A stretch of DNA of 64,000 bases, taken from positions 192,001 to 256,000 of the IMG/VR virus record IMGVR_UViG_3300047469_000103. The stretch is one strand, 5' to 3'. Position numbers and translations under genes: made by a program. Position 1 is the first letter of the stretch. Every line of letters starts with the position of its first letter. The stretch comes from a virus. Lineage: Duplodnaviria > Caudoviricetes. The notes under the pieces were generated by a model that worked only from the letters and a program-made list of their open reading frames with translations, made no database searches and had not been told where the DNA came from. Below, in pieces: positions 1-64,000 of this stretch.

Positions 1-1386
1 ATCAGCAATAACACGCTTACCGGTGCTAGGGCCGTACTGTGTACCGATGGAATAAACAACTTCTTTCAAAGCACGCGAGCGTTTTTCCAAATCAACATCG
101 TATTGTTCGGTAAACCACGATGCAACAGGATCGTAATTCTGCTTTTTGTTATACGCGCCTTGGGCTTTTTCCATGCCTTCGCCGTCGCGCTTTGTAACTT
201 CGGTGTACTTGTCGTTGAATTCTTTGGAACCGGCTTTCAGACCACGGAAATCATTGTAGTATTTCTGACCTTCTTCCGAGCGCAGAAAGTTAGTCATGCT
301 TCCGTTATTGGTGGCGAGTTGGTGCTTGCCGTAACTCACACCGCCATTATCACCTTTACCCGTGGAAATTGTACCTACGCCTCTTCCACCAGATTCGAAC
401 GCAGCAGAAATAGAACCTAAATCCCCGCCGCGTGCTTTCTTACCAATTTCCTGACCTTCGACTTTTGTGCTGGCAGTCATTCGGTCTAGAACTTGATCGC
501 CCGGATCATCACTACGGAATCTGTCGCTAAGCCAATCTTTACCCGATTGATAACCGTGTGAAATTGTACCGGCTTTTTTCCGGTCGTAATCGAAGTTATC
601 CGAAGCAGCTTCGATTACTTTGCCGCCGTAAAATGCTGTAGCCAACGCGAGCAATGGGCCGATTGCACCAGCACCCATAAGGCGCCCGCCCATACCGCCG
701 AGTCTGCCACCTAGACCACCAATCTTTTGCATCTTTGGCGAGCCGAATTTCTTCGGCATTTTACGTTCCATTTTCTCGAAACGTCCGCGTGAATCACGGG
801 GCATCTTTTTCGCACGATTACGGCGAGACTCCCGCAGTTCATCGGTGATTGCATTTCGACGGGCTTTCTTATCGTCAACGCGAGAGAATTCACCTTCGTA
901 GGTATTCCCACCGCCGTTGAAATCCTGTGTTTTAGGAACAGGTTTCGATGCTTCTTTTTTCAGATATTCAGCCAGACGTTTTACAACATCGCTGACTTCC
1001 GAAGTCGCACGAATTTGATCTTGCATCAAACCGGTTTGCTGCGCGAGCATACCCGATTGTTTTTGTGTAGCAATTGCCTGAGTTTTCAGGACTTGCGTTT
1101 GCCCGTCGATAGCTTCGCCGGTACGCCCATCGTGTTCGGTTTTAAGCGAAGTTTTATCCGGGGCGTTGCGTCCGTCTTTACCGCCAACTTGCGAAACGTT
1201 GTTGCGATATTCCGGTTGTTGCTTTCTTTGTTTACCAGCAGTAAAACGAACTTCGTCATCCTGCTTTACGTGCGCGTGTTGCATCAGCTTCGGAGGGGAA
1301 ACATCACGAAAAGGCCGACGTTCTGGTTTCTCAGATTTCGGCTCGTACTGACCAACAATAGCGTCTAATTTTTCATGCGCCGCCAT
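1..1386 (-). CDS. Tail/baseplate-hub protein with VgrG3-like muramidase domain (3'-partial, runs off window start)
   Basis: Not in the ORF track. Manual translation from ATG at 1386 is open to position 1. It contains LGSISAAFESGGRGVGTISTGKGDNGGVSYGKHQLA and RSRALKEVVYSIGTQYGP, typical of the VgrG3 C-terminal lysozyme-like family. It follows the tube and hub genes. Confidence 0.75.
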   Translation of the reverse strand, partial: MAAHEKLDAIVGQYEPKSEKPERRPFRDVSPPKLMQHAHVKQDDEVRFTAGKQRKQQPEYRNNVSQVGGKDGRNAPDKTSLKTEHDGRTGEAIDGQTQVLKTQAIATQKQSGMLAQQTGLMQDQIRATSEVSDVVKRLAEYLKKEASKPVPKTQDFNGGGNTYEGEFSRVDDKKARRNAITDELRESRRNRAKKMPRDSRGRFEKMERKMPKKFGSPKMQKIGGLGGRLGGMGGRLMGAGAIGPLLALATAFYGGKVIEAASDNFDYDRKKAGTISHGYQSGKDWLSDRFRSDDPGDQVLDRMTASTKVEGQEIGKKARGGDLGSISAAFESGGRGVGTISTGKGDNGGVSYGKHQLATNNGSMTNFLRSEEGQKYYNDFRGLKAGSKEFNDKYTEVTKRDGEGMEKAQGAYNKKQNYDPVASWFTEQYDVDLEKRSRALKEVVYSIGTQYGPSTGKRVIAD

Positions 1387-2339
1387 CACTTAAATCCTCT
1401 GCGTGTGCCCATCGTCCGGCCCGCCGCTGCTTTCGCTTTCTGTTCTGCTTCACGACGATCAGCCGCTAGGGTCGAGTGGTGATAGAGGAACATTCGCACA
1501 GGCAATTTCATATCAGGGCTTGCCCCGAATTGCGACATTAGGTTGTAGCACATGTTATAAATATCTTTGTCCGTATTGTCCGCGAAGAACGTTAACAAAC
1601 TCGGATTTGATTCGTGTGATTTTACGTGGTTGCACTGGCCGCAACGCAGCTTCACAACTTCTGTGATGCCGTGGAAATACTTCTTCATATGGCGTTCAAT
1701 TTCTTCGAACAATTTCATGTCCGGTTGCGCCAACAGATACGCCAGTTTCGCTTTGTACGTTGTGCCACGCTTTACCCAACGCGCAACACTGCCCACATAT
1801 TTCATGCGGGGATCATCGTCTACGTGTTCGTAATAATCGGTAAGAGTTTGTACGCGTGCGAAATCAATTTCTGGATGTTGAATAACGAGGTCGTCGTCTT
1901 CCAGTGTGTGGATTTTTACCTGAGTGTTTTTAACCAATTCAGATTGCACGTGTCCGCACGGTTGTAACCAGAAGCCACGTTTTGCCGCAGTCTTCGCAGT
2001 CACATCAAAACCGATTTTATTGTTTTCGTTTACATAAACCGGATTGTGGCAGGTGTATCGCGCCTGCACAGGGAATTCAGGAAACGAACTACGGCGCAGC
2101 CAAGCCATGATGTAACAGAAATCGCCATCGGTTAGCTGATTGATATCGACACTACTCGCCAATTGCACCGCACGAATAATGTGCTGGTGCGGGCGCGTTT
2201 TAGAAGTCATGCCGTGGTGCAACAAAGGCAATTCTTCCAGAATAAACTGACGCATAAAAATGCGATCAAAGTCATATGTGACGCCGCCCGTAGGCAGGTC
2301 GCCAATATCCATATAACGAGCGTCGAGTTCGTAATTCAT
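1386..2339 (-). CDS. Baseplate hub assembly protein (T4 gp26-like), paralogue 2
   Basis: Start trimmed to MNYELDAR (AAGGGG upstream). Shares QLTDGDFxYIxxWLRxxS and a C-terminal CxxC with the neighbouring gene. Confidence 0.5.
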   Translation of the reverse strand: MNYELDARYMDIGDLPTGGVTYDFDRIFMRQFILEELPLLHHGMTSKTRPHQHIIRAVQLASSVDINQLTDGDFCYIMAWLRRSSFPEFPVQARYTCHNPVYVNENNKIGFDVTAKTAAKRGFWLQPCGHVQSELVKNTQVKIHTLEDDDLVIQHPEIDFARVQTLTDYYEHVDDDPRMKYVGSVARWVKRGTTYKAKLAYLLAQPDMKLFEEIERHMKKYFHGITEVVKLRCGQCNHVKSHESNPSLLTFFADNTDKDIYNMCYNLMSQFGASPDMKLPVRMFLYHHSTLAADRREAEQKAKAAAGRTMGTRRGFK

Positions 2340-2349
2340 TTCCAGCCCC

Positions 2350-3129
2350 TTAGATAAAGAAAGAGTGCGCGTCAATTGTCACGTCGAACGGATGTTCAAG
2401 GCCGCAGCGTACACAGGTTTTATTTACCCGTTGAATTACGCCGTGGTCATACGTGAAATGTGCGCGTGAAGCTTTGTCGAACAAATCCATATCGGTGCTT
2501 TCCAGTGCGCCGTTCAATTTCTCGTGCAGAGTACGACCGGCACGGATATAGCGGACTGGCCCGATGATTTTCTTGTTGCGCTTTTCCTGACCGAGTTCAA
2601 GGTATTCCACCAGATGCGCAACACGTGGATAATCCAACAGCGGATCAATCGGTGTTTCATCCATTTGTTTTACGGTGAAATCTTCGAACACAACATCCTG
2701 TTTGTTGTACTGGTCACAATCCATTTCTACCAGTTCGATTTTGCGTGGGTCTTCCATGTGTTGCTCAGCTTCAGTGCCTTGCGCGGCATCCCACTGCGCC
2801 CACATATTGTCGATATCTTCCATCGTCAAAATGGCGCCGTTATCTTTCCGCTCAAAAACAATTCCGCCGCAATCCCATTCAGCAAAGATTGGCAGGTCAC
2901 GCGAGTTGAAACGCAGCCATGTCAGGATGTAATAAAAATCACCATCCGTTAATTGCTTTACATCGAAGTCCATAACTTGCCCGACCGCTTCGATCAGTGG
3001 CGCGCTGTTCTCCATGAAAATTGCTTCGGAAATAAACGGCAAATGTTTGGGACGAAACGGCGAAACCTCAATGGATTTAACAGCATAAGGAATCCCGCGA
3101 GACGGCAAGTTAGAACTATCGAATTTCAT
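2350..3129 (-). CDS. Baseplate hub assembly protein (T4 gp26-like), paralogue 1
   Basis: N-terminal LPSRGIPY..IEVSPF resembles gp26-family LPS..RPF. C-terminal CVRC. Located in the tail module. Confidence 0.6.
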   Translation of the reverse strand: MKFDSSNLPSRGIPYAVKSIEVSPFRPKHLPFISEAIFMENSAPLIEAVGQVMDFDVKQLTDGDFYYILTWLRFNSRDLPIFAEWDCGGIVFERKDNGAILTMEDIDNMWAQWDAAQGTEAEQHMEDPRKIELVEMDCDQYNKQDVVFEDFTVKQMDETPIDPLLDYPRVAHLVEYLELGQEKRNKKIIGPVRYIRAGRTLHEKLNGALESTDMDLFDKASRAHFTYDHGVIQRVNKTCVRCGLEHPFDVTIDAHSFFI

Positions 3130-3629
3130 GAAAATCTCACCCTATCTAAAGCAAAGTTTTGTTGAACCTTCAGCGCTTGTCCGCCTGCGTTTGTCAGGTC
3201 GATTGGAGAAGTCGTTGTAGGCCACGTGCCTTCCAGCGTTACAGTCATGATCGGCGTGTCTGTCGTGGTTCCGTCAGTTAACGCAAATCGCATATCTCGT
3301 TTGTATTTTCCCGGCAGTGAATACGCGCCCGTTTCCGGGTCAACGATTCGGTCTTGCCACTCTTTCACCCAATGGTGACTGCGCATTCTTACGTCTTCAT
3401 AAAACGTAATGTCGAATGCACTCAGTTCCATAAAACCCGGATATTGTTCAAATCGTCCGGCCATGAAAAGTGGTTTCATGTTAATCGACGGAAACGGTAG
3501 GCTCACAGTTTCCACATAATCAGGATCGCCGTCGAAAGGTAGCTCGATGCAGTACCAATAAAAGTCCAGCATTGGCGACCTATCACCACTACGTCGCGCC
3601 ACGAATTCGTCAAATGTCAGGATCGGCAT
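3126..3629 (-). CDS. Tail tube-like protein (tube initiator, gp19/gp48/gp54 fold)
   Basis: ETVSLPFPSI, FDITFYED, W.D.IVDPETG, L.GTWPTT pattern. Similar to the adjacent tube gene. Start trimmed to MPILTF. Confidence 0.6.
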   Translation of the reverse strand: MPILTFDEFVARRSGDRSPMLDFYWYCIELPFDGDPDYVETVSLPFPSINMKPLFMAGRFEQYPGFMELSAFDITFYEDVRMRSHHWVKEWQDRIVDPETGAYSLPGKYKRDMRFALTDGTTTDTPIMTVTLEGTWPTTTSPIDLTNAGGQALKVQQNFALDRVRFS

Positions 3630-3650
3630 ATTATTTATCTCGTACAAGCG

Positions 3651-3684
3651 AAAAAAGCCCGATGCAAAAATATGCACCGAGCTT
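3651..3684 (-). terminator. Intrinsic terminator after tail tube gene
   Basis: Minus strand AAGCTCGGTGCA-TATTTTT-TGCATCGGGCTT followed by a T-run. Confidence 0.8.
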
Positions 3685-3697
3685 ATTTCATTTCAGC

Positions 3698-4204
3698 TTA
3701 AATACGCTCAACGTAGCCGTAGGCAAACTGTGCGTCTTGACGCAGCGCTTGACCGCCCGCACCTTCGAATTGGTATTCGGAGATTTCGGTAGGGAACATT
3801 CGGTGAATATTCCACGCAGCAGCTTCGGCACCGGTCTGATCGTAAATGGTAAGAATTGCAGTACGCATGTACGAATCGGAGAAACCACCGGTTTGCGTTT
3901 GAGTTGCACGACCGACAGCCGCCCAGTCTTTGAGGGACTGGTAAGTACGGGCGTCGTAAATTTCGTGCAGTGCAACGGTCATTGTGTGGCTGAAAGTTTT
4001 ACGGGCCGCGTAAATCAGTTTGTGGCCGAAAAGTTCAACCTCTACGGTTTGCAGAGTAGCGCCGGGGAGCGAAGCACCCAAGCACTGAATACGCATTTGA
4101 CGACCATCACCGCCACCCGGAATATCGTTGAAAACAATGTCGAAGTTATCGTTCAACATTGGATCGGGTAGGCTGTACGTTTCGTCCAACGTTACTTTAG
4201 GCAT
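3698..4204 (-). CDS. Tail tube protein (T4 gp19-like)
   Basis: 168 aa directly downstream of the sheath gene. Motifs ASLPG.T, W.I.RMFPTEIS, F.Y.Y. Confidence 0.8.
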   Translation of the reverse strand: MPKVTLDETYSLPDPMLNDNFDIVFNDIPGGGDGRQMRIQCLGASLPGATLQTVEVELFGHKLIYAARKTFSHTMTVALHEIYDARTYQSLKDWAAVGRATQTQTGGFSDSYMRTAILTIYDQTGAEAAAWNIHRMFPTEISEYQFEGAGGQALRQDAQFAYGYVERI

Positions 4205-4223
4205 AAATCACCTCAGTTGGAAT

Positions 4224-5813
4224 TTAAATGGTTGCTACAGCGGTAGACAATTGTCCAGTCGCGGCGACAGTGGTTGTGAACAAAATGCGTTTCGAATAAC
4301 GCTCAGGCTGAATCATGTAGACCAGCGCAACGTCACCGTTTGCAACTTGTGCAGCAGGGTTTGTATCTTTGTCGCATTTAACGCTGAATGCGTACAGACC
4401 GCGAGCATTCAGAATCGGTTTCAGGATTGCGGTTACAACGCCTTCCAATTGTTGCCACAGGTATTCGTCGTTTGGATCGAACAGGCCGACCAGCACGTCG
4501 TATTTCGCAGTGGTTTCAATCGTGTTAATCAGGCGGCGAACAGGAACATCCGACAGAGCCGATTTCTCAGCTTGCAGAGTTTGTGCGCCCCACACGCAAT
4601 AACCGTAACCGGCAAATTTCTGAATCATGTTGATCTGGTTTTGATCCAGAATGTTGCGATCATTCAGCGAATACTTTTGACGGATTCCGCGAATTTCTTT
4701 AATCACACCACGAATCACACCAGCAGGCGCCCACCACTCGGCCTTCATTGCGTCAGACTGTGCGTAAACAGCAGCAACAGCACCGGAACAAGGCACGTAA
4801 ATTTCTTGGTTTTCGTCTGTCAGTTCCAGAATGTCAGAGCAGTACATCGCACCGAAACTGGTATTTGCATTGAGGATGTTACGACGGTAATCAACAGCGC
4901 GTGCAACGGTTTGCATATCCGAAGGAATGTCGAGAATTGCAAAGCAGTCCCGGCGCTCTTCAGCGAGTTGCAGCATGCGTTGTTGCACACCAGTATCGGT
5001 ATAACCGGCGTTAATCAAAACGCGAATTTCGTAATCATCTTCGTTGTCGAACAAATCCCAACCTTCGATGATATCGCCAGCGTTCGACTTGCGACCGTTG
5101 TCACCGAAAGAAAGATCAACTTGTGCGACTGCGTTAATCAGACGCGCTTTGCCTTCCGAAGAAATCCACGCAGGATTTGTTTCGTTGACCTTTGCACGAA
5201 TGCGCGAGTCATTTGCTTGCAGTTGATACTCAATGTTCAGTTGTTTATTCTGACCACTGGTTTTGTCGCGCAGAGTGCCGCGATAAGTTTCAACCGGGTT
5301 GCTGAAATTCGTTTCGAAAACTTGCAAAACAAACAGTTCGTTTTCAACATCGTTAACGTCTGGATAAACCAGAACGCGCAAGTTGTTGTTCCACGTACCG
5401 GGGTTTGCGCCGTACAGGAAAAGAATTTCATCAGGCAATTGATTGTGATCGGTTGCCGGTGCCAGATAACCGTTGGTTGCAGATTTCGGTGTGCAGAAAC
5501 CGTCAACTGTACGGAAAGAAGCAGAACCGTAATTCGCTTCAGTATCAACGCGAACAAACCACAATCGCTGTGCGGTATTCAGGAATCGTTCTGCGCAAAA
5601 ATGCGCGTAGGTGAGCGAAGCGTCACGGCGACCGAAAACTTGTCGCCATTGTGCAACACCATTCGAGATTTCAGTTGGAACGCCAACCGGGCCACGAACT
5701 GCGTCACCTACCATTGCGCCCGTGCTGGGGTACGTGGACGATGCGGAAAAGGAATTATCCTGTTCACCACCATACACGCCCGCAGACGTATTGCTGCCGT
5801 TTTGAAGGGGCAT
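4224..5813 (-). CDS. Tail sheath protein 1
   Basis: SAGVY..EQD start, RGPVGVP, R..RDCFAILD, WWAPAG..RG, QINMI, WGAQTL, VPVRRL, LFDPND. Confidence 0.92.
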   Translation of the reverse strand: MPLQNGSNTSAGVYGGEQDNSFSASSTYPSTGAMVGDAVRGPVGVPTEISNGVAQWRQVFGRRDASLTYAHFCAERFLNTAQRLWFVRVDTEANYGSASFRTVDGFCTPKSATNGYLAPATDHNQLPDEILFLYGANPGTWNNNLRVLVYPDVNDVENELFVLQVFETNFSNPVETYRGTLRDKTSGQNKQLNIEYQLQANDSRIRAKVNETNPAWISSEGKARLINAVAQVDLSFGDNGRKSNAGDIIEGWDLFDNEDDYEIRVLINAGYTDTGVQQRMLQLAEERRDCFAILDIPSDMQTVARAVDYRRNILNANTSFGAMYCSDILELTDENQEIYVPCSGAVAAVYAQSDAMKAEWWAPAGVIRGVIKEIRGIRQKYSLNDRNILDQNQINMIQKFAGYGYCVWGAQTLQAEKSALSDVPVRRLINTIETTAKYDVLVGLFDPNDEYLWQQLEGVVTAILKPILNARGLYAFSVKCDKDTNPAAQVANGDVALVYMIQPERYSKRILFTTTVAATGQLSTAVATI

Positions 5814-5852
5814 GGTATTTTTCTCCAGTTATCTCCCACTCAATGGGATTAC

Positions 5853-5862
5853 TTATAAATTA
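5853..5862 (-). promoter_or_regulatory. Putative late promoter TAATTTATAA (sheath 1)
   Basis: Recurrent motif. Followed by hairpin TCCCA-TTGAG-TGGGA and SD CTGGAG. Confidence 0.6.
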
Positions 5863-7209
5863 CGCTTTTATTAACGTGCAGCGAACTGGTTTGTCTGCGT
5901 AAAGCTTGATTGTTCCGGCAAAAGAACCATTCAGGAAAAATGAACCATTAATCTTGAATACAACCGGAGCGCTTTCTACGTTCGTATCGTCCACAATCGT
6001 TTCGCATTCCGCAGTCGGAGCCATGATTGTGTCGATGTTTTTGGTTACGATTAAACCGTTTGATTCGTAACTCAATGTGAGCGGTTGTCCGGGCAACGCA
6101 AGATTAACCAGCGTCGGAAGTGTGAGCGAAAAAAGCCCGGAATACTGATACGCCAAATCCATCGGAACGGATGTGGAAATACCAGTTGTTGCATTGGTGA
6201 ATTTCATTAACGCCGTTGCGGGCAGATTGTAATCCTGAATATTCACGGTGAACGGTTTAGCAACATCGGCAATCGCAACGGTGTCCATTACTGGCATTAC
6301 AGGCGCGGCGGCGATGGTCAGTGTTTTGGAAATATTCAGAACTTGTCCGTAAATATCTTTACCCAAAACAACCACAGTTAATTCGTCGCCTTCTTGTACG
6401 GCAAACGAATCTGGTGTGTCTTCATACGAGAGTGCAACAGGTGTAAATGTTCCGATTACTTTCGACAGGGATGTGCCTGTGCGATTGTTGGTAATCGACA
6501 GCATGGTTCCTGCTGGATTCTTTACGCGCAAATTCAACGCGGAATCGAACGGTGCAGACGTTGGCATTTCAATGCTGGTTTCTGCGAAGTCCAGCGTCAC
6601 AGTTACGTCGATGGAAATTTCACGCGACAAACCATTAGCCGCATACGCTTCTTCGTAACTGATACGCAGGGTGTCGTCTTTCTGGCAGTACATTACGCCG
6701 TCGAAATCCACACCTTTTGCATCGTTGTTTTGTGTCTGGAAAAATCCAGAATAAACGCCCTGACTTTCACGATTGAGATTTGCTGTTTCAGTCTCGCCCG
6801 TGCGCAAGTTCATAACGTCTACGGAAATTGGTGCAGCGGTGTAAACGTCTTTATCCGTAACCCGCACGGTAATAAAGCGGCCCGCTTGTGTAGCGCCTAC
6901 AGTTTCCATCGTCGCATCGAAATAGATTTGTTCGGTGCGCACTTCCGGCTCAGGGATGGAACCAAAGCTGGTAAATTCAGCAGTGATTTCATACGGACAC
7001 TGAATCGAAACGAGGTTGTGAACGTCTTTCATTGTGTAGGGATTATCTGGCCCCACGGTGATATCGGTTTGCGTCATTGATGCTTCGGTGATTTTCGTAG
7101 CAACCGAGAAATCACCCTGTCCAATGCGACGGACTTTATCGACGACAAAGTGTTTAATTTCCGTCACGACTGTTTTAGCGAGCGGTTTGTAAATGTCGCG
7201 TACTTTCAT
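5860..7209 (-). CDS. Putative virion structural protein, beta-rich/Ig-like
   Basis: 449 aa, T/V/A-rich beta-strand character. Lies between the neck and sheath genes. Confidence 0.55.
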   Translation of the reverse strand: MKVRDIYKPLAKTVVTEIKHFVVDKVRRIGQGDFSVATKITEASMTQTDITVGPDNPYTMKDVHNLVSIQCPYEITAEFTSFGSIPEPEVRTEQIYFDATMETVGATQAGRFITVRVTDKDVYTAAPISVDVMNLRTGETETANLNRESQGVYSGFFQTQNNDAKGVDFDGVMYCQKDDTLRISYEEAYAANGLSREISIDVTVTLDFAETSIEMPTSAPFDSALNLRVKNPAGTMLSITNNRTGTSLSKVIGTFTPVALSYEDTPDSFAVQEGDELTVVVLGKDIYGQVLNISKTLTIAAAPVMPVMDTVAIADVAKPFTVNIQDYNLPATALMKFTNATTGISTSVPMDLAYQYSGLFSLTLPTLVNLALPGQPLTLSYESNGLIVTKNIDTIMAPTAECETIVDDTNVESAPVVFKINGSFFLNGSFAGTIKLYADKPVRCTLIKA

Positions 7210-7928
7210 GAGTGATCCGCCGTCTGGATTTCGGTATATTCTTCGTCAATAATGTCGCCATCAGGTGTGACGATGATTGCGCCCATTTCGAAAGCGCCCA
7301 AGTTATTAACCTTGGCAACTTCCTTACTAACGCCCGTCCACGTATTCGACGTAAACGAAATTTGAATATCGAAACCTTCAGGATCGTTTTCAGCGTCTTT
7401 ATCAGCACGCGGAATTGCGATTTCTTTTGAGTCAGGTTTGATATCCACAAACGACGATACAGCATCACTCGTTACCCGGATGTTCATCGACTTCGCGTCA
7501 GTGAGAATCAGGGCTTGCGAAATAAAACGAATTACGTCTGTGTAATCGTTCGTCACGTAATGGAATTCGTAACGCAACGTAATGGGAAACATGAAGTGCT
7601 TTGTGATGGTGCTATTCTTTGAGGACAAAGACATACCAGCACTGTGCCGCCGCAGGTTTGGCGACAGCAAATGATTCTCTGCGTTCCCGATGGAAGTAAA
7701 ACTGATATACGCATAGGGATACGTCGGCTCAAAATGATTGCGCAGCATTTGTTTCACATCGTTGTTGTGAACAAACGGCAACTCTTTCACTTTGAAGAAA
7801 TTCTTAAACGCTTTTCGAATGCCGTGAAAGCTTGCATACAAGTGCGTTTGTTTGAACGCTTGATTGCCCAACAAATCTTTTCTGCGCATTTCCTCCCGCA
7901 TGTCTTGCGTAGCTTTCGTTTCTGACAT
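7206..7928 (-). CDS. Putative tail terminator/neck protein (T4 gp15-like)
   Basis: YPYAYISFTSI...FPITLRYEFHYVT..DVIRFISQ resembles the gp15 LPRMSF...P.nl.fel..d..qi.eq pattern. Sits between head and tail genes. Confidence 0.45.
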   Translation of the reverse strand: MSETKATQDMREEMRRKDLLGNQAFKQTHLYASFHGIRKAFKNFFKVKELPFVHNNDVKQMLRNHFEPTYPYAYISFTSIGNAENHLLSPNLRRHSAGMSLSSKNSTITKHFMFPITLRYEFHYVTNDYTDVIRFISQALILTDAKSMNIRVTSDAVSSFVDIKPDSKEIAIPRADKDAENDPEGFDIQISFTSNTWTGVSKEVAKVNNLGAFEMGAIIVTPDGDIIDEEYTEIQTADHS

Positions 7929-7947
7929 TTTTTACGCTCCACAAACG

Positions 7948-7984
7948 AAAAAAGGCCGATGCGATTTCTCACAGCGGCCTTTTC
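7948..7984 (-). terminator. Intrinsic terminator
   Basis: AAAAGGCCG-C-TGTGA-GAAA-TCGCA-T-CGGCCTTTTTT, with a GNRA loop. Confidence 0.8.
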
Positions 7985-7985
7985 G

Positions 7986-8513
7986 TTAAAGCTTGATCGT
8001 TACACGGCCCGGCTGTAGCGGTACGCTTACTTCGCGGTTTTTTCTCACCAACGATTCATCATCGTAGGGTTCAAGATCGACCGAGGAAGAAATTGCCAAT
8101 AGTTGAGGATCGACAATAATGGATTCACCATCTTCCAGAAAACGTTTATGCGCATGAACCGCGCTAGCAATCGAAACAATTTGTCCGAGTGCCGATGAAT
8201 CGTTCCCGTGAAGGGAAGGACTCCATGTATTTTCTGAAGGGGATGTGCCGCCGTGATTAGCGTTCGGCATCATTACGTTAACGTCGTCAACGTATGAATT
8301 AAATCCATCCATACCGTCACCGTCCGCACCGCTAGCTTCGTTGCATCCTACTTGCGCAGGGCCACAACTCTGAAAAGCGGGTTGCAAAGAACTGTTCAAA
8401 ACATTTGAAAATTCTTCACAGTTGCAAGCCTGTTCAAGCACTTGCAAGGCGAGTTCTTTTCTTCCGTTTTTGCAGCACAATGCAGCGAGGGTAAACAGTG
8501 CCTGAATATCCAT
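7986..8513 (-). CDS. Hypothetical protein
   Basis: 175 aa ORF with AGGAG SD. No family recognised. Confidence 0.7.
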   Translation of the reverse strand: MDIQALFTLAALCCKNGRKELALQVLEQACNCEEFSNVLNSSLQPAFQSCGPAQVGCNEASGADGDGMDGFNSYVDDVNVMMPNANHGGTSPSENTWSPSLHGNDSSALGQIVSIASAVHAHKRFLEDGESIIVDPQLLAISSSVDLEPYDDESLVRKNREVSVPLQPGRVTIKL

Positions 8514-8533
8514 AACATTCTCCTAAATTCTAA

Positions 8534-8567
8534 TCGCGGTAAAAAGGGGCGCTCCTAATTACCGCGA
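8534..8567 (-). other. Stem-loop downstream of the major capsid gene
   Basis: TCGCGGTAA-TT-AGG-AGCGCC-CCT-TT-TTACCGCGA: perfect 9 bp outer stem with a UU/UU internal loop. Confidence 0.75.
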
Positions 8568-8580
8568 CCGGAGGTGTTAT

Positions 8581-9666
8581 TTACACGAGGCGTTTGCCTT
8601 TGGCGATGGAACGGTTGTTCGCGAGTACAAACGAGAACATTTCGCTCAGCAACCAACCTTTCGAGGTGGAGCCTTCGTAGGCGCCGTCAACCGGAGTCGA
8701 ACGGATACCGCCACGAGTGGAGTATGCAGCGTGGTTTTGTGCATCGGAGACGATGTAAATTTCGCCTTTTTCCAGAACCTTTTGGTTCGGCTGACGGAAT
8801 GCGTCAGTTACCAGATTCAGACCGACCAGAGTACCGAGTTGACCATTCAGGGCCAGATCGTATTTGGTGATCGGATCGAGGAAAGTTGCGAAATCGTTCG
8901 AACCGATAATGTCCGACCAGTAATCGTTCGCGATGATTGCGGTGGTGGCTGGCAGGTTCCATTGAGCAACGGCTTGACGCAGTTTGCCGAGGTTTTTGGT
9001 GGTCAGTTCACCGGCGATGTATTCCAGTGGGTTCATCATGCCGACAGTGGCGTCAGCAGCTTTTTTCCACAGGCGGTCTTCTTGAACCATGATGGCTTGC
9101 AGAGCATCGTTGTAAGCATGTTCCAGCAAATCACCATTTACTTGTTCCATGTCCAGAGCCGAAACACGCACGTTGGCGATGATTTCGAATTCTGCTGGCT
9201 GGAAAGTACGGTTACGAATTTGCTGATAACCAACACCAGCAGGGCCGGTGGCGATTACAGCCATTGCGTCATGCGGAGGCATCGGAACGCGTTGAACTTC
9301 GCCGGTACGCAGCGTATTACCGACAGAAACTTTACGCAGGAAACCGTCGCGGTCTGCTTGCTCGTAAACCTGTTGGGCGATGTTTGCGCCCAGTGCTTTC
9401 CAGTTGGCATCGGACGACAGAGCGTCAGCCAGAATTTCGCGATGCGAAGCGATAACTTCTGGTTGTTTTTCTTGAACGATTTGGCCGGAAGCAAAAGCTT
9501 CCATGAACAGACCAACTTGGCGGGCCAAGTCTTTTTTGTCATGGGCGTTGAATTCGCCAGTGTTGGAACTCAGTGCAAGTTCCTGACCTTTTTTGTAGCG
9601 CAGTTCTTCGAGCGGGTTGCCGTTGGCCAGAACCATACGAGCGTTTTTGAATTGTTTAGCAGACAT
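8581..9666 (-). CDS. Major capsid protein (HK97 fold, probable)
   Basis: 361 aa. Order is protease, scaffold, decoration, capsid. Features include R.GFLRKV, AIMVQEDRLW, G.LGTLVGLNLVTD, strong codon bias and CTGGAG SD. Confidence 0.75.
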   Translation of the reverse strand: MSAKQFKNARMVLANGNPLEELRYKKGQELALSSNTGEFNAHDKKDLARQVGLFMEAFASGQIVQEKQPEVIASHREILADALSSDANWKALGANIAQQVYEQADRDGFLRKVSVGNTLRTGEVQRVPMPPHDAMAVIATGPAGVGYQQIRNRTFQPAEFEIIANVRVSALDMEQVNGDLLEHAYNDALQAIMVQEDRLWKKAADATVGMMNPLEYIAGELTTKNLGKLRQAVAQWNLPATTAIIANDYWSDIIGSNDFATFLDPITKYDLALNGQLGTLVGLNLVTDAFRQPNQKVLEKGEIYIVSDAQNHAAYSTRGGIRSTPVDGAYEGSTSKGWLLSEMFSFVLANNRSIAKGKRLV

Positions 9667-9712
9667 GGGTAAATCTCCAGAATTGTTCTCGATTTTTTCT
9701 TTAATCGAAAGA

Positions 9713-10450
9713 TTAGGCGTTGGTTACTTTAACAACCAGCGGGCCGTAGGAAGCAGCGTCAGCAACAGGGGTCTGCATGACGATGACGTTTTCCAGAGTG
9801 GTGCCGGTGCCCGATGCGGTCAGACGACCGTCAACACCCAGTTTCGGATGTACTACAGCGGCCCAGTCGGTGCTGGCGTCGTAGAAAGTGGTAGCCAACG
9901 ATTCGGCGCGAGTGGTAACGCCAATGCGTTCTTGTTCGGTCGAAGCCAAACCGCCGATTTGCAGATCGCCCAGTACGGTGCGAGCTTCGGAAACGGTTGG
10001 TTCGTACATGAATTGAACGAACAATTCTTTACCGTTGTCACCCGGTACAGCAGGGTTTGCGCCTTCGGCAGCGGTGCCGAGGAAGAAATACAGTTTGGTG
10101 CCGACAAGTTGCACTTTGCCTTCAACCGGAGCGTTTGCAGAAATCGACAGAGTGTCGCCGCCAACTTGAACCAGAATTTGGCCGGTGATTGGCATGCGAG
10201 CCAGATCAACAACGCCGCTTTCTGGAACAACAACGCCGGAAACGATTTTCGGCAGGAAAGCAGGTGGGGAATTTCGGTTCAGTGCGAAACCGGCGAAGAT
10301 TTCACCGTTGGCGCCAGTCGAAGGACGAACATACGAACGACCGTTGACTTTAGTCCAGACCAGAGCAACGCCTTCTTCTTGAATGACGATACCCGGCTCA
10401 ACGTCACGGAATTCAGTGTTGAAAGTGCGAGTGTATTTTTGAACGAGCAT
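9713..10450 (-). CDS. Putative head decoration/stabilising protein
   Basis: 245 aa beta-rich protein (EEGVALV, GEIFAGFA) immediately upstream of the capsid gene. Confidence 0.5.
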   Translation of the reverse strand: MLVQKYTRTFNTEFRDVEPGIVIQEEGVALVWTKVNGRSYVRPSTGANGEIFAGFALNRNSPPAFLPKIVSGVVVPESGVVDLARMPITGQILVQVGGDTLSISANAPVEGKVQLVGTKLYFFLGTAAEGANPAVPGDNGKELFVQFMYEPTVSEARTVLGDLQIGGLASTEQERIGVTTRAESLATTFYDASTDWAAVVHPKLGVDGRLTASGTGTTLENVIVMQTPVADAASYGPLVVKVTNA

Positions 10451-10465
10451 GGAATTTCTCCAATT

Positions 10466-12346
10466 TTAATTGAATTTCAGACCGGCGAGTTTGGTCTGGA
10501 AAGAAGAAGGTTCGGCGGCCTGTGCAGAAGATGCAGTAGCTTCAAAACCTTGTGGCTTTTGTTGCACTTGTTGCGGACGTTCAACAGGGCGGCCAACGCT
10601 CATGGAAGAAGCGGTAGCAACATTCACTGGCTCAACGTCCATAACAGCTTGGGCCAGTTGGTTTTGCACAGTCAGATCGTATTTCAGAATTTCACTGGCT
10701 TTTGCAATGAGTTGTTTGTTGTACGCGTCGGAATGTTCACCGAATGCACGTTGCAGCAAATCATCGCCGCCGACGATGCCCAGTTCTTCCATAGTGGAAG
10801 CAATGGCAACGCGAATCGGGTTTTTCAGGTCTTTGAAGAAACCACCGTTAACGCCTTGTGCGGCGGTAGCGAGAGCAGCTTCAAAACGCGAGGCGTATTC
10901 GTTACCGTCACGCGAAGCAGCTTCTGCAATATTTGCAGTTTGTTCGCTTACTTGAGTGGCGATATTTGCAGCGACAACGGCGTCAACCGAAACAACCGGT
11001 TTGATTTCTTCGAAACGCAATTGTTCGATTGCAGCAGGAATGCCTTGCTCAGCAGCAACTGCTTTAAATGCGCGACCGAAATGCGCATCAGCAAAAGTAG
11101 CTGGATTTTCAGCAGCAGAAGCGATTGCTTTTGCGAAAGGAATACCATTGTGGAATGCAAGCCACGTTGGTTCGCCTTGAATGGTGCCAGCGAAGGCAAC
11201 TTCAACGGCGTCGTCTTTCATGTCAGTCGAAGCAATGGCAACGAAAGAAGCAGTGATTTCCACTTTTTCTGGCTCCACGGCAGCGGCAGCAGTAGCCACT
11301 TCTGGTTTAACTTCTTCGCCAGTTGCTACGGCAGAAGCAGTTGCAACTTCAGGAGTTTTTGCGACTTTTTGCTTGCGGCGAACGCCACCTTTTTTGGTGT
11401 CGGAAGCGAGCGAAAGCGACAGGTCTTCATCGTCGTCTTCTTCCTCTTCTTCCTCTTCCTCTTCGGAGTCGTCTTCTTCCTCTTCCTCTTCTTCGTCTTC
11501 TTCTTCGTCTTCGGTGTCGTCTTCTTCCTCTTCTTCCTCGTCGAAATCTTCGTCGGAGAAATCATCAGAAGCAGTAGCTTTTTCCTGTTCCGACATTACG
11601 TCAGCAGGATCAATCAAACCGCTCGAAGTTGCAGGGCAGAAAATCGGAGATTGGTCGCTGCAAACAATGTGCAGTTGACCATTTTCTTCGGTCGAAGCAG
11701 CAGTGGTCAAATAGTGTGCTTTCACTTGACCATTTTCCGATGCAACAGCAATTTGCGGAACGTAGTCAGCAACTGCGGTGGCTTCGGTGCCTTTGTAAAT
11801 GTCGAAATTCAGTGGCTGGTTAGAAATAACCATCACGTCATCGCATTGTGCGGCGAAGGTTTCGCACGCGCCGGTAGCCAGTGCGCGATAGGCTTGTGCA
11901 GCACCTTTACGCGAACTTGCAACAGCGAGCAGAATTTCCTTAACCGGTTTGCTTTGATTGGTTTTCAAGTCGGTGTCTTCCATTTGTGGTAACGCGGAAG
12001 CGCAGGACGGGCAATTTTGCAGAAGCTCTTCGCTATCCGCAAACACGTGAGAACCGCAACCCGAAGCACAAGCTTGATAAAATGCGTCCAAATCGCCATC
12101 GGCGGAAGCGGTCGCAACCATTTCGTGTTTTTCGTCTTCTGGTACAGCGACCATTTCTTCCCCATTAAGAGGATTCAAAAGCTGCATGCCAACAGTTTGT
12201 GCAGTAGCAATAGCGAATTCGCCATCTTTACTTTCCAATACCTGATAGCTACCAGAAGCAACAGCACGGAAATGATCCATTGCTTGTTCTTGAGTGTCGG
12301 CTGCCACGACGATCCCACGTAGGCGCGAGGTTCGTTTAATAGACAT
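10466..12346 (-). CDS. Putative scaffold/inner-head protein with long acidic tract
   Basis: Start trimmed to MSIKRT (GGGAG SD). Ala-rich, with a roughly 45-residue D/E tract, CxxxC/CPSC and many A-x-A-S motifs. Located in the head module. Confidence 0.55.
   Translation of the reverse strand: MSIKRTSRLRGIVVAADTQEQAMDHFRAVASGSYQVLESKDGEFAIATAQTVGMQLLNPLNGEEMVAVPEDEKHEMVATASADGDLDAFYQACASGCGSHVFADSEELLQNCPSCASALPQMEDTDLKTNQSKPVKEILLAVASSRKGAAQAYRALATGACETFAAQCDDVMVISNQPLNFDIYKGTEATAVADYVPQIAVASENGQVKAHYLTTAASTEENGQLHIVCSDQSPIFCPATSSGLIDPADVMSEQEKATASDDFSDEDFDEEEEEEDDTEDEEEDEEEEEEEDDSEEEEEEEEEDDDEDLSLSLASDTKKGGVRRKQKVAKTPEVATASAVATGEEVKPEVATAAAAVEPEKVEITASFVAIASTDMKDDAVEVAFAGTIQGEPTWLAFHNGIPFAKAIASAAENPATFADAHFGRAFKAVAAEQGIPAAIEQLRFEEIKPVVSVDAVVAANIATQVSEQTANIAEAASRDGNEYASRFEAALATAAQGVNGGFFKDLKNPIRVAIASTMEELGIVGGDDLLQRAFGEHSDAYNKQLIAKASEILKYDLTVQNQLAQAVMDVEPVNVATASSMSVGRPVERPQQVQQKPQGFEATASSAQAAEPSSFQTKLAGLKFN
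11423..11570 (-). repeat. Low-complexity GAA/GAG/GAC repeat encoding a poly-Glu/Asp tract
   Basis: Plus strand tcttcctcttcttcgtc-type units. Coordinates approximate. Confidence 0.9.
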
Positions 12347-12384
12347 GGTTAGCTCCCATAAGAGGCGTGGAATCAAACCCACAT

Positions 12385-12394
12385 TAAAAAATTA
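12385..12394 (-). promoter_or_regulatory. Putative late promoter TAATTTTTTA (head operon)
   Basis: Motif variant followed by hairpin GTGGG-TTTGAT-TCCAC. Confidence 0.5.
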
Positions 12395-12406
12395 ACAAAA
12401 ACAGAT

Positions 12407-12769
12407 TTAGATCAGTTTCAGGACAAAGCCGCGAACCTTTCGGCAAATGGCTTGGACGCTGGAATGAACCGTGCTGCCTTCATAGTTGATTACTTCGCCA
12501 TTAATGTTTGTTTCACCTCTATATTGCCAATCGGTTTCGCCGCGAACAAAGGCAATATATCCGGTGCCCATATCTGAAACGAAATCAATCTGTGCGCTAT
12601 GGTGAGGTTTACCCGCTCCAACGTGATCGTATTCAATCTCGTATTTAAGCATTCCCTTTCGAATCTCGGGAATGTCAGAAATATGCGACTTCAGATTGCG
12701 TAAATCAAATGATTGCGGCAGGTGCATGCTGTTTAATGGCGAGGCTGCTAGTGCAATTTGTACATCCAT
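12407..12769 (-). CDS. Hypothetical protein
   Basis: 120 aa ORF with AGGAG SD and an upstream TAATTTATAA motif. Confidence 0.75.
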   Translation of the reverse strand: MDVQIALAASPLNSMHLPQSFDLRNLKSHISDIPEIRKGMLKYEIEYDHVGAGKPHHSAQIDFVSDMGTGYIAFVRGETDWQYRGETNINGEVINYEGSTVHSSVQAICRKVRGFVLKLI

Positions 12770-12793
12770 ATAGCAGACTCCTAAACGCTACAG

Positions 12794-12803
12794 TTATAAA
12801 TTA
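12794..12803 (-). promoter_or_regulatory. Putative late promoter TAATTTATAA
   Basis: Identical to the 5853-5862 copy. Lies just after a terminator. Confidence 0.6.
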
Positions 12804-12824
12804 GCCCAAACAGAAATGCGGGCC

Positions 12825-12865
12825 AAAAAAAAAGCCCTAACCGGCGGGGGAACCGGAAAGGGCTT
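12825..12865 (-). terminator. Intrinsic terminator
   Basis: AAGCCCT-TT-CCGG-TTCCCCCG-CCGG-TT-AGGGCTT followed by T7. Confidence 0.85.
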
Positions 12866-12912
12866 AAAGTGGTAAAACACATATGGAGCGAATCAGCCTA
12901 CCCTAGTAAGCT
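12825..12912 (-). ncRNA. Candidate small RNA (about 88 nt)
   Basis: Promoter-like motif at 12915-12924, 5' hairpin AGCTTAC-TAGG-GTAGGCT, linker containing CTCC, then an intrinsic terminator. No SD-led ORF inside. Confidence 0.45.
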
Positions 12913-12914
12913 AA

Positions 12915-12924
12915 TATTAAATTA
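12915..12924 (-). promoter_or_regulatory. Putative late promoter TAATTTAATA
   Basis: Motif copy with a hairpin starting 12 nt downstream of its first T. Confidence 0.5.
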
Positions 12925-12998
12925 AGGTCTTTTTCAAACCCTATTAAAGCGTTTGTTTCGTTTAAATGTCCGGGCGAACGTCCATTCATTTATTCCTT

Positions 12999-13814
12999 TT
13001 AAATGTGCAATCCTTTTGGATCGAGAATGGTATCGCCAATAGCGGAAACATAAGAAGGATCGCCATAACCCGAACGATAACCATCAACGCCCGAACGCCC
13101 ACCAATGTTTTCCAGCAATGACAATTCAAAGCCGGTAATGTTTTCGCAACGACGATAAGCCAAACGACCATCCAGAAGTTTGTACGTCGGTTTACGCGGG
13201 CGGGTATGGCTGCAAGGGGAACCAACGCCTTTACCTGCTTGATGCGAACAAATAGAACATTTATAAGCACTATAAAACATGCCCATAGAATAAGTGTTCA
13301 ATTCGCGTTTCAATACACGAGCAACGCGCACCGGGTCGCGGGTACGATCCATTGCTGCCAGCATTACCAGTTTTTGCACACCTTCAAACGGCGTAGGGCG
13401 CATATAAGTACCGAGGATTAATCCCCGTACCCATTCAGGTTTGTGCTGGTGTTCAACATACATCGGGGCGCCTTCCCACGTTTTATATGCCATTTGTTTT
13501 TGATCGGCATTCCAACGCAGGAATTCCGCCAATGAAACCGAATCACCGTTTGTATTCGGAATATCGGTAATCATTGCAGGAACGGGAACCAGAATATAAT
13601 CGTTAATATCCTTGGAAAGCCCGTGGTATTCAGCAGCACGCGGCAACCAAATATTCGATTGCAACGTTTGCATTTCACCAGTACCAGAAACAGTACCGTT
13701 TACGGTAACAGAACCATCACCGTTTTTTGTAATGCCATGTAATTCAGTAGGCGCTAAAGGCGTGCCCATGCTGAATGCTGTTGCTTGAAACTGGTCGTCC
13801 ATATTGATTTCCAT
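12999..13814 (-). CDS. Putative prohead protease (HK97/herpes assemblin-like fold) with Zn-finger insertion
   Basis: Start trimmed to MEINMD (GGAGG SD). YVEHQH (His), TYSMG (Ser), CSIC..C.H and FELS motifs. Upstream of the scaffold and capsid genes. Confidence 0.6.
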   Translation of the reverse strand: MEINMDDQFQATAFSMGTPLAPTELHGITKNGDGSVTVNGTVSGTGEMQTLQSNIWLPRAAEYHGLSKDINDYILVPVPAMITDIPNTNGDSVSLAEFLRWNADQKQMAYKTWEGAPMYVEHQHKPEWVRGLILGTYMRPTPFEGVQKLVMLAAMDRTRDPVRVARVLKRELNTYSMGMFYSAYKCSICSHQAGKGVGSPCSHTRPRKPTYKLLDGRLAYRRCENITGFELSLLENIGGRSGVDGYRSGYGDPSYVSAIGDTILDPKGLHI

Positions 13815-14146
13815 TATTTGCCTCCAGTGTAGTGATCGCGCACCCATTGGCGGGCATCGGAAATCGACAATTGATTAGGGTTTTTTAGCGACAACAATCC
13901 TTCCTCACTTTGACTAACATGAACGTTCGGATTTTCTTCGTCGAATTCATGATCGTGTAAGAATGGATCGAATTGTTTATGGTGGAGTTTCGCAGTCCAC
14001 ATCGCCGTGGTTTGAGAGCGATCAACGCTTTCGTCATCCACGGCGGATATGGTGGCAATGCGTTTCTCCCCGTCGCAAACCCAAACATTTGTCCGTTCGT
14101 GCATTGGCAAATGTCTTTCTTCCGGGTCAGCAAGAAAAGTCAGCAT
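13814..14146 (-). CDS. Hypothetical protein
   Basis: Start trimmed to MLTFLAD (GAGGT SD). TAATG overlap with the next gene. Confidence 0.65.
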   Translation of the reverse strand: MLTFLADPEERHLPMHERTNVWVCDGEKRIATISAVDDESVDRSQTTAMWTAKLHHKQFDPFLHDHEFDEENPNVHVSQSEEGLLSLKNPNQLSISDARQWVRDHYTGGK

Positions 14147-14153
14147 AAATACC

Positions 14154-15620
14154 TCAGTCAGTGCTGTAATCGAAATCGCCGTCGTAACGAATGTAATAAC
14201 GATTGTCCACAGCGCCGATGCTGGCTTGCGCATTATCAGTTTCGAAGTGATAAACAGTGCGCTCGCCATCAGAGGTAGTGCTAGGCATAAATTCCATGCC
14301 AGTGAACAGCTTTTGCAACGCGGTAATTCCGCCGTGGCAATCGAACACAACGCCGTCACCACATTTTTCGTAGTTTTCGCACTGTGCAAGATTCAGCAGA
14401 TAGCGCAGAGATTCCAGCGCATTATCGGAAGCAGACGCAAACATTTCGTCACGACTTACTTGGAAATCACGTGCGGAATGATACTGCAAAATATCCGACA
14501 CTTGATCTACAATTAAATTAATGGTATCCGAATGATCGTCGTCACCATCGAACGAGGATGCAGCAGCTTTGTATCCCGATTTTCTGTGCATTTCAGCAGC
14601 GTGCCGCATTTTGCTATCGCGCCCGTTTACATCTTTAAGGAAGTCTTTATCTTCCGGCGTGATATTTTTGTCGCCATTGGCAATACGCTGTTTGATATCG
14701 GTGTGACGTTTACGCTCGGCAGAAGAGACACGGAATTTACCGGATTTCGCATCGTCCATAAACGAATCGTGATCGTCGCCGTCTTCGTCCAAATCTTCCG
14801 GTTTAACGCCCGCTGCTGCGGCTGCTTCTTTGCGTTCCCGTAGACGTTTCTTCTCACGCGCTTGACGCAATTCGTCAATGTCATCACGCAAGTTTTTACC
14901 GTGCTTAGAACCGGCCCACATATCGAACATTACTTTGCCGACAAGTACACCCAACGGCGCAGCGGCCATGCTGCAAGCCATAATCCCGGCACCAAACAAT
15001 GCCATTGTCGCCACACCGGCCAGCACCTTTTGCATTGCGTGCTTTTCAGTGGTCTTCATTTCATCAGGTTTTTTATCGCCGTTCATGAGGCTTTTAACAG
15101 CGTCCAAACCTTTGCGATACATAACCGGTTGTTTCGTCGCCTGCTGTTGCACGACAGTAGCGATTTCGGTTTTGTTCTTTTTAATCGTGTCGCTGGCTTC
15201 GCGCAGATGATCGTCTTTTACCTGATTCAACGCCGACAGACTTTGCGGATTAATTACCGCAACGTTTGCTTTATTGTAATCGGCAATATCACGACGCACC
15301 TTTGCAACTTCCATGCGTTTTGCGTGAACTTCTTTTGTGGACGGGAAGCGGTCGCCGCCATGCACCACAACTTCGTTCTTTTTGTTCGGCATTTTCGGTA
15401 CAAATGCACCGTTGAAATCATCCGCTTTTTCTTTCGAATCGCCACCCATAAGAAAGCGGTGGCTGGAATGCGGATAAAGTTTAATGTAGCGCTCACGTGC
15501 CGGTTTTGCCAGCTTCAGAAATTCGCCTTTACTCAGGCGTTTCCGCCATTGCGACATATCTTTAACTGGCGCACTGCCGGAGTCGTCATCTTTGAACGCC
15601 CACGCTAGAGAGATATACAT
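14154..15620 (-). CDS. Hypothetical protein with central hydrophobic segment
   Basis: Start trimmed to MYISLAW. Hydrophobic stretch VLAGVATMALFGAGIMACSMAAAPLGVLVG with charged flanks. Confidence 0.7.
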   Translation of the reverse strand: MYISLAWAFKDDDSGSAPVKDMSQWRKRLSKGEFLKLAKPARERYIKLYPHSSHRFLMGGDSKEKADDFNGAFVPKMPNKKNEVVVHGGDRFPSTKEVHAKRMEVAKVRRDIADYNKANVAVINPQSLSALNQVKDDHLREASDTIKKNKTEIATVVQQQATKQPVMYRKGLDAVKSLMNGDKKPDEMKTTEKHAMQKVLAGVATMALFGAGIMACSMAAAPLGVLVGKVMFDMWAGSKHGKNLRDDIDELRQAREKKRLRERKEAAAAAGVKPEDLDEDGDDHDSFMDDAKSGKFRVSSAERKRHTDIKQRIANGDKNITPEDKDFLKDVNGRDSKMRHAAEMHRKSGYKAAASSFDGDDDHSDTINLIVDQVSDILQYHSARDFQVSRDEMFASASDNALESLRYLLNLAQCENYEKCGDGVVFDCHGGITALQKLFTGMEFMPSTTSDGERTVYHFETDNAQASIGAVDNRYYIRYDGDFDYSTD

Positions 15621-16689
15621 AGAGAGCTTCCTGTACCGCCCGGTCGAGAATGGCGATATCGTTTGCAATGTTTTGAGGAATATTCCCGTCGTGCATTCGG
15701 ATCAAAATGTCTTTTTGTTCCTGTGCTGCGCGAAGGTTGCCCGTCTGCTGATAGCAAGCCATCAACATATGATTGCACCATGAACCGTGGTAAAACTTAT
15801 CCGAATAAATCATGTCGTATGTCGGGCGCTCTACCAACATGGCCGAACGCACATACGCAATGCAGTGTTCATACTGTTTGTGGTAGAAATAAAAGTCTGC
15901 CAATTCACAATATGGTTCACGAATATTGTTGCAGTATTGAACGGCCTGTCGGAACCACCATTCAGCCACTTCGTAATCGCTCGCCATTTGTGCAACACGG
16001 CGCGCACTTTCAGAACGAAATGGTGCGTATGTTTCCAATTCCATGTGTTGCTTGTACAGCATGTCGGCCATTGCAAAGTTCTTCAGCGCGAAATATTCCC
16101 GCGCCAAATACTGCACAGTACGCGCATCCTCGGGTTTTTCTTCGTAGCCCAACTTCAGCAAGTCGAGATAATGACCGGCTTGTTTTGGCGTCCCGTAATG
16201 CACGCAAAAGAACGGCAGAGTTACCGCTTTTTGTTCGACGTAGGGAACGCAGAGTTCATGCACAGGGTATTGCCATGCAGCGCTATCGCGGCGGTGTACG
16301 GCCAGACGTGGATAGGAAACGCGAACATTTCCGGCATCGTCGAAATCGTAAACCAGCGTGTAATTTGCGGCATCCATTTCATCGGTGAAATTCTCTTCGA
16401 TTGCAGCGCGCCAATCAGGTGACAGGCGTTCGTCGAAATCCAGAGAAACACACACGTCGAAATCATCAGGCACATAAGACAGTGCCTCATTACGTGCGCG
16501 GTCGAAACGGAATGTTTTAGAAGTGTGCATTTGATTTACATTTGCACCACCTTCCAAAAGCAGGCGAACAGTGTCGTCCTTGCTGCCGGTATCCAGAACA
16601 AAGATACCGTCTGCATCCTTAACGTTTTCCAACCAATCAGCAACGTTGGCTTGTTCGCTTTTCGCAATAGCGTACACGGCAATTTTCAT
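15586..16689 (-). CDS. Glycosyltransferase family 2 with C-terminal TPR-like repeats
   Basis: MKIAVYAIAK.E, VLDTGS.D.T, F.FD.ARNEAL, SLDFDERL (DxD), W.YPVHE, helical C-terminus. Confidence 0.88.
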   Translation of the reverse strand: MKIAVYAIAKSEQANVADWLENVKDADGIFVLDTGSKDDTVRLLLEGGANVNQMHTSKTFRFDRARNEALSYVPDDFDVCVSLDFDERLSPDWRAAIEENFTDEMDAANYTLVYDFDDAGNVRVSYPRLAVHRRDSAAWQYPVHELCVPYVEQKAVTLPFFCVHYGTPKQAGHYLDLLKLGYEEKPEDARTVQYLAREYFALKNFAMADMLYKQHMELETYAPFRSESARRVAQMASDYEVAEWWFRQAVQYCNNIREPYCELADFYFYHKQYEHCIAYVRSAMLVERPTYDMIYSDKFYHGSWCNHMLMACYQQTGNLRAAQEQKDILIRMHDGNIPQNIANDIAILDRAVQEALYVYLSSVGVQR

Positions 16690-16694
16690 GTGAA

Positions 16695-17018
16695 TTAAGC
16701 TCGCTTTTCTTCGTCAAGTACAACAACAGATTTGAGTACGCTGTCGATCAATTCCAGCGCCCCGTCGTCAGTAGCAGCAGCGGTCAATTGACGCGGCCAC
16801 TGCACTTTTTGGTAATGGCTGTCCGATTTAACATCGGAGATTCGCCACACGTCAGTTCGTTCAAGTGTTACAACTGCCAAACCTACGCGGCCACCGTAAA
16901 CCATAACGGAAACACGCGAGGGACAATCTTGTTTTTCGTGATGCTCCACGATCTTTACGTCTTGTTTCAGGCGACGCTGGTGAATTAAGTCGTGTACAAG
17001 TGTTGTGATATTTGGCAT
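16695..17018 (-). CDS. Hypothetical protein
   Basis: 107 aa ORF in operon context. Confidence 0.7.
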   Translation of the reverse strand: MPNITTLVHDLIHQRRLKQDVKIVEHHEKQDCPSRVSVMVYGGRVGLAVVTLERTDVWRISDVKSDSHYQKVQWPRQLTAAATDDGALELIDSVLKSVVVLDEEKRA

Positions 17019-17021
17019 GAG

Positions 17022-18962
17022 TTATATTCCATACTTCTTACGAAAACGGGCTAATGAGAGAACTGGTTTGTCAAGGGATTTCGCCTCTTTAGTCTTTTCG
17101 TTGGAAGCATTGTCGTCTTTCACGATCAGCAGAGTTGCCTGCTTAACCGTAGAGGCAATCTTCCCGCCGTTCGCGATAATCCATTCTTGCAATTGCTTGT
17201 CCCTTACGGACGTAAACAGAACAACTTGGCCATTCATTTTAGAACCGGTTACTTCCGCTTTTTCTGCTTGCGTCAGTTTGATTCCGTTGCGTTTGCAGAA
17301 CTTCAAAAACACACTGAAGTTTTCGGCAATTTGATGGGCCAGTTTATTGAATCCTTTGACCTTCGCGATACGGTCGGTCAATTCCGCTATCGACCAATCG
17401 CGGTCGAGTAAGTCAGGAATATCATCGACGATATATTGCAAACGTTTTTCCCCAATTCCTTCGCCAAAGGCAGCGGAACCCTGAGCCACGTTTTGGAAAG
17501 TCATTCGTGAGCGTGCATCGCGCAAAGCTTTGTAGAGTTTTGCCGCACTGGTATCTGCGCTGCGTGGCAACTGCTGCAAATCTTGCATCGTCATTTTCAT
17601 GATTTTCTTCACGGTGTCATAACCAGCATCAACGAGTTTTGTAACAACCCCTTGTTTAACGCCGTCAACTTCTAGCACCGTGAAAAAGTAAGACAGTTCC
17701 TTAATGGTTCGCAGATTCGATTTCTCGTCATGCACCACGCGGAAATGCACACCGTCAGCTTCCCGCTCAAACGGGCCGGGCGGCATGCTAGCTTTCTTCG
17801 CACCTTTAACGACTTCCATAATGTACGGAATTACATCGCCGGAACGAACAGCTTTAATAACTGTGCCCTTGTTAATTGGGCGTGCTGCATATGGAGCTTT
17901 TTCTTTCGGCTTTGGTTTGAGATAACCATGCTCGATGTAATACGCGTTATGTCCGGTAAACCACGAGACTTCAACGCCGCCGATAATGGTCGGTTCGATT
18001 GTAATTCGCGGGAACCATTTTCCGTAACGAGTTTCTTCCCACACAACATCCTTGACGACCAATTCAATTGCGTTCGCCAGACTGTTGATTTTAAATGCGT
18101 AGGCATGGGTCGGATAACCCGCCGTCACTTTGTAGGATTTGTTCTGCGTTACCACAACGCCGTCAATATCCCGGCCAGCTTCTTTCTTCCGCTGATCGTG
18201 ATACTTTTCTAGAATTTCTGGCGTGATTTTCTTCACGACAATGTACGGCACAACGTCGAAACCGTATTGTTCAAGTTTCAGCAGTTGGTTTTCCAGTGGG
18301 CCACCAGCGGTAATGCCCTTCAGGATTTCGTAGCAAACAACACGGAACTTTTTCATGTTCACGTGTGCTTCATTTCGGTTCAACAAACCACCGGCCATGT
18401 TACGGCTGGTTTTGAAATCGGCTGCAAAGTGTTTGAGGAACACGGCTTTATCAGCAGTGAATTCCGCACGCACAATAAAGCGACCTTTGTACGCAATCTT
18501 TTTCGGAATGCGCAGATACGGAATGGACTTCGAAACATCCTTACCGACCGTACCTTCTTTGCCGCGAGTTGTCACGAGAACAGGCACGCCCCCGTCATAT
18601 GTAATCGACAGGGAAATACCGTCTTCTTTATCCGACAAAACATACGACGTTGCTTTCATGAAAGACAACTGGCGTGCCGGGGAAATAGTGCGGAATTTAT
18701 CCAGACTAGCCATCGGCACTTCCAGTTTAATGTCGGCGTTTTTCACACCACCGACACTTTTAGCAGTCTTCTTTTTCTTGGAAATCGACCAACGATAATC
18801 GTCCATGATATCGTAGGTTTCATCACCAACAACTTCCACGCCGTCACGGTAGCGGTCGTCGAGTTCCTGCAATACGGCATTCAACTGAGTAAGCGTTAAT
18901 CCTTTCGCAAAATCTAGAGGGTTGCGGCGCATTGCCCGCTTCTGTTCCAGCGTGAATTTCAT
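17022..18962 (-). CDS. ligA: NAD-dependent DNA ligase
   Basis: KEDG adenylation motif, TTRG..G..G.D, IVRAE, SRNMAGG, DIDGVVV, AYAFK, VRSGDVIPYI, helix-hairpin-helix and C-terminal BRCT-like region. Confidence 0.95.
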   Translation of the reverse strand: MKFTLEQKRAMRRNPLDFAKGLTLTQLNAVLQELDDRYRDGVEVVGDETYDIMDDYRWSISKKKKTAKSVGGVKNADIKLEVPMASLDKFRTISPARQLSFMKATSYVLSDKEDGISLSITYDGGVPVLVTTRGKEGTVGKDVSKSIPYLRIPKKIAYKGRFIVRAEFTADKAVFLKHFAADFKTSRNMAGGLLNRNEAHVNMKKFRVVCYEILKGITAGGPLENQLLKLEQYGFDVVPYIVVKKITPEILEKYHDQRKKEAGRDIDGVVVTQNKSYKVTAGYPTHAYAFKINSLANAIELVVKDVVWEETRYGKWFPRITIEPTIIGGVEVSWFTGHNAYYIEHGYLKPKPKEKAPYAARPINKGTVIKAVRSGDVIPYIMEVVKGAKKASMPPGPFEREADGVHFRVVHDEKSNLRTIKELSYFFTVLEVDGVKQGVVTKLVDAGYDTVKKIMKMTMQDLQQLPRSADTSAAKLYKALRDARSRMTFQNVAQGSAAFGEGIGEKRLQYIVDDIPDLLDRDWSIAELTDRIAKVKGFNKLAHQIAENFSVFLKFCKRNGIKLTQAEKAEVTGSKMNGQVVLFTSVRDKQLQEWIIANGGKIASTVKQATLLIVKDDNASNEKTKEAKSLDKPVLSLARFRKKYGI

Positions 18963-20272
18963 AGACGTTTTCCAGCAGTCATGTCGTGGTCAGCGGCCTG
19001 TTCCATAACCTTGTCGAGAGCCTTCCCGCTAATGGTCTTGACGTAAGTTACAGATTTCATATTCCGCAAGTCTTCACCGGCAGGGATTTTGTAATGACGC
19101 AGAGATTTTTTATCAGCATTAAACAGTGCGAGAATATCCGTCATGCCCGCTGGTTCGATGGAAACAACTGTCCATTCCACGCCGTCTTTTGCCGCGAGAA
19201 CAACACCTTCTTCTGCAAGAATTGCATCAGGTTCGGGAAGCTCTTCGCCAGTCTCTTCGTCGATATCATGATCTTGGTGGAAGTCCATTTCTGGATCGTC
19301 TTCTTCATCAAAATCATCCTCTTCTTCCAGAGGTGTAATCGCCGGTTTACCTGTTGTATTTACAGTATCCAAATCTTCCATTTCGAAATCATCGTCTGGA
19401 GGATTCATCAGATTTTCTTCTTCGTCCTCGTCGAAATCCATTTCCTCTTCCAAATCTTTGTAGTGGAAATCCGAAACAAGTGGTTTTGTTCGGTCTACAA
19501 ATTTGTCTGGATCGTGCTGCGATTCGCGTACCTTCGGAATCTTTACTTTGCCCGGAACCAGCGGCTTCGGAATACGAATCTGCGGACGGCGCGCACGCTT
19601 TGGAAGTGTTGCCAGCAAGTCTTTCAAATCCACAAGGCCGCGCTGCTGTTGCGCACTCGGGAGAATGTCAGAATTGAGTGTGATTTTTTCGTATGTATCG
19701 TGGTCGATGTTTACACGTTCGCCATCCGGCATCAGCACATAACCGCCGTGCGATTTACGCAGATAACGAATGCCAATTGTGTCGTCTTCACGCAGCGATG
19801 CACGCGTAGTACCGTGGAGTTTTGTGGTCACGTTTACAACACGCACCATTTTCCGCCATTGGTAATTCGCACGATCATACGACGACGCTTCGTTAATATT
19901 TCCACGAGCGACGAAATATTGCGCGGTTTGTTTGTCGCCAGTTTCCAAATGCTGCTTACGCAATTGGCCCTGACGTTGACCAGTCTTTGCAGGCTTTTCG
20001 GGAATCCCTTGGAAGGGTTTCAAATGCTTGATAAACTCGTCGATTTTTTCCTGCTTGATCGAACGGAAAATCTTCTGCGGGTATTTCGCCAATACCACTT
20101 GATATGCACCAGCGGTTGGCCCCCGTGTAGCTTTCCGCAAACCGATCAAATCATCCGTCTCAACTTTGAGCGGCAAATCAGCATCGAGTTTCAGTTCAAA
20201 CATCGGCCCTTTATTTGACATCCATTCAAATTGTTTGAAGTCTGCCTGTACTGCGGCGAGGGCGATAATCAT
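18959..20272 (-). CDS. Hypothetical protein with acidic region
   Basis: 437 aa ORF. No family recognised. Confidence 0.75.
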   Translation of the reverse strand: MIIALAAVQADFKQFEWMSNKGPMFELKLDADLPLKVETDDLIGLRKATRGPTAGAYQVVLAKYPQKIFRSIKQEKIDEFIKHLKPFQGIPEKPAKTGQRQGQLRKQHLETGDKQTAQYFVARGNINEASSYDRANYQWRKMVRVVNVTTKLHGTTRASLREDDTIGIRYLRKSHGGYVLMPDGERVNIDHDTYEKITLNSDILPSAQQQRGLVDLKDLLATLPKRARRPQIRIPKPLVPGKVKIPKVRESQHDPDKFVDRTKPLVSDFHYKDLEEEMDFDEDEEENLMNPPDDDFEMEDLDTVNTTGKPAITPLEEEDDFDEEDDPEMDFHQDHDIDEETGEELPEPDAILAEEGVVLAAKDGVEWTVVSIEPAGMTDILALFNADKKSLRHYKIPAGEDLRNMKSVTYVKTISGKALDKVMEQAADHDMTAGKRL

Positions 20273-21936
20273 AACGCGATAATCTCTTTCGTTGTGGTGA
20301 CGGTTTCGTGTTGCAGCGTATAGGAAACACTCACGTTATAAGTGCCCGGTACGTTTGCATTCACGTTACCAAAACTCACGCTTGCCAATTCATCCGAGCA
20401 GTACCACAGCGGCGAAACAACTCGTTCACTTCCATCGCTAAATGTTGCAACAGCGGTAAAAGAATTCGGGGTATTTGCACGAATAGATTCTGGCCCTTCA
20501 ATGCGAATCGAAAGCGGGAAAGTTTTATTGTCGATCAAGGTTACAGGCAACTCGGTGTGCAGCGTGACTCCGCTAATGCTGGTCGATGCGCTGATTACCA
20601 GTTCTGCCGTTTCATGAACTTGCACAGCATGCAGAATGCCGCTGTTAGAAACATTTGCGATATATTCGTTCGAAACTTTCCAAGTTGCAGGCAATACAAT
20701 GTCGGCGCCGTCTTCGTAAACCACGTGGAATTTGAGAGACTGATATTCGCCTACGTGCATTGGGCTGCGCAATTCTATGTAGCAGCTAACCGGCAGGAAG
20801 AGTGCAGGAACAACTTCGATATTTCGCGTCACTTGTAATCCCTCATAAACCGCCATGAGGTTTACCGAAGTTTCTGTCTCAACTTTCGATGCTGCATAGA
20901 ATTGATTCCCGTCATCAATCACGCCAGCAATTGTGTTCGTGTGAATTCGGGATTGCACTGCTTTTTTCGTGCCGTCAGTGAAATGCACAGTCGTATAATA
21001 CTGCACGACCAGACCTTCACGCACACGAGCAGGGCCGTCAATCGACAGATACTCAGGACGCACAGTAATATCCAACACGCTCAATTCAATTGACGCGCTA
21101 GTCACGGTGCCTTCGAAATCGTAAGAAGCAATAATGGTCGTATTTTCTACGCCATCTACTGCGGCTGCACAGAATGTTCCGTCACAGGAAATTTCCCCGG
21201 CTTTCGGATTCGTGCTAAACCACTGTGCAATTACTTGCTGGTTTTTTCCGTTATCAAACAGGACTTCGAAACCAAAGTTTGCGCGGCCTAGTTCGGTGAT
21301 AATGGAAGGGCCAAAAATAAAACCTTTGACCGGGTAAATTGCGGAGTCTACAACGAGAACATCAAGAATTGCAGAGCGGGTAATTCCAGCGACAACGTAA
21401 GTCGCAGTGAACCGCACTAATGCACTGCCACGAATCTTTTGGAAATGGGCAATACCGGTTGTGTCGATTGTGGCAATACTTGGCCGACTTGAGGTAAAAG
21501 TTGTAGGTACAATTTCAACGGTGGAACTATCGTCGTAACGAGCGGTAACGACATACGATTCAACCGTGTTTTTCTCGACTTCGCCTTTGCCGCTAATGAT
21601 GATGGAAACAAGTGCGGGCGGGGTGTCGATATCGCGAACAGTCACAATCGCTGTGCTGGTCAGCGTGGAATCAGAACCTGCGTGATAATACTGGCAGGAA
21701 ACTTGTACAGAACGCGTGCCGGTCGGAACCGTGCCACCGGTAAATAAACCCGATGGAGAAATGCTACCAAAGGGCGATGCAACAGCCGCCCACGTGGCAA
21801 CAACTTCGTGTTGTGAATTGTCTTCAAATGTCACGATTGCGCGCATTTGAAAAGTTGATCTTTCTGCGACAGGAACGGTGGGGCCGATGATATCTATTTG
21901 AACCGGCCACAGTTCCTCTAAGCTAGTATCGGCCAT
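20269..21936 (-). CDS. Virion protein with tandem Ig-like (Big_2-type) repeats
   Basis: About 90 aa repeats of pattern I.I.GP..V.E.....F...V.F.DG....V...W......I...G.F. Confidence 0.8.
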   Translation of the reverse strand: MADTSLEELWPVQIDIIGPTVPVAERSTFQMRAIVTFEDNSQHEVVATWAAVASPFGSISPSGLFTGGTVPTGTRSVQVSCQYYHAGSDSTLTSTAIVTVRDIDTPPALVSIIISGKGEVEKNTVESYVVTARYDDSSTVEIVPTTFTSSRPSIATIDTTGIAHFQKIRGSALVRFTATYVVAGITRSAILDVLVVDSAIYPVKGFIFGPSIITELGRANFGFEVLFDNGKNQQVIAQWFSTNPKAGEISCDGTFCAAAVDGVENTTIIASYDFEGTVTSASIELSVLDITVRPEYLSIDGPARVREGLVVQYYTTVHFTDGTKKAVQSRIHTNTIAGVIDDGNQFYAASKVETETSVNLMAVYEGLQVTRNIEVVPALFLPVSCYIELRSPMHVGEYQSLKFHVVYEDGADIVLPATWKVSNEYIANVSNSGILHAVQVHETAELVISASTSISGVTLHTELPVTLIDNKTFPLSIRIEGPESIRANTPNSFTAVATFSDGSERVVSPLWYCSDELASVSFGNVNANVPGTYNVSVSYTLQHETVTTTKEIIAL

Positions 21937-21966
21937 GAATTATTTATTCTCCGAAGTCTGCAACTG

Positions 21967-21998
21967 AAAAAAGCCAGCCACCCGAAGATGGCTAGCTT
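21967..21998 (-). terminator. Intrinsic terminator with cUUCGg tetraloop
   Basis: AAGCTAGCCAT-CTTCGG-GTGGCTGGCTT followed by a T-run. Confidence 0.85.
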
Positions 21999-22008
21999 AC
22001 TTTTCCAA

Positions 22009-24333
22009 TTACACGTATTTAATGGAGTAATTATCTGTACGCGGCGAGAACTGCGGCAACGTGGTTGCCTCACTGCGAACGACAATCCACGGACGCACAC
22101 CAGTTCCGTCGTCGAATTGCACGGTCATAGTTTTCGGCAAGTTCGCATCGTAACCCGGCAAGCCTTCTTCGTTACCAATTACATCGTTGCGGTAATTGAT
22201 ACCGTCGAAAGTAACGTTGAAAGAGTTCGCCAAATCGACGATGAAAGTGCTGCCAGCGCGAGCATCCCACATCAGGTAAACGTATTCGTCTACAGTGATT
22301 GTAGTGGTGATGTTTTTCGCAATGCCATCCGTTGCAATATCCAACGTATTTGTCATTACATCCGAAACGAAATCGGTGAAGCCTGTCCAGTGGGTGTACT
22401 GCTTACCGGACGCCGAAGTTTCGTCGGTCACACCGTAGTCGCGTTCGTCTTGAGTGATTTCGCTGACGATTGGGCCACCAGTGAAATTCACGTTGGAGAA
22501 CATTGCTACGCCGTAACGCAGTGGCGGAATTACAACAGAAGCAGTTTGAATAACAATTGCTTTTGTTGCGTTCAATACCACGCCGTCTTCGGTGTAGTTT
22601 GCGCGAATGCTTACGTTGCCATTCTGCACGCCGGTAGCTTCACCCGCTGCGTCGATTGTGGCTTTCGTTACATCCGAGGTACTCCAAGTGGTCGGAGCTT
22701 TATCGACGTGCGAGCCGTCAGCGTAAGTCACGGTGTAAACATAAATCGCTTTGCCCAAAGGAGCGAGCGTAGCAACACCGGAAATTGCAGCGGAAACAGG
22801 CCAGTTTTTCGTGTCAGCAATTGCGATAGTTTTCTTCGCAGTAACAGTCACGCCGTTTTGAGTAAACGAAACGTTCACTTCAACGGTTTTGCTACCCGGC
22901 ACAGTCAGCGGCTTCGCAGTCAGCAAACCATTTTGGTCAATTGTTGCGTAGGTGCTGGAAGTTACCGACCAAACACCAGCCACGTTACCGTTTGTGGAAT
23001 CCGAGAAAGAAACCGCAGCGTTCAAGTCGATGGCAGCATTTTGATCGACGGAATTAGCGCCGATAATTGCAACGCTATTCGGATAAACCAGCGGGTCTTT
23101 AATCGTCACGGCAACGGTTGCTTGGCGAGTCACGCCGCCTGTTGCATAAGTTGCAGTCAGGCTGGTATTAACGTCGCGAACCTGATTCACTTTCGGAGTC
23201 AGCACGCCAGCGGTGAAAGAACCCGCATTTGTGTTGCTCGAAACAAAAGCGTTCGGCGTAACAACGTTTGTCGAACCGTCAGTGAAATGCGCAACCACGG
23301 TGTAAATGCCGGTTTCCGATTTCAGGAACTGAGTCGGGCCAACAATTTCGATATGGTCGAGAATTACCAACGTCGGATCACCAATAATGGTAATCACAAA
23401 ATCCTGATAAACAGTAACGCCAGAATCAGGATGTGTCCACGATGCGCGAACAGTTACCGGAGTATCGACGGCAACCAAACCAGCTTTAAACACACCGGTA
23501 TTTGCACCGATTTCTGCGTGGTCTTGATTATCGCGAAGTGTCCACGTTGCTTTAACGCTGAAAAACTTCGTGCCATCGTCCATCGTTACATCGGCACGCA
23601 GAACGTGATTCGATGCACCGGGAACATGAACAGCAGGGCCGACAACAGCAATGCCAGTTGGCAGCGGGCCGACGTATGCAAATTCGGTTGTCGCGGGCAT
23701 CCACTGTGCAATCCAGTTTCCGTTTTCATCGGCGCCGGTAACAAACAGCAATTCACCGTTTTTCGGATCACTACCGATTACGCTCACGAATTTATCGGAG
23801 CCGTCACCAGCAGCCAACATCGTGCGCGGAATATCAGGGTGCGAATGCGGACGCGGGGCACGTGGATTCGACATGCGAATATCGTTATCACCAACGACAA
23901 CGCGATCACCCGGAGGCAGCAGCGAATCGAAAGAGGTTTCGAAACCGCCGTAACGATTTACCGAAGCGAGGCCCGGCAAAAAGTCCTGAATTTCACCCAA
24001 GATCGGATCGGATTCTTTTTTGAAGTATTGAACTTCTTCAAAGATTTCGTCGATGGACGAAAGCACCGACCACGAACCGCGATAGTCTTTATCGTCGTAT
24101 TTTTCAGCATCAACACGACGCATCAAAACTTTGTAGTCTTCGTGTTCTGGATTTGCGTTAATCCAAGTCACGTTGTAAGGAACGGTGAGGGTATCCGGTT
24201 CAAGAAGTGAAACGAGGACAACGAATTGTTTTCCGTTGCCCTCGATCAGAATCTCAACCGGGTTAAAGCGAGACAGACCGCGATACTGCAAAGCAATCGC
24301 AATTTTCTCGTCGATAAACTCGGTCAAAGTCAT
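22009..24333 (-). CDS. Virion/fibre-associated protein: collar-like N-terminal domain plus Ig-like repeats
   Basis: N-terminal domain homologous to 24343..24987, followed by 4-5 Ig-like repeats (W........I..G.LT). Confidence 0.75.
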   Translation of the reverse strand: MTLTEFIDEKIAIALQYRGLSRFNPVEILIEGNGKQFVVLVSLLEPDTLTVPYNVTWINANPEHEDYKVLMRRVDAEKYDDKDYRGSWSVLSSIDEIFEEVQYFKKESDPILGEIQDFLPGLASVNRYGGFETSFDSLLPPGDRVVVGDNDIRMSNPRAPRPHSHPDIPRTMLAAGDGSDKFVSVIGSDPKNGELLFVTGADENGNWIAQWMPATTEFAYVGPLPTGIAVVGPAVHVPGASNHVLRADVTMDDGTKFFSVKATWTLRDNQDHAEIGANTGVFKAGLVAVDTPVTVRASWTHPDSGVTVYQDFVITIIGDPTLVILDHIEIVGPTQFLKSETGIYTVVAHFTDGSTNVVTPNAFVSSNTNAGSFTAGVLTPKVNQVRDVNTSLTATYATGGVTRQATVAVTIKDPLVYPNSVAIIGANSVDQNAAIDLNAAVSFSDSTNGNVAGVWSVTSSTYATIDQNGLLTAKPLTVPGSKTVEVNVSFTQNGVTVTAKKTIAIADTKNWPVSAAISGVATLAPLGKAIYVYTVTYADGSHVDKAPTTWSTSDVTKATIDAAGEATGVQNGNVSIRANYTEDGVVLNATKAIVIQTASVVIPPLRYGVAMFSNVNFTGGPIVSEITQDERDYGVTDETSASGKQYTHWTGFTDFVSDVMTNTLDIATDGIAKNITTTITVDEYVYLMWDARAGSTFIVDLANSFNVTFDGINYRNDVIGNEEGLPGYDANLPKTMTVQFDDGTGVRPWIVVRSEATTLPQFSPRTDNYSIKYV

Positions 24334-24342
24334 GACGATTCC

Positions 24343-24987
24343 TTATTTCTGAATGTCGGTGGAAGACAGTTGACGCCATACAGCGGTGCCATTGCCGGTT
24401 GCAACCAGAGTCGCGCCAATTACAGGCGACGGGCTATCACCGATGGTTACTGTAGAGCTTTTTGTTTTCAACTGATTTGCAGGTTTTTCTGCGTGCGTGT
24501 GTTCGGTAGGAACACGATCATCAGTCAGACGCGAATCGCCTTCGCCTACAGCAATTGGTTTTGCGCCGTCTTTTGGAGCAACGGACAAGCGCGCAATGCC
24601 GAGAACGGAAGTGCTGGCCGGTGGAATCGGATTCGTTTGATTCAGAAGCGCGGCGTCTTCGTCATCGTAGAATTGATCCTCGTTAAATTGCAGCATTGTG
24701 TCGATTACTTCCCACGTGTGATTCGTACCGGCGCTAACATCCGGGTCTTTCGAAACACGACGGCGAGCGGCTTTGTAATAAGCGCTCAGCGGATTGAAAT
24801 CGAACCAAACAACATTGAGTGGCAGAATTTCGCTGAATGGTTCACGCAGCGCGCAAACCACGGTTTGAACCCGGCGCACGGTGCTGTTCGAAATGCGCGT
24901 GGTAATCGGGTTGGTTTCGTCCATGTTCTGAATGTCCGACAGGACAAGCAGAGAATCACGGATATTTTCGAGTTGTTTCTCAGCCAT
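24343..24987 (-). CDS. Fibre/collar-like protein
   Basis: AS.S.LGIARLS...V.EGD.RLTD.R.P..H.H motif, as seen in phage fibre proteins. Confidence 0.55.
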   Translation of the reverse strand: MAEKQLENIRDSLLVLSDIQNMDETNPITTRISNSTVRRVQTVVCALREPFSEILPLNVVWFDFNPLSAYYKAARRRVSKDPDVSAGTNHTWEVIDTMLQFNEDQFYDDEDAALLNQTNPIPPASTSVLGIARLSVAPKDGAKPIAVGEGDSRLTDDRVPTEHTHAEKPANQLKTKSSTVTIGDSPSPVIGATLVATGNGTAVWRQLSSTDIQK

Positions 24988-24992
24988 TTTAA

Positions 24993-26633
24993 TTAAGCCT
25001 CGGTAAAGGTCATGGAAGAACCGAAATTGCGAATGTCAGCAGTCAGGGAAGCACGGCTGGCTGGAATTTCCGGGTCGATTACGAAATCAATCGCCATATC
25101 GTTATTCGCGATTACTTCGGCGGTGTTGTTTCGTTCGTCACAGATGGTTTCCCAATCGTTGATACCGCGACCACGTTTCACTTTCGCCGCTTCAGCGTCT
25201 ACGATGCTTTTCAGTTGATCCCGTTCGTATTTATCGTTCGGGTTGAAAACAGACGGCAGGAACGCTTTACGAATCAGCGTTTTCACACCGTTAACCAGAC
25301 GACGCACGTTGACGTATTGGAAACCGGATTCGAAGTTTTGCAGTGTGAGTTGTTCGAAAATCACAAAGCCACGTTTCGGAATACGGCGGATGTAGTTAAT
25401 CTGCGATTGTTGCAGCGCGTTACGCTCTTGCAGATTGTATTTCCGGTTCAGGTTGGTGACTTTCAACTGACCACGGTTAATACCAGCCGGTGCCCAGTAG
25501 TACGCCTTCACGCGGTCGGTGTACGCATAAGCTGCGGCAACCAAACCAGACGGCGGACACATGAATTTACGACCGGAAACGTCATCGGTGATTTCCACAA
25601 ACGGGCCATACAGCGCGCCGTAAGAATTGGAAATGTTCAGAATGTTTCGGCGGTAATTAACAGCCTTCGAAACTTCTTCGAATTCTGTAGGCAGGTCAAC
25701 AATTGCCATTGCGTCACCGCGCTTTTCAGCGACGGAAACCATGTGCTGCTGAATATACGGCGAAGTGTAACCACCGTTAATCAGAATTTGCACCGCGTAA
25801 TCGTCGGTATTGTCGATGCCATCCCACGAGGAAATGATATCGGAATCTACGCAACGATTGCCATCCGCGCCACCGTCGAGGGTTTCGAAAGTAGAAGTGC
25901 GAATATCAATCAGCGGGCAAAGTGGGTTGTTTTTCACTTTGATGAATTTCGAGTTGCCGTTAATGCGCGACTCGACAAACATTTGCTGTTGCATGCCATC
26001 GAGTTCTGCGGTTCGGCTGCACAGATAGGATTCCAGCGGAATCGAACCGTTGCCTTTGTAATCTTTGAAAACTTCGACGTAGAAATGTTTCGGGTTGCTG
26101 AATTCCCCGACAGATGTACCTTGCTGGTTTGCTGGACGCACGCGAACAGAAATGCTGCTCGACCATGCACCCGGCGAAGTGGCACAGAAAAACATCAGAA
26201 CGTTTTCAACGCCCGGTGTGCCAACGGTAAAACCGATTTCGTTAATTGGATTGCCGAGAACACCTTTTGGAGTGTTATCGCCATTGTCGAAATTCACCAG
26301 TTTCAAAACCGGCTCCATTGCCGCATTATCGTCCACGGACAAATAAGCGCCAGCGGTCAATGCAGTTTTTACGTCAACTGCACGTTTGATGTACATGCGT
26401 GATTCGGTGAGAAACTGCTCAGCACAGTGCATGCCGAAGCCGAATTTCGCAAAGTTTTTAATACCGAATTTGGTTTTCAAGTCCTGTTTATCAGTGACCA
26501 GTGTCCATTCTTCGGTGCTACCCATTTGCGATTCGACCACCATTGCACCAATGGAGCTAATCACCGTACCGCCGCGCTGGCTCAGGTCGTTATCCTGATC
26601 GTAAACGCCAGCACTCGTATTAGGAAATGCCAT
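24993..26633 (-). CDS. Tail sheath protein 2
   Basis: Start trimmed to MAFPNTSAGVY (AAGGGG SD). R.DAMAIVD, YWAPAG.NRG, QINYI, VNVRRL, VFNPND. Confidence 0.92.
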   Translation of the reverse strand: MAFPNTSAGVYDQDNDLSQRGGTVISSIGAMVVESQMGSTEEWTLVTDKQDLKTKFGIKNFAKFGFGMHCAEQFLTESRMYIKRAVDVKTALTAGAYLSVDDNAAMEPVLKLVNFDNGDNTPKGVLGNPINEIGFTVGTPGVENVLMFFCATSPGAWSSSISVRVRPANQQGTSVGEFSNPKHFYVEVFKDYKGNGSIPLESYLCSRTAELDGMQQQMFVESRINGNSKFIKVKNNPLCPLIDIRTSTFETLDGGADGNRCVDSDIISSWDGIDNTDDYAVQILINGGYTSPYIQQHMVSVAEKRGDAMAIVDLPTEFEEVSKAVNYRRNILNISNSYGALYGPFVEITDDVSGRKFMCPPSGLVAAAYAYTDRVKAYYWAPAGINRGQLKVTNLNRKYNLQERNALQQSQINYIRRIPKRGFVIFEQLTLQNFESGFQYVNVRRLVNGVKTLIRKAFLPSVFNPNDKYERDQLKSIVDAEAAKVKRGRGINDWETICDERNNTAEVIANNDMAIDFVIDPEIPASRASLTADIRNFGSSMTFTEA

Positions 26634-26707
26634 GAAAAGAACCCCTTGTATGGTTGGTATACGGGAATATGAGAGAGCAAATCCCAAAAGAAATGCCATT
26701 CCACTAT

Positions 26708-26717
26708 ATTTAAATTA
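26708..26717 (-). promoter_or_regulatory. Putative late promoter TAATTTAAAT (sheath 2)
   Basis: Motif copy located between a terminator and the sheath gene. Confidence 0.55.
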
Positions 26718-26749
26718 CGCAAAGGGGTTTTAAGCTTTTTTCAGGCAAT

Positions 26750-26774
26750 AAAAAAGGGGCCGCAATGGCCCCTT
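26750..26774 (-). terminator. Intrinsic terminator ending the replication operon
   Basis: AAGGGGCC-ATTGC-GGCCCCTT followed by a T-run. Confidence 0.85.
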
Positions 26775-26790
26775 CTATTTGACACTTTTA

Positions 26791-27543
26791 TTAATCGTCA
26801 AAGCAATCCGAATCATCATTGTCAGGATGAATCGTGCTTAGGTAATACTTGAATGCGCGGATTGCCAATTCGGTATCGCCCCGTTTCCAAGCTTTAATCG
26901 CGGGCATATACGGACGCGCATTCAAATAGCGCATGTGATGTTTGATTTGATTGTGCCGTTCGCTAACGAATTTCCACAACCAATAAGTAATCCTTTTCGG
27001 TTCACCGCGAATCAGGAATACACGAACGAAACAGAAAACTAATGCTTCCATGTTTTCGTCTTCCATGTGTTCCGTTGATTCATGGAAACATTCGAGAATT
27101 TGTTTCTTTTGTTCGGCAGAGAAACGCATAATCTTGTCAGGGTGTGAAGCCTGTTTAATCATGCGGTAAAGAGTTTTGATTGGGATTTCATCTTCCTTTT
27201 CATCACTCTTTTTCGATTCAACCCCATCAAAGGTAATCGTATCGTCGTCGCCTGTGAATTCATCCTCGATACCGGGGAAAGAAGTATCAACGTCGTATTC
27301 GTCCGCGATTGCCAAAGGTTGGTCAACGACCATTAAACCTTTTGCAATTCTATTCACGGCTTTCATGTCGCGAGTTTCTTCGTCGTCCGCGTCAACGTCT
27401 TCGTGTTCGCCGGTATGTCCGCCCATTGCATAATTGCATTCAGCGGAAAGCCAGCTATAACCCGTTTCAATTGTCACGATCAATTGTTTCAACGTTTTAT
27501 CATCACGCCGAATTTCTTCGATATCGTCGAGGGTGATATTCAT
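26791..27543 (-). CDS. J-domain-containing protein
   Basis: IKTLYRMIKQASHPDK matches J-domain helix II plus the HPD loop, followed by a helix III-like segment. Confidence 0.7.
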   Translation of the reverse strand: MNITLDDIEEIRRDDKTLKQLIVTIETGYSWLSAECNYAMGGHTGEHEDVDADDEETRDMKAVNRIAKGLMVVDQPLAIADEYDVDTSFPGIEDEFTGDDDTITFDGVESKKSDEKEDEIPIKTLYRMIKQASHPDKIMRFSAEQKKQILECFHESTEHMEDENMEALVFCFVRVFLIRGEPKRITYWLWKFVSERHNQIKHHMRYLNARPYMPAIKAWKRGDTELAIRAFKYYLSTIHPDNDDSDCFDD

Positions 27544-28313
27544 AGAATACTCATTAAGTCCTGTTTGTCACTGCGCTTGCTGTTTAAGAACAAAGCAAAC
27601 TGCATAGTCATTCGAATCTTTTCCGCGAAGAACGTAACCGGGTCAGCCCCGTTAACTACAACGATGCGCGGAATGTGGTCATACTTCTCCAATAAGTCTC
27701 TGACTTTTTCAATCTTTTGCGGAGTGGAATCTGGCCCGACATTCGCAATGATTAACATGGAGATATTTCGTCTTACTTTTTCGTCACGCAAATCATCCTG
27801 ATAACCGCCCATGACTCGGTGCCAAACCGGCAGCAGTCGGCCTTTGTGTGAACCACTGCGCTGCTGTTCAATTGCCGAATCCATGAAACTCATTGCCAGA
27901 AACTTTGCGCGATCATCCGTTGCCATTGAACCGATTCCAATAATAGGCGAACCGTGCAAAGGATTTGTCAGCATTCGGTGACAAGTATCAATCTGCCTTT
28001 TCACACTTGTTTTCGGCAAGTGATAATCTTCAGGCAACCATTTCGGAACAAATGGCGTAATGGAAACCAGTGCATCGTCAAGCAGAAACGGACTGCGCAT
28101 GACTTGCAAAGCGCTACCATCAACGCCTTGGTTTTTTAATGTCTTTACGCGATCCGAATCAAAGCGGAATTTCAAGTGAGGTGCTGGAATGCGAAGGACA
28201 GGTGCAAATGTCTTCTTCGATTTTTTCATCCCGGCGACAGGTTCCACTTTCTTTTTAGTGCCCTTGAGTTTTGTCACCGGTTCCGTTTTCTTTATCGTCT
28301 TTAACTCTTTCAA
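27540..28313 (-). CDS. Degenerate DnaC/IstB-like AAA+ fold protein
   Basis: MLIIANVG...IEKVRDLLEKY..IPRIVVVN parallels DnaC LLIiDDlG...l..ii..R...PtIiTTN, but Walker A GKT and Walker B acidic residues are missing. Confidence 0.5.
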   Translation of the reverse strand: MKELKTIKKTEPVTKLKGTKKKVEPVAGMKKSKKTFAPVLRIPAPHLKFRFDSDRVKTLKNQGVDGSALQVMRSPFLLDDALVSITPFVPKWLPEDYHLPKTSVKRQIDTCHRMLTNPLHGSPIIGIGSMATDDRAKFLAMSFMDSAIEQQRSGSHKGRLLPVWHRVMGGYQDDLRDEKVRRNISMLIIANVGPDSTPQKIEKVRDLLEKYDHIPRIVVVNGADPVTFFAEKIRMTMQFALFLNSKRSDKQDLMSIL

Positions 28314-28974
28314 GGTCTGGACTCTCGGAAGGGTGGGTTTGATACTTCTTTACAGTATTCGAAGTGCCGAATATACGTTCGTTGCATTGCTCGTAATACA
28401 ACGCCGTCTCTGCGGGCGTCAGGCTTTCCAACGTGACGACTTCACCGGTAACAGGGTGATGGATATTAGGCAAGAAAAACTCTTGTGTTTCCTGCTTCGA
28501 CAATTGCTCAAGAAGCATGCGCCCGTAGGGATTATCCGGCATATCAATAATCTGCTGCGAAAGCGTTTTCACTCGGTTTTCAATGTACGCCGTGATTTCA
28601 TGTTCGGGTCGCAGGAACAGCGGAAGTATGTGCGCTTCGTCAATCATTTCCTGATCGAAAAAACCACCGGGCGGCATAGAGCAACCACGACTGAATTTAG
28701 GTGGCATCATTTCTTCAGTGATTTTCCAGTCGTGCCCAATCGGTGGGCGTTTACGCACGAATTCTTCTTCGTCGTTTTCTGCACACACTTCCACGCCCGG
28801 TTCGAAATAGGCACGGTTGTAAAGTTTGCGCCCGGTATTAAAAATGACTTCACGTTCGTATTCAAGGGGAGCGCCAATCACAATAGCCTGTCCCATGAAT
28901 TCGTAATTAACGTGCGTGACGTATTCGCCGGGAACCATCGGGTGGCCGAGGTCAAATGGTTTATCGGAAGACAT
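28255..28974 (-). CDS. Hypothetical protein
   Basis: 239 aa ORF in operon context. Confidence 0.7.
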   Translation of the reverse strand: MSSDKPFDLGHPMVPGEYVTHVNYEFMGQAIVIGAPLEYEREVIFNTGRKLYNRAYFEPGVEVCAENDEEEFVRKRPPIGHDWKITEEMMPPKFSRGCSMPPGGFFDQEMIDEAHILPLFLRPEHEITAYIENRVKTLSQQIIDMPDNPYGRMLLEQLSKQETQEFFLPNIHHPVTGEVVTLESLTPAETALYYEQCNERIFGTSNTVKKYQTHPSESPDLERVKDDKENGTGDKTQGH

Positions 28975-29323
28975 TTAGCAATTCCTTTTCCGCTTCGAAT
29001 TCTTCACGCGTAGGCATTTGCGCCACTTGCGTTTCGTAAGACGTGCCGTCCGAATATTCCACAATGCGCATGATTAATTGGCCGTCGTAATCGTATCGCA
29101 GGCCAGTGACAATTCGTCCGTAATCATGCGTGACGATAACGTGGCATTCACCATTTGAACACCAGCGGATTTCTTCGCCCGCTTTCAGCTTTGGAACTGA
29201 GGTTAGGCCGGACGCGTGAATGCCGACTTTCTTGGACGTTGCAGCGCATTGCAAATAATCCACTTCGCGCATTTCAACGCCGTTCGAAGTGCGGACTGCC
29301 ATAGTGCGAGGAAACTGATTCAT
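28961..29323 (-). CDS. Hypothetical protein
   Basis: 120 aa ORF with AAGGA SD and overlaps at both ends. Confidence 0.7.
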   Translation of the reverse strand: MNQFPRTMAVRTSNGVEMREVDYLQCAATSKKVGIHASGLTSVPKLKAGEEIRWCSNGECHVIVTHDYGRIVTGLRYDYDGQLIMRIVEYSDGTSYETQVAQMPTREEFEAEKELLNVFR

Positions 29324-29454
29324 TTGAATTCCTTTTTGTGGCGCAGCGCTCGACGTTGGGCGCGATTCAAGACGGGCGGCGGATTATCAGTGTCGTCGCA
29401 TACGCAGCCGAATTCATACCATCCGCATTTTGTGCATTTCTTTTCAGTACCCAT
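29320..29454 (-). CDS. Small Cys-rich protein (44 aa), not in ORF track
   Basis: MGTEKKCTKCGWYEFGCVCDDTDNPPPVLNRAQRRALRHKKEFK. Fills the gap exactly, with an ATGA overlap onto the next gene. Confidence 0.65.
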   Translation of the reverse strand: MGTEKKCTKCGWYEFGCVCDDTDNPPPVLNRAQRRALRHKKEFK

Positions 29455-29677
29455 CTGGAGTATCCAGCGGATGTGGAATTTTCAACTCAAGCAAACGGTC
29501 ACGCATTCCCCTGTCGAAATCGCCGTAGTCAATTGCAGGATCGCACAAGTGCCACAGTTCTTTCATGCGGATTTTATCCTCACCGAAATTCGCGTAGGAT
29601 TTGTCCACGTAATCACGCCCAGCCTGTCGAACTTCAGCCGGGGTTTTAATGCCAAGGAGATTGCGTAACCATTGCAT
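29444..29677 (-). CDS. Hypothetical protein
   Basis: 77 aa ORF in operon context. Confidence 0.7.
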   Translation of the reverse strand: MQWLRNLLGIKTPAEVRQAGRDYVDKSYANFGEDKIRMKELWHLCDPAIDYGDFDRGMRDRLLELKIPHPLDTPDGY

Positions 29678-29680
29678 GAG

Positions 29681-31375
29681 TTATTTTCCAATACGTTTTT
29701 GTTTACCCTTCTCGAAACTCATTTTCTTTTTCGAGTAACGGTCTTCTTTTGCGTCATTGCGCTTGTTGTGAATCGAAGCAGCGATACCGCCGAACAAGCC
29801 ACCGGTAGGCATACGCGCAATTGCGCTCGTTTCTGTTTCAGCATCGACTTCTTCGTAACTTATGTCACGCTTTACATTTTTCAGCCATTTGCCCATCCGC
29901 TCCAATGCAACCGGCGTCGGCGTGTGGTTAAATTCAACTGCCTGATTCCACGTGTTCGAACAATACTTCAAAGAGGCGTTCGCTTTAGTGTCTACAAAGA
30001 ATCGAATAATCGGCTGACGTTTTGCAGGATCAGGTGTGAGAATACGCGAGCTTTCCTGTTTCCAGTTCGGTTCGTTATTCATCGGCATGACGTAGTAAAG
30101 ACACGACCACGGTTTGATGTTGATACCGCGCTGCAACAGACGACGAATCCCGACAACCACGCGGATTTTACGCTCGCCCGCTTGCTGCTTAATCCAGTCG
30201 CGACGTTCTTTGTTTTTCTTCGGATTGCTACCGCCAGTAAATGCTGCGGCAACCTCATAACCGACACGATCATTAATCCGTTTTACCAGTTCTTCGATGT
30301 GGTCTTTGAAGTGGCACGGAATAACGATGGAATGTCCGGCTTCCAAATCTTTCATAACCCAATCAATAATCAGGTCATTTCGTTTCTTGTGCTTCGCGAG
30401 CATTTTGCCGAGGAACACAAAGCCCGGTTTCCCTTTGAACGCACCTTTCGATTTCACACCCGTATCAACGGCTAGCAATTTCGCTACCATTTGACCACGT
30501 TTGATTTTCGACTTCACTTCACCAATTACAAGCGCGGTGATGATGTGCTTTCCGTCCTTCCGGGTTTCCGTACCAGTGCAACCCATACGCACGCGCATTT
30601 TCATGCTGTTCATTACGTCAGCGAATTCAGGCGCACCGGTGGCCTGTACTTCGTCCACAATTACGGTGCCGAAAACTTTGTTCACCTTCGCCAAGAATTT
30701 CCGACCTTTCGGACTCAGAAAAGACTGGTAGGTGATGATCCCGATTTGAATGTCTTCGAGGTCTTTTGCTGTCTTGATAAATCCGAAAAGTTTCTTCCCG
30801 GTTTTCTTCTCAAGTGCAGGTAGGTTCGTGCTTTCGCGAATGTCCCCAAGGAACTGATTCAGGAAGTCATATTGGTCAGCGATCAACAGGACTTTGTAGC
30901 CCAGTTCGATTGCGATTTTTAACGCGGTCAAAGATTTACCAGAACGCGGCGGAAGCACGAAAAGGCCGTACTTGGCCTTTTTCATTTTCTCCACGGTTTT
31001 CAATTGGTACGAATACCAGTCGCGGTCTTCGCCCAAACTGATTTTAATCTTGTAGTCAAATGGAACGCGGGTTCGCTTATCCACGACGGTGTAATCATCG
31101 AAGTCGATTTTCATCTTTTCTTCGATGTTGTTTCGGTCGCCCATCGGCAGACCGATATATTCGATGTTCCCAAAAACACGCTTGTTAGCAAGTTGGTAAG
31201 AGCCGTTGAAATTCTCACAGCCCTTACACTCAGGCACGGGACGTTTCGGGCGGAAGTCACAGGACTTGCAGCCGAAGTCCGAAAAGAAGTTTTTAAAATA
31301 TTCCTTCTTTACCCGCTTCTCGCTAAGATCAATGCTCGGCACATAGAACTTATCCGATACGATTATTTTTCCCAT
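29681..31375 (-). CDS. Superfamily 2 helicase (UvsW-like)
   Basis: LPPRSGKS Walker A, IVDEVQ motif II, GCTGT..RKDG motif III, RGINIK, SRILTP. N-terminal CxxC...CxxC. Confidence 0.9.
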   Translation of the reverse strand: MGKIIVSDKFYVPSIDLSEKRVKKEYFKNFFSDFGCKSCDFRPKRPVPECKGCENFNGSYQLANKRVFGNIEYIGLPMGDRNNIEEKMKIDFDDYTVVDKRTRVPFDYKIKISLGEDRDWYSYQLKTVEKMKKAKYGLFVLPPRSGKSLTALKIAIELGYKVLLIADQYDFLNQFLGDIRESTNLPALEKKTGKKLFGFIKTAKDLEDIQIGIITYQSFLSPKGRKFLAKVNKVFGTVIVDEVQATGAPEFADVMNSMKMRVRMGCTGTETRKDGKHIITALVIGEVKSKIKRGQMVAKLLAVDTGVKSKGAFKGKPGFVFLGKMLAKHKKRNDLIIDWVMKDLEAGHSIVIPCHFKDHIEELVKRINDRVGYEVAAAFTGGSNPKKNKERRDWIKQQAGERKIRVVVGIRRLLQRGINIKPWSCLYYVMPMNNEPNWKQESSRILTPDPAKRQPIIRFFVDTKANASLKYCSNTWNQAVEFNHTPTPVALERMGKWLKNVKRDISYEEVDAETETSAIARMPTGGLFGGIAASIHNKRNDAKEDRYSKKKMSFEKGKQKRIGK

Positions 31376-31869
31376 TTTTTCCTGAAGGGCGCTTCCCCGT
31401 AGGTGCTATTGACGTTCGCAATATCCCGTTTGTATTCGATGTTGTACGGTTCAACCACTGGAAAGAATTTCTGGCGATGTTCTGCACACATGCTTTCCGG
31501 TCGGCTCACGTCAATCTGAAGTGGCATCTGCGATTCGACAATGTAATCCAGATATTGATTGGTCAGTTCTGGCGTCCAGTCAATCGGGAAAACCGTCTGC
31601 CAATGGTTCGGCTTGTAGTCGAGCAAGTAACGGAACGTCGCACGTTTCAAACCTTCCAAATCTGCCACGGTAAATACGCAAATCATTCCTACGCGAAACA
31701 GCAAATGGTGTGCGAGAATTCCGATGTGTGATTTGCGATCCGGGTTTGTTTCCAGCCACTGTTGCATGCTCGTGTAATACGTGAAATTTTCCACGTCACC
31801 CAAGACAGCAATAATCGGGATTGGAGGTGTAAACTGGAACGTCGGCAGTGTCTGGTCTACAGGTTCCAT
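31363..31869 (-). CDS. Hypothetical protein
   Basis: 168 aa ORF in operon context. Confidence 0.7.
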   Translation of the reverse strand: MEPVDQTLPTFQFTPPIPIIAVLGDVENFTYYTSMQQWLETNPDRKSHIGILAHHLLFRVGMICVFTVADLEGLKRATFRYLLDYKPNHWQTVFPIDWTPELTNQYLDYIVESQMPLQIDVSRPESMCAEHRQKFFPVVEPYNIEYKRDIANVNSTYGEAPFRKKWEK

Positions 31870-31875
31870 TTACAG

Positions 31876-32211
31876 TTACCCTCTATCCTTGTCGTACCAA
31901 TAGTGGGAGCCAACTTGCGGCGCTGGCGGATTTGCACGTGGCTGACTTTCAGGATAAAGCAACAGGATATTTCGCACGTCGTAAACGTGTTTGTAAATGG
32001 CTTCGAACACTTCGACAGGAACACGCGTGGTCACGACCAACAGCGATTCAGGATCACGGCTCAGGCGTTCCAGATGTTCGATTGCGTCTTGCTCGTGGCG
32101 GACGATTACCGTATCCGCGCTTTGCATTTTATTCAGGCCATAACCGGCCATGACAATGCCAGTGCCCTCCACAGATTGCGTGCTGCGGATATGCAGGTTA
32201 ATTACTTTCAT
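31876..32211 (-). CDS. Hypothetical protein
   Basis: Start trimmed to MKVINL (ATGA overlap). Confidence 0.65.
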   Translation of the reverse strand: MKVINLHIRSTQSVEGTGIVMAGYGLNKMQSADTVIVRHEQDAIEHLERLSRDPESLLVVTTRVPVEVFEAIYKHVYDVRNILLLYPESQPRANPPAPQVGSHYWYDKDRG

Positions 32212-32534
32212 GCCGTTTGACTCCAAACAAAATCACGTTGAAATGGTGTGAGTTGAAACACCACCGAAGCACCCAACGCCATCAGTTCGAAAACCACGCG
32301 GCGGATGAATTGAATGTCGAGGCCATAGAAATAAACTTCGACAAAAGTGTTGGCATTCGCGTACTCCACAACCTGCTCATGGAATTCCGACAGGTCATCG
32401 CTTGCGCTAGCCTGAAGAACCACCAGATGGTTTGTGTCGTATTGTAGTTTCGTCCCTTCAAAAGATTTCGCAATTTCTGCTTTGTCTTCGAGCGCCGAAA
32501 TATCTTCCGTTGAATACACGAATGCCGTTTTCAT
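32208..32534 (-). CDS. Hypothetical protein
   Basis: 108 aa ORF with ATGA overlaps. Confidence 0.7.
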   Translation of the reverse strand: MKTAFVYSTEDISALEDKAEIAKSFEGTKLQYDTNHLVVLQASASDDLSEFHEQVVEYANANTFVEVYFYGLDIQFIRRVVFELMALGASVVFQLTPFQRDFVWSQTA

Positions 32535-33079
32535 AACGATACCTGTTCGGGTTTGGTTAAGACAATAACCAGCTTCACCAAATTGGTATACATGTAACCG
32601 GCTTGGTCAATGTCTTCCACAATTAGGGCGGCTGATTTGTCGAGTGTTTGTACTTGATGCAGGAATTCATAGAATGGTTTCATGATGGATTCGATGAACG
32701 CCTTTCGCTCAGCCTGCGCGCCAATGCTCTTCAGATGGTGTCCGAATTCTGAGAGCAAATAGTCACGCAAATTGCTAAGTGTTTTTTCCATTGCACTGCT
32801 GATCTTTACACACTGGCCGCGAATCTCTGTGCAGCGTGAACGTGTGGACTGATCTTGCAGCATGGAATCCAGAACCTTTTCGGGGAACTGGCGCAGACTT
32901 TTCTTGCGTCGTAATTCGCGAGTTTGCCGTGTCATGTGGAGCATTTGTAGCTCTTCATGGAAGGCGTCAAAATCAATTGCATACGCCGGGTTTCTTTCGA
33001 ACATTTCAAGGAACTGCTGATAGCGCTTGTTCTTCTTGATCGTCCGGCGTATTGCTTTAATTTCTTCGCGACTACTCAT
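32531..33079 (-). CDS. Helical protein, possibly UvsY-like recombination mediator
   Basis: AERKAFIE...L..V..L......EDIDQAGY...N.VKL resembles the UvsY-like C-terminal half. Near the UvsW-like helicase. Confidence 0.35.
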   Translation of the reverse strand: MSSREEIKAIRRTIKKNKRYQQFLEMFERNPAYAIDFDAFHEELQMLHMTRQTRELRRKKSLRQFPEKVLDSMLQDQSTRSRCTEIRGQCVKISSAMEKTLSNLRDYLLSEFGHHLKSIGAQAERKAFIESIMKPFYEFLHQVQTLDKSAALIVEDIDQAGYMYTNLVKLVIVLTKPEQVSL

Positions 33080-33395
33080 TCACATCACGCAAGCGAGCAT
33101 TGTAATGTTCCGCCAGCGCTTCACACGAGGCAGCAATTTGCATGACCATATCTTTTTTCAGGTCGCACAGATTGTCGAAACTCGGTTCGCCAAACGGGAA
33201 CATTTGCCAGTAGTCCGCATACCAGCTTTCAACTTCCGTCATGTCCTGCAAATCCACGATTGCGGCTGCGTACATGTTGCGACGGTCGTTGCTTACGTTG
33301 ATCCACTCGACCGGATTATGATCGAAAATCAATTCAATCCCTGCCAACGAATGGTGCAGGAAAATGCAGTTCGATAAATGCGTGAACGTTTTCAT
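33072..33395 (-). CDS. Hypothetical protein
   Basis: 107 aa ORF in operon context. Confidence 0.7.
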   Translation of the reverse strand: MKTFTHLSNCIFLHHSLAGIELIFDHNPVEWINVSNDRRNMYAAAIVDLQDMTEVESWYADYWQMFPFGEPSFDNLCDLKKDMVMQIAASCEALAEHYNARLRDVNE

Positions 33396-33838
33396 GATGG
33401 CTCCGTCACTAGGTAAGGAGAATGCGCGTTACCGCTAATAGCCAAGACGGCACCGGTGCTTGTCTTGAGTATTAACAGTTTTTGTCGGTCTGACGTTAAA
33501 GGCTGCTGGACGTAATCGTACAGTTCCTTTTTATTGCACTTCACAATAAGCCGATGCTCGGCAAGATCGACTTTTGACGTATCGGTTACAACGAACAAAT
33601 GGCCGTAGATTGAACCGCGACCATTGACGAAATTGTACATCTTGCAGAACCGATTTAAGATCGTCGGATTCTGGTAGTCAATTTGCATCGGCGTTTTAAC
33701 CAGCTTGCGAAAAAAGAGGCCGATGTGGTGGCCGTCGTGCGCGCCACCTAAATCTTCGAAAGTGTCTACTTTGCGAACCGTATGCACGAACGTATCCGCC
33801 AGACTGAAAATCGGACTTACATCACTTCGCTTCATCAT
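33392..33838 (-). CDS. Hypothetical protein
   Basis: 148 aa ORF in operon context. Confidence 0.7.
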   Translation of the reverse strand: MMKRSDVSPIFSLADTFVHTVRKVDTFEDLGGAHDGHHIGLFFRKLVKTPMQIDYQNPTILNRFCKMYNFVNGRGSIYGHLFVVTDTSKVDLAEHRLIVKCNKKELYDYVQQPLTSDRQKLLILKTSTGAVLAISGNAHSPYLVTEPS

Positions 33839-34979
33839 AAGTGCCGACCAATGTCAGTGTGCCTTCGTCCGTTTTCGTAATGAAACGGTAGGTGGACATT
33901 GCTGCCGGGATTTTGTAGAAGTTCATATTGATTTCCATGTCTTTCGCCTTGTTGAACAAGTCCATGAAAATGCGCGGGTCTACACGAATTTGCAAAGGCT
34001 TACCGGTCGTTTCGGCTTTGAATTTATCCGATACTTTACCGCCTTTACCTTGCACGTGCATGTTGACTTCGCCGTCTGCAATGGCAATCGCCATCCGCGT
34101 TTCGCCGTCAGTCAGAACCGCCATGTTCGAAACGGTAGCAACTGCTTTCGTGTCGAATTTCATTGTGGTGCGTGGCTTCAAATCATCCAGACTTTTGTTG
34201 TACTGAAGAGCCATCGTGTAATGACTTTCTTCCAACTGAGTTTCTGGAATCGACACAGTGAATTCTGGACTGGTCACGCGGAATCGACCGCCGCTAGTCG
34301 AGAACGAAACTTCGTCGCTTTCAATGAATTTGTCGATCACCGTAAACGCTTTCGCAGGCAGTGCCATACGGATCGGCGTTTTGTTTTTCACTTTGGTGCG
34401 GTACAGCGCAACATGGTGTTCATCGTAGCAATAAACACGCATGATTTTTTCACCGATATCAAAGATCACCGGCAGTTCGGTTTTCGCATAGAAGTCGGTG
34501 ATGTTTACCCGGCGCACAGCAGCCAGCAAACGTTCCACAATCGCTTTATCCATCGGCGGGGTTTTCTCCCCGTTCAACTGGTGTTCAAGCATGCGGATAT
34601 CGTCAGCATCGAATTCCATAGCGTCCAAATGCGCTTCGAAATTCCCTTTCTTTTCCTTGAATGCAATCTTACCGCCACCGGTTTTGAAATTGCATTCAGT
34701 CCGCGCTTTCAGCAGGCCGGTCAGCGTGTTGGCATCAACGCGAATTGTCCCGGCTTTTTCTACTTCCCCGGAAATCTTCATAGACGCCAGCGCGTCAGTC
34801 GATGTGCCAATCAGATAAACGCCGTCGATCTTTTTCCCTTGGCCTTTAATCGCAGCGATCACGAATTTCGTGTCGTCGGATTTGGTGTAGGTAGTCACGC
34901 CGTTAATCTTTGTGAAACCCGTTGCGATATCCTTACCGGATGCGCTGAATTTCAGTTCGTTACCTTCGATTAATTTCAT
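33822..34979 (-). CDS. DNA sliding clamp, bacterial beta (DnaN)-like
   Basis: 385 aa three-domain pattern aligning by eye with DnaN: LIGTSTD..GTIRVDA (cf. LTGTDLE..GATTVPA), VYCYDEHHVA (cf. VATDGHRLA), QIRVDPRIFMDLF (cf. EIGFNVSYVLDVL). Confidence 0.75.
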   Translation of the reverse strand: MKLIEGNELKFSASGKDIATGFTKINGVTTYTKSDDTKFVIAAIKGQGKKIDGVYLIGTSTDALASMKISGEVEKAGTIRVDANTLTGLLKARTECNFKTGGGKIAFKEKKGNFEAHLDAMEFDADDIRMLEHQLNGEKTPPMDKAIVERLLAAVRRVNITDFYAKTELPVIFDIGEKIMRVYCYDEHHVALYRTKVKNKTPIRMALPAKAFTVIDKFIESDEVSFSTSGGRFRVTSPEFTVSIPETQLEESHYTMALQYNKSLDDLKPRTTMKFDTKAVATVSNMAVLTDGETRMAIAIADGEVNMHVQGKGGKVSDKFKAETTGKPLQIRVDPRIFMDLFNKAKDMEINMNFYKIPAAMSTYRFITKTDEGTLTLVGTYDEAK

Positions 34980-35329
34980 TGCACTGTGTATCCCACAAGT
35001 TCGGCATGGCTGTACGGATGCAGCGTGAGTTCAAGGTGGTGTTGTCCGGCATCGTCGAGCAACACTTTGTAATTCCACAAAACGTTTACCTTGAATTCCA
35101 TCACTGCAACCGCTTCCATATTTTTTATCAAAGTGTCGAGGAAAGCATCGTCCACATAGACCTTTGAAATGCCGTGATGGACGTTAAGAACAAAACCCTG
35201 AATGAATCCGACAAAATCCTCAATCAACGGATCGTGTGGACTCATTCCCCCGTGCATATCGACGATCACGTTTGTGATTCGCGGCACGCCTTGCATAAAT
35301 GCTTCGTCGGGTATTTCGATTGTGCCCAT
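34976..35329 (-). CDS. Hypothetical protein
   Basis: 117 aa ORF with AAGGA SD. Confidence 0.7.
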   Translation of the reverse strand: MGTIEIPDEAFMQGVPRITNVIVDMHGGMSPHDPLIEDFVGFIQGFVLNVHHGISKVYVDDAFLDTLIKNMEAVAVMEFKVNVLWNYKVLLDDAGQHHLELTLHPYSHAELVGYTVQ

Positions 35330-35340
35330 GCTTATTTCCT

Positions 35341-38300
35341 TTATGCTTTGGACAGGCGTTTCTGCGGCTTCGTCAGCTTGATAGGGTCTTTATCTTTTGC
35401 GATCTTTTTCACCTTGCCGCCGATTGCGATTGGATCGGGCAGACCTTGTTCAATCAGGAATGCACGTTGCTTGATTGCCCACGACGGGCCTTCGTCGAAT
35501 TTACTGTGCAATTTGCGCAGCGTATCTTTCATATCCAAATCGTAACCGAGTTCAGAGTTCATCCCTTCAATTGCTTCACGCAACAACAGGTCGAGGCTGT
35601 CTTTTTCTTTGATCGGATATTTACCAGTCAGCGCCATGTTCCAGCCGCCGCACTGATCCAACGAGAAACCAAAATCAAAGTCGATTTCCAACGGGATTTC
35701 GAATGTGAAATTGTGACGCTCTTTCGAGATTGCAGCAACGTCGTAAGTCAGACCTTTTTCGATCATGTCCACGGCCAGCCAGAAGTCTTCAAATGCACAG
35801 GAGAATTCAAGGGAGTCGTGTACGCTGTTGGCCTGTACAAAGTCCGGGTAATGTCCGGTCTTTTGATAGTATTCAAAGCGACGTTTTTCAATGCAACGCG
35901 CCCCGGTCATCATGAAGTCAGAACCCATGCCCTGTACCGGAGAGTTTACAGATTGACGCTCGTTACGCGAAATGATGTTGCCTGCGTCTTCGTGCGATTG
36001 CGGAGTCAGGAAACCCCACAGATTACGGCGGCGTCCGAGTGGCGATTCTACATACAGGAATTCACGAGCGTGAGCCTTGGCTTTATCAAACCAGCCAGCA
36101 CCAACCGGGAAACGTTTAAAGAATTTCGCAGTCAAATCACGAACCATTTCCACGGTCGCGTCAATCGACTTCGCTGTACCCTTTTCACCCTGTTGGTAAA
36201 TCAGTCCGAAAATTACCTGCTTAACGCTGTTCCGTTTTGGCTTGTCGATCTTGTCGATATCCATACGGAAGAAGTACGCAGCGTTAATTTTATGTACGTC
36301 ACCTTTCAGTTCAATATCAACGGCCAATTCTTGCGTCGGCGTTTTCTTGAACTTCTCACGCAATACCAGACCTTCACGGAATACTGCTGCCACCTCTTTG
36401 TCACCAGAGATAAGCGACCAGCCGCGAACTTCGTGTGCCGCGTAGTCCACCTTGATAAATATTCGACCTTTCGGCGTAATAAACAAACGCTTAATCAGTT
36501 TACCCATTGCCGAACGCGACGGGATTGTTTGCAGTGTTGGGTCACGTGCCGAAGTACGGCCTGTCACCACGTCGAGATAACCGAATCGCGGACGCATGCA
36601 ACGGTCGGAACGGAAGTCGTCGTCTTCGCCCCACTTGAGAATAAAGCTCTTCACATACGAGTTGTAAAGTTTCTCAATTTTTGTGAGTTCGGAGAACAGT
36701 TTGATTTCCGGTACGTCTGCATATTTCTTCTGGAAATCTTTGTCGATCTTGCCTTCGCCCTTCTTGTTGAACATGACCGGTTTCAGGCCAAGCACTTTGA
36801 AGAACAAAAGCTGTTTATGATCGGACTTGTTGATCTTGAAAATCTTCAGGTTTGAACGCCCGAACATGCCCATGCTAGGCGCACCGTTCTGCTTAGCCAA
36901 TGCTTTGTTGGCTTTCTTCACACCTTCGGATTCGTAGAGCAACTTCGTAACGCGGTTTTTCTCTTGAACAATTTTCGAATCTTTCGACTTGAGTTTGAAC
37001 AGCCAGTCAATGTCGAGATACGAACCGTTGAATTCAAGGTTGCTCAGCGTGTGAATCTGATCGCTAAGCTGTTCGGAAACCAGCGACTCATATTTCTTAA
37101 AGCCGATTGTTTTACCGAGTTTCAATTGCAACTTTTGAATGTGCAGCAGCGTGATTACGTCGAGCGCCATGTACGTTAACACTGGCCCTTCCAAATCTTC
37201 GTCCGCGATGAACGCCCGGTTTTCTTTACCGAAGTCAGATTCGTAATACGCACGACAGCCGTACTGCATACAGATATTCAACAGGGAATAATAGTTACGC
37301 CCGGTCACTGTCTGGATTGCTTTATGGTTTTCATCCTTGCCGAATTCAGCAGAGATAACACACCACAAATTCGCTTTGAAGAACCGCACGCCCAAATCAC
37401 GACGCGCACCAATAAGGTCGAACGCTGCGTTGGCATACAGGTTGTATTTGTTCTTCGTTTCCCACTCGAAATAATCGCGAAGTTTCTTCTTGATGTATTT
37501 GAGTTCTTTCGGGAGCCACGGCGAATCTTTGTGCAGGAACGGCAGAATGTATGCCCGACCGGTTTCCGTTGCGAACTGCCAAGTTACCGTGTGGTTTTTA
37601 CGGCGGTTCAGGTTCCGGGTTTCCGTATCAATCGAAACGATTTCGGCTTCGACGATATCCTTGTACATTTTGTCGAACTTTTTAATCGTATCGACCATGA
37701 CGATATCGTATTTGAGCTTCGGCACTTTGTACATCAGTTCGCCGTCGTTCAAACAAGTCGTCAAGTTGCGCGCCACATAACCAGCAGCCGCCATCGTTTC
37801 GTCATTCTTCTGCAAGCTACGCAGACTCAATGTCGAGACGTGATTAAACTTGTGAACTTTCCCTTTGTATTCCAGTTTGGTTTTGATCGGCACTCCGTAG
37901 AAGTGCTGCCACTGGATACCTTTTTTCCCGGTGTGTTGGGAAATGAATTCGCCGTTAAGCGCCTTCGTCGGGTCTTGCCCGAATGTCACTACAGTATCAG
38001 GTTTATAAACGCTGATAATGTATTCCAAACGCTTCTTGAATTCCTGTGCTGCAATTTCCAAGAAGGCTGGCGCACCGCCCATAGTTTTCATGCTGTTATA
38101 ACTGACGGCCATCCAGTTATAATCATCCAGCTTATTTGGTGCGTGATAATATTCTTCAGCACACCACATCAGATTGCGCAACAATTCCCCTGTCGCACCA
38201 TCGAACAACTTGTTACGGCGCATTGCTTCGCCCGGCATCGAATCCAAAACAAACAGGATTTTGCCACGTGCATTTTTCGTCACGTGTTTGGGCAATTCAA

Positions 38301-38409
38301 CTTTGTCGAAGCCCACAACGTCGTAAGGTTTTAACGCCTTGCCGTACTTGTGGGAAAACTCCACATAATCAAACTTCATAGGGTAGTGTCCGGTATAGAA
38401 AACCTTCAC
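35341..38409 (-). CDS. Family A DNA polymerase with 3'-5' exonuclease and N-terminal UDG-like domain
   Basis: ExoI SIDTET, ExoII NAAFD, ExoIII YMALD, TGRTSARDPTLQTIP, motif A KVDYAAHEVR, motif B RNSVKQVIFGLIY, motif C VHDS. The true start may be ATG at 38379. Confidence 0.95.
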   Translation of the reverse strand: MKVFYTGHYPMKFDYVEFSHKYGKALKPYDVVGFDKVELPKHVTKNARGKILFVLDSMPGEAMRRNKLFDGATGELLRNLMWCAEEYYHAPNKLDDYNWMAVSYNSMKTMGGAPAFLEIAAQEFKKRLEYIISVYKPDTVVTFGQDPTKALNGEFISQHTGKKGIQWQHFYGVPIKTKLEYKGKVHKFNHVSTLSLRSLQKNDETMAAAGYVARNLTTCLNDGELMYKVPKLKYDIVMVDTIKKFDKMYKDIVEAEIVSIDTETRNLNRRKNHTVTWQFATETGRAYILPFLHKDSPWLPKELKYIKKKLRDYFEWETKNKYNLYANAAFDLIGARRDLGVRFFKANLWCVISAEFGKDENHKAIQTVTGRNYYSLLNICMQYGCRAYYESDFGKENRAFIADEDLEGPVLTYMALDVITLLHIQKLQLKLGKTIGFKKYESLVSEQLSDQIHTLSNLEFNGSYLDIDWLFKLKSKDSKIVQEKNRVTKLLYESEGVKKANKALAKQNGAPSMGMFGRSNLKIFKINKSDHKQLLFFKVLGLKPVMFNKKGEGKIDKDFQKKYADVPEIKLFSELTKIEKLYNSYVKSFILKWGEDDDFRSDRCMRPRFGYLDVVTGRTSARDPTLQTIPSRSAMGKLIKRLFITPKGRIFIKVDYAAHEVRGWSLISGDKEVAAVFREGLVLREKFKKTPTQELAVDIELKGDVHKINAAYFFRMDIDKIDKPKRNSVKQVIFGLIYQQGEKGTAKSIDATVEMVRDLTAKFFKRFPVGAGWFDKAKAHAREFLYVESPLGRRRNLWGFLTPQSHEDAGNIISRNERQSVNSPVQGMGSDFMMTGARCIEKRRFEYYQKTGHYPDFVQANSVHDSLEFSCAFEDFWLAVDMIEKGLTYDVAAISKERHNFTFEIPLEIDFDFGFSLDQCGGWNMALTGKYPIKEKDSLDLLLREAIEGMNSELGYDLDMKDTLRKLHSKFDEGPSWAIKQRAFLIEQGLPDPIAIGGKVKKIAKDKDPIKLTKPQKRLSKA

Positions 38410-38431
38410 AGTGTATTTACAGTTTTCTATA
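38394..38431. promoter_or_regulatory. 10 bp inverted repeat upstream of the polymerase gene
   Basis: TATAGAAAAC-N18-GTTTTCTATA, enclosing CTGTAAATA. Confidence 0.55.
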
Positions 38432-38436
38432 GAACG

Positions 38437-38472
38437 AAAAAACCCGCCAATCCAATGAGGAAAGGCGGGTTT
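38437..38472 (-). terminator. Intrinsic terminator
   Basis: AAACCCGCC-TT-TCC-TCATT-GGA-TT-GGCGGGTTT followed by a T-run. Confidence 0.85.
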
Positions 38473-38474
38473 GA

Positions 38475-38957
38475 TTAACCGAACAGATTCACAAGGCGCA
38501 TGAAATCGGTCATACGGTCATAGTTTTCTTCAGGTGTTTCGTAAGCGATCCACGCCCGACGCATTGCGCCAAGATGTTGTGTCGCCAACGCTGGAACGCC
38601 GAGCCGTGTATAGACTTGCCAATTAATCGGCAATTCGTAAACGGATTCTGTGCCGCCAGAAAGTACCACCTTCACTGGATGCTCAGGACGTGCATCAACA
38701 AATCCAATAAAGCGCGGATTGTCTTTCCACATCAACAGACTGACTTCTGTATCGGGCACTTCAACGGTTGTGATTGGCATGGTTAGCCCATCAATCCGTG
38801 CGCCTTCCATTTCGCCAGAACCTAATCCAAAATAACCCATGAAATCCGATGATGCGTGACCGGCCACAAGCTCTTTAAAGTTTGTGGTCAGCAAGTGGTA
38901 ATTATGCCCACGCAATTTCAGATATGCGTAATGCAGATGGATTTCACTCTTGTGCAT
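38475..38957 (-). CDS. Hypothetical protein
   Basis: Start trimmed to MHKSEI. Confidence 0.7.
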   Translation of the reverse strand: MHKSEIHLHYAYLKLRGHNYHLLTTNFKELVAGHASSDFMGYFGLGSGEMEGARIDGLTMPITTVEVPDTEVSLLMWKDNPRFIGFVDARPEHPVKVVLSGGTESVYELPINWQVYTRLGVPALATQHLGAMRRAWIAYETPEENYDRMTDFMRLVNLFG

Positions 38958-39339
38958 CGTCGTCTGCTTCCGATTCTTCAACCGGCTGCGCTTTCACTGG
39001 AGTTTGCACGTTTTGTTTCGGCGTTTGAACTGGGGCAGAAACTGGTGCCGGTGCTTTTGCTTTCACTTGAGTGCGCAGCAATTCAGCCGCTTGCTCAGGG
39101 GAAAGTTTGCGATGGTTAACCAGTTTTTTATCCCAATACATTCCCTTCGGAAGTTTGGCAGTCGTGCCGAATGGCAGACCGTTGGTTGGAACGCCGGGGC
39201 AGAAAGAATCATCGCGCTCAAAAGCTTTCATCGCGAGGATACTGTCGGTACTCCAAATCCCGTCAATTGGCCCTTTGTAAAAGCCAAGAAACGCGAGGAC
39301 TAACTGTTGTGCGCTTAACTCGATTTGACTTGTTTGCAT
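38944..39339 (-). CDS. Peptidoglycan-binding domain (PG_binding_1-like) protein
   Basis: QQLVLAFLGFYKGPIDGIWSTDSILAMKAFE matches lQ..L..lGy..g.vDG.fg..T..Av..FQ. Start trimmed to MQTSQ (GGAG SD). Confidence 0.7.
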   Translation of the reverse strand: MQTSQIELSAQQLVLAFLGFYKGPIDGIWSTDSILAMKAFERDDSFCPGVPTNGLPFGTTAKLPKGMYWDKKLVNHRKLSPEQAAELLRTQVKAKAPAPVSAPVQTPKQNVQTPVKAQPVEESEADDDAQE

Positions 39340-39547
39340 TTCTTTTCTCCAAAATCCAATGCCCAGTTCGATCATCCCACACATGGTTGGGGCCGGGTGG
39401 GCCTGCAAGCGGATGCGTGCGACCATTTAAAATGTGCGCAGGAATATAATCGGGGCCGGGAATTCCCGGTTGACCTTCAGGGCCAGTTGGTAAACCCGCC
39501 CAATAACGCGCCGGGCCGTCGTCACCTTCATATCGCGGATTACACAT
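39263..39547 (-). CDS. Small protein with collagen-like G-X-Y triplets
   Basis: GPEGQPGIPGP and GPPGP. GGGAG SD. Confidence 0.6.
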   Translation of the reverse strand: MCNPRYEGDDGPARYWAGLPTGPEGQPGIPGPDYIPAHILNGRTHPLAGPPGPNHVWDDRTGHWILEKRNANKSNRVKRTTVSPRVSWLLQRAN

Positions 39548-39588
39548 TTAATTCTCCCAAAAGAGTGGCCTTCCTTGGCCTTTATCTC

Positions 39589-42500
39589 TTACTTGGTTTT
39601 CTTGTAGCGGAACTTCAGTTCGGCCAATTCTTTCAGGGCCGCAGCTTTGTTCACCACAGTGTAACCAGCCTTGCCGACTTTCGAAATCATGTCTTTAAGG
39701 TCGGTTTTGTTTTTACCGAAGAACAACCACTGGCCTTCGCTCTTCTGCCACTTCACACCGGCGCCGGTAATCGTTTTGCCAATGTGTTTAACAATCGCAG
39801 GGTTAGTGCGAATATCAACACAGAGCATTACGTGGTCTTCCATGAAAATCGGGAAGACGCGAATTGCACGGCGGTTGCTGGTGACACGTTTGCCAACGCT
39901 GAAGAATGCAGGCAGTTCCGAGACTGGAGCAAGCTCCAAGCTGTACCACAATTTATGCGTATTTTTCAAACCCGGCTCGAAAGCAGCGTTGATTTCCTGA
40001 ATCAAATCAACCGTCTTATCAGGAAGGTCGAAGTTCGAATCAAGATACTCGTAAATTGCGTGGAATTTCTTCTTGTTGGAAACGGTAACAAACGCGTAAC
40101 TCGGAGTCCATTGGAAGCCAAGGGATTTCAAGTTTACATCGCCTTCGTCGAATTCCGCTTCCAGCGTTGCGAAGCCGTGGTAATAAGCAGGCGACAACCA
40201 CACGTCGAGGTCAGAATCCACTGGAACGATTCGGCCAATATCCGGCTCTGCATCATCTGTCGCAATAACCTTTTTGCCGGTCGGTGCGATTTTGATAACA
40301 GCGTCTTTGACCTTGTAAATACCATCGTTGAGCGGTTTGCCTTTCGCTTCGTTGTCCTTGCGCTTCTCGCCGTCGGCCTGTTCCTTCTTGATAATGCCGA
40401 TGGTTTCTTTTTGCTGGCGCTCACGAATACGACGTTCTTTTTCTTCCTGCTCTTCTTGCGCCTTCTGCTGTTTCTCCAAACGCTTATCGCGTGCTTCTTG
40501 GCGCTTCTCTTCGGTGTCCGTACCAGCCGTCGAAACATCGAAATATTTCGATTCTTGGTCGGGAGTAATGTTTTCCATCGCGACGTAGCACATGTTCGGC
40601 TGAATCGTCACACGGGAAGGCATGCCAGCCGGTGGATTTTTCAGATTCACAATCAGCGACGACAAACGTTTACCGCCGTCTTTCTTGTTGAAGCCTACGA
40701 TTTTGCCAGTGCCCCATTCGGTCAACACAGGTTTCTTCGACAGGTGTTCAACGAAATCATTTGCGATCTTTTCATCACGCAGCAGAATTTCAACGTTGGT
40801 AAGTTTCCATTTGTTCGGGTCAGCCACAGGCATGTTCGGAACGAATGGGCGAACGTCCATTTGTCTTGCGCCCGCAACGTTTGGCGATGCTTCGATAGGC
40901 AGCAGTTTCGCTTCCTGTTCTGCACGCATGTCGCGGAATTCTTTGTTTTCGATTTCGTTCAGTTCTTCGTAACTTTCGCGCATGCCACGGAACGGTTCAT
41001 CGTTCAAACCTTTGATGTTCTTCAGCATGTCGATACCGAGCGACAGTGCAGCGTTTTCACGCTCTGTCGGAACTTTACGACGTGTCAGCATTTCTTTGTA
41101 GCGTGGGTTATCGGCTTCAGTGAAACGAGCGATACCGAAAGTTTTGGAAATTACACGCGCCTGTTTCGGCACTTCCATTGTGTTGTTTGCCAGTACCCAA
41201 TCGAGATAAATAACATCCCGAGTCATTTCGCCTTCGCCTTTGGCGGCTGCGATTGCACCCTTTGGATCAGGGCGGAAAATACGGGCGTTTGTTTGGTTAA
41301 GCGCACCCGGCCCCCACGGCGATTCCGCACGGATAATTCGGCTTGCCATTTGCAGGTTGTGCCCTTCAGACATACCCTGTTCGTTAGCAATCAGAATCTG
41401 CACGCGGTCGTCGGTTTTAAAGTCGTTAAACGATTTGACTTTATCCGGTTCGTCACCCGTGAATTTCACGGCTTTTTGCTTGTAGTTTTCTGGCAGTGCA
41501 TCAAAGATTGCCGAGGCACTGTGATTGTAGCGAGTGATAATAATCAGCTTGCCACGTGGTTCTTTTTTCCAGTAGTCCGGGTTTTCTTCTGGCGAAGTAT
41601 TCAGTTGGTCACGTGGCAGGGCCATGTGTTCCGCACTGGAGTGATATTTCTTCGCGACGTACAAATCTTTTCCAACAGAAACCAAATCGTATTCGGTGTA
41701 CTGCTGGCCGCGACGCCATGCCGGAGTGTTGAAGTGCAGGTGTACGAGGTTGGCAATGTATTTCGCTTTACGCGATTTAAACACTGCGCCTTTACCGAAA
41801 ACTTCTTCGTAGGCTTCGTCGTATTGCGGGGCGATAATCAGACGTTCAAAACGTGCAAGGTTCTTTTCCCAAAGTGCCTGTTTGATTTTCTCGCCAGCAA
41901 AGTCAGCATCGTTGTCGATCAAACCAACGCCGCCGCCACCTTCGTTTTCTTCTTGGCTACCGTGTTCGCCTTCGCCTTCTTCGTCGTAGTCGTGGTCTGC
42001 TGCATCTTCCGCTTTCTTTTTCTGAGCCAGCAAAGGCTTCAAATCTTCCAGCGTTTTATCCAGTACCAATTTGTACAACTGTTCGTGCAGTTTTTGCTGC
42101 TCGATTTCTTCCAGAGAAGTACCGTCGTTACCGTCTTTATCCACCAGTGCAATTGCGTGGAAAGTTTCGATTGGTGCAGGAAGCATGAACGCCCATTCTT
42201 TACGCTTTTTCACGATGAACGCGGTGTAGTGGGAAAGCTTATCCACTGCGCGTTTGCCGTTGAGAGGCGTGTAGGTGGCAACAACACGATCACCGATTTT
42301 TACATCGGAACCGGAGGCTTCTGCATCGGAACGAATATTCGCAATTTCACCAGCACGGAAAACGTGCGGAGTTTTCAGAGCGATTTGACCTTCGATATCT
42401 TTCGCACGGTCAGGCATGATTGTACCGGTGAGGATACGCAGCCATTTAACCATCGTCGAAGTGGTCAGGATTTTTGTTGCACGGTGACGCGCAGAGTTGA

Positions 42501-45500
42501 AAGATTTCAGGTTGTGCGATTCGTCGATTGCGATGTAGTTGCAACCGAGGCGGCGAATGAATTCCAAGTTAGCCGAGAAATTCACTTGCGCGTTACCGAT
42601 ACACACGCGTTTGTTACGGCCCTGAATGAACGTCATGGAAGCGATGAAAATTGTGTTCGGCGGCGCAGCAGTTGCCACTTCCAGCAAACGTTTTTCACCC
42701 CAACGTTTCATCACGTCAGCGGACAACGGGAACGGGTTCCAGTTTTCACCAACGAAATATTTCATGTCTTCGCACCACTGGTTAATCAGACCATTCGGGC
42801 AGATTACCAACGGCTTAACAACGGTGCCAGCTTCCAGCATGTCTTTGACCATACAGGTCATGTCGATCACGCCTTGGCCGGTTTTACCACCACCCGGATC
42901 AAGTGCGAGAATTGCGAAAGAAGGCGGAACTTTTTTACGCAGATACGATTGCACAGACGCTTGGTGCGGGAACACTGCACGCGGAGAATCTGTAACCATG
43001 CCGGGAACCTTAATATCTTCCGAAGAAAAAGATTCATCAGGGCGAATAGATTCAACCTGTTCGTCTGCTTCTGCGAAAATGGTTTCCTGATTTGGTGCGT
43101 ACTTGCCGAGCATGGTTGTGAACGGCAGAACGTCGTGCATGATGCGACGGTTATTCAGCTTCGGAATATCCAGCTTATATTCAACGTCTGGATTGTTCGG
43201 GTTTTGACCTACAGCAATTTGCAGTCGGCCGCCGCGCTCGTTGAAATAATCACCAGCAGGAATTGCGTTGATCGCGTCCAGAATTTGCTTGAATACTTGA
43301 CCGCCGAAGTAATTGTACAGCTTGGCGAAATCAGCAGTGGTCGAAGTCGAAGCGTTGAAATAGTTCGGATGCGCAGACAGTTCTTCCTGTACTTCAAAAC
43401 TTTTCGGACTGTAATCGTCAGTGCGCATATCGTTGAACGTTTCCGTCCACAATTGCGAACCTTGTTCACCCGATGCTTGAGTCATGGCCGCGCCGAGAAT
43501 CGACGAAATAGCGCGTTTGGTCATGCTCACTTGCGAAGCTTTGAACGAGCCGTCTTCGTTGAAATATTCGAAATACGTCGTCGAATAATCGTGACCTTTT
43601 TCGGTCGGAAGTTTCTCGTAGCCCAGCGCACGGATTGCAGCCTTGGCAATTGCTTCCAGCTTCGGCGCTTTGTTATCGGCGTATGCCAGCTTCAAATACA
43701 CGTCAACAATATCAGTTACGATATCGCTGTTTGCAAATGTCGATGCGGCAGTTTTCGAACCGTAGGCACGTTCCGATTTATAACCGATTTCACTGAGGTT
43801 TTGATATTTGGTCAGCACCCACATTGTCGATGCGAAATTCCGCACCATCGGTTTTTCACCTTCTTTCGAAAGGTTGTAACCGAGATAATCCGCGATGGAA
43901 AGCGAATCGGGAGTAACCGAACCAACGTCAACACGGGTAGTCGCGGAACCGGGCATATCGCCCGCAGTCATGGTGATACCGAAGTCCCAATCATAACCGA
44001 TAATGCAACCATCAAAACTTTTCAGTTCTGTCATCAAATCATTCAGACGTTGAACGTCGTGCATGTCGATGTGCGGCCATTTCTCAGGACGCGGGTCGCC
44101 GTTGAAACCAGCGATTGGAATATCGTTACGGTCGAGAATTTCCAGAATTTCTTCGGAAACTTTTTCGTAGTCATTCGCCAGCGTCGAGTTTTTGAAGGAC
44201 TCGATATCAGGTCGAACAGCCATCGTCCCGTTCGGACGAATGTACATGTTTTCCGAGTTGCCTTTGGTTTTCTCGACAACGAAACCGTGCTGTGTACGAA
44301 TATCCGAAATCTTTTTCAGCGTGGAAGCACCCATCGAATAACGAGGGATGTTTACCATTTTGATTGCACGTTCGTTGCTGTACGACGGAACGCCTTTACG
44401 GGTTGCCGCAACTTTCGCACGAATTACTTGACCGATGTAAACCGAGAACCACGCGTTGGTGCGGCTCAGGTTTGGACGCTCGCTGTCTTCGGTCTGGCTG
44501 ACGTAATGCGCAATGTCAGATTCCAAAGTAAAGCGAATCGAAGTCCGCAAAACGAGGTTCATCAATTCAGCTTCAGGTGCGAGTTTTGCAGTGCCACTAT
44601 TCAGAATGGTTTCGACCATCGAATTGTTGGCAGCAGCTTCACCCATGCGGGCCTGATTGCGTGCATCAGCAGCAGCTTCAACAGCTTTTTCCGAAGGCAT
44701 TTTCATAACTTCAACTTGCAGGAATTGTTCCGCAAGGTGATTGGTTACGTCCATATCCGTGATGATGGATTTCGGCAGTTTAAAACCGGTGTGCTTTGTC
44801 CAGATATCTTCAATGTCGGTGAACTTGGTATTTACCGACAGGCCACGGTGCATCACACGTTCGGAAATTGCAGCAGAACCGAACAGGAAAATCGTGATTT
44901 CTTTTGCAGCGGCCAGAATGTTTTCACCGAACGGAGACTGCCAGCGACCGCGACGATGCGATTCAACGAAATAATGTTGAGCGCCATTGTTCGCGAGCAA
45001 ATCACCTTGGCCCATGTTCGCATCATCCGTACCGAAATACGGTGCAGGTACATGGTCTGCACGAACGTCGGTGCCGGTGCCATTCAGCACGATATCAATA
45101 CCGTTGTTGTAACGCTTCGAACGATAGATATTGTGGAAAGCAGATTGCGACATACGAATTGCGCGGAGGAAACCAACAACTGCGCTTTTTACGGATGCTT
45201 CGTCACGCTTGCGCTGCATGGTGTCGTAGAACAAACGCTCTACACGATCCTTTGCAGCCTGTTCGTCCATACCCGAAATGTAGTTCGCGTCAGCCATGCA
45301 CGCGCGCATGAAACGGAAAAACAAGTTGATATTCGACGTTACGTCACTGAGGGATTCCAGAATTGCCACGAGGAATTGACGATCACTCGGGTAAAAGAAA
45401 CCTTCATATTCCGCATTGCGATCCGACTCAAGATTTACCGGTCGAATCGAACGGACAAATTCCGACTCTTCGTTGGCTTCGTCTTCTTCGTCGTCAGCAC

Positions 45501-45606
45501 TTGCACGAGCGATTGCGAGTTCGTCCGCATATTCCTGTTCGTAAGCAGCGTGAAGACGCATTGCTTCTGTGATGGAATTTTCACGCCACACAATTTGTCG
45601 ATTCAT
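39589..45606 (-). CDS. Very large SNF2/SWI2-family ATPase (about 2005 aa)
   Basis: LDPGGGKT Walker A, KPLVICPNGLINQW motif Ia, IAIDESHNLK motif II, ILTGT motif III, EGHNLQ.ASRII...PW.P..Q..ARIFR motifs V/VI. Start trimmed to MNRQIV (GAGGT SD). Confidence 0.88.
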   Translation of the reverse strand: MNRQIVWRENSITEAMRLHAAYEQEYADELAIARASADDEEDEANEESEFVRSIRPVNLESDRNAEYEGFFYPSDRQFLVAILESLSDVTSNINLFFRFMRACMADANYISGMDEQAAKDRVERLFYDTMQRKRDEASVKSAVVGFLRAIRMSQSAFHNIYRSKRYNNGIDIVLNGTGTDVRADHVPAPYFGTDDANMGQGDLLANNGAQHYFVESHRRGRWQSPFGENILAAAKEITIFLFGSAAISERVMHRGLSVNTKFTDIEDIWTKHTGFKLPKSIITDMDVTNHLAEQFLQVEVMKMPSEKAVEAAADARNQARMGEAAANNSMVETILNSGTAKLAPEAELMNLVLRTSIRFTLESDIAHYVSQTEDSERPNLSRTNAWFSVYIGQVIRAKVAATRKGVPSYSNERAIKMVNIPRYSMGASTLKKISDIRTQHGFVVEKTKGNSENMYIRPNGTMAVRPDIESFKNSTLANDYEKVSEEILEILDRNDIPIAGFNGDPRPEKWPHIDMHDVQRLNDLMTELKSFDGCIIGYDWDFGITMTAGDMPGSATTRVDVGSVTPDSLSIADYLGYNLSKEGEKPMVRNFASTMWVLTKYQNLSEIGYKSERAYGSKTAASTFANSDIVTDIVDVYLKLAYADNKAPKLEAIAKAAIRALGYEKLPTEKGHDYSTTYFEYFNEDGSFKASQVSMTKRAISSILGAAMTQASGEQGSQLWTETFNDMRTDDYSPKSFEVQEELSAHPNYFNASTSTTADFAKLYNYFGGQVFKQILDAINAIPAGDYFNERGGRLQIAVGQNPNNPDVEYKLDIPKLNNRRIMHDVLPFTTMLGKYAPNQETIFAEADEQVESIRPDESFSSEDIKVPGMVTDSPRAVFPHQASVQSYLRKKVPPSFAILALDPGGGKTGQGVIDMTCMVKDMLEAGTVVKPLVICPNGLINQWCEDMKYFVGENWNPFPLSADVMKRWGEKRLLEVATAAPPNTIFIASMTFIQGRNKRVCIGNAQVNFSANLEFIRRLGCNYIAIDESHNLKSFNSARHRATKILTTSTMVKWLRILTGTIMPDRAKDIEGQIALKTPHVFRAGEIANIRSDAEASGSDVKIGDRVVATYTPLNGKRAVDKLSHYTAFIVKKRKEWAFMLPAPIETFHAIALVDKDGNDGTSLEEIEQQKLHEQLYKLVLDKTLEDLKPLLAQKKKAEDAADHDYDEEGEGEHGSQEENEGGGGVGLIDNDADFAGEKIKQALWEKNLARFERLIIAPQYDEAYEEVFGKGAVFKSRKAKYIANLVHLHFNTPAWRRGQQYTEYDLVSVGKDLYVAKKYHSSAEHMALPRDQLNTSPEENPDYWKKEPRGKLIIITRYNHSASAIFDALPENYKQKAVKFTGDEPDKVKSFNDFKTDDRVQILIANEQGMSEGHNLQMASRIIRAESPWGPGALNQTNARIFRPDPKGAIAAAKGEGEMTRDVIYLDWVLANNTMEVPKQARVISKTFGIARFTEADNPRYKEMLTRRKVPTERENAALSLGIDMLKNIKGLNDEPFRGMRESYEELNEIENKEFRDMRAEQEAKLLPIEASPNVAGARQMDVRPFVPNMPVADPNKWKLTNVEILLRDEKIANDFVEHLSKKPVLTEWGTGKIVGFNKKDGGKRLSSLIVNLKNPPAGMPSRVTIQPNMCYVAMENITPDQESKYFDVSTAGTDTEEKRQEARDKRLEKQQKAQEEQEEKERRIRERQQKETIGIIKKEQADGEKRKDNEAKGKPLNDGIYKVKDAVIKIAPTGKKVIATDDAEPDIGRIVPVDSDLDVWLSPAYYHGFATLEAEFDEGDVNLKSLGFQWTPSYAFVTVSNKKKFHAIYEYLDSNFDLPDKTVDLIQEINAAFEPGLKNTHKLWYSLELAPVSELPAFFSVGKRVTSNRRAIRVFPIFMEDHVMLCVDIRTNPAIVKHIGKTITGAGVKWQKSEGQWLFFGKNKTDLKDMISKVGKAGYTVVNKAAALKELAELKFRYKKTK

Positions 45607-46019
45607 TCTGAAACCTCGTCGAGTTCCCCATCGCACTGAATAACAGCGGCCCACAGTGGGTTGGGTTCTTGTTTCTGGTCAACAGCGCAACGCATCAGCG
45701 CTTGGCAAAGGGCTACACGAATAAATGGATCGGGTTCATCCAGTAATGTCGTGCGGTGATAGTAATCGTACAGATTGAAATAAATCTGTTTGGAAAGCGG
45801 CTCGTACAAATCATCAACCGCTTTCTTCATATCGAAGGTAGGCTGTTTACGATCCGGCAAATAGGATGAATATTCTTGATCGGCCAAATCTTGAATATCG
45901 TTGCGGGCGACGTTCGCAAGGTCTTGGATTGCCTGTAGCTTTGTGGCCGGGTCGGCATCACCTTTGCTGATAACCGCCAGAATGGAATTCAACCCATTCA
46001 ACGCGCTTTGAACTGTCAT
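45603..46019 (-). CDS. Hypothetical protein
   Basis: Start trimmed to MTVQSA (ATGA overlap). Confidence 0.7.
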   Translation of the reverse strand: MTVQSALNGLNSILAVISKGDADPATKLQAIQDLANVARNDIQDLADQEYSSYLPDRKQPTFDMKKAVDDLYEPLSKQIYFNLYDYYHRTTLLDEPDPFIRVALCQALMRCAVDQKQEPNPLWAAVIQCDGELDEVSE

Positions 46020-46699
46020 CGAAAATCTCCGATTGAAGCTCGACGCCAAACGGCGAAAAGCTGTTTATCTAAGTTTGGATACATGGGAATTGTGTTGTCA
46101 AAATAAAGCTCGTATTTCAACACGAGGAAATCGTTTTTCAACCGTGCAATTTTGACTCGCATGTCCGAGTTAAGAATCACGCTAACTTCCATTGACTCGC
46201 GCACCTTATCGGCACGTGGAGGAAAACGATCAGCGTAAACCGTTTTCTTTTCACCCGCGTGCATTTTCACACGCGACGAAAGTTTCAATTCCTCGGGCAA
46301 TGTTTTGAATACTTTCAGTTCGACTAATCGACGCAGAAGGTAATCAAGTTCGAATCGTTGCGGCTTCAGTTTCACTGTACCGCGAATGGTGAATCCGTTT
46401 ACAACATTTACCAATTCATCGGCATTCCAAACGAATTCAAACTGGTGCTGCACGGGCAAAAGGTGATACAAAAGAAACTTTGAATGCACCTGTTTGGCGA
46501 AGGCTTGATACTGCTTATTTACAGTAAAAAAGTCAGCCAACAATTTCTTGGTTTTTACTTTAACACCGGCTTGCTGCAAAAGAATGCGAAAACATTCACC
46601 CAATACAAGCGGTTCAAGTTTGCTTGTACGGGGCAGCTCTAAAAACGCCTCCCATGATCCTTGAAAATCGTCGCTAATATCGGATGGCATTTTCATCAT
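46016..46699 (-). CDS. Hypothetical protein
   Basis: 227 aa ORF with ATGA overlaps. Confidence 0.7.
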   Translation of the reverse strand: MMKMPSDISDDFQGSWEAFLELPRTSKLEPLVLGECFRILLQQAGVKVKTKKLLADFFTVNKQYQAFAKQVHSKFLLYHLLPVQHQFEFVWNADELVNVVNGFTIRGTVKLKPQRFELDYLLRRLVELKVFKTLPEELKLSSRVKMHAGEKKTVYADRFPPRADKVRESMEVSVILNSDMRVKIARLKNDFLVLKYELYFDNTIPMYPNLDKQLFAVWRRASIGDFR

Positions 46700-47022
46700 T
46701 TCTTTTTCGCCAAGATCAAATGTTTAGCGGCTGCATGTCCCGGTCGCTTGGAATGGCAATCGGCACACAGAGTCCAAAGGTTACTCATGGTTGTTTGTCC
46801 GCCGCGTGCTGCCGGTCGAATATGATCGACTTGCAGATTTGTTTTGCACGGACATTTTCGGCACGTGTGATTATCACGAGCCAGAACTTTTTCACGTACT
46901 GCCATCCAATCCCAACGCTCGCCGTAAACTTGTACGGACGTGCGCCGAACCTTGGCAACAACAGCAGGTTTTTTCGTGACGCTTTTCGCCTTGAAAGGTT
47001 TAATGCGTTTTGGTGTGGTCAT
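46696..47022 (-). CDS. HNH endonuclease (McrA-type)
   Basis: R..VLARD..TCRKC....LQVDHIRP...GG.T..SNLWTLC..CH. Confidence 0.92.
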   Translation of the reverse strand: MTTPKRIKPFKAKSVTKKPAVVAKVRRTSVQVYGERWDWMAVREKVLARDNHTCRKCPCKTNLQVDHIRPAARGGQTTMSNLWTLCADCHSKRPGHAAAKHLILAKKK

Positions 47023-47828
47023 AGCAGAACCTTCCGCGCCCGGTCGAGTGCCAAGCCGTATTCTGACTGGAGGTTATCTGCGCATTCAGCCAAAGTATTT
47101 TTCAACTTCTTTTGAATCTCTAGGCGCATGTCCGAGTCTTTAACGAATTTCGAAACGGCACCGTCAATGTGGAAATACAGGTCGGTCAGCGACTGCGCCA
47201 CAACCATTTGGTATGGCCGCATTACAATGCTTTCCAATTCAGCAATTTGTGCGCTGATATCCCGTGTGGCTCGCAGGTCGGCAATGACTTCGCGAATCTG
47301 CGAATAAATAACGTTTAGTGCGTAAACGTCTTTGTTGTAAATCCGATCTTCCATCTGCTCTTCGAAACGACCAGCCAGAGAAATCAGATTTTCGAATATG
47401 CGGCGTGACTCGGCATCGAATTCATCGACAACCGGAGGCAATTCTACGAACACTTCGACAGCATCGAGAACTTGTTGTTTGCCCTTCGCCTTTTTCTTCA
47501 GTGCTGCACTTCCGGCGACTTTTGGGATTACCGCCAGTTCGGTTTTCACCGACTTTTTCTTTTCTTTGATACGTTCGACCGTACCTTCGATTGTTACCGG
47601 GGTCTTGCGCTTTTTCTTTTTCAGTTCACTGCCTTTCTTGTACGTGTTGTCTTCAATCACAATGACTTCACGTTCAACTTTTTTCTTCTTTTTCTTCGTC
47701 TTCAGAATAGAAGAACCGCGACCGCCACCATCATCGGCATCCTTGTTGCGGAATTTACCGCGTTCATCAATGTCGCCGCCCTGTCCACCACTTACGCGGT
47801 GAATGGAATCCCCACTATTCTTTTTCAT
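47019..47828 (-). CDS. Hypothetical protein (basic N-terminus, helical C-terminus)
   Basis: 269 aa ORF. No family recognised. Confidence 0.7.
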   Translation of the reverse strand: MKKNSGDSIHRVSGGQGGDIDERGKFRNKDADDGGGRGSSILKTKKKKKKVEREVIVIEDNTYKKGSELKKKKRKTPVTIEGTVERIKEKKKSVKTELAVIPKVAGSAALKKKAKGKQQVLDAVEVFVELPPVVDEFDAESRRIFENLISLAGRFEEQMEDRIYNKDVYALNVIYSQIREVIADLRATRDISAQIAELESIVMRPYQMVVAQSLTDLYFHIDGAVSKFVKDSDMRLEIQKKLKNTLAECADNLQSEYGLALDRARKVLL

Positions 47829-47850
47829 ATTTCCCCCGGCTTAAATCGGC

Positions 47851-47873
47851 AAAAGGGGGCACGTGGCCCCCTT
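47851..47873 (-). terminator. Probable intrinsic terminator
   Basis: AAGGGGGC-CACGT-GCCCCCTTTT. Confidence 0.7.
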
Positions 47874-47891
47874 CTGTTTATTGCGTGTTAT

Positions 47892-48734
47892 TTACATCCA
47901 AACGTGGGCGCGTACACGCTCCATGAATTTTTCGTAGTAGGCCGGACGACGTGCAAAAACACGAGCGTAATAGGCGCTGATTTGGTCGATGTTCGGAGTT
48001 GCAGCGGTAGCGATTTCGTCTTCCGCGTCAGCTTCGATTTCGTGGTCAGCGGCTGCAATTACGATCATGTCGCGGTGCAGAGTTTCTTGCTGGCCGTTCG
48101 GGCGAACAACCTGAATATCAGTAGTCGGGCTACCGTCTTCGTTGTCGATGGAAGCAACAGCAATACCGACGTTCAAATCGCAAGATTGCTGCGAAATGTA
48201 GGTAATCAAATCGCCACCGGTAACGGTTGCGCGTGCTTGTGCGGTATCAGCACCAACGTTCGCATTTACGAAATCGTTGTGGTCAACAGAAGCACAGGCC
48301 AGCAATTGCTGCATAACCAGATGGTCGTCAGCAACAGCGGATTTAACCAGAACTTCACCGGTCGCAGTTTTGCGCAGTGCCCACAGGCATTCGGTATCGT
48401 CCATGAACATATTTGCAGCAACGGCTTTGTAAGCGCCGCGATTTTCGTCGGTCAGCACAATACGTTCGGCAACAACGCCGACGATGCCTTCGAAAATGTG
48501 GGTACGTGCATCGCTAGCGAGCGAAACAAACGAACCAACAACAGGCGTGATATGTGCGAATTGTTTTTTGATACCGGCGAACACTTGTTCTTTGGTAGCA
48601 GCAACGGAAGCGGTTGCGATGATACGCATGAAACGATCATCAACTTGATACGCTTCACGAATATTTACTTCAGTGGCTTCAGATTTGACGTTGTGGGCCA
48701 AAGCCGATTGCGCACGATTGAGGGAAAAAGTCAT
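47892..48734 (-). CDS. Probable virion protein
   Basis: 280 aa with a late-promoter motif, 5' hairpin and CTGGAG SD like the capsid and sheath genes. Strong codon bias. Confidence 0.55.
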   Translation of the reverse strand: MTFSLNRAQSALAHNVKSEATEVNIREAYQVDDRFMRIIATASVAATKEQVFAGIKKQFAHITPVVGSFVSLASDARTHIFEGIVGVVAERIVLTDENRGAYKAVAANMFMDDTECLWALRKTATGEVLVKSAVADDHLVMQQLLACASVDHNDFVNANVGADTAQARATVTGGDLITYISQQSCDLNVGIAVASIDNEDGSPTTDIQVVRPNGQQETLHRDMIVIAAADHEIEADAEDEIATAATPNIDQISAYYARVFARRPAYYEKFMERVRAHVWM

Positions 48735-48771
48735 TGTTTATCTCCAGTAGAGTAAGCCAAGTGTTACTCTT

Positions 48772-48781
48772 ATTTAAATTA
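48772..48781 (-). promoter_or_regulatory. Putative late promoter TAATTTAAAT
   Basis: Followed by hairpin AGAGTAA-CACTTGGC-TTACTCT (48747-48770). Confidence 0.6.
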
Positions 48782-48784
48782 ACT

Positions 48785-49999
48785 TTAGAAGAAATTGCGG
48801 AAGAATCCGCCAGTTGATCCACGACCGGGCAAACCCGGCAATCGAGTCATTGGTGTGTTTGAAACTCCGAGAATCCCGATTGCTTTACTGCTGTCGATGA
48901 ATCCACCACCAGCAGAACCATCACCACTCAAAACACCGGCTCGGCCTAACAACTTCTTGAGAGGTTTTACAACACTTTCTATTTCCGCATCGAGTCGGCC
49001 CAAAGCACTTTCCAATGCTGGCGTTCGGTCAACGTTTAAGCTAACCGTTTGCCCACCGAAATCGAATGCTAATGCGCCTTCAGCTTGAATCTGTGCGCCT
49101 AATGCGTAAATGGCAGAACACGTCAGCCATGCACCCATTAATGGCCCCTGCATATTCGTGCCGGTGAAGCTCGAAATGTTTGGTTGCAGGGAGTTAAACA
49201 TATTCAAACCACGTGACAAAGATTCCATCAAATCGGATTGTGTGTATTCCAATTCGGGAATAATGTTCGCGATTCGCGCCCGGTTAATAAAATCCTCAAG
49301 CTGGCGCGCAGCCATAAGGATTTGCGGAGTTACCGCCCACACTTTATACGACAGTGTGCTACTTGCCAGTTTGCGCGTTGGTGTGTGTTCTACAAGCATT
49401 GTCAGCGGTGACATTTGCGGAGTGCCGACGACTGCGGGCATATCAATAACGGTGCGATTTTTCATCGCTTCGATATTAATTCCTTGATCCTCGACGTTCC
49501 AGTTTTCGTAGACCGCTCGGTTGTTGAAGTAAAGCGACAGAGTTAACTTATCACCTTCGACTTCTTTTCGTGCTTTTGTACCCTTTGCCAAATTGGCAGG
49601 CACTGCGGCGACTGGGGCTTTGTAGGAAATCGGCAGGGTTAATTGCATACGCGAATCACGTCCGCAAACAATCACGATATCCGATTCACGGCCAAGCGTT
49701 GCAGGCTCGACAGTGATAGAAGTTCGTGCCTGATAATTCCCGTCTTGTCCCTCGTAAGTCCACCGCGCAAACAATTCAACAGCGTCACGCAAATTCATGT
49801 TTGGAATTGGAAGGTCAGCCATCCAATTACCGGGCATTGTCGCGTGAGGTTTTGCGTAAACTTCTGCGATTACAGAACGGTCGGTGTCGAATAATCGAAC
49901 CAACGGCGCCGGGGAGTTATCCGACGGCAAGACTGGATCGTCAAACGCATCGAAAAACTCTTCCGTAATCGTACACGTTTGACCTTCGTATACGTTCAT
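48785..49999 (-). CDS. Possible head-tail adaptor/neck protein
   Basis: 404 aa with beta-rich N-terminus and helical C-terminus (FDFGGQTVSLNVDR..ALES). Weak resemblance only. Confidence 0.3.
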   Translation of the reverse strand: MNVYEGQTCTITEEFFDAFDDPVLPSDNSPAPLVRLFDTDRSVIAEVYAKPHATMPGNWMADLPIPNMNLRDAVELFARWTYEGQDGNYQARTSITVEPATLGRESDIVIVCGRDSRMQLTLPISYKAPVAAVPANLAKGTKARKEVEGDKLTLSLYFNNRAVYENWNVEDQGINIEAMKNRTVIDMPAVVGTPQMSPLTMLVEHTPTRKLASSTLSYKVWAVTPQILMAARQLEDFINRARIANIIPELEYTQSDLMESLSRGLNMFNSLQPNISSFTGTNMQGPLMGAWLTCSAIYALGAQIQAEGALAFDFGGQTVSLNVDRTPALESALGRLDAEIESVVKPLKKLLGRAGVLSGDGSAGGGFIDSSKAIGILGVSNTPMTRLPGLPGRGSTGGFFRNFF

Positions 50000-50895
50000 T
50001 CGATTATCCCTTTCGACAAATTCACAACCAATGTTTCTACGTCGTGAATAAGCGATTCGTCAGCCGGTAGCAATGCGACCAGATCAGCTTCTTCAGGCTG
50101 CACCATGTTCTGCAAATAACGCAGGATGAATTGGCGCAAATGTTCCTGCACCTCTTCTTCATATTGCGCGTAATACTTGCTGCGCTGTCGCATGGGCAGT
50201 TTGTCCGCAATGTACCGAACGTAATATTCAATAAATTTCGGTGTCCATTCAACATGCAACAGGTCGGGCATTCTCTTCCAGAAATCCAATACATATTTCC
50301 AGTCCGTCATCGCCATATAAAACATGGCTTTCGGAATGGTGTAGTAGAGATATTTCCGAGTGACTTGCACGCCACCATGAAACTCTTTGATCGACCGAAT
50401 CACAGCTTTGGTATAACCGCCAACAATGTCGTATAAATATCGCTGATCCCGAATCATCATCTGTTGCATGCGTGCAGCAGTGAGGATATTTAACGGAATG
50501 GAAATACTTATAAAATCATTTGAGCTTTCGGTGTCGTTTCCCCAAATCGCTGTGTAGCCGCGCAGCCAATAAACATGCTTTGCATTTCCCGGCCCGTTAT
50601 TATCTCGTGTACGGGCGAAGGTGAACACAAGGCCGCTGCGCCGGACATTTTCGTCAGGCTCCGAAACCAATCCCACACTGGTATGCGTGTATTGTGAATA
50701 AACGTTAACCAGTGTGAAACTCGTTTTCAAAATAAATGCTAGCGGAGTCTTTCGCAGTTGCAATTCCAAGTAATCCAGAATTGCGCGAATATCAATGAGG
50801 TATCTATCGGTGTTGTACGTTGTAACGTACCGATCCCCGCCGTAGGGCCATGCGGATAAACGAAAGTCTAACCGCATTGGCGCGTGAATATACAA
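49996..50895 (-). CDS. Hypothetical protein
   Basis: 299 aa ORF, TTG start with AAGGA SD. Confidence 0.7.
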   Translation of the reverse strand: MYIHAPMRLDFRLSAWPYGGDRYVTTYNTDRYLIDIRAILDYLELQLRKTPLAFILKTSFTLVNVYSQYTHTSVGLVSEPDENVRRSGLVFTFARTRDNNGPGNAKHVYWLRGYTAIWGNDTESSNDFISISIPLNILTAARMQQMMIRDQRYLYDIVGGYTKAVIRSIKEFHGGVQVTRKYLYYTIPKAMFYMAMTDWKYVLDFWKRMPDLLHVEWTPKFIEYYVRYIADKLPMRQRSKYYAQYEEEVQEHLRQFILRYLQNMVQPEEADLVALLPADESLIHDVETLVVNLSKGIIE

Positions 50896-50896
50896 C

Positions 50897-52096
50897 TTAA
50901 TCCTTGAGGGTCAAGCTGTAGGTATGCACGCCCGGATCAATGGTGCGCAGAGTCGGCGTGTATTCTTTATTCAGCATGCGTTTAATCGACGGAATTGCGC
51001 CCATCACACGCAGAACTTGAGCCTGAATTTCCCGATCATTATCAGGATATTCGATTGTCACTTCGGTGCTGTCAACGTTAACGCCGGTAACGCCTTCGAT
51101 TGCAGAAAGACGCGTGGTAACTTCGGTGGCGTCGAGGTCGAGTTCTACCGGGGCGGCGAACGCTACAACGTCAGCGACTGCGAATTTACGCGGCATTACT
51201 TTGTCGAGTTCTTTTGCGAGTGCAGCAGTGTCGTTTCCTTTCAGTTCGGAACCGATGGAATACAAACCCGGCAGACCGACTTTATCGTGGATCGAAACAT
51301 ACGCTTTCATTTCGAATGCGTCGTCGGTTGGCGTCAGGCGTGCGGTAACAACCACAACCTTTGCACGACCAACAACACCGGCTGCGGGCCAGTGGCTGAT
51401 ATCGCAGTTCAACACGAAATCCATCACGTCGTTTTTGATACCGACGTTAATGTAATAATCCAGTTCGGCATCGCTGAAATACGGAGGATCAATTTTCGCT
51501 TTCTTCGCTGCTTCAATTGCGGCGTCACGAGCTTTGATGTAATCCGCATCCAGACCATCGAAGTATTTCTGCACGCGTTTAAACAAATCACCAACGGCGT
51601 CCGGCATGTGATTGTCGGCAACGTCAGACATGTTTTGCAGCGATTCAGTGTAGGCGTCGATCAGTGCATCACGCTCGCGATTCAAATTCGGCACGAGTTT
51701 ATTCAGGCTTTTGTTTTCCGATTCGGAAAAACGTTCGATCATCGCTTCCAGTTCGTCGATTGCTTGGCGAGAATCCAAACCGTCGATGTACTGTTTCAGA
51801 ACACGCGGGCCGGGAGTATCGACCTTTTGAACGATCAGACCAAAGCCAGCGTTTTTACCGCCTTTTTGTCCGCTGGTTTTTGTGTTCGTGCCTTTGCGAC
51901 CGGACACGTCTGCAATAACGTCTTGATCCGATGCGGTGGCGAGGTTTTTCTTACCGAATACTTTTCCTTTGAAAAGTTTCATCAGACTGGTGAACTTGGA
52001 AATCAGACGACGATACGCAGGCTTGCGTTTGTTGTAATATTTCAACAACTGTTCGTCGGTCATCTTTTTGAGGAAGGCAACGTTCTGTTTGCTCAT
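50897..52096 (-). CDS. Hypothetical, probably virion/inner-head protein
   Basis: 399 aa with strong codon bias and a basic N-terminus ending in ATAS. Confidence 0.55.
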   Translation of the reverse strand: MSKQNVAFLKKMTDEQLLKYYNKRKPAYRRLISKFTSLMKLFKGKVFGKKNLATASDQDVIADVSGRKGTNTKTSGQKGGKNAGFGLIVQKVDTPGPRVLKQYIDGLDSRQAIDELEAMIERFSESENKSLNKLVPNLNRERDALIDAYTESLQNMSDVADNHMPDAVGDLFKRVQKYFDGLDADYIKARDAAIEAAKKAKIDPPYFSDAELDYYINVGIKNDVMDFVLNCDISHWPAAGVVGRAKVVVVTARLTPTDDAFEMKAYVSIHDKVGLPGLYSIGSELKGNDTAALAKELDKVMPRKFAVADVVAFAAPVELDLDATEVTTRLSAIEGVTGVNVDSTEVTIEYPDNDREIQAQVLRVMGAIPSIKRMLNKEYTPTLRTIDPGVHTYSLTLKD

Positions 52097-53109
52097 GATG
52101 GTTCCATAATTGTGTTGAGTTTTACTTTTTCATCCTTGCTGACATTCAAGATTTTAGTCAGCTTACTCAGCGAGCGCGCATCATAGATTTTGCGCTTGCC
52201 GACGATGAACGAAATCATCCGGTTTTCACCGTACTGCGAGACGCGATGAATAATGTCAGTGTTTGGCAAATTCACAGCGCGCTTCAGATACGGGAGAACT
52301 TGAGCAAGGAATTTGTTAATGTCGTCAGGCTGCACAAAAGGTTTGAGAATAACGTTCAATTTATCGTCCGTTACTTCTACGTTCTGCACCATCTTTGACG
52401 CCAGCAGCGAATCGTCTTTCGGCTCGGGTTTACCCACGTATTCGAAATCAGACAGATTGCCCATGATGTAGGTTTGCACGTCTTTTGCAGTGTCCACATT
52501 GGACTCTTCGGACGATACAAAAGGCGAGTCAGGAATAGACACGCGGTATTGCCCACCCATAAGCGAAAGCTTTACGGTGATTGGGCCAGAAACAAAACCG
52601 TTTTTATCCGTCACGCCATGATCTGTCCGAAAACAAATCATTTGATATTCAGGCAGACGAATATGCAGTTGCGTCGTCGGGCTGATACGCGAAAGAATGC
52701 GGTACACGGTTTCGGAAAGATACGACAAATGTTTATCCATACGGGATGCACATACGCCGTCGATCAAATCCATTACGGTCTTTTGAAACGACCGGATGTT
52801 TGTTTGCTGCGCGTTAATCATATTGAAACAACGATCACGCTTTGAATCGGAAAACTCTTGTGCGACCGAACGGGCGCAGCGCAATTCAACCAACGAATCA
52901 ACGCAAAATTGTAAGGCTTCCACGGCGTCCGACACTTTCAAATATGGAAGCTTTTTCTGATTGAACTTCGATACCAAAACGCTAAAAGTCGTATTAATCT
53001 TTGACAATACGGTAATGACTTCATTCGCGTTTCGGGCGTTCTTTAAATCAATGACATTTGGATTGTCATCAATATACTTTGATTGTATTTGCAATGCTCG
53101 AACACCCAA
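52093..53109 (-). CDS. Hypothetical protein
   Basis: 338 aa ORF. Start uncertain (TTG at 53109 or 53094). Confidence 0.65.
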   Translation of the reverse strand: MGVRALQIQSKYIDDNPNVIDLKNARNANEVITVLSKINTTFSVLVSKFNQKKLPYLKVSDAVEALQFCVDSLVELRCARSVAQEFSDSKRDRCFNMINAQQTNIRSFQKTVMDLIDGVCASRMDKHLSYLSETVYRILSRISPTTQLHIRLPEYQMICFRTDHGVTDKNGFVSGPITVKLSLMGGQYRVSIPDSPFVSSEESNVDTAKDVQTYIMGNLSDFEYVGKPEPKDDSLLASKMVQNVEVTDDKLNVILKPFVQPDDINKFLAQVLPYLKRAVNLPNTDIIHRVSQYGENRMISFIVGKRKIYDARSLSKLTKILNVSKDEKVKLNTIMEPS

Positions 53110-53123
53110 ATAAGTGGATATAC

Positions 53124-53133
53124 AATAAAATTA
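53124..53133 (-). promoter_or_regulatory. Putative late promoter TAATTTTATT
   Basis: Motif variant just after a terminator. Followed by the G-U-rich hairpin ATATCCA-CTTATT-TGGGTGT. Confidence 0.5.
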
Positions 53134-53146
53134 GCGTCCAGATAGC

Positions 53147-53182
53147 AAAAAACCCGCCGATCCACTAGGGAAGGGCGGGTTT
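53147..53182 (-). terminator. Intrinsic terminator (near-copy of 38437-38472)
   Basis: AACCCGCC-CT-TCC-CTAGT-GGA-TC-GGCGGGTT followed by a T-run. Confidence 0.85.
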
Positions 53183-53210
53183 CTTTTATTGCAAAACAAT
53201 CATTCAGCTA

Positions 53211-54647
53211 TTAACCGAACGAAGCTTTTTTGTTACCGGACTTCTTCGGAACAGCGCCACCTTTCGGTTTAGAGGCTGCTTTCGGAGCGGCCTTTGGAGC
53301 GGCCTTTGGAGCGGCTGCTTTTTTCACAGCGGCTTTAGTACCGGCTTTACCCGGTGCAGTTTTACCGGCTGGGGCTTTCAACGAAGTTTTGCTACCGTTG
53401 GAAGTTTTCTTGGCCGGTGCGGCTGCTTCGGTTTTTGGCTTGGCTGGACGGCCACGCTTTTTCGGAGCGGCTGCGGCTGGTGCGGCTTCGGTTTTTGGCT
53501 TGGCTGGACGGCCACGCTTTTTAGCCGGTGCTGCTGGTGCTGCGTCAGCTTTTGGTTTTGCAGGACGACCGCGTTTTTTGGCTGGAGCGGCTGGAGCAGC
53601 AGCTTCAGTTTTTGGTTTCGCTGGACGACCACGTTTTTTCGCTACTGGAGCCGGTGCAGCAGCTTCAGTTTTTGGCTTGGCCGGACGACCGCGCTTTTTA
53701 GCGGCTGGAGCAGCAGCCGGGGCGGCAGCTTCAGTTTTTGGTTTTGCAGGACGACCGCGTTTTTTCGCAACTGGGGCCGGAGCGGCATCAGCTTTTGGTT
53801 TTGCAGGGCGACCGCGTTTTTTCGCTACTGGTGCAACTGGGGCAGCATCAGCTTTTGGCTTGGCTGGACGGCCACGCTTTTTGGCAGGTGCAGCTTCAGC
53901 GGCTGGGGCAGCAGCAGGGACTTTACGAGCTTTTTTCACAGCACCGCCGGTTTTGCCGAAGTGCTTAGTCGAAATAGCCGAAGTTTCTTTTGCAGCAGCT
54001 ACTTTCGCAGCAGCGGCTTTCTTCGGATCAATCGTTTTCAGACGCTTGCCTTTCTTGGAGATTGGCTTGGCGCTGAAATTGCCGATGAAGTCTTTCAGGC
54101 GGAAAACACCACGCTTGGCAGAAGCAGCTTTGATTTTGCCGAGAGTTTTCTGGTGAGTTTTCACCGCTTTCATACGCTCGCCAGCCAGAGTCTTACGCTC
54201 GGAAGCGTAACGTTGCTTTTCAGCAGCGCGCATTTTCATACGAACGGCTGGGGCAACCTTGGCGGTACGGATTTTCATCAGTGCCTTTTTGTGGGCGCTG
54301 GAAACGGCTTGCGATTTTGCTTTCAGTTGGCCGCGAACGGATTTCTGAGCAGTAACAGCCTGACGTTTCTGTTCGGAAGCGTGCTTACCAGCGTGGCGCA
54401 TTTTGCGGTTCTTTTTGTAGGCCGCAACAGCTTTTTTCGCTTCAGCTTCGGTAGCACCGTGACGCATGGCGCGAAGGAATACCACGTTTTCCAAGTGCGC
54501 CAGTTTTTCACCGTGCGACATGGTTTTGTAGCGGTTCTTCGACGCCTTGTTCAGCTTCGATTTGTTTTTGTTGCGGTATTGTTTGGCCTTTTTGGCGGCG
54601 ATGCGCGCCTCGGGGCTTTTGTCCTTACGGACGACTTTCGTGACCAT
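53211..54647 (-). CDS. Histone H1-like Lys/Ala/Pro-rich protein with 8 AT-hooks
   Basis: 8 copies of KKRGRPAKPK separated by Ala/Pro linkers, and a PKAA-rich tail. Confidence 0.85.
   Translation of the reverse strand: MVTKVVRKDKSPEARIAAKKAKQYRNKNKSKLNKASKNRYKTMSHGEKLAHLENVVFLRAMRHGATEAEAKKAVAAYKKNRKMRHAGKHASEQKRQAVTAQKSVRGQLKAKSQAVSSAHKKALMKIRTAKVAPAVRMKMRAAEKQRYASERKTLAGERMKAVKTHQKTLGKIKAASAKRGVFRLKDFIGNFSAKPISKKGKRLKTIDPKKAAAAKVAAAKETSAISTKHFGKTGGAVKKARKVPAAAPAAEAAPAKKRGRPAKPKADAAPVAPVAKKRGRPAKPKADAAPAPVAKKRGRPAKPKTEAAAPAAAPAAKKRGRPAKPKTEAAAPAPVAKKRGRPAKPKTEAAAPAAPAKKRGRPAKPKADAAPAAPAKKRGRPAKPKTEAAPAAAAPKKRGRPAKPKTEAAAPAKKTSNGSKTSLKAPAGKTAPGKAGTKAAVKKAAAPKAAPKAAPKAASKPKGGAVPKKSGNKKASFG
53430..53885 (-). 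repeat. Tandem repeats of about 57-66 bp encoding AT-hook units
   Basis: Repeated ggacggccacgcttttt / ggacgaccgcgttttt on the plus strand with synonymous variation. Coordinates approximate. Confidence 0.9.
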
Positions 54648-54715
54648 CGGAGCATCCTCGATTATAGGGTTTTGGTAGTTGGCCTACAATCGTAGCGCCA
54701 CGATGTACCAACTAA

Positions 54716-54725
54716 TAATAAATTA
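54716..54725 (-). promoter_or_regulatory. Putative late promoter TAATTTATTA (H1-like gene)
   Basis: Followed by a 39 nt hairpin at 54676-54714. Confidence 0.6.
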
Positions 54726-54743
54726 GTATTATCGCGGATTTAA

Positions 54744-55793
54744 TCACGAGGCCGAAATGCCCAGCCGGGCACAAGCCTTTTTAACTTCTTTTCGACCGGC
54801 TTTAATCATTTCTTTATCAAAGCCTTCTGCCACCATGAACTCTTTTAAACCAAACATTGGATCAATATCAATGTTTTCCACTTTAATTGATTCATCTTCG
54901 GAAACATTCGATTTTTTCGCACCAGCTTTATGAATGCCACCGGTAATGTTTGGGTATTGAATCATCAGGTCGGCTGGAATAGGAACGTCTTCAGCTACGT
55001 GCAGCTTGTAACGAACGTTATCTGCATAAACCAGTTTCTTGTAATCATTGAGGTCATTAATCTCAACGTTCTGCAAAGTAAAGTTTGGTTTGTTTTCAAC
55101 GAACTTATGTTGGAATGCAACCCGGTTTCCATCCATGCTGGCTTTAAAATGAATAAAGCCTTTTGGCAATGCTTCACCAAAGTTTTTCTGGAATGGATTA
55201 CCGCAATAAACGGCCCGCTTTGCTTTCATGAATTGGTATTGGTGAATATGCCCGGAAATAGTGAAATCGTTTTTGTGGGTTTCCAATTCATGTTTGGTTT
55301 TCAATGAACGACCATTGTCACCAATTGCGCCGCTGTATTCAACGTGCGCAAAGTTTAATGCACCCTGTTTAGTGGACAGGGTTTTCAGGCATGGATACGG
55401 CAGGAAATTCACCGGTACGTTTTCGATTACAACGCGTTCCGGTTTCAGGATGATTTTCAGACGCTTAAACGCTTTCGACGTTGCCAGCTTGTGCATGAAA
55501 TTCATCGACGTATTTTCGATATCACCGAAGTCATGGTTGCCCATGATGTAATACGTGTAAAGGTTTTCATCGTGACGCAAAAACAAATCGTACAGCTTGC
55601 CGTAGGTATCCCAATCGAGGTCAGGTGTATCAGACAAATCGCCGGGAATAAATACGTGTTTAATACCGTTGCTATACGCGTACTGATAAATCTTTTCCAT
55701 TTCCGCCAAGATGCGATCATTTGCATCGGGGAAATGTTTGTTCAAACCGTCAAGGTGAACGTCAGAAAATGCAATGCCTTCAAGATCAGCCAC
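54744..55793 (-). CDS. Mre11/SbcD-like metallophosphoesterase nuclease
   Basis: SDVH, PGDLSD, MGNHD, FAH, SGHIH, YCGNP.Q..FGE motifs. Confidence 0.93.
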   Translation of the reverse strand: MADLEGIAFSDVHLDGLNKHFPDANDRILAEMEKIYQYAYSNGIKHVFIPGDLSDTPDLDWDTYGKLYDLFLRHDENLYTYYIMGNHDFGDIENTSMNFMHKLATSKAFKRLKIILKPERVVIENVPVNFLPYPCLKTLSTKQGALNFAHVEYSGAIGDNGRSLKTKHELETHKNDFTISGHIHQYQFMKAKRAVYCGNPFQKNFGEALPKGFIHFKASMDGNRVAFQHKFVENKPNFTLQNVEINDLNDYKKLVYADNVRYKLHVAEDVPIPADLMIQYPNITGGIHKAGAKKSNVSEDESIKVENIDIDPMFGLKEFMVAEGFDKEMIKAGRKEVKKACARLGISAS

Positions 55794-56238
55794 GTTTTAC
55801 TTCCACTGTGAATTGGATAAACTTCAAGGGGCGCGAAGGCTTGAATGAATATGGCATAACCATCATACCGATCAGGCCACGTCCGCGCTTTTTCGCCGTG
55901 CGTTTATTACGCAGAAAGATGTGCGTAATTCGTTCACCGTCAGCAGTGTTACCGCCGACCAAAACGCCACGTCGATTTCCTCGTTTTTCATCATTTACAG
56001 TATAGGATTCGACGATGCCTTCACCCGGCCCGCCGACTGTGAAATCATTAATGCCGCGCTTCTCTTTTAAATCGTTCAGAAATTCTTTGATTTTCGGTTT
56101 CGCGTCCTCGGTCAGTTCACCGATAAGCGGAGTCAGTTGCTCGCTAATATGCTGCACCATTCTGCGCACGTTGATTTCGTCGATGGCGCTACGTGCTGCG
56201 AAATCGTTGTGGACTTCGAATACTTCTTCAGTGTTCAA
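55786..56238 (-). CDS. Stand-alone tail-sheath C-terminal-domain-like protein (about 150 aa)
   Basis: Likely TTG start at 56238 (AAGGA SD). INVRRMVQHI...IKEFLNDLKEKRGINDFTV...KPSRPLKFIQFTV matches the sheath C-terminal consensus and this window's VNVRRL/PVRRL. Confidence 0.6.
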   Translation of the reverse strand: MNTEEVFEVHNDFAARSAIDEINVRRMVQHISEQLTPLIGELTEDAKPKIKEFLNDLKEKRGINDFTVGGPGEGIVESYTVNDEKRGNRRGVLVGGNTADGERITHIFLRNKRTAKKRGRGLIGMMVMPYSFKPSRPLKFIQFTVEVKRG

Positions 56239-56545
56239 GTTTATATTCCTTTGTGCGCAGACATGAACCGAAATAAATCTGTTTGTTGTGCAGGTTGTTG
56301 ACGAACGCCAAACGCTCTTCGTCGAGTTCGAAACGCTGTGCAATTTCTGCGAGCGTATCATTCGTTTTGATGTGGTAAATGCCGAAGCTTTCCACCAAAT
56401 CACGTTCGTACTGAATTTCATTGAACGCATCAGCCGGAAGAGTGTAGACGCAACGCTTCCTGAAAATCGGATGGTCGTTAACGTGTACTTTTTCGATCAG
56501 ATGTTCGATTAATTCTTCACGATCCATTTCGACTGCTGCGTTCAT
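56228..56545 (-). CDS. LysM domain protein
   Basis: YHIKTNDTLAEIAQRFELDEERLAFVNNL..KQIYFGSCL. Start trimmed to MNAAVE. Confidence 0.85.
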   Translation of the reverse strand: MNAAVEMDREELIEHLIEKVHVNDHPIFRKRCVYTLPADAFNEIQYERDLVESFGIYHIKTNDTLAEIAQRFELDEERLAFVNNLHNKQIYFGSCLRTKEYKLEH

Positions 56546-56550
56546 TTCAA

Positions 56551-56907
56551 TCACCGTAGTTTGATTACTTGGCCGGGGAAGATCAGGTGTGGATTTTCCA
56601 GATTGTTCAACGTAGCGAGAGTGCGCCACGAATGGCCGGTGCCTTCACCGATGTGCGAGAGCGTATCGCCTTCTTGCACAATGTACATGCCGTATTCTTT
56701 CGACACCGCATAACGCAGTTTTTTCTTCAGCGTTTTCAGTTCTTCGCCGGTGATTTCGTGGATTTCCAGACCATGCGCAGTGTGGCGAGCGACGGTATCT
56801 TTAATCGCATGATTTGCAGCAACGATTGTTGCGCCCGGTGACACAGAGATTTTGCCGTCCGTGTTGATATTCACATTACCGGCAGAAATATTGACTTCGG
56901 TATTCAT
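56551..56907 (-). CDS. LysM domain protein
   Basis: YIVQEGDTLSHIG....SWRTLATLNNLENPHLIFPGQVIKL. Start trimmed to MNTEVN (ATGA overlap). Confidence 0.92.
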   Translation of the reverse strand: MNTEVNISAGNVNINTDGKISVSPGATIVAANHAIKDTVARHTAHGLEIHEITGEELKTLKKKLRYAVSKEYGMYIVQEGDTLSHIGEGTGHSWRTLATLNNLENPHLIFPGQVIKLR

Positions 56908-57269
56908 GAGATTGCAGGTGCCTCGTCGATTTTCAGTTCTTCGGGAGTTTTGATATTCCGTGCGGCCCACATACTGGCACGCAGGCGATTCAAACCTTCG
57001 ACACTCATTTGATCTTGCGCATAACTTTCTTCGGTGTGGAACGGATGATCGACGTGGCCGATAGTGCCAACATTCGGAAATTTCTTACCGAACTTTTGCA
57101 GCTTGGCTTCTTCGTCGAGATTGCGAATGTGCTGATTGAACTGGCGCAGCATTTGGTCATAAGCGGCACGCTGATAAACATATGCGTTTTGCGGTTCGAA
57201 ATTCCCGAGGTTTGCTTGCTGGATACAGTGCGCCAGAAACTTTACGGGCGGGCGAATTGGGATAGCCAT
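56904..57269 (-). CDS. Small protein carrying the EF-Tu N-terminal decapeptide [10 protein letters not shown]
   Basis: AAGGA SD. Motif encoded at 57045-57074. The rest of the protein does not resemble EF-Tu. Confidence 0.8.
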   Translation of the reverse strand: [121 protein letters not shown]

Positions 57270-57281
57270 GACGGTTCCTTG

Positions 57282-57752
57282 TTAATACGAATGTGTGAAA
57301 TTCAGCGTGTAACGTTTGCCGTGAACACGAGCGAGACGCTGGCTACGGAATTCGATTTCGACGTTCGCAATACCCGTGTGATAAATCAGGGTAGCGCCGC
57401 GCTTGTGGGAGCGAACCGAAAAACGTTTGTAATCTGGCGGATTGTTAATTGCGCCGTACCAGTTCTGCATGAATTTGTGTGCGGCGTTCGATTGCTCGAA
57501 ATAGCTGTGTGACGAAACCGGTTTTGATGGTTTACGCTCGTGGAAAATCGAACCTGTTTCTTTGTCCGCATTCAGCGTAACGTTCATCATCTGCGAAGGG
57601 AATACGCCGGGGTGACGGGCGTTAACTTCGAACAGCGGCATGCCGTCAAATTCAATCGTCCATTTCTGCGCTGTTTCTTTTGGTGCAACGTTGCCAATCC
57701 ACACGTGACCGGTAACGTCCATCAAATTCGCTGGTGAACTTTGCTCTACCAT
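57282..57752 (-). CDS. Paralogue A of the [FY]RSxRxA[RK] C-terminal family
   Basis: SHKRGATLIY...EFRSQRLARV. Confidence 0.7.
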   Translation of the reverse strand: MVEQSSPANLMDVTGHVWIGNVAPKETAQKWTIEFDGMPLFEVNARHPGVFPSQMMNVTLNADKETGSIFHERKPSKPVSSHSYFEQSNAAHKFMQNWYGAINNPPDYKRFSVRSHKRGATLIYHTGIANVEIEFRSQRLARVHGKRYTLNFTHSY

Positions 57753-58204
57753 CCCCGTCTTCCTATGCCGTGTTTTTTCATATCCACGCGGGCTTCACGC
57801 GCAGAACGATATTCGTACCAATAAGTCGTGCTGGTATTGTCTTTCGGGTTACGTTCCCAAACATAAACCATAACTTTTCCGCGACGATGCACGAGCGAGT
57901 AAATGTATTTCGTTTGGTATTTCGGATTCGGTTGATACACGTCGCAGATAATTGAAATTCCGGTCAACGTGCCTATGCTTCCGGTCAACAGTGGCGCAGT
58001 GTCAACGGGAACCGGTTCGACTGTTTCAGCAGCGCCCGTACCGTAATGCGCTTCACATGGCCGCGCTGGTAATGACCACGGATAATCCATCGGCATTGTG
58101 TAGATGCCACCGCCTTTTTTCATGCGCGGTAATTCGTTACGCTGTTCTGTACAGCGCACGTTTTCCAATTCACTTAAAACCCATCCTTTCATCCCGTCCA
58201 TCAT
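57746..58204 (-). CDS. Paralogue B of the [FY]RSxRxA[RK] C-terminal family
   Basis: VHRRGKVMVY...EYRSAREARV. Start trimmed (ATGA overlap). Confidence 0.7.
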   Translation of the reverse strand: MMDGMKGWVLSELENVRCTEQRNELPRMKKGGGIYTMPMDYPWSLPARPCEAHYGTGAAETVEPVPVDTAPLLTGSIGTLTGISIICDVYQPNPKYQTKYIYSLVHRRGKVMVYVWERNPKDNTSTTYWYEYRSAREARVDMKKHGIGRRGW

Positions 58205-58560
58205 GCCTGTGCCTCTACCGGTTTTGGTTTCCACAACTTGGCAAACTTCAGAACGTTCGGCACGTTGTCAGATTCAACCGGGAGGATAACCAGACAGGAA
58301 GGCTGTGCATCGCAAATTGTGTTCTCGTGGCCTTCGTGGCACACCAGAGTTTCACGAATTTTATCAAACTCGCGACGGTTCACACGCAGCACAACTTTAC
58401 GGAAAGAATCGTTCAACCATTTGTGATAGCAAAGGAACTCTGCGTCTGGCCGAAGTGGCGATGCGAATCTTATATGTGCCGTCAGAATCGAATGCGCAAC
58501 CAGCGTCGGCACCATGTAGTCGGGAGCGTCGTCGAGGACTGCGATGTACATCTTTTTCAT
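58201..58560 (-). CDS. Peptidyl-tRNA hydrolase type 2 (Pth2)-like protein
   Basis: KMYIAV..D.P......VAHS......W....FRKVVLRV..........E.T.....CLVILP follows the Pth2 fold pattern. Confidence 0.65.
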   Translation of the reverse strand: MKKMYIAVLDDAPDYMVPTLVAHSILTAHIRFASPLRPDAEFLCYHKWLNDSFRKVVLRVNRREFDKIRETLVCHEGHENTICDAQPSCLVILPVESDNVPNVLKFAKLWKPKPVEAQA

Positions 58561-58871
58561 TTCTTCGCCCTTCTATTTTTGATCCAGACCTTCGCGGTAC
58601 GCAGGCTACGGAATTTCAGAACGCTACCCTTTGGCAGCAACAGGAAAACAATCGCGCCCCACTTCGACGAATACACAGACGCGTAATCCCACGCAAGTTT
58701 TTTCCATTCGTCTTCGGGAACCTGCATCGCGTCAATGCGCGCAACAGCACGGCGATTGCGACGGTATTCAGTTTCGAGTTTTGCTTGAGGCAGACGGGTT
58801 TGGTACAACTTCAAAAGCGTCATGCCATCATCGCGAACCATGCTACGCAAATCCCAATTCTGAGTCGTCAT
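58557..58871 (-). CDS. Paralogue C of the [FY]RSxRxA[RK] C-terminal family
   Basis: SSKWGAIVF...KFRSLRTAKVW. Start trimmed (ATGA overlap). Confidence 0.7.
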   Translation of the reverse strand: MTTQNWDLRSMVRDDGMTLLKLYQTRLPQAKLETEYRRNRRAVARIDAMQVPEDEWKKLAWDYASVYSSKWGAIVFLLLPKGSVLKFRSLRTAKVWIKNRRAKK

Positions 58872-59200
58872 TTTATAGATGCCCTGAATTCTTTTACCCA
58901 CATTTTCGCATAGCGACGGGAACGGAATTTCGTAACCTGTCTGATCGGGTAGATCGTGTGGACGTTAACGCCGCGACGGTGCGAGCTAACGAGGGCTACG
59001 CGCTTCAGCGAATCCATCATTTGCTTCTGTTTCACGCGTGCGAATTCTACAAAGCGTGCATTCGATACAGCCATTTGTGCAGCGTAAGACGACGTGTCTA
59101 CTGCACCGTTTAAAAACTCTTCAGACAGGCCCAGCGCTGCCAGCTTCTGTCGGTTCATTTCTTCCAGAGTCGGATTGTCCACTTGCGTGTTCCTTTTCAT
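58868..59200 (-). CDS. Paralogue D of the [FY]RSxRxA[RK] C-terminal family
   Basis: SHRRGVNVHTI...KFRSRRYAKMW. Start is ATG 59200 or TTG 59209. Confidence 0.7.
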   Translation of the reverse strand: MKRNTQVDNPTLEEMNRQKLAALGLSEEFLNGAVDTSSYAAQMAVSNARFVEFARVKQKQMMDSLKRVALVSSHRRGVNVHTIYPIRQVTKFRSRRYAKMWVKEFRASIK

Positions 59201-59432
59201 GGCGGGCAATCGCCTCTGTAATAAAATTCAGAGCGTAGCAATTTGCGCGCACGTAATTGTAACCAGCGTAACCGTCGGAGAATACAACCAGAGCCGGGTA
59301 CGATTTCGGGTAGCCTTTGATATCTGGTTTGCTGTCGCTGTTCCAGAATTCTTTGGCCGCTTGTTTGAAGCCTGCTTGCGTCCGCACGATGTACAGGCAC
59401 GGCGTAAGTTTTTCGCGATTATCTGTAATCAT
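59121..59432 (-). CDS. Hypothetical protein
   Basis: 103 aa ORF with an ATGA overlap. Confidence 0.7.
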   Translation of the reverse strand: MITDNREKLTPCLYIVRTQAGFKQAAKEFWNSDSKPDIKGYPKSYPALVVFSDGYAGYNYVRANCYALNFITEAIARHEKEHASGQSDSGRNEPTEAGSAGPV

Positions 59433-60181
59433 TTTGCCTTCGCCTTTTTCATACCTTTGACGACCACGCCTTTGTTGATCGCACGAATGTATCGCAATTC
59501 GTAAGCACTGATTTTCAACTGCTTTGCAATATCGTCTTCCTCACCTTCCATCTGCAACGCTTCCCGGTACAGGATCGCTGTCGGACTGGTTAACAAATCA
59601 CTCATTCGTTTGACTTGTTTATCAGTGAGCGGCACGGTCTGGCGTAGCTTATCCAATCGTTTACAGTATTGACTGAAACTCTCTTTCGAAGCCATCCACT
59701 TGCACACCAGTTCCTTGATTGGCTTCTGGTGCGTCTCGCTTGGCGTGAGATAAACAAACGTCATAAACTGCATCAGGAATGTGGCTTGTTGCTTCGCGTG
59801 ATCCTTTGCCATTTTCACAATGTCGAAAGGCAGGCGCACGATTGGAATGTCAGGGCATTTATCCAGACGAACACACGGCGTCAATGCGAAGCCGTCGATG
59901 TGAAAGAATTCTTCTGCGCGGTAATCGGCAGGCGTGAAACTGAATTGCGAAAGCGCGATTGGATCGTCGCACACGTAGGACTGTGCTTTGCGCAGTTCCA
60001 GTCCTTCGCGGTTCCGCTGAAAAGAATGCACACTCATAAAAATGAAATGCGCACGCTTGTTTTTGCGGTCGATGATTTCGTTATCACCAACGATATAAAC
60101 GTCAGAACGTTCGATACCTTCGCCGCGTAGCTTGAGCAATACTTCGTCAGGTGCCTTATGGGCGAACGCAAAAACTTTCAT
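59429..60181 (-). CDS. Hypothetical protein with possible C-terminal helix-turn-helix
   Basis: EDDIAKQLKISAYELRYI resembles an HTH motif. Confidence 0.5.
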   Translation of the reverse strand: MKVFAFAHKAPDEVLLKLRGEGIERSDVYIVGDNEIIDRKNKRAHFIFMSVHSFQRNREGLELRKAQSYVCDDPIALSQFSFTPADYRAEEFFHIDGFALTPCVRLDKCPDIPIVRLPFDIVKMAKDHAKQQATFLMQFMTFVYLTPSETHQKPIKELVCKWMASKESFSQYCKRLDKLRQTVPLTDKQVKRMSDLLTSPTAILYREALQMEGEEDDIAKQLKISAYELRYIRAINKGVVVKGMKKAKAK

Positions 60182-60337
60182 TTATTTATCCTTCGGGCAT
60201 TTGGCTCGGATCGCAGCCAGTTCTTCGTTGGCACGTAGGCGAGAGGTAGCGAGGCGGGCGTCTCGGTTGAAGTGATTCTGCGCCCGGAAATACGTGAAGT
60301 TGTTCAGAAATTTCGTGTGACGCAATTCGACAGACAT
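60182..60337 (-). CDS. Small basic protein (51 aa), not in ORF track
   Basis: MSVELRHTKFLNNFTYFRAQNHFNRDARLATSRLRANEELAAIRAKCPKDK. AAGGGA SD. The stop abuts the next ATG. Confidence 0.7.
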   Translation of the reverse strand: MSVELRHTKFLNNFTYFRAQNHFNRDARLATSRLRANEELAAIRAKCPKDK

Positions 60338-60349
60338 TGTTGTTTCCCT

Positions 60350-60655
60350 TCAGGAATAACCACGCTGCGTAAAGTTCGCAGTCAGGTTGATTGTGTCGAG
60401 CAAGCCGAAACTGAAAACAATTTCGACGTGCCCAAGATGGTCAAATTGCAGACCGATAATGCGCGGGTATTCGACGGTTTCCAATTCAGCGACAAGGTTG
60501 GTGCTGTAGTGATACGCAGTCTCGCCATACTTCGGATTAATCTGCGTCAGCATCGCCAGCAATTCTTCGCCTTTGAAATGACGCACAGCGCGTTCGACTT
60601 CGCTGGCGTCAGTCACGAAATATTGACCGGGTTTAATGTTTGCAAAATTGCTCAT
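60350..60655 (-). CDS. Hypothetical protein
   Basis: Start trimmed to MSNFAN. Confidence 0.65.
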   Translation of the reverse strand: MSNFANIKPGQYFVTDASEVERAVRHFKGEELLAMLTQINPKYGETAYHYSTNLVAELETVEYPRIIGLQFDHLGHVEIVFSFGLLDTINLTANFTQRGYS

Positions 60656-60839
60656 GGCGCATCCGGGCTTCGTTAATGGCACGATTACTATCGACGATGG
60701 TTTCCATCATGGCCGTAGGACTCATGCGCCAGCGTGGAATAACTACGTCGGTTTGAATTTTCACGCCACCGGGCAACGGCAGTTCCGCCGCTACTCGCCA
60801 GCCGATTTTCTCTTCGTTACATTTCCATTGAATTTTCAT
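60633..60839 (-). CDS. Hypothetical protein
   Basis: 68 aa ORF with an ATGA overlap onto the Rad50 stop. Confidence 0.65.
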   Translation of the reverse strand: MKIQWKCNEEKIGWRVAAELPLPGGVKIQTDVVIPRWRMSPTAMMETIVDSNRAINEARMRHEQFCKH

Positions 60840-63139
60840 TGTTCAAGCTTCACTCTTGAAACGCCTTTGTGTTTCTCGACAGTCACGTAACTGCAATCGC
60901 TGTGAACGTGTTTGCCCTTTTGTGTAATCAGGAAAACATGCGGCACAAGGGTACGCAGGAACGGAATGTAACGATCAGCAAAAAGCGTGATTGTTGTTTC
61001 GTCCATGTGTGCATCTGGTTCGTCGAGGATCGCGATGTTAACCCGTCGATCAGCCTTCGCCATAATCACGCAAGCGAGGAAGTGCAACAGACGGAAACTA
61101 TCGGATTCTGCGCCGGACAATTCACGAACGTCGGATACGTTGCCGTTGCCCCGGTCAACGATGATATGCACGCCATCGTCTTTTGCCACTACGTTGAACT
61201 TGAATGGCTCAGCGAAAATCAAGTTGGCAAATCGGTTGTAATGTTGCTCCAACTGATAAACGATTTGGTGCATCGCGTGCAGCTTCAAGCCCTTGTTGCT
61301 GTAGGCTTTCGACATTGCTTTGTACAACTGCAATTTCTTTGTCAGCGGTTCCAGCTTTTCAATCTCACCGCTGATTTGATCGCGTTGTTTCGACAGCAGT
61401 TTGAATTCAGCGCGACGGCTACCGTGCTTGACGGAAATCTCATACGCTTTTTCGTATTTCTTTTCGACCTTCTTCAGCTTGGCGGCAGTCTCTTCTAGCT
61501 CGGCGGTCAAGCCTTTGTCTTCTGGCACTTCTTCGAATTCAGCAAGGCGCTCTTTCAGCGCTTTGATTTCATCGAGGATTTCAACCTGTGCTTCGATTTG
61601 TTCCAGCGTGAGTTTGACAGAAACTTTAGGCGCTTTCGGCTTCTTCAGTTCGGACATTTGCTCAGTGATTTCGTCAAAGCGTGCAGCGTTTTCCAGCTTG
61701 TCGGTCAGCGTCTCAAGTTCTTCGTTAGACTTCTTCAGAGTCTTTTTCAGCGCGTAATAATCACGCTCGTTAAACTTGAGTTTTTCGATGATCGCTTTGT
61801 TGGTCGTGCGCGTCTCACGGATTTCGAAAGCGTGAATCATCGACAGCAGCAAACCTTTACGCTTCTTCGCAGCCTTCAGACTTTTCTCAAGGTCTTTCAG
61901 GTTGATTTTCTGCATACAGGTCGGGCAGTTGCCGTCGTCGTGTTCGTGCAGCAAGTCAGAAAGTTTCAGCGTGGTTTTCACCATGCCTAATTCTTCCTTC
62001 ATTTCTTCCATCGGATCAAGCTTTTGCTTATTGCAACGACTCAAGAAGCTGCGCAGTTCTGGCTCAGTGTGATCGTCGAGGTTTTCCAGTTCCCGCACGG
62101 CTGCGTCGAATTCATCGCGGACTTTTGTCTGCCGCTTGTATTCAACTTCCATCGTTTCAATTTCAGCACGCAATTCTTTGACGCGTTTCTTCAGCTTTTT
62201 ACCGCCGCCGCAATCGCCAAGTTCTTCCAGCTTTTTCGTTAGGCGCTTGGCAGTTTTGGTATAGGTGTCCAACTCTTCGTGATACGACTCGGCTGCCTCA
62301 AGTTCTTTGTACATCGCCTTCAATTCTGGCTTTGTATATTTCGCTTTCTTTTGCAGCTTCGCCAGCTTCGACTTTGCAGACGCATAAAATTCCACTTGCT
62401 TCATGAGCGAGCGGAGTTCCTGTGTGCGGGTCTGCAATTTGGTAACTTTCTTGGCCTGAGATTTCACAACCTCGGTGGCTTCGTCGAGTTCCTTTTGGCG
62501 GTGTCGATTCCAACCATTTTTATTCAGCGCGTCATTCGTGTTAAGCAGGTTTTTGCTATGCACGTCGGCTTTGTTCTGCGCGATCTTGACCGCATCAACT
62601 TGCTTGTCGAAATACTTGCGCAGAATATCGAATTGATCCAGTCGCCACACGGCAGTGATATACGACATACGCGTTCGCGCCGTGCCATACATAAAGTCGA
62701 GTTTTTTCTGCGACTGGAGGTGAACGTAGGAATACCATTCATCCGAGGTCAGCGGAATAATCTTTTCGATCCATTCGCGCTGTGCAGCTTGACCACGGAC
62801 TTCCAAATCGGTGCCATCGCGGATGATTTTGTAGCCGCTTCCGCTTTGGCGAATCGTCCATTTGTGCCCGAGGTTTTCCACGTCGATTTCGATATGGGAA
62901 CCTTTCGAGTGAATCCGGTTTTTCTTGCGAGTATCTGCCAACGGCATTTGTTCAAAACGCACGTTGGGCAGCATGCCAAACAAAACAGATTTACCGGCGC
63001 CGTTGTTGGTCTTCTTTGAAATCAGAGAGTCACGGTTGTGGCCGCTTACAACGGTGAAGCCACAGTTATTCGTGAAATCAAATGCACCTTCTTTGTACGA
63101 TACAACGCCATTGAAACGACTGCCGGTAATATCAATCAT
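60836..63139 (-). CDS. Rad50/SbcC-like ABC ATPase
   Basis: NGAGKS Walker A, Q-loop VHLQ, coiled coil with CPTC zinc hook, LSGAE signature, ILDEP Walker B. Confidence 0.95.
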   Translation of the reverse strand: MIDITGSRFNGVVSYKEGAFDFTNNCGFTVVSGHNRDSLISKKTNNGAGKSVLFGMLPNVRFEQMPLADTRKKNRIHSKGSHIEIDVENLGHKWTIRQSGSGYKIIRDGTDLEVRGQAAQREWIEKIIPLTSDEWYSYVHLQSQKKLDFMYGTARTRMSYITAVWRLDQFDILRKYFDKQVDAVKIAQNKADVHSKNLLNTNDALNKNGWNRHRQKELDEATEVVKSQAKKVTKLQTRTQELRSLMKQVEFYASAKSKLAKLQKKAKYTKPELKAMYKELEAAESYHEELDTYTKTAKRLTKKLEELGDCGGGKKLKKRVKELRAEIETMEVEYKRQTKVRDEFDAAVRELENLDDHTEPELRSFLSRCNKQKLDPMEEMKEELGMVKTTLKLSDLLHEHDDGNCPTCMQKINLKDLEKSLKAAKKRKGLLLSMIHAFEIRETRTTNKAIIEKLKFNERDYYALKKTLKKSNEELETLTDKLENAARFDEITEQMSELKKPKAPKVSVKLTLEQIEAQVEILDEIKALKERLAEFEEVPEDKGLTAELEETAAKLKKVEKKYEKAYEISVKHGSRRAEFKLLSKQRDQISGEIEKLEPLTKKLQLYKAMSKAYSNKGLKLHAMHQIVYQLEQHYNRFANLIFAEPFKFNVVAKDDGVHIIVDRGNGNVSDVRELSGAESDSFRLLHFLACVIMAKADRRVNIAILDEPDAHMDETTITLFADRYIPFLRTLVPHVFLITQKGKHVHSDCSYVTVEKHKGVSRVKLEQ

Positions 63140-64000
63140 AATGCTTCCAGATACTTTCTGATATCGCGCAAGTTTGTTGCTGCGCGAGTTTGATGTTCAA
63201 AGGTCAGGCGCTGTTCCAGCATTTCCAGAGTCAGCAACCATTCCAAGCTTGGCGGATTTGCGAGGCATTCGCCGGGTTTACGGTCGCCGTAAAAACCGGA
63301 CGCTGGTGGTTCATTTATAGATACGCCGGGAGACTTGCGGAAAACACGATCAAGATTTTCAACGTATTCGTCGATTTCTTTTTCGTCTTCCTGTTCCTGA
63401 ATACGTTGGGCGTATTGCTCTGCGCTTTCACCAGTCGGGCAAGGGCCGGGGCCAGTTGGGCCTTTCACGCCGATTGATTTTCCTTGAATGTCGAATACTT
63501 CGTGCGAGTCTTCTACTTCGCGCCCTTCTTCAGCAGCGACAGTTTTCAACGCAGAAACCAGACTTTCTTTTTCTTGCTCAGACCATTTATGCGGAGGCTG
63601 GCCGGTCGGAGCTTGCAGGTTTACATTCACTGCGAAACCATCAACGATTTTCACAGGAACGCCGCTGTCGATTTTTTCGCCTTCTTTCACAGGCACTTCA
63701 ATAATCGCGGGACTCTTCATCATTTCAGCCGCGACTTGTTCTGCGATCCACGTTGCATCAGGCATGTAGGAAAGTTGAACTTGCCCACCAGCGCTAACAC
63801 TTACGATTTTCTTACCGTAATGTGGATCGTTTTTATCTTCGATGTGTGTAGGCGCCGGACGCACTTCAACCGGCGCGTCAGGACTCATGAATTTCGAAAC
63901 GAATTTATCCGAGGCTTCGCGCAATACTTCGTCGGCGCTTTCCATCAGGATTTCAGTCGGCGTTTGCACTTCTTCAACGACAGCAACTGCTTCAACAGGC
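63136..64000 (-). CDS. Hypothetical acidic/Pro-rich protein (5'-partial)
   Basis: The frame stays open to the window end, so the track start at 63969 is probably internal. Confidence 0.7.
   Translation of the reverse strand, partial: PVEAVAVVEEVQTPTEILMESADEVLREASDKFVSKFMSPDAPVEVRPAPTHIEDKNDPHYGKKIVSVSAGGQVQLSYMPDATWIAEQVAAEMMKSPAIIEVPVKEGEKIDSGVPVKIVDGFAVNVNLQAPTGQPPHKWSEQEKESLVSALKTVAAEEGREVEDSHEVFDIQGKSIGVKGPTGPGPCPTGESAEQYAQRIQEQEDEKEIDEYVENLDRVFRKSPGVSINEPPASGFYGDRKPGECLANPPSLEWLLTLEMLEQRLTFEHQTRAATNLRDIRKYLEAL

Follow-up and report, generated by a model that had tools for sequence, protein, structure and literature searches.

A central place in bacterial conflict is emerging for EF-Tu, on which Lit, type IV Thoeris, TreTu, and Avs7 converge. 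Lit cleaves it at the G59-I60 site, the caspase of type IV Thoeris also cleaves it (R45, R59), and Avs7 recruits it or has it built in. Recognition of elf18 by EFR requires the acetylated N-terminus of EF-Tu, and Doc requires its residue T382. TreTu, an ADP-ribosyltransferase toxin of the Rhs type from Salmonella, modifies EF-Tu exactly at D21, a residue with an exposed side chain (PMC9825190). The toxin recognizes the folded, GTP-bound form of EF-Tu, including helix D, and once EF-Tu is bound to the ribosome the side chain of D21 is enclosed by 23S G2655, C2658, and G2659, in a pocket of the sarcin-ricin loop region (PMC9825190). TreTu is the only published factor we found that acts inside the EF-Tu decapeptide considered here, i.e. 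residues 14-23 of the E. coli protein.

Our full-text search of the literature returned no paper on phage proteins carrying the EF-Tu segment formed by strand beta-1 and the P-loop. Family A corresponds to phrog_12626 and includes proteins of the Erwinia phages Huxley (gp203), Machina, ChrisDB, Asesino, and phiEaH2, with a short form, phrog_28329, in SPN3US-like Salmonella phages (SPN3US gp074). Its profile aligns with EF-Tu residues ~10-54 (E = 1.6e-6) with GKT replaced by SRS, and some of its genes are labeled "putative elongation factor Tu" or "GTPase" in GenBank. The family A genes located here (L094:142-471, L095:4992-5318, L091:379-705, L097:3001-3333 for Huxley gp203, and L096:2989-3198 for SPN3US gp074) follow an SMC/SbcC-like gene and a GNAT acetyltransferase gene, and a macro-domain gene lies four genes on. 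An AF2 model of family A has a pLDDT of 44 and is unusable. Another family, phrog_27465, holds IMG/VR mini-proteins and a 59-aa protein of Vibrio phage henriette 12B8 (VPDG_00052, at L098:2489-2668), the latter with GKP instead of GKT.

The gene described here encodes a protein, P0001, and lies in a 64-kb stretch of viral DNA (the window, which designates the whole stretch analyzed) with every gene on the minus strand. Judged from its sequence, the window phage is a Lu11/HRDY3-like, Pseudomonas-type jumbo myovirus. P0001 sits among small genes between sbcC and sbcD, in a block whose content differs between Lu11, HRDY3, and the window phage. The features of this island are as follows.

60836-63139, minus strand: SbcC-like ATPase, upstream border of the variable island (68% identity to Lu11, 66% to HRDY3)
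58201-58560, minus strand: weakly PTH2-like gene (phrog_5822), co-directional, three genes upstream of P0001 (sub-threshold Pfam match)
57282-57284, minus strand: TAA stop of the gene preceding P0001, 12 nt ahead of the P0001 ATG
57275-57280, minus strand: Shine-Dalgarno-like AAGGAA, 5 nt 5' of the P0001 ATG (read from the sequence)
56904-57269, minus strand: P0001 gene, 121 aa plus TGA stop, a small conserved accessory protein
56551-56907, minus strand: LysM-domain gene, 118 aa, directly downstream of P0001 (Pfam and synteny)
54744-55793, minus strand: SbcD-like nuclease, downstream border of the variable island (synteny with Lu11 and HRDY3)

The ORF at 56904-57269 (minus strand) translates into 121 aa, with a 20-residue stretch that includes the decapeptide at residues 59-78. 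The TGA stop of P0001 overlaps the ATG of the LysM-domain gene as ATGA, and the same LysM neighbor trails the P0001 homologue in contigs L001, L005, L013, and L009. Gene order around P0001 is kept in L001-L005 and L013-L015. The first-pass annotation of this DNA had called one neighbor Pth2-like, for which the match is weak: the product of 58201-58560 scores 17.1 bits against Pfam PF01981 (PTH2; cut-off 23, E = 0.0066), yet spans profile positions 22-111 of 115, and is weakly similar to PDB 1rlk (E = 0.39). Searches with Pfam, PHROG, and PADLOC revealed no ADP-ribosyltransferase, macro domain, or known anti-defense gene beside P0001.

Other features of the window include 4 adjacent small genes (156, 162, 114, and 113 aa; 57282-59209, minus strand), whose translations share a similar basic ending of the form [FY]RS.R.A[RK]. 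Just downstream of sbcD, a 478-aa protein with a very high Lys and Ala content (53211-54647, minus strand) carries ~9 tandem AT-hook-like units (KKRGRPAKPK), and looks like a histone- or HMG-like, DNA-binding protein. Tail-sheath paralogues, both phrog_23, are found ~20 kb apart at 4224-5813 and 24993-26699 (minus strand), and two paralogous tail-like genes of phrog_13325/phrog_14098 are present at 20269-21936 and 22009-24333.

P0001 can be divided into the following parts.

57081-57269, minus strand: N-terminal helical domain, residues 1-63, the sole part common to the distant homologue P0004
57045-57074, minus strand: decapeptide, residues 66-75, equal to EF-Tu strand beta-1 and the first half of the G1/P-loop, including D74, the equivalent of EF-Tu D21
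57042-57044, minus strand: Pro76 in the position of the P-loop Gly, CCG in 7/7 orthologues, which abolishes GxxxxGK[ST]
57003-57041, minus strand: fast-evolving linker rich in His and acidic residues, residues 77-89, with a 5-residue deletion in P0003
56907-57002, minus strand: conserved C-terminal helix (residues 90-104) and tail TPEEL.IDEAP..S (alignment, AF2, and omega)

Residues 66-75 of P0001 are identical to residues 14-23 of E. coli EF-Tu, including the equivalents of H19, V20, D21, and H22. The exact match reported by the first-pass annotation is recovered by phmmer against the PDB, with 10/10 identities to E. coli EF-Tu chains 5i4r_C and 2hcj_A, and the E-value over the whole protein is only 0.3-0.9 because nothing outside these ten residues aligns. 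A "similarly placed upstream KF", noted at the same time, does not hold, as its register differs by two residues from that of EF-Tu K5-F6, and orthologues have L or N in place of F60.

The same annotation had proposed that a Gly-to-Pro change ends the P-loop, so that the protein is not a GTPase, and its sequence bears this out. The P-loop site reads GHVDHPFH, i.e. the G1/Walker A motif GxxxxGK[ST] is absent, and neither G3 (DxxG) nor G4 (NKxD) is found in the 121 residues of P0001. Pfam gives no match at E <= 1, including PF00009 (GTP_EFTU), PHROG HMMs give none at E <= 0.01, and P0001 has no PDB family. PADLOC also returns no match, as expected for a phage gene. Taken together with the conservation of Pro76, these results indicate a module that is predicted to be unable to bind GTP in the canonical manner. 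An AF2 model based on an alignment of 8 sequences has an overall pLDDT of 64, with helices at residues 9-20 and 29-63 (pLDDT 70-87), and residues 64-89, which hold the motif, are modeled as low-confidence coil (pLDDT < 50). Foldseek searches of this model against the PDB, VIA wide, and the ESM Atlas return generic helical-hairpin matches only (best Z 5.2, E > 2).

Homologues of P0001 amount to a handful across very large databases. Four close homologues share 86-92% identity with it, one shares 79%, and one 72% (116 aa); all are on soil-type metagenome contigs with identical gene order. A distant syntenic homologue, P0004 (67 aa), has 37-39% identity over residues 3-67 of P0001, and tblastn of the P0001 N-terminus against its contig L009 gives E = 7e-14. 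P0004 lacks the whole C-terminal half including the motif, since the LysM gene follows directly in L009. The protein thus reads as an N-terminal helical domain with a C-terminal extension that opens with the motif, this extension having been either added or, in L009, lost. Neither a P0001 homologue nor the motif is present anywhere in the Lu11 genome. With P0001 as query, phmmer against a representative library returns P0001 itself, P0004, and one spurious coiled-coil protein, and the language-model search of the Atlas returns unnamed clusters only, all < 0.9. Word-index searches for longer or shorter forms, a search of metagenomes for related loci, and tblastn and megablast against cultured phages all returned nothing. 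The first-pass expectation that orthologues should keep the motif is thus borne out in part: the 7 close orthologues keep it with I/V swaps only, but P0004 is devoid of it and Lu11 is devoid of the gene.

Selection was estimated with the Nei-Gojobori method over the seven orthologues, whose pairwise dS ranges from ~0.5 to saturation (above 2). Omega is 0.08-0.20 for the whole gene, 0.02-0.08 for the motif block (residues 65-76), and 0.25-0.88 for the adjacent linker (residues 77-89), i.e. the dN/dS comparison suggested by the first-pass annotation identifies the motif as the most constrained stretch of P0001, with the lowest dN of the C-terminal half. Among the seven orthologues the only replacements in the motif are I70V and V73I, and its codons vary synonymously. 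The annotation had also placed the differences from tuf codons at third positions, as a sign of selection on the peptide; the 30 motif bases differ from E. coli tufB at 5 positions (25/30 match), all of them third-position and synonymous. Given the low omega, the synonymous-only drift of the codons, and a dS that reaches saturation, the gene is real and it is the peptide, not the DNA, that is under purifying selection, which all but excludes a recent neutral capture of tuf DNA.

How often should such a peptide be expected by chance? We estimate a frequency of ~1e-13 per position, i.e. 0.02 occurrences in a library of 2.4e11 residues, and 0.2 occurrences of the corresponding degenerate DNA pattern in a genome collection of 596 Gb. 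Three collections were scanned for the decapeptide followed by a codon without an initial G. Most matches are bacterial tuf genes of code 25 (with TGA read as Gly) or frameshifted tuf, and several are small non-GTPase phage ORFs. In the genome and metagenome collections, tuf genes reading GHVDH-TGA-KT make up most of the matches (L017-L087, many) and include those of MAGs labeled Absconditabacterales, Absconditicoccaceae, Peribacteria, or Patescibacteria; this reading is a handy marker of code 25.

In IMG/VR, the decapeptide is present at 88 loci in total, of which 37 fall within complete EF-Tu-like ORFs bearing G1, G3, and G4 and 9 are cut by contig ends. The other 42 are small closed ORFs (35-267 aa) without G3/G4, and these form 17 clusters after masking of the motif. 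As a control, we scanned IMG/VR for an equally conserved decapeptide of EF-Tu G3, DCPGHADYVK. It is found at 37 loci, all of them EF-Tu-like genes, and the only two short closed ORFs among these represent truncated genuine tuf sequence. As the G3 control stays within EF-Tu genes, the recurrence is specific to the beta-1/P-loop segment, and does not reflect random tuf fragments in viral contigs. Some of the small motif ORFs retain additional EF-Tu flanks, and some other motif proteins retain an intact GHxDHGK[ST]. It is the buried strand NVGTIG rather than the exposed HVDH that varies least across motif families, and some members lack the Asp or the His (e.g. NVGTIGRVAF in SPN3US gp074 and GHVGH in Vibrio phage 150E35-1). 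The recurrence of the decapeptide on many unrelated small phage proteins means that it very probably has a job.

The proteins that carry the motif are diverse. Family B holds both KHV-motif-GR and RYP-motif-SR forms, and because both flanks exist within this family, the "xP ... P/S" flanks of P0001 can evolve from EF-Tu-like flanks. In Pseudomonas phage PaBG, HP-NVGTVGHIDH-GKA is part of a 267-aa hypothetical protein (L100:8082-8882, minus strand, equal to PaBG 242917-243651, where GenBank annotates two hypothetical proteins); this protein also has VIHVDSLG, which resembles the EF-Tu G3 HVDCPG, 7 residues past the motif, and a strongly basic C-terminal tail. Vibrio phage 150E35-1 encodes a 239-aa degenerate protein with an EF-Tu-like N-terminus and an intact GHGKS (L099:2495-3214), including an ERGITIS stretch that resembles the switch I site cut by Lit. 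An ORF on a viral contig (L088:641-1102) reads FP-NVGTVGHIDH-S and has a canonical Walker A (GSTSGKST) 13 residues later, which places an EF-Tu-like strand just upstream of a genuine P-loop.

HRDY3 carries GKPHI-NVGTVGHIDW(-GL) in an unannotated ORF (L103:1363-1830, HRDY3 ~210155-210622). This ORF, possibly a small gene overlooked in annotation, runs through a gap of 250 nt (210283-210533) flanked by a hypothetical gene and by a 257-aa "DNA polymerase" fragment; an HNH endonuclease is encoded nearby. In the window, the motif is absent from the syntenic position (~28256-29723). Kinship between this ORF and the C-terminal half of P0001 beyond the motif was considered and rejected: the pairs LNRLRAS/LDRVRAC and KTPEEL/KTRKEL are collinear, but 241 of 2000 shuffles reach as high a score, so the similarity is not significant.

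These data bear unequally on the possible origins of the match. An unrelated conserved motif could happen to equal a famous EF-Tu peptide, noticed because very many windows were looked at; the match is indeed restricted to ten residues with unrelated flanks, and the look-elsewhere effect is real over a scan of this size. Yet 42 small non-GTPase ORFs in 17 clusters, from one viral collection, stand against the ~0.02 occurrences expected per 2.4e11 residues and against none for the control, and several of these ORFs keep further EF-Tu flanks. The census therefore largely refutes coincidence, which we regard as extremely improbable. Hardly more credit is due to a recent neutral capture of tuf DNA, the case that the first-pass annotation had named as fatal to its proposal, or to a cryptic mini-GTPase or nucleotide binder. 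Phages do acquire host DNA, and the intact GHxDHGK[ST] of some other motif proteins would suit a binder, but 25/30 bases shared with tufB is roughly the level expected of any synonymous encoding of this peptide, and orthologues have diverged up to dS saturation with the peptide kept. For a binder, the invariance of P76 and the loss of K/T, DxxG, and NKxD argue to the contrary.

Two further explanations accept that the motif is selected and assign it another role. It could be an exapted structural or metal-binding element unrelated to EF-Tu, in which a beta-strand and a His/Asp loop (H72, D74, H75, the His-rich linker, and possibly C15 and H47) form an oligomer or metal site. In every orthologue the motif runs into a His-rich stretch (HPFH, HPHHMEMH), H47 is conserved as far as P0004, C15 is present in the seven close orthologues, and I/V swaps are tolerated in the motif; moreover, the AF2 model gives the motif no partner strand inside the monomer, which suggests intermolecular pairing. 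This explanation, which we consider unlikely but worth keeping in view, fails to explain why 17 unrelated scaffolds keep EF-Tu-specific residues yet lose GK[ST], does not account for a control segment that never recurs, and has to contend with linker histidines that are not positionally conserved. Alternatively, the module could dock P0001 at the factor-binding site of the ribosome or on EF-Ts, and thereby modulate or protect translation. H-x-D-H is the part of the P-loop specific to translational GTPases, D21 enters the 23S sarcin-ricin loop pocket (PMC9825190), and the motif proteins of PaBG, henriette 12B8, L021, and Vibrio phage 150E35-1 have strongly basic, RNA-binding-like tails. The C-terminus of P0001, however, is acidic rather than basic, and specific binding to the sarcin-ricin loop is hardly to be expected of a short loop that lacks a G-domain scaffold. 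We rate such docking as rather improbable, though still as a serious rival.

We therefore hold it very probable that P0001 is a real gene, that its resemblance to EF-Tu is not due to chance, that selection acts at the level of the peptide, and that it is a member of a recurrent class. As to function, the best-supported reading is mimicry of the EF-Tu P-loop face, because the module keeps H-x-D-H, because D21 is both ADP-ribosylated and held in a 23S pocket, and because EF-Tu is cleaved by Lit and type IV Thoeris and recruited by Avs7. What the module retains includes residues specific to translational GTPases (H-x-D-H), and what it has lost is the generic phosphate-binding GK[ST]. P0001 would thus consist of a helical domain, stand-alone in a distant relative, and a C-terminal extension confined to its lineage, which begins with a module derived from EF-Tu (strand beta-1 with the first half of the P-loop) from which the GTP-binding GKT would be deliberately absent. 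Such a protein may display an EF-Tu-like H-V-D-H face that is incapable of nucleotide binding, and could work as a decoy for, or compete for, a factor recognizing or modifying this face (e.g. a D21-directed ADP-ribosyltransferase of the TreTu type). We propose this mechanism tentatively, with the balance somewhat against it. TreTu may need more than a loop of ten residues, some family members lack the Asp or His and the constant part is the buried NVGTIG, P0004 and Lu11 manage without the module, the AF2 model leaves the motif as low-confidence coil, and the genes beside P0001 show no tie to ADP-ribosylation; all of this weighs against a decoy. That P0001 shares only ten residues with EF-Tu also weighs against a strict grafted mimic.

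A broader proposal is that proteins with a dead-P-loop EF-Tu segment form a widespread counter-measure family of target mimics, or are occupants of a ribosomal site, with P0001 being the module fused to a helical domain. We offer this as speculation that is more likely wrong than right. Such mimics would draw off sensors or enzymes by which the exposed H-V-D-H face of EF-Tu is monitored or attacked, for example D21-directed ADP-ribosyltransferases or similar. Dozens of unrelated small phage proteins bearing a recurrent, selected copy of this P-loop strand would indicate something undescribed, which could be a class of EF-Tu-directed defenses or toxins together with a phage antidote, or a new phage route to the translation machinery. 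Whatever the mechanism, the census taken with its control defines a clear, testable class, which spans cultured phages of Erwinia (Huxley, Machina, and Asesino), Salmonella (SPN3US), Pseudomonas (PaBG and HRDY3), and Vibrio (henriette).

How, then, does P0001 compare with the systems already described? Of those linked to EF-Tu in conflict, Lit, Doc, and elf18 had been put forward as relevant context in the first-pass annotation, and we set all three aside, because each acts on or needs other parts of EF-Tu (the G59-I60 site, T382, and the acetylated N-terminus, respectively) and all of these are absent from P0001. TreTu is closer, as it targets the Asp of GHVDH and offers a concrete example of what a P-loop mimic could divert. 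By contrast, its immunity protein, TriTu, blocks the toxin active site and is not an EF-Tu mimic, TreTu needs folded, GTP-bound EF-Tu, and no such toxin is linked here to the window phage or its host.

Compared with EF-Tu itself (tufA/tufB), P0001 has the decapeptide of residues 14-23, with conservative I/V variants in its orthologues, and differs by its lack of GK[ST], G2, G3, G4, and domains II/III. The motif is also internal (residues 66-75) in a helical protein of 121 aa with unrelated flanks. Once the motif is masked, no similarity of P0001 to EF-Tu or to other motif families can be detected, so its descent from tuf is inferred by analogy.

Family A resembles P0001 in several ways: both are small proteins of jumbo phages that combine this decapeptide with a disabled P-loop (SRS for GKT in family A), and both are encoded a few genes after an SbcC/SMC-like gene, with a cell-wall-binding gene close by. 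Family A differs in keeping ~45 EF-Tu-like residues, with KHV upstream and helix alpha-1 downstream, hhalign covers only 15 columns between the two, and the SPN3US form (phrog_28329) has lost HVDH. The phrog_27465 proteins likewise carry the beta-1/P-loop segment with the Thr or Lys of GKT altered, but their copy starts from their own N-terminus, covers EF-Tu residues ~6-35, and is followed by a basic tail, whereas that of P0001 is internal and ten residues long. With no PHROG match, only 15 hhalign columns, and nothing left after masking, P0001 belongs to the functional class and not to phrog_12626, phrog_28329, or phrog_27465. It shows what defines this class, an EF-Tu beta-1 strand joined to the first half of a P-loop whose GK[ST] is altered or lost, and is, as far as sequence comparison can tell, the most reduced of the proteins that bear the EF-Tu P-loop.
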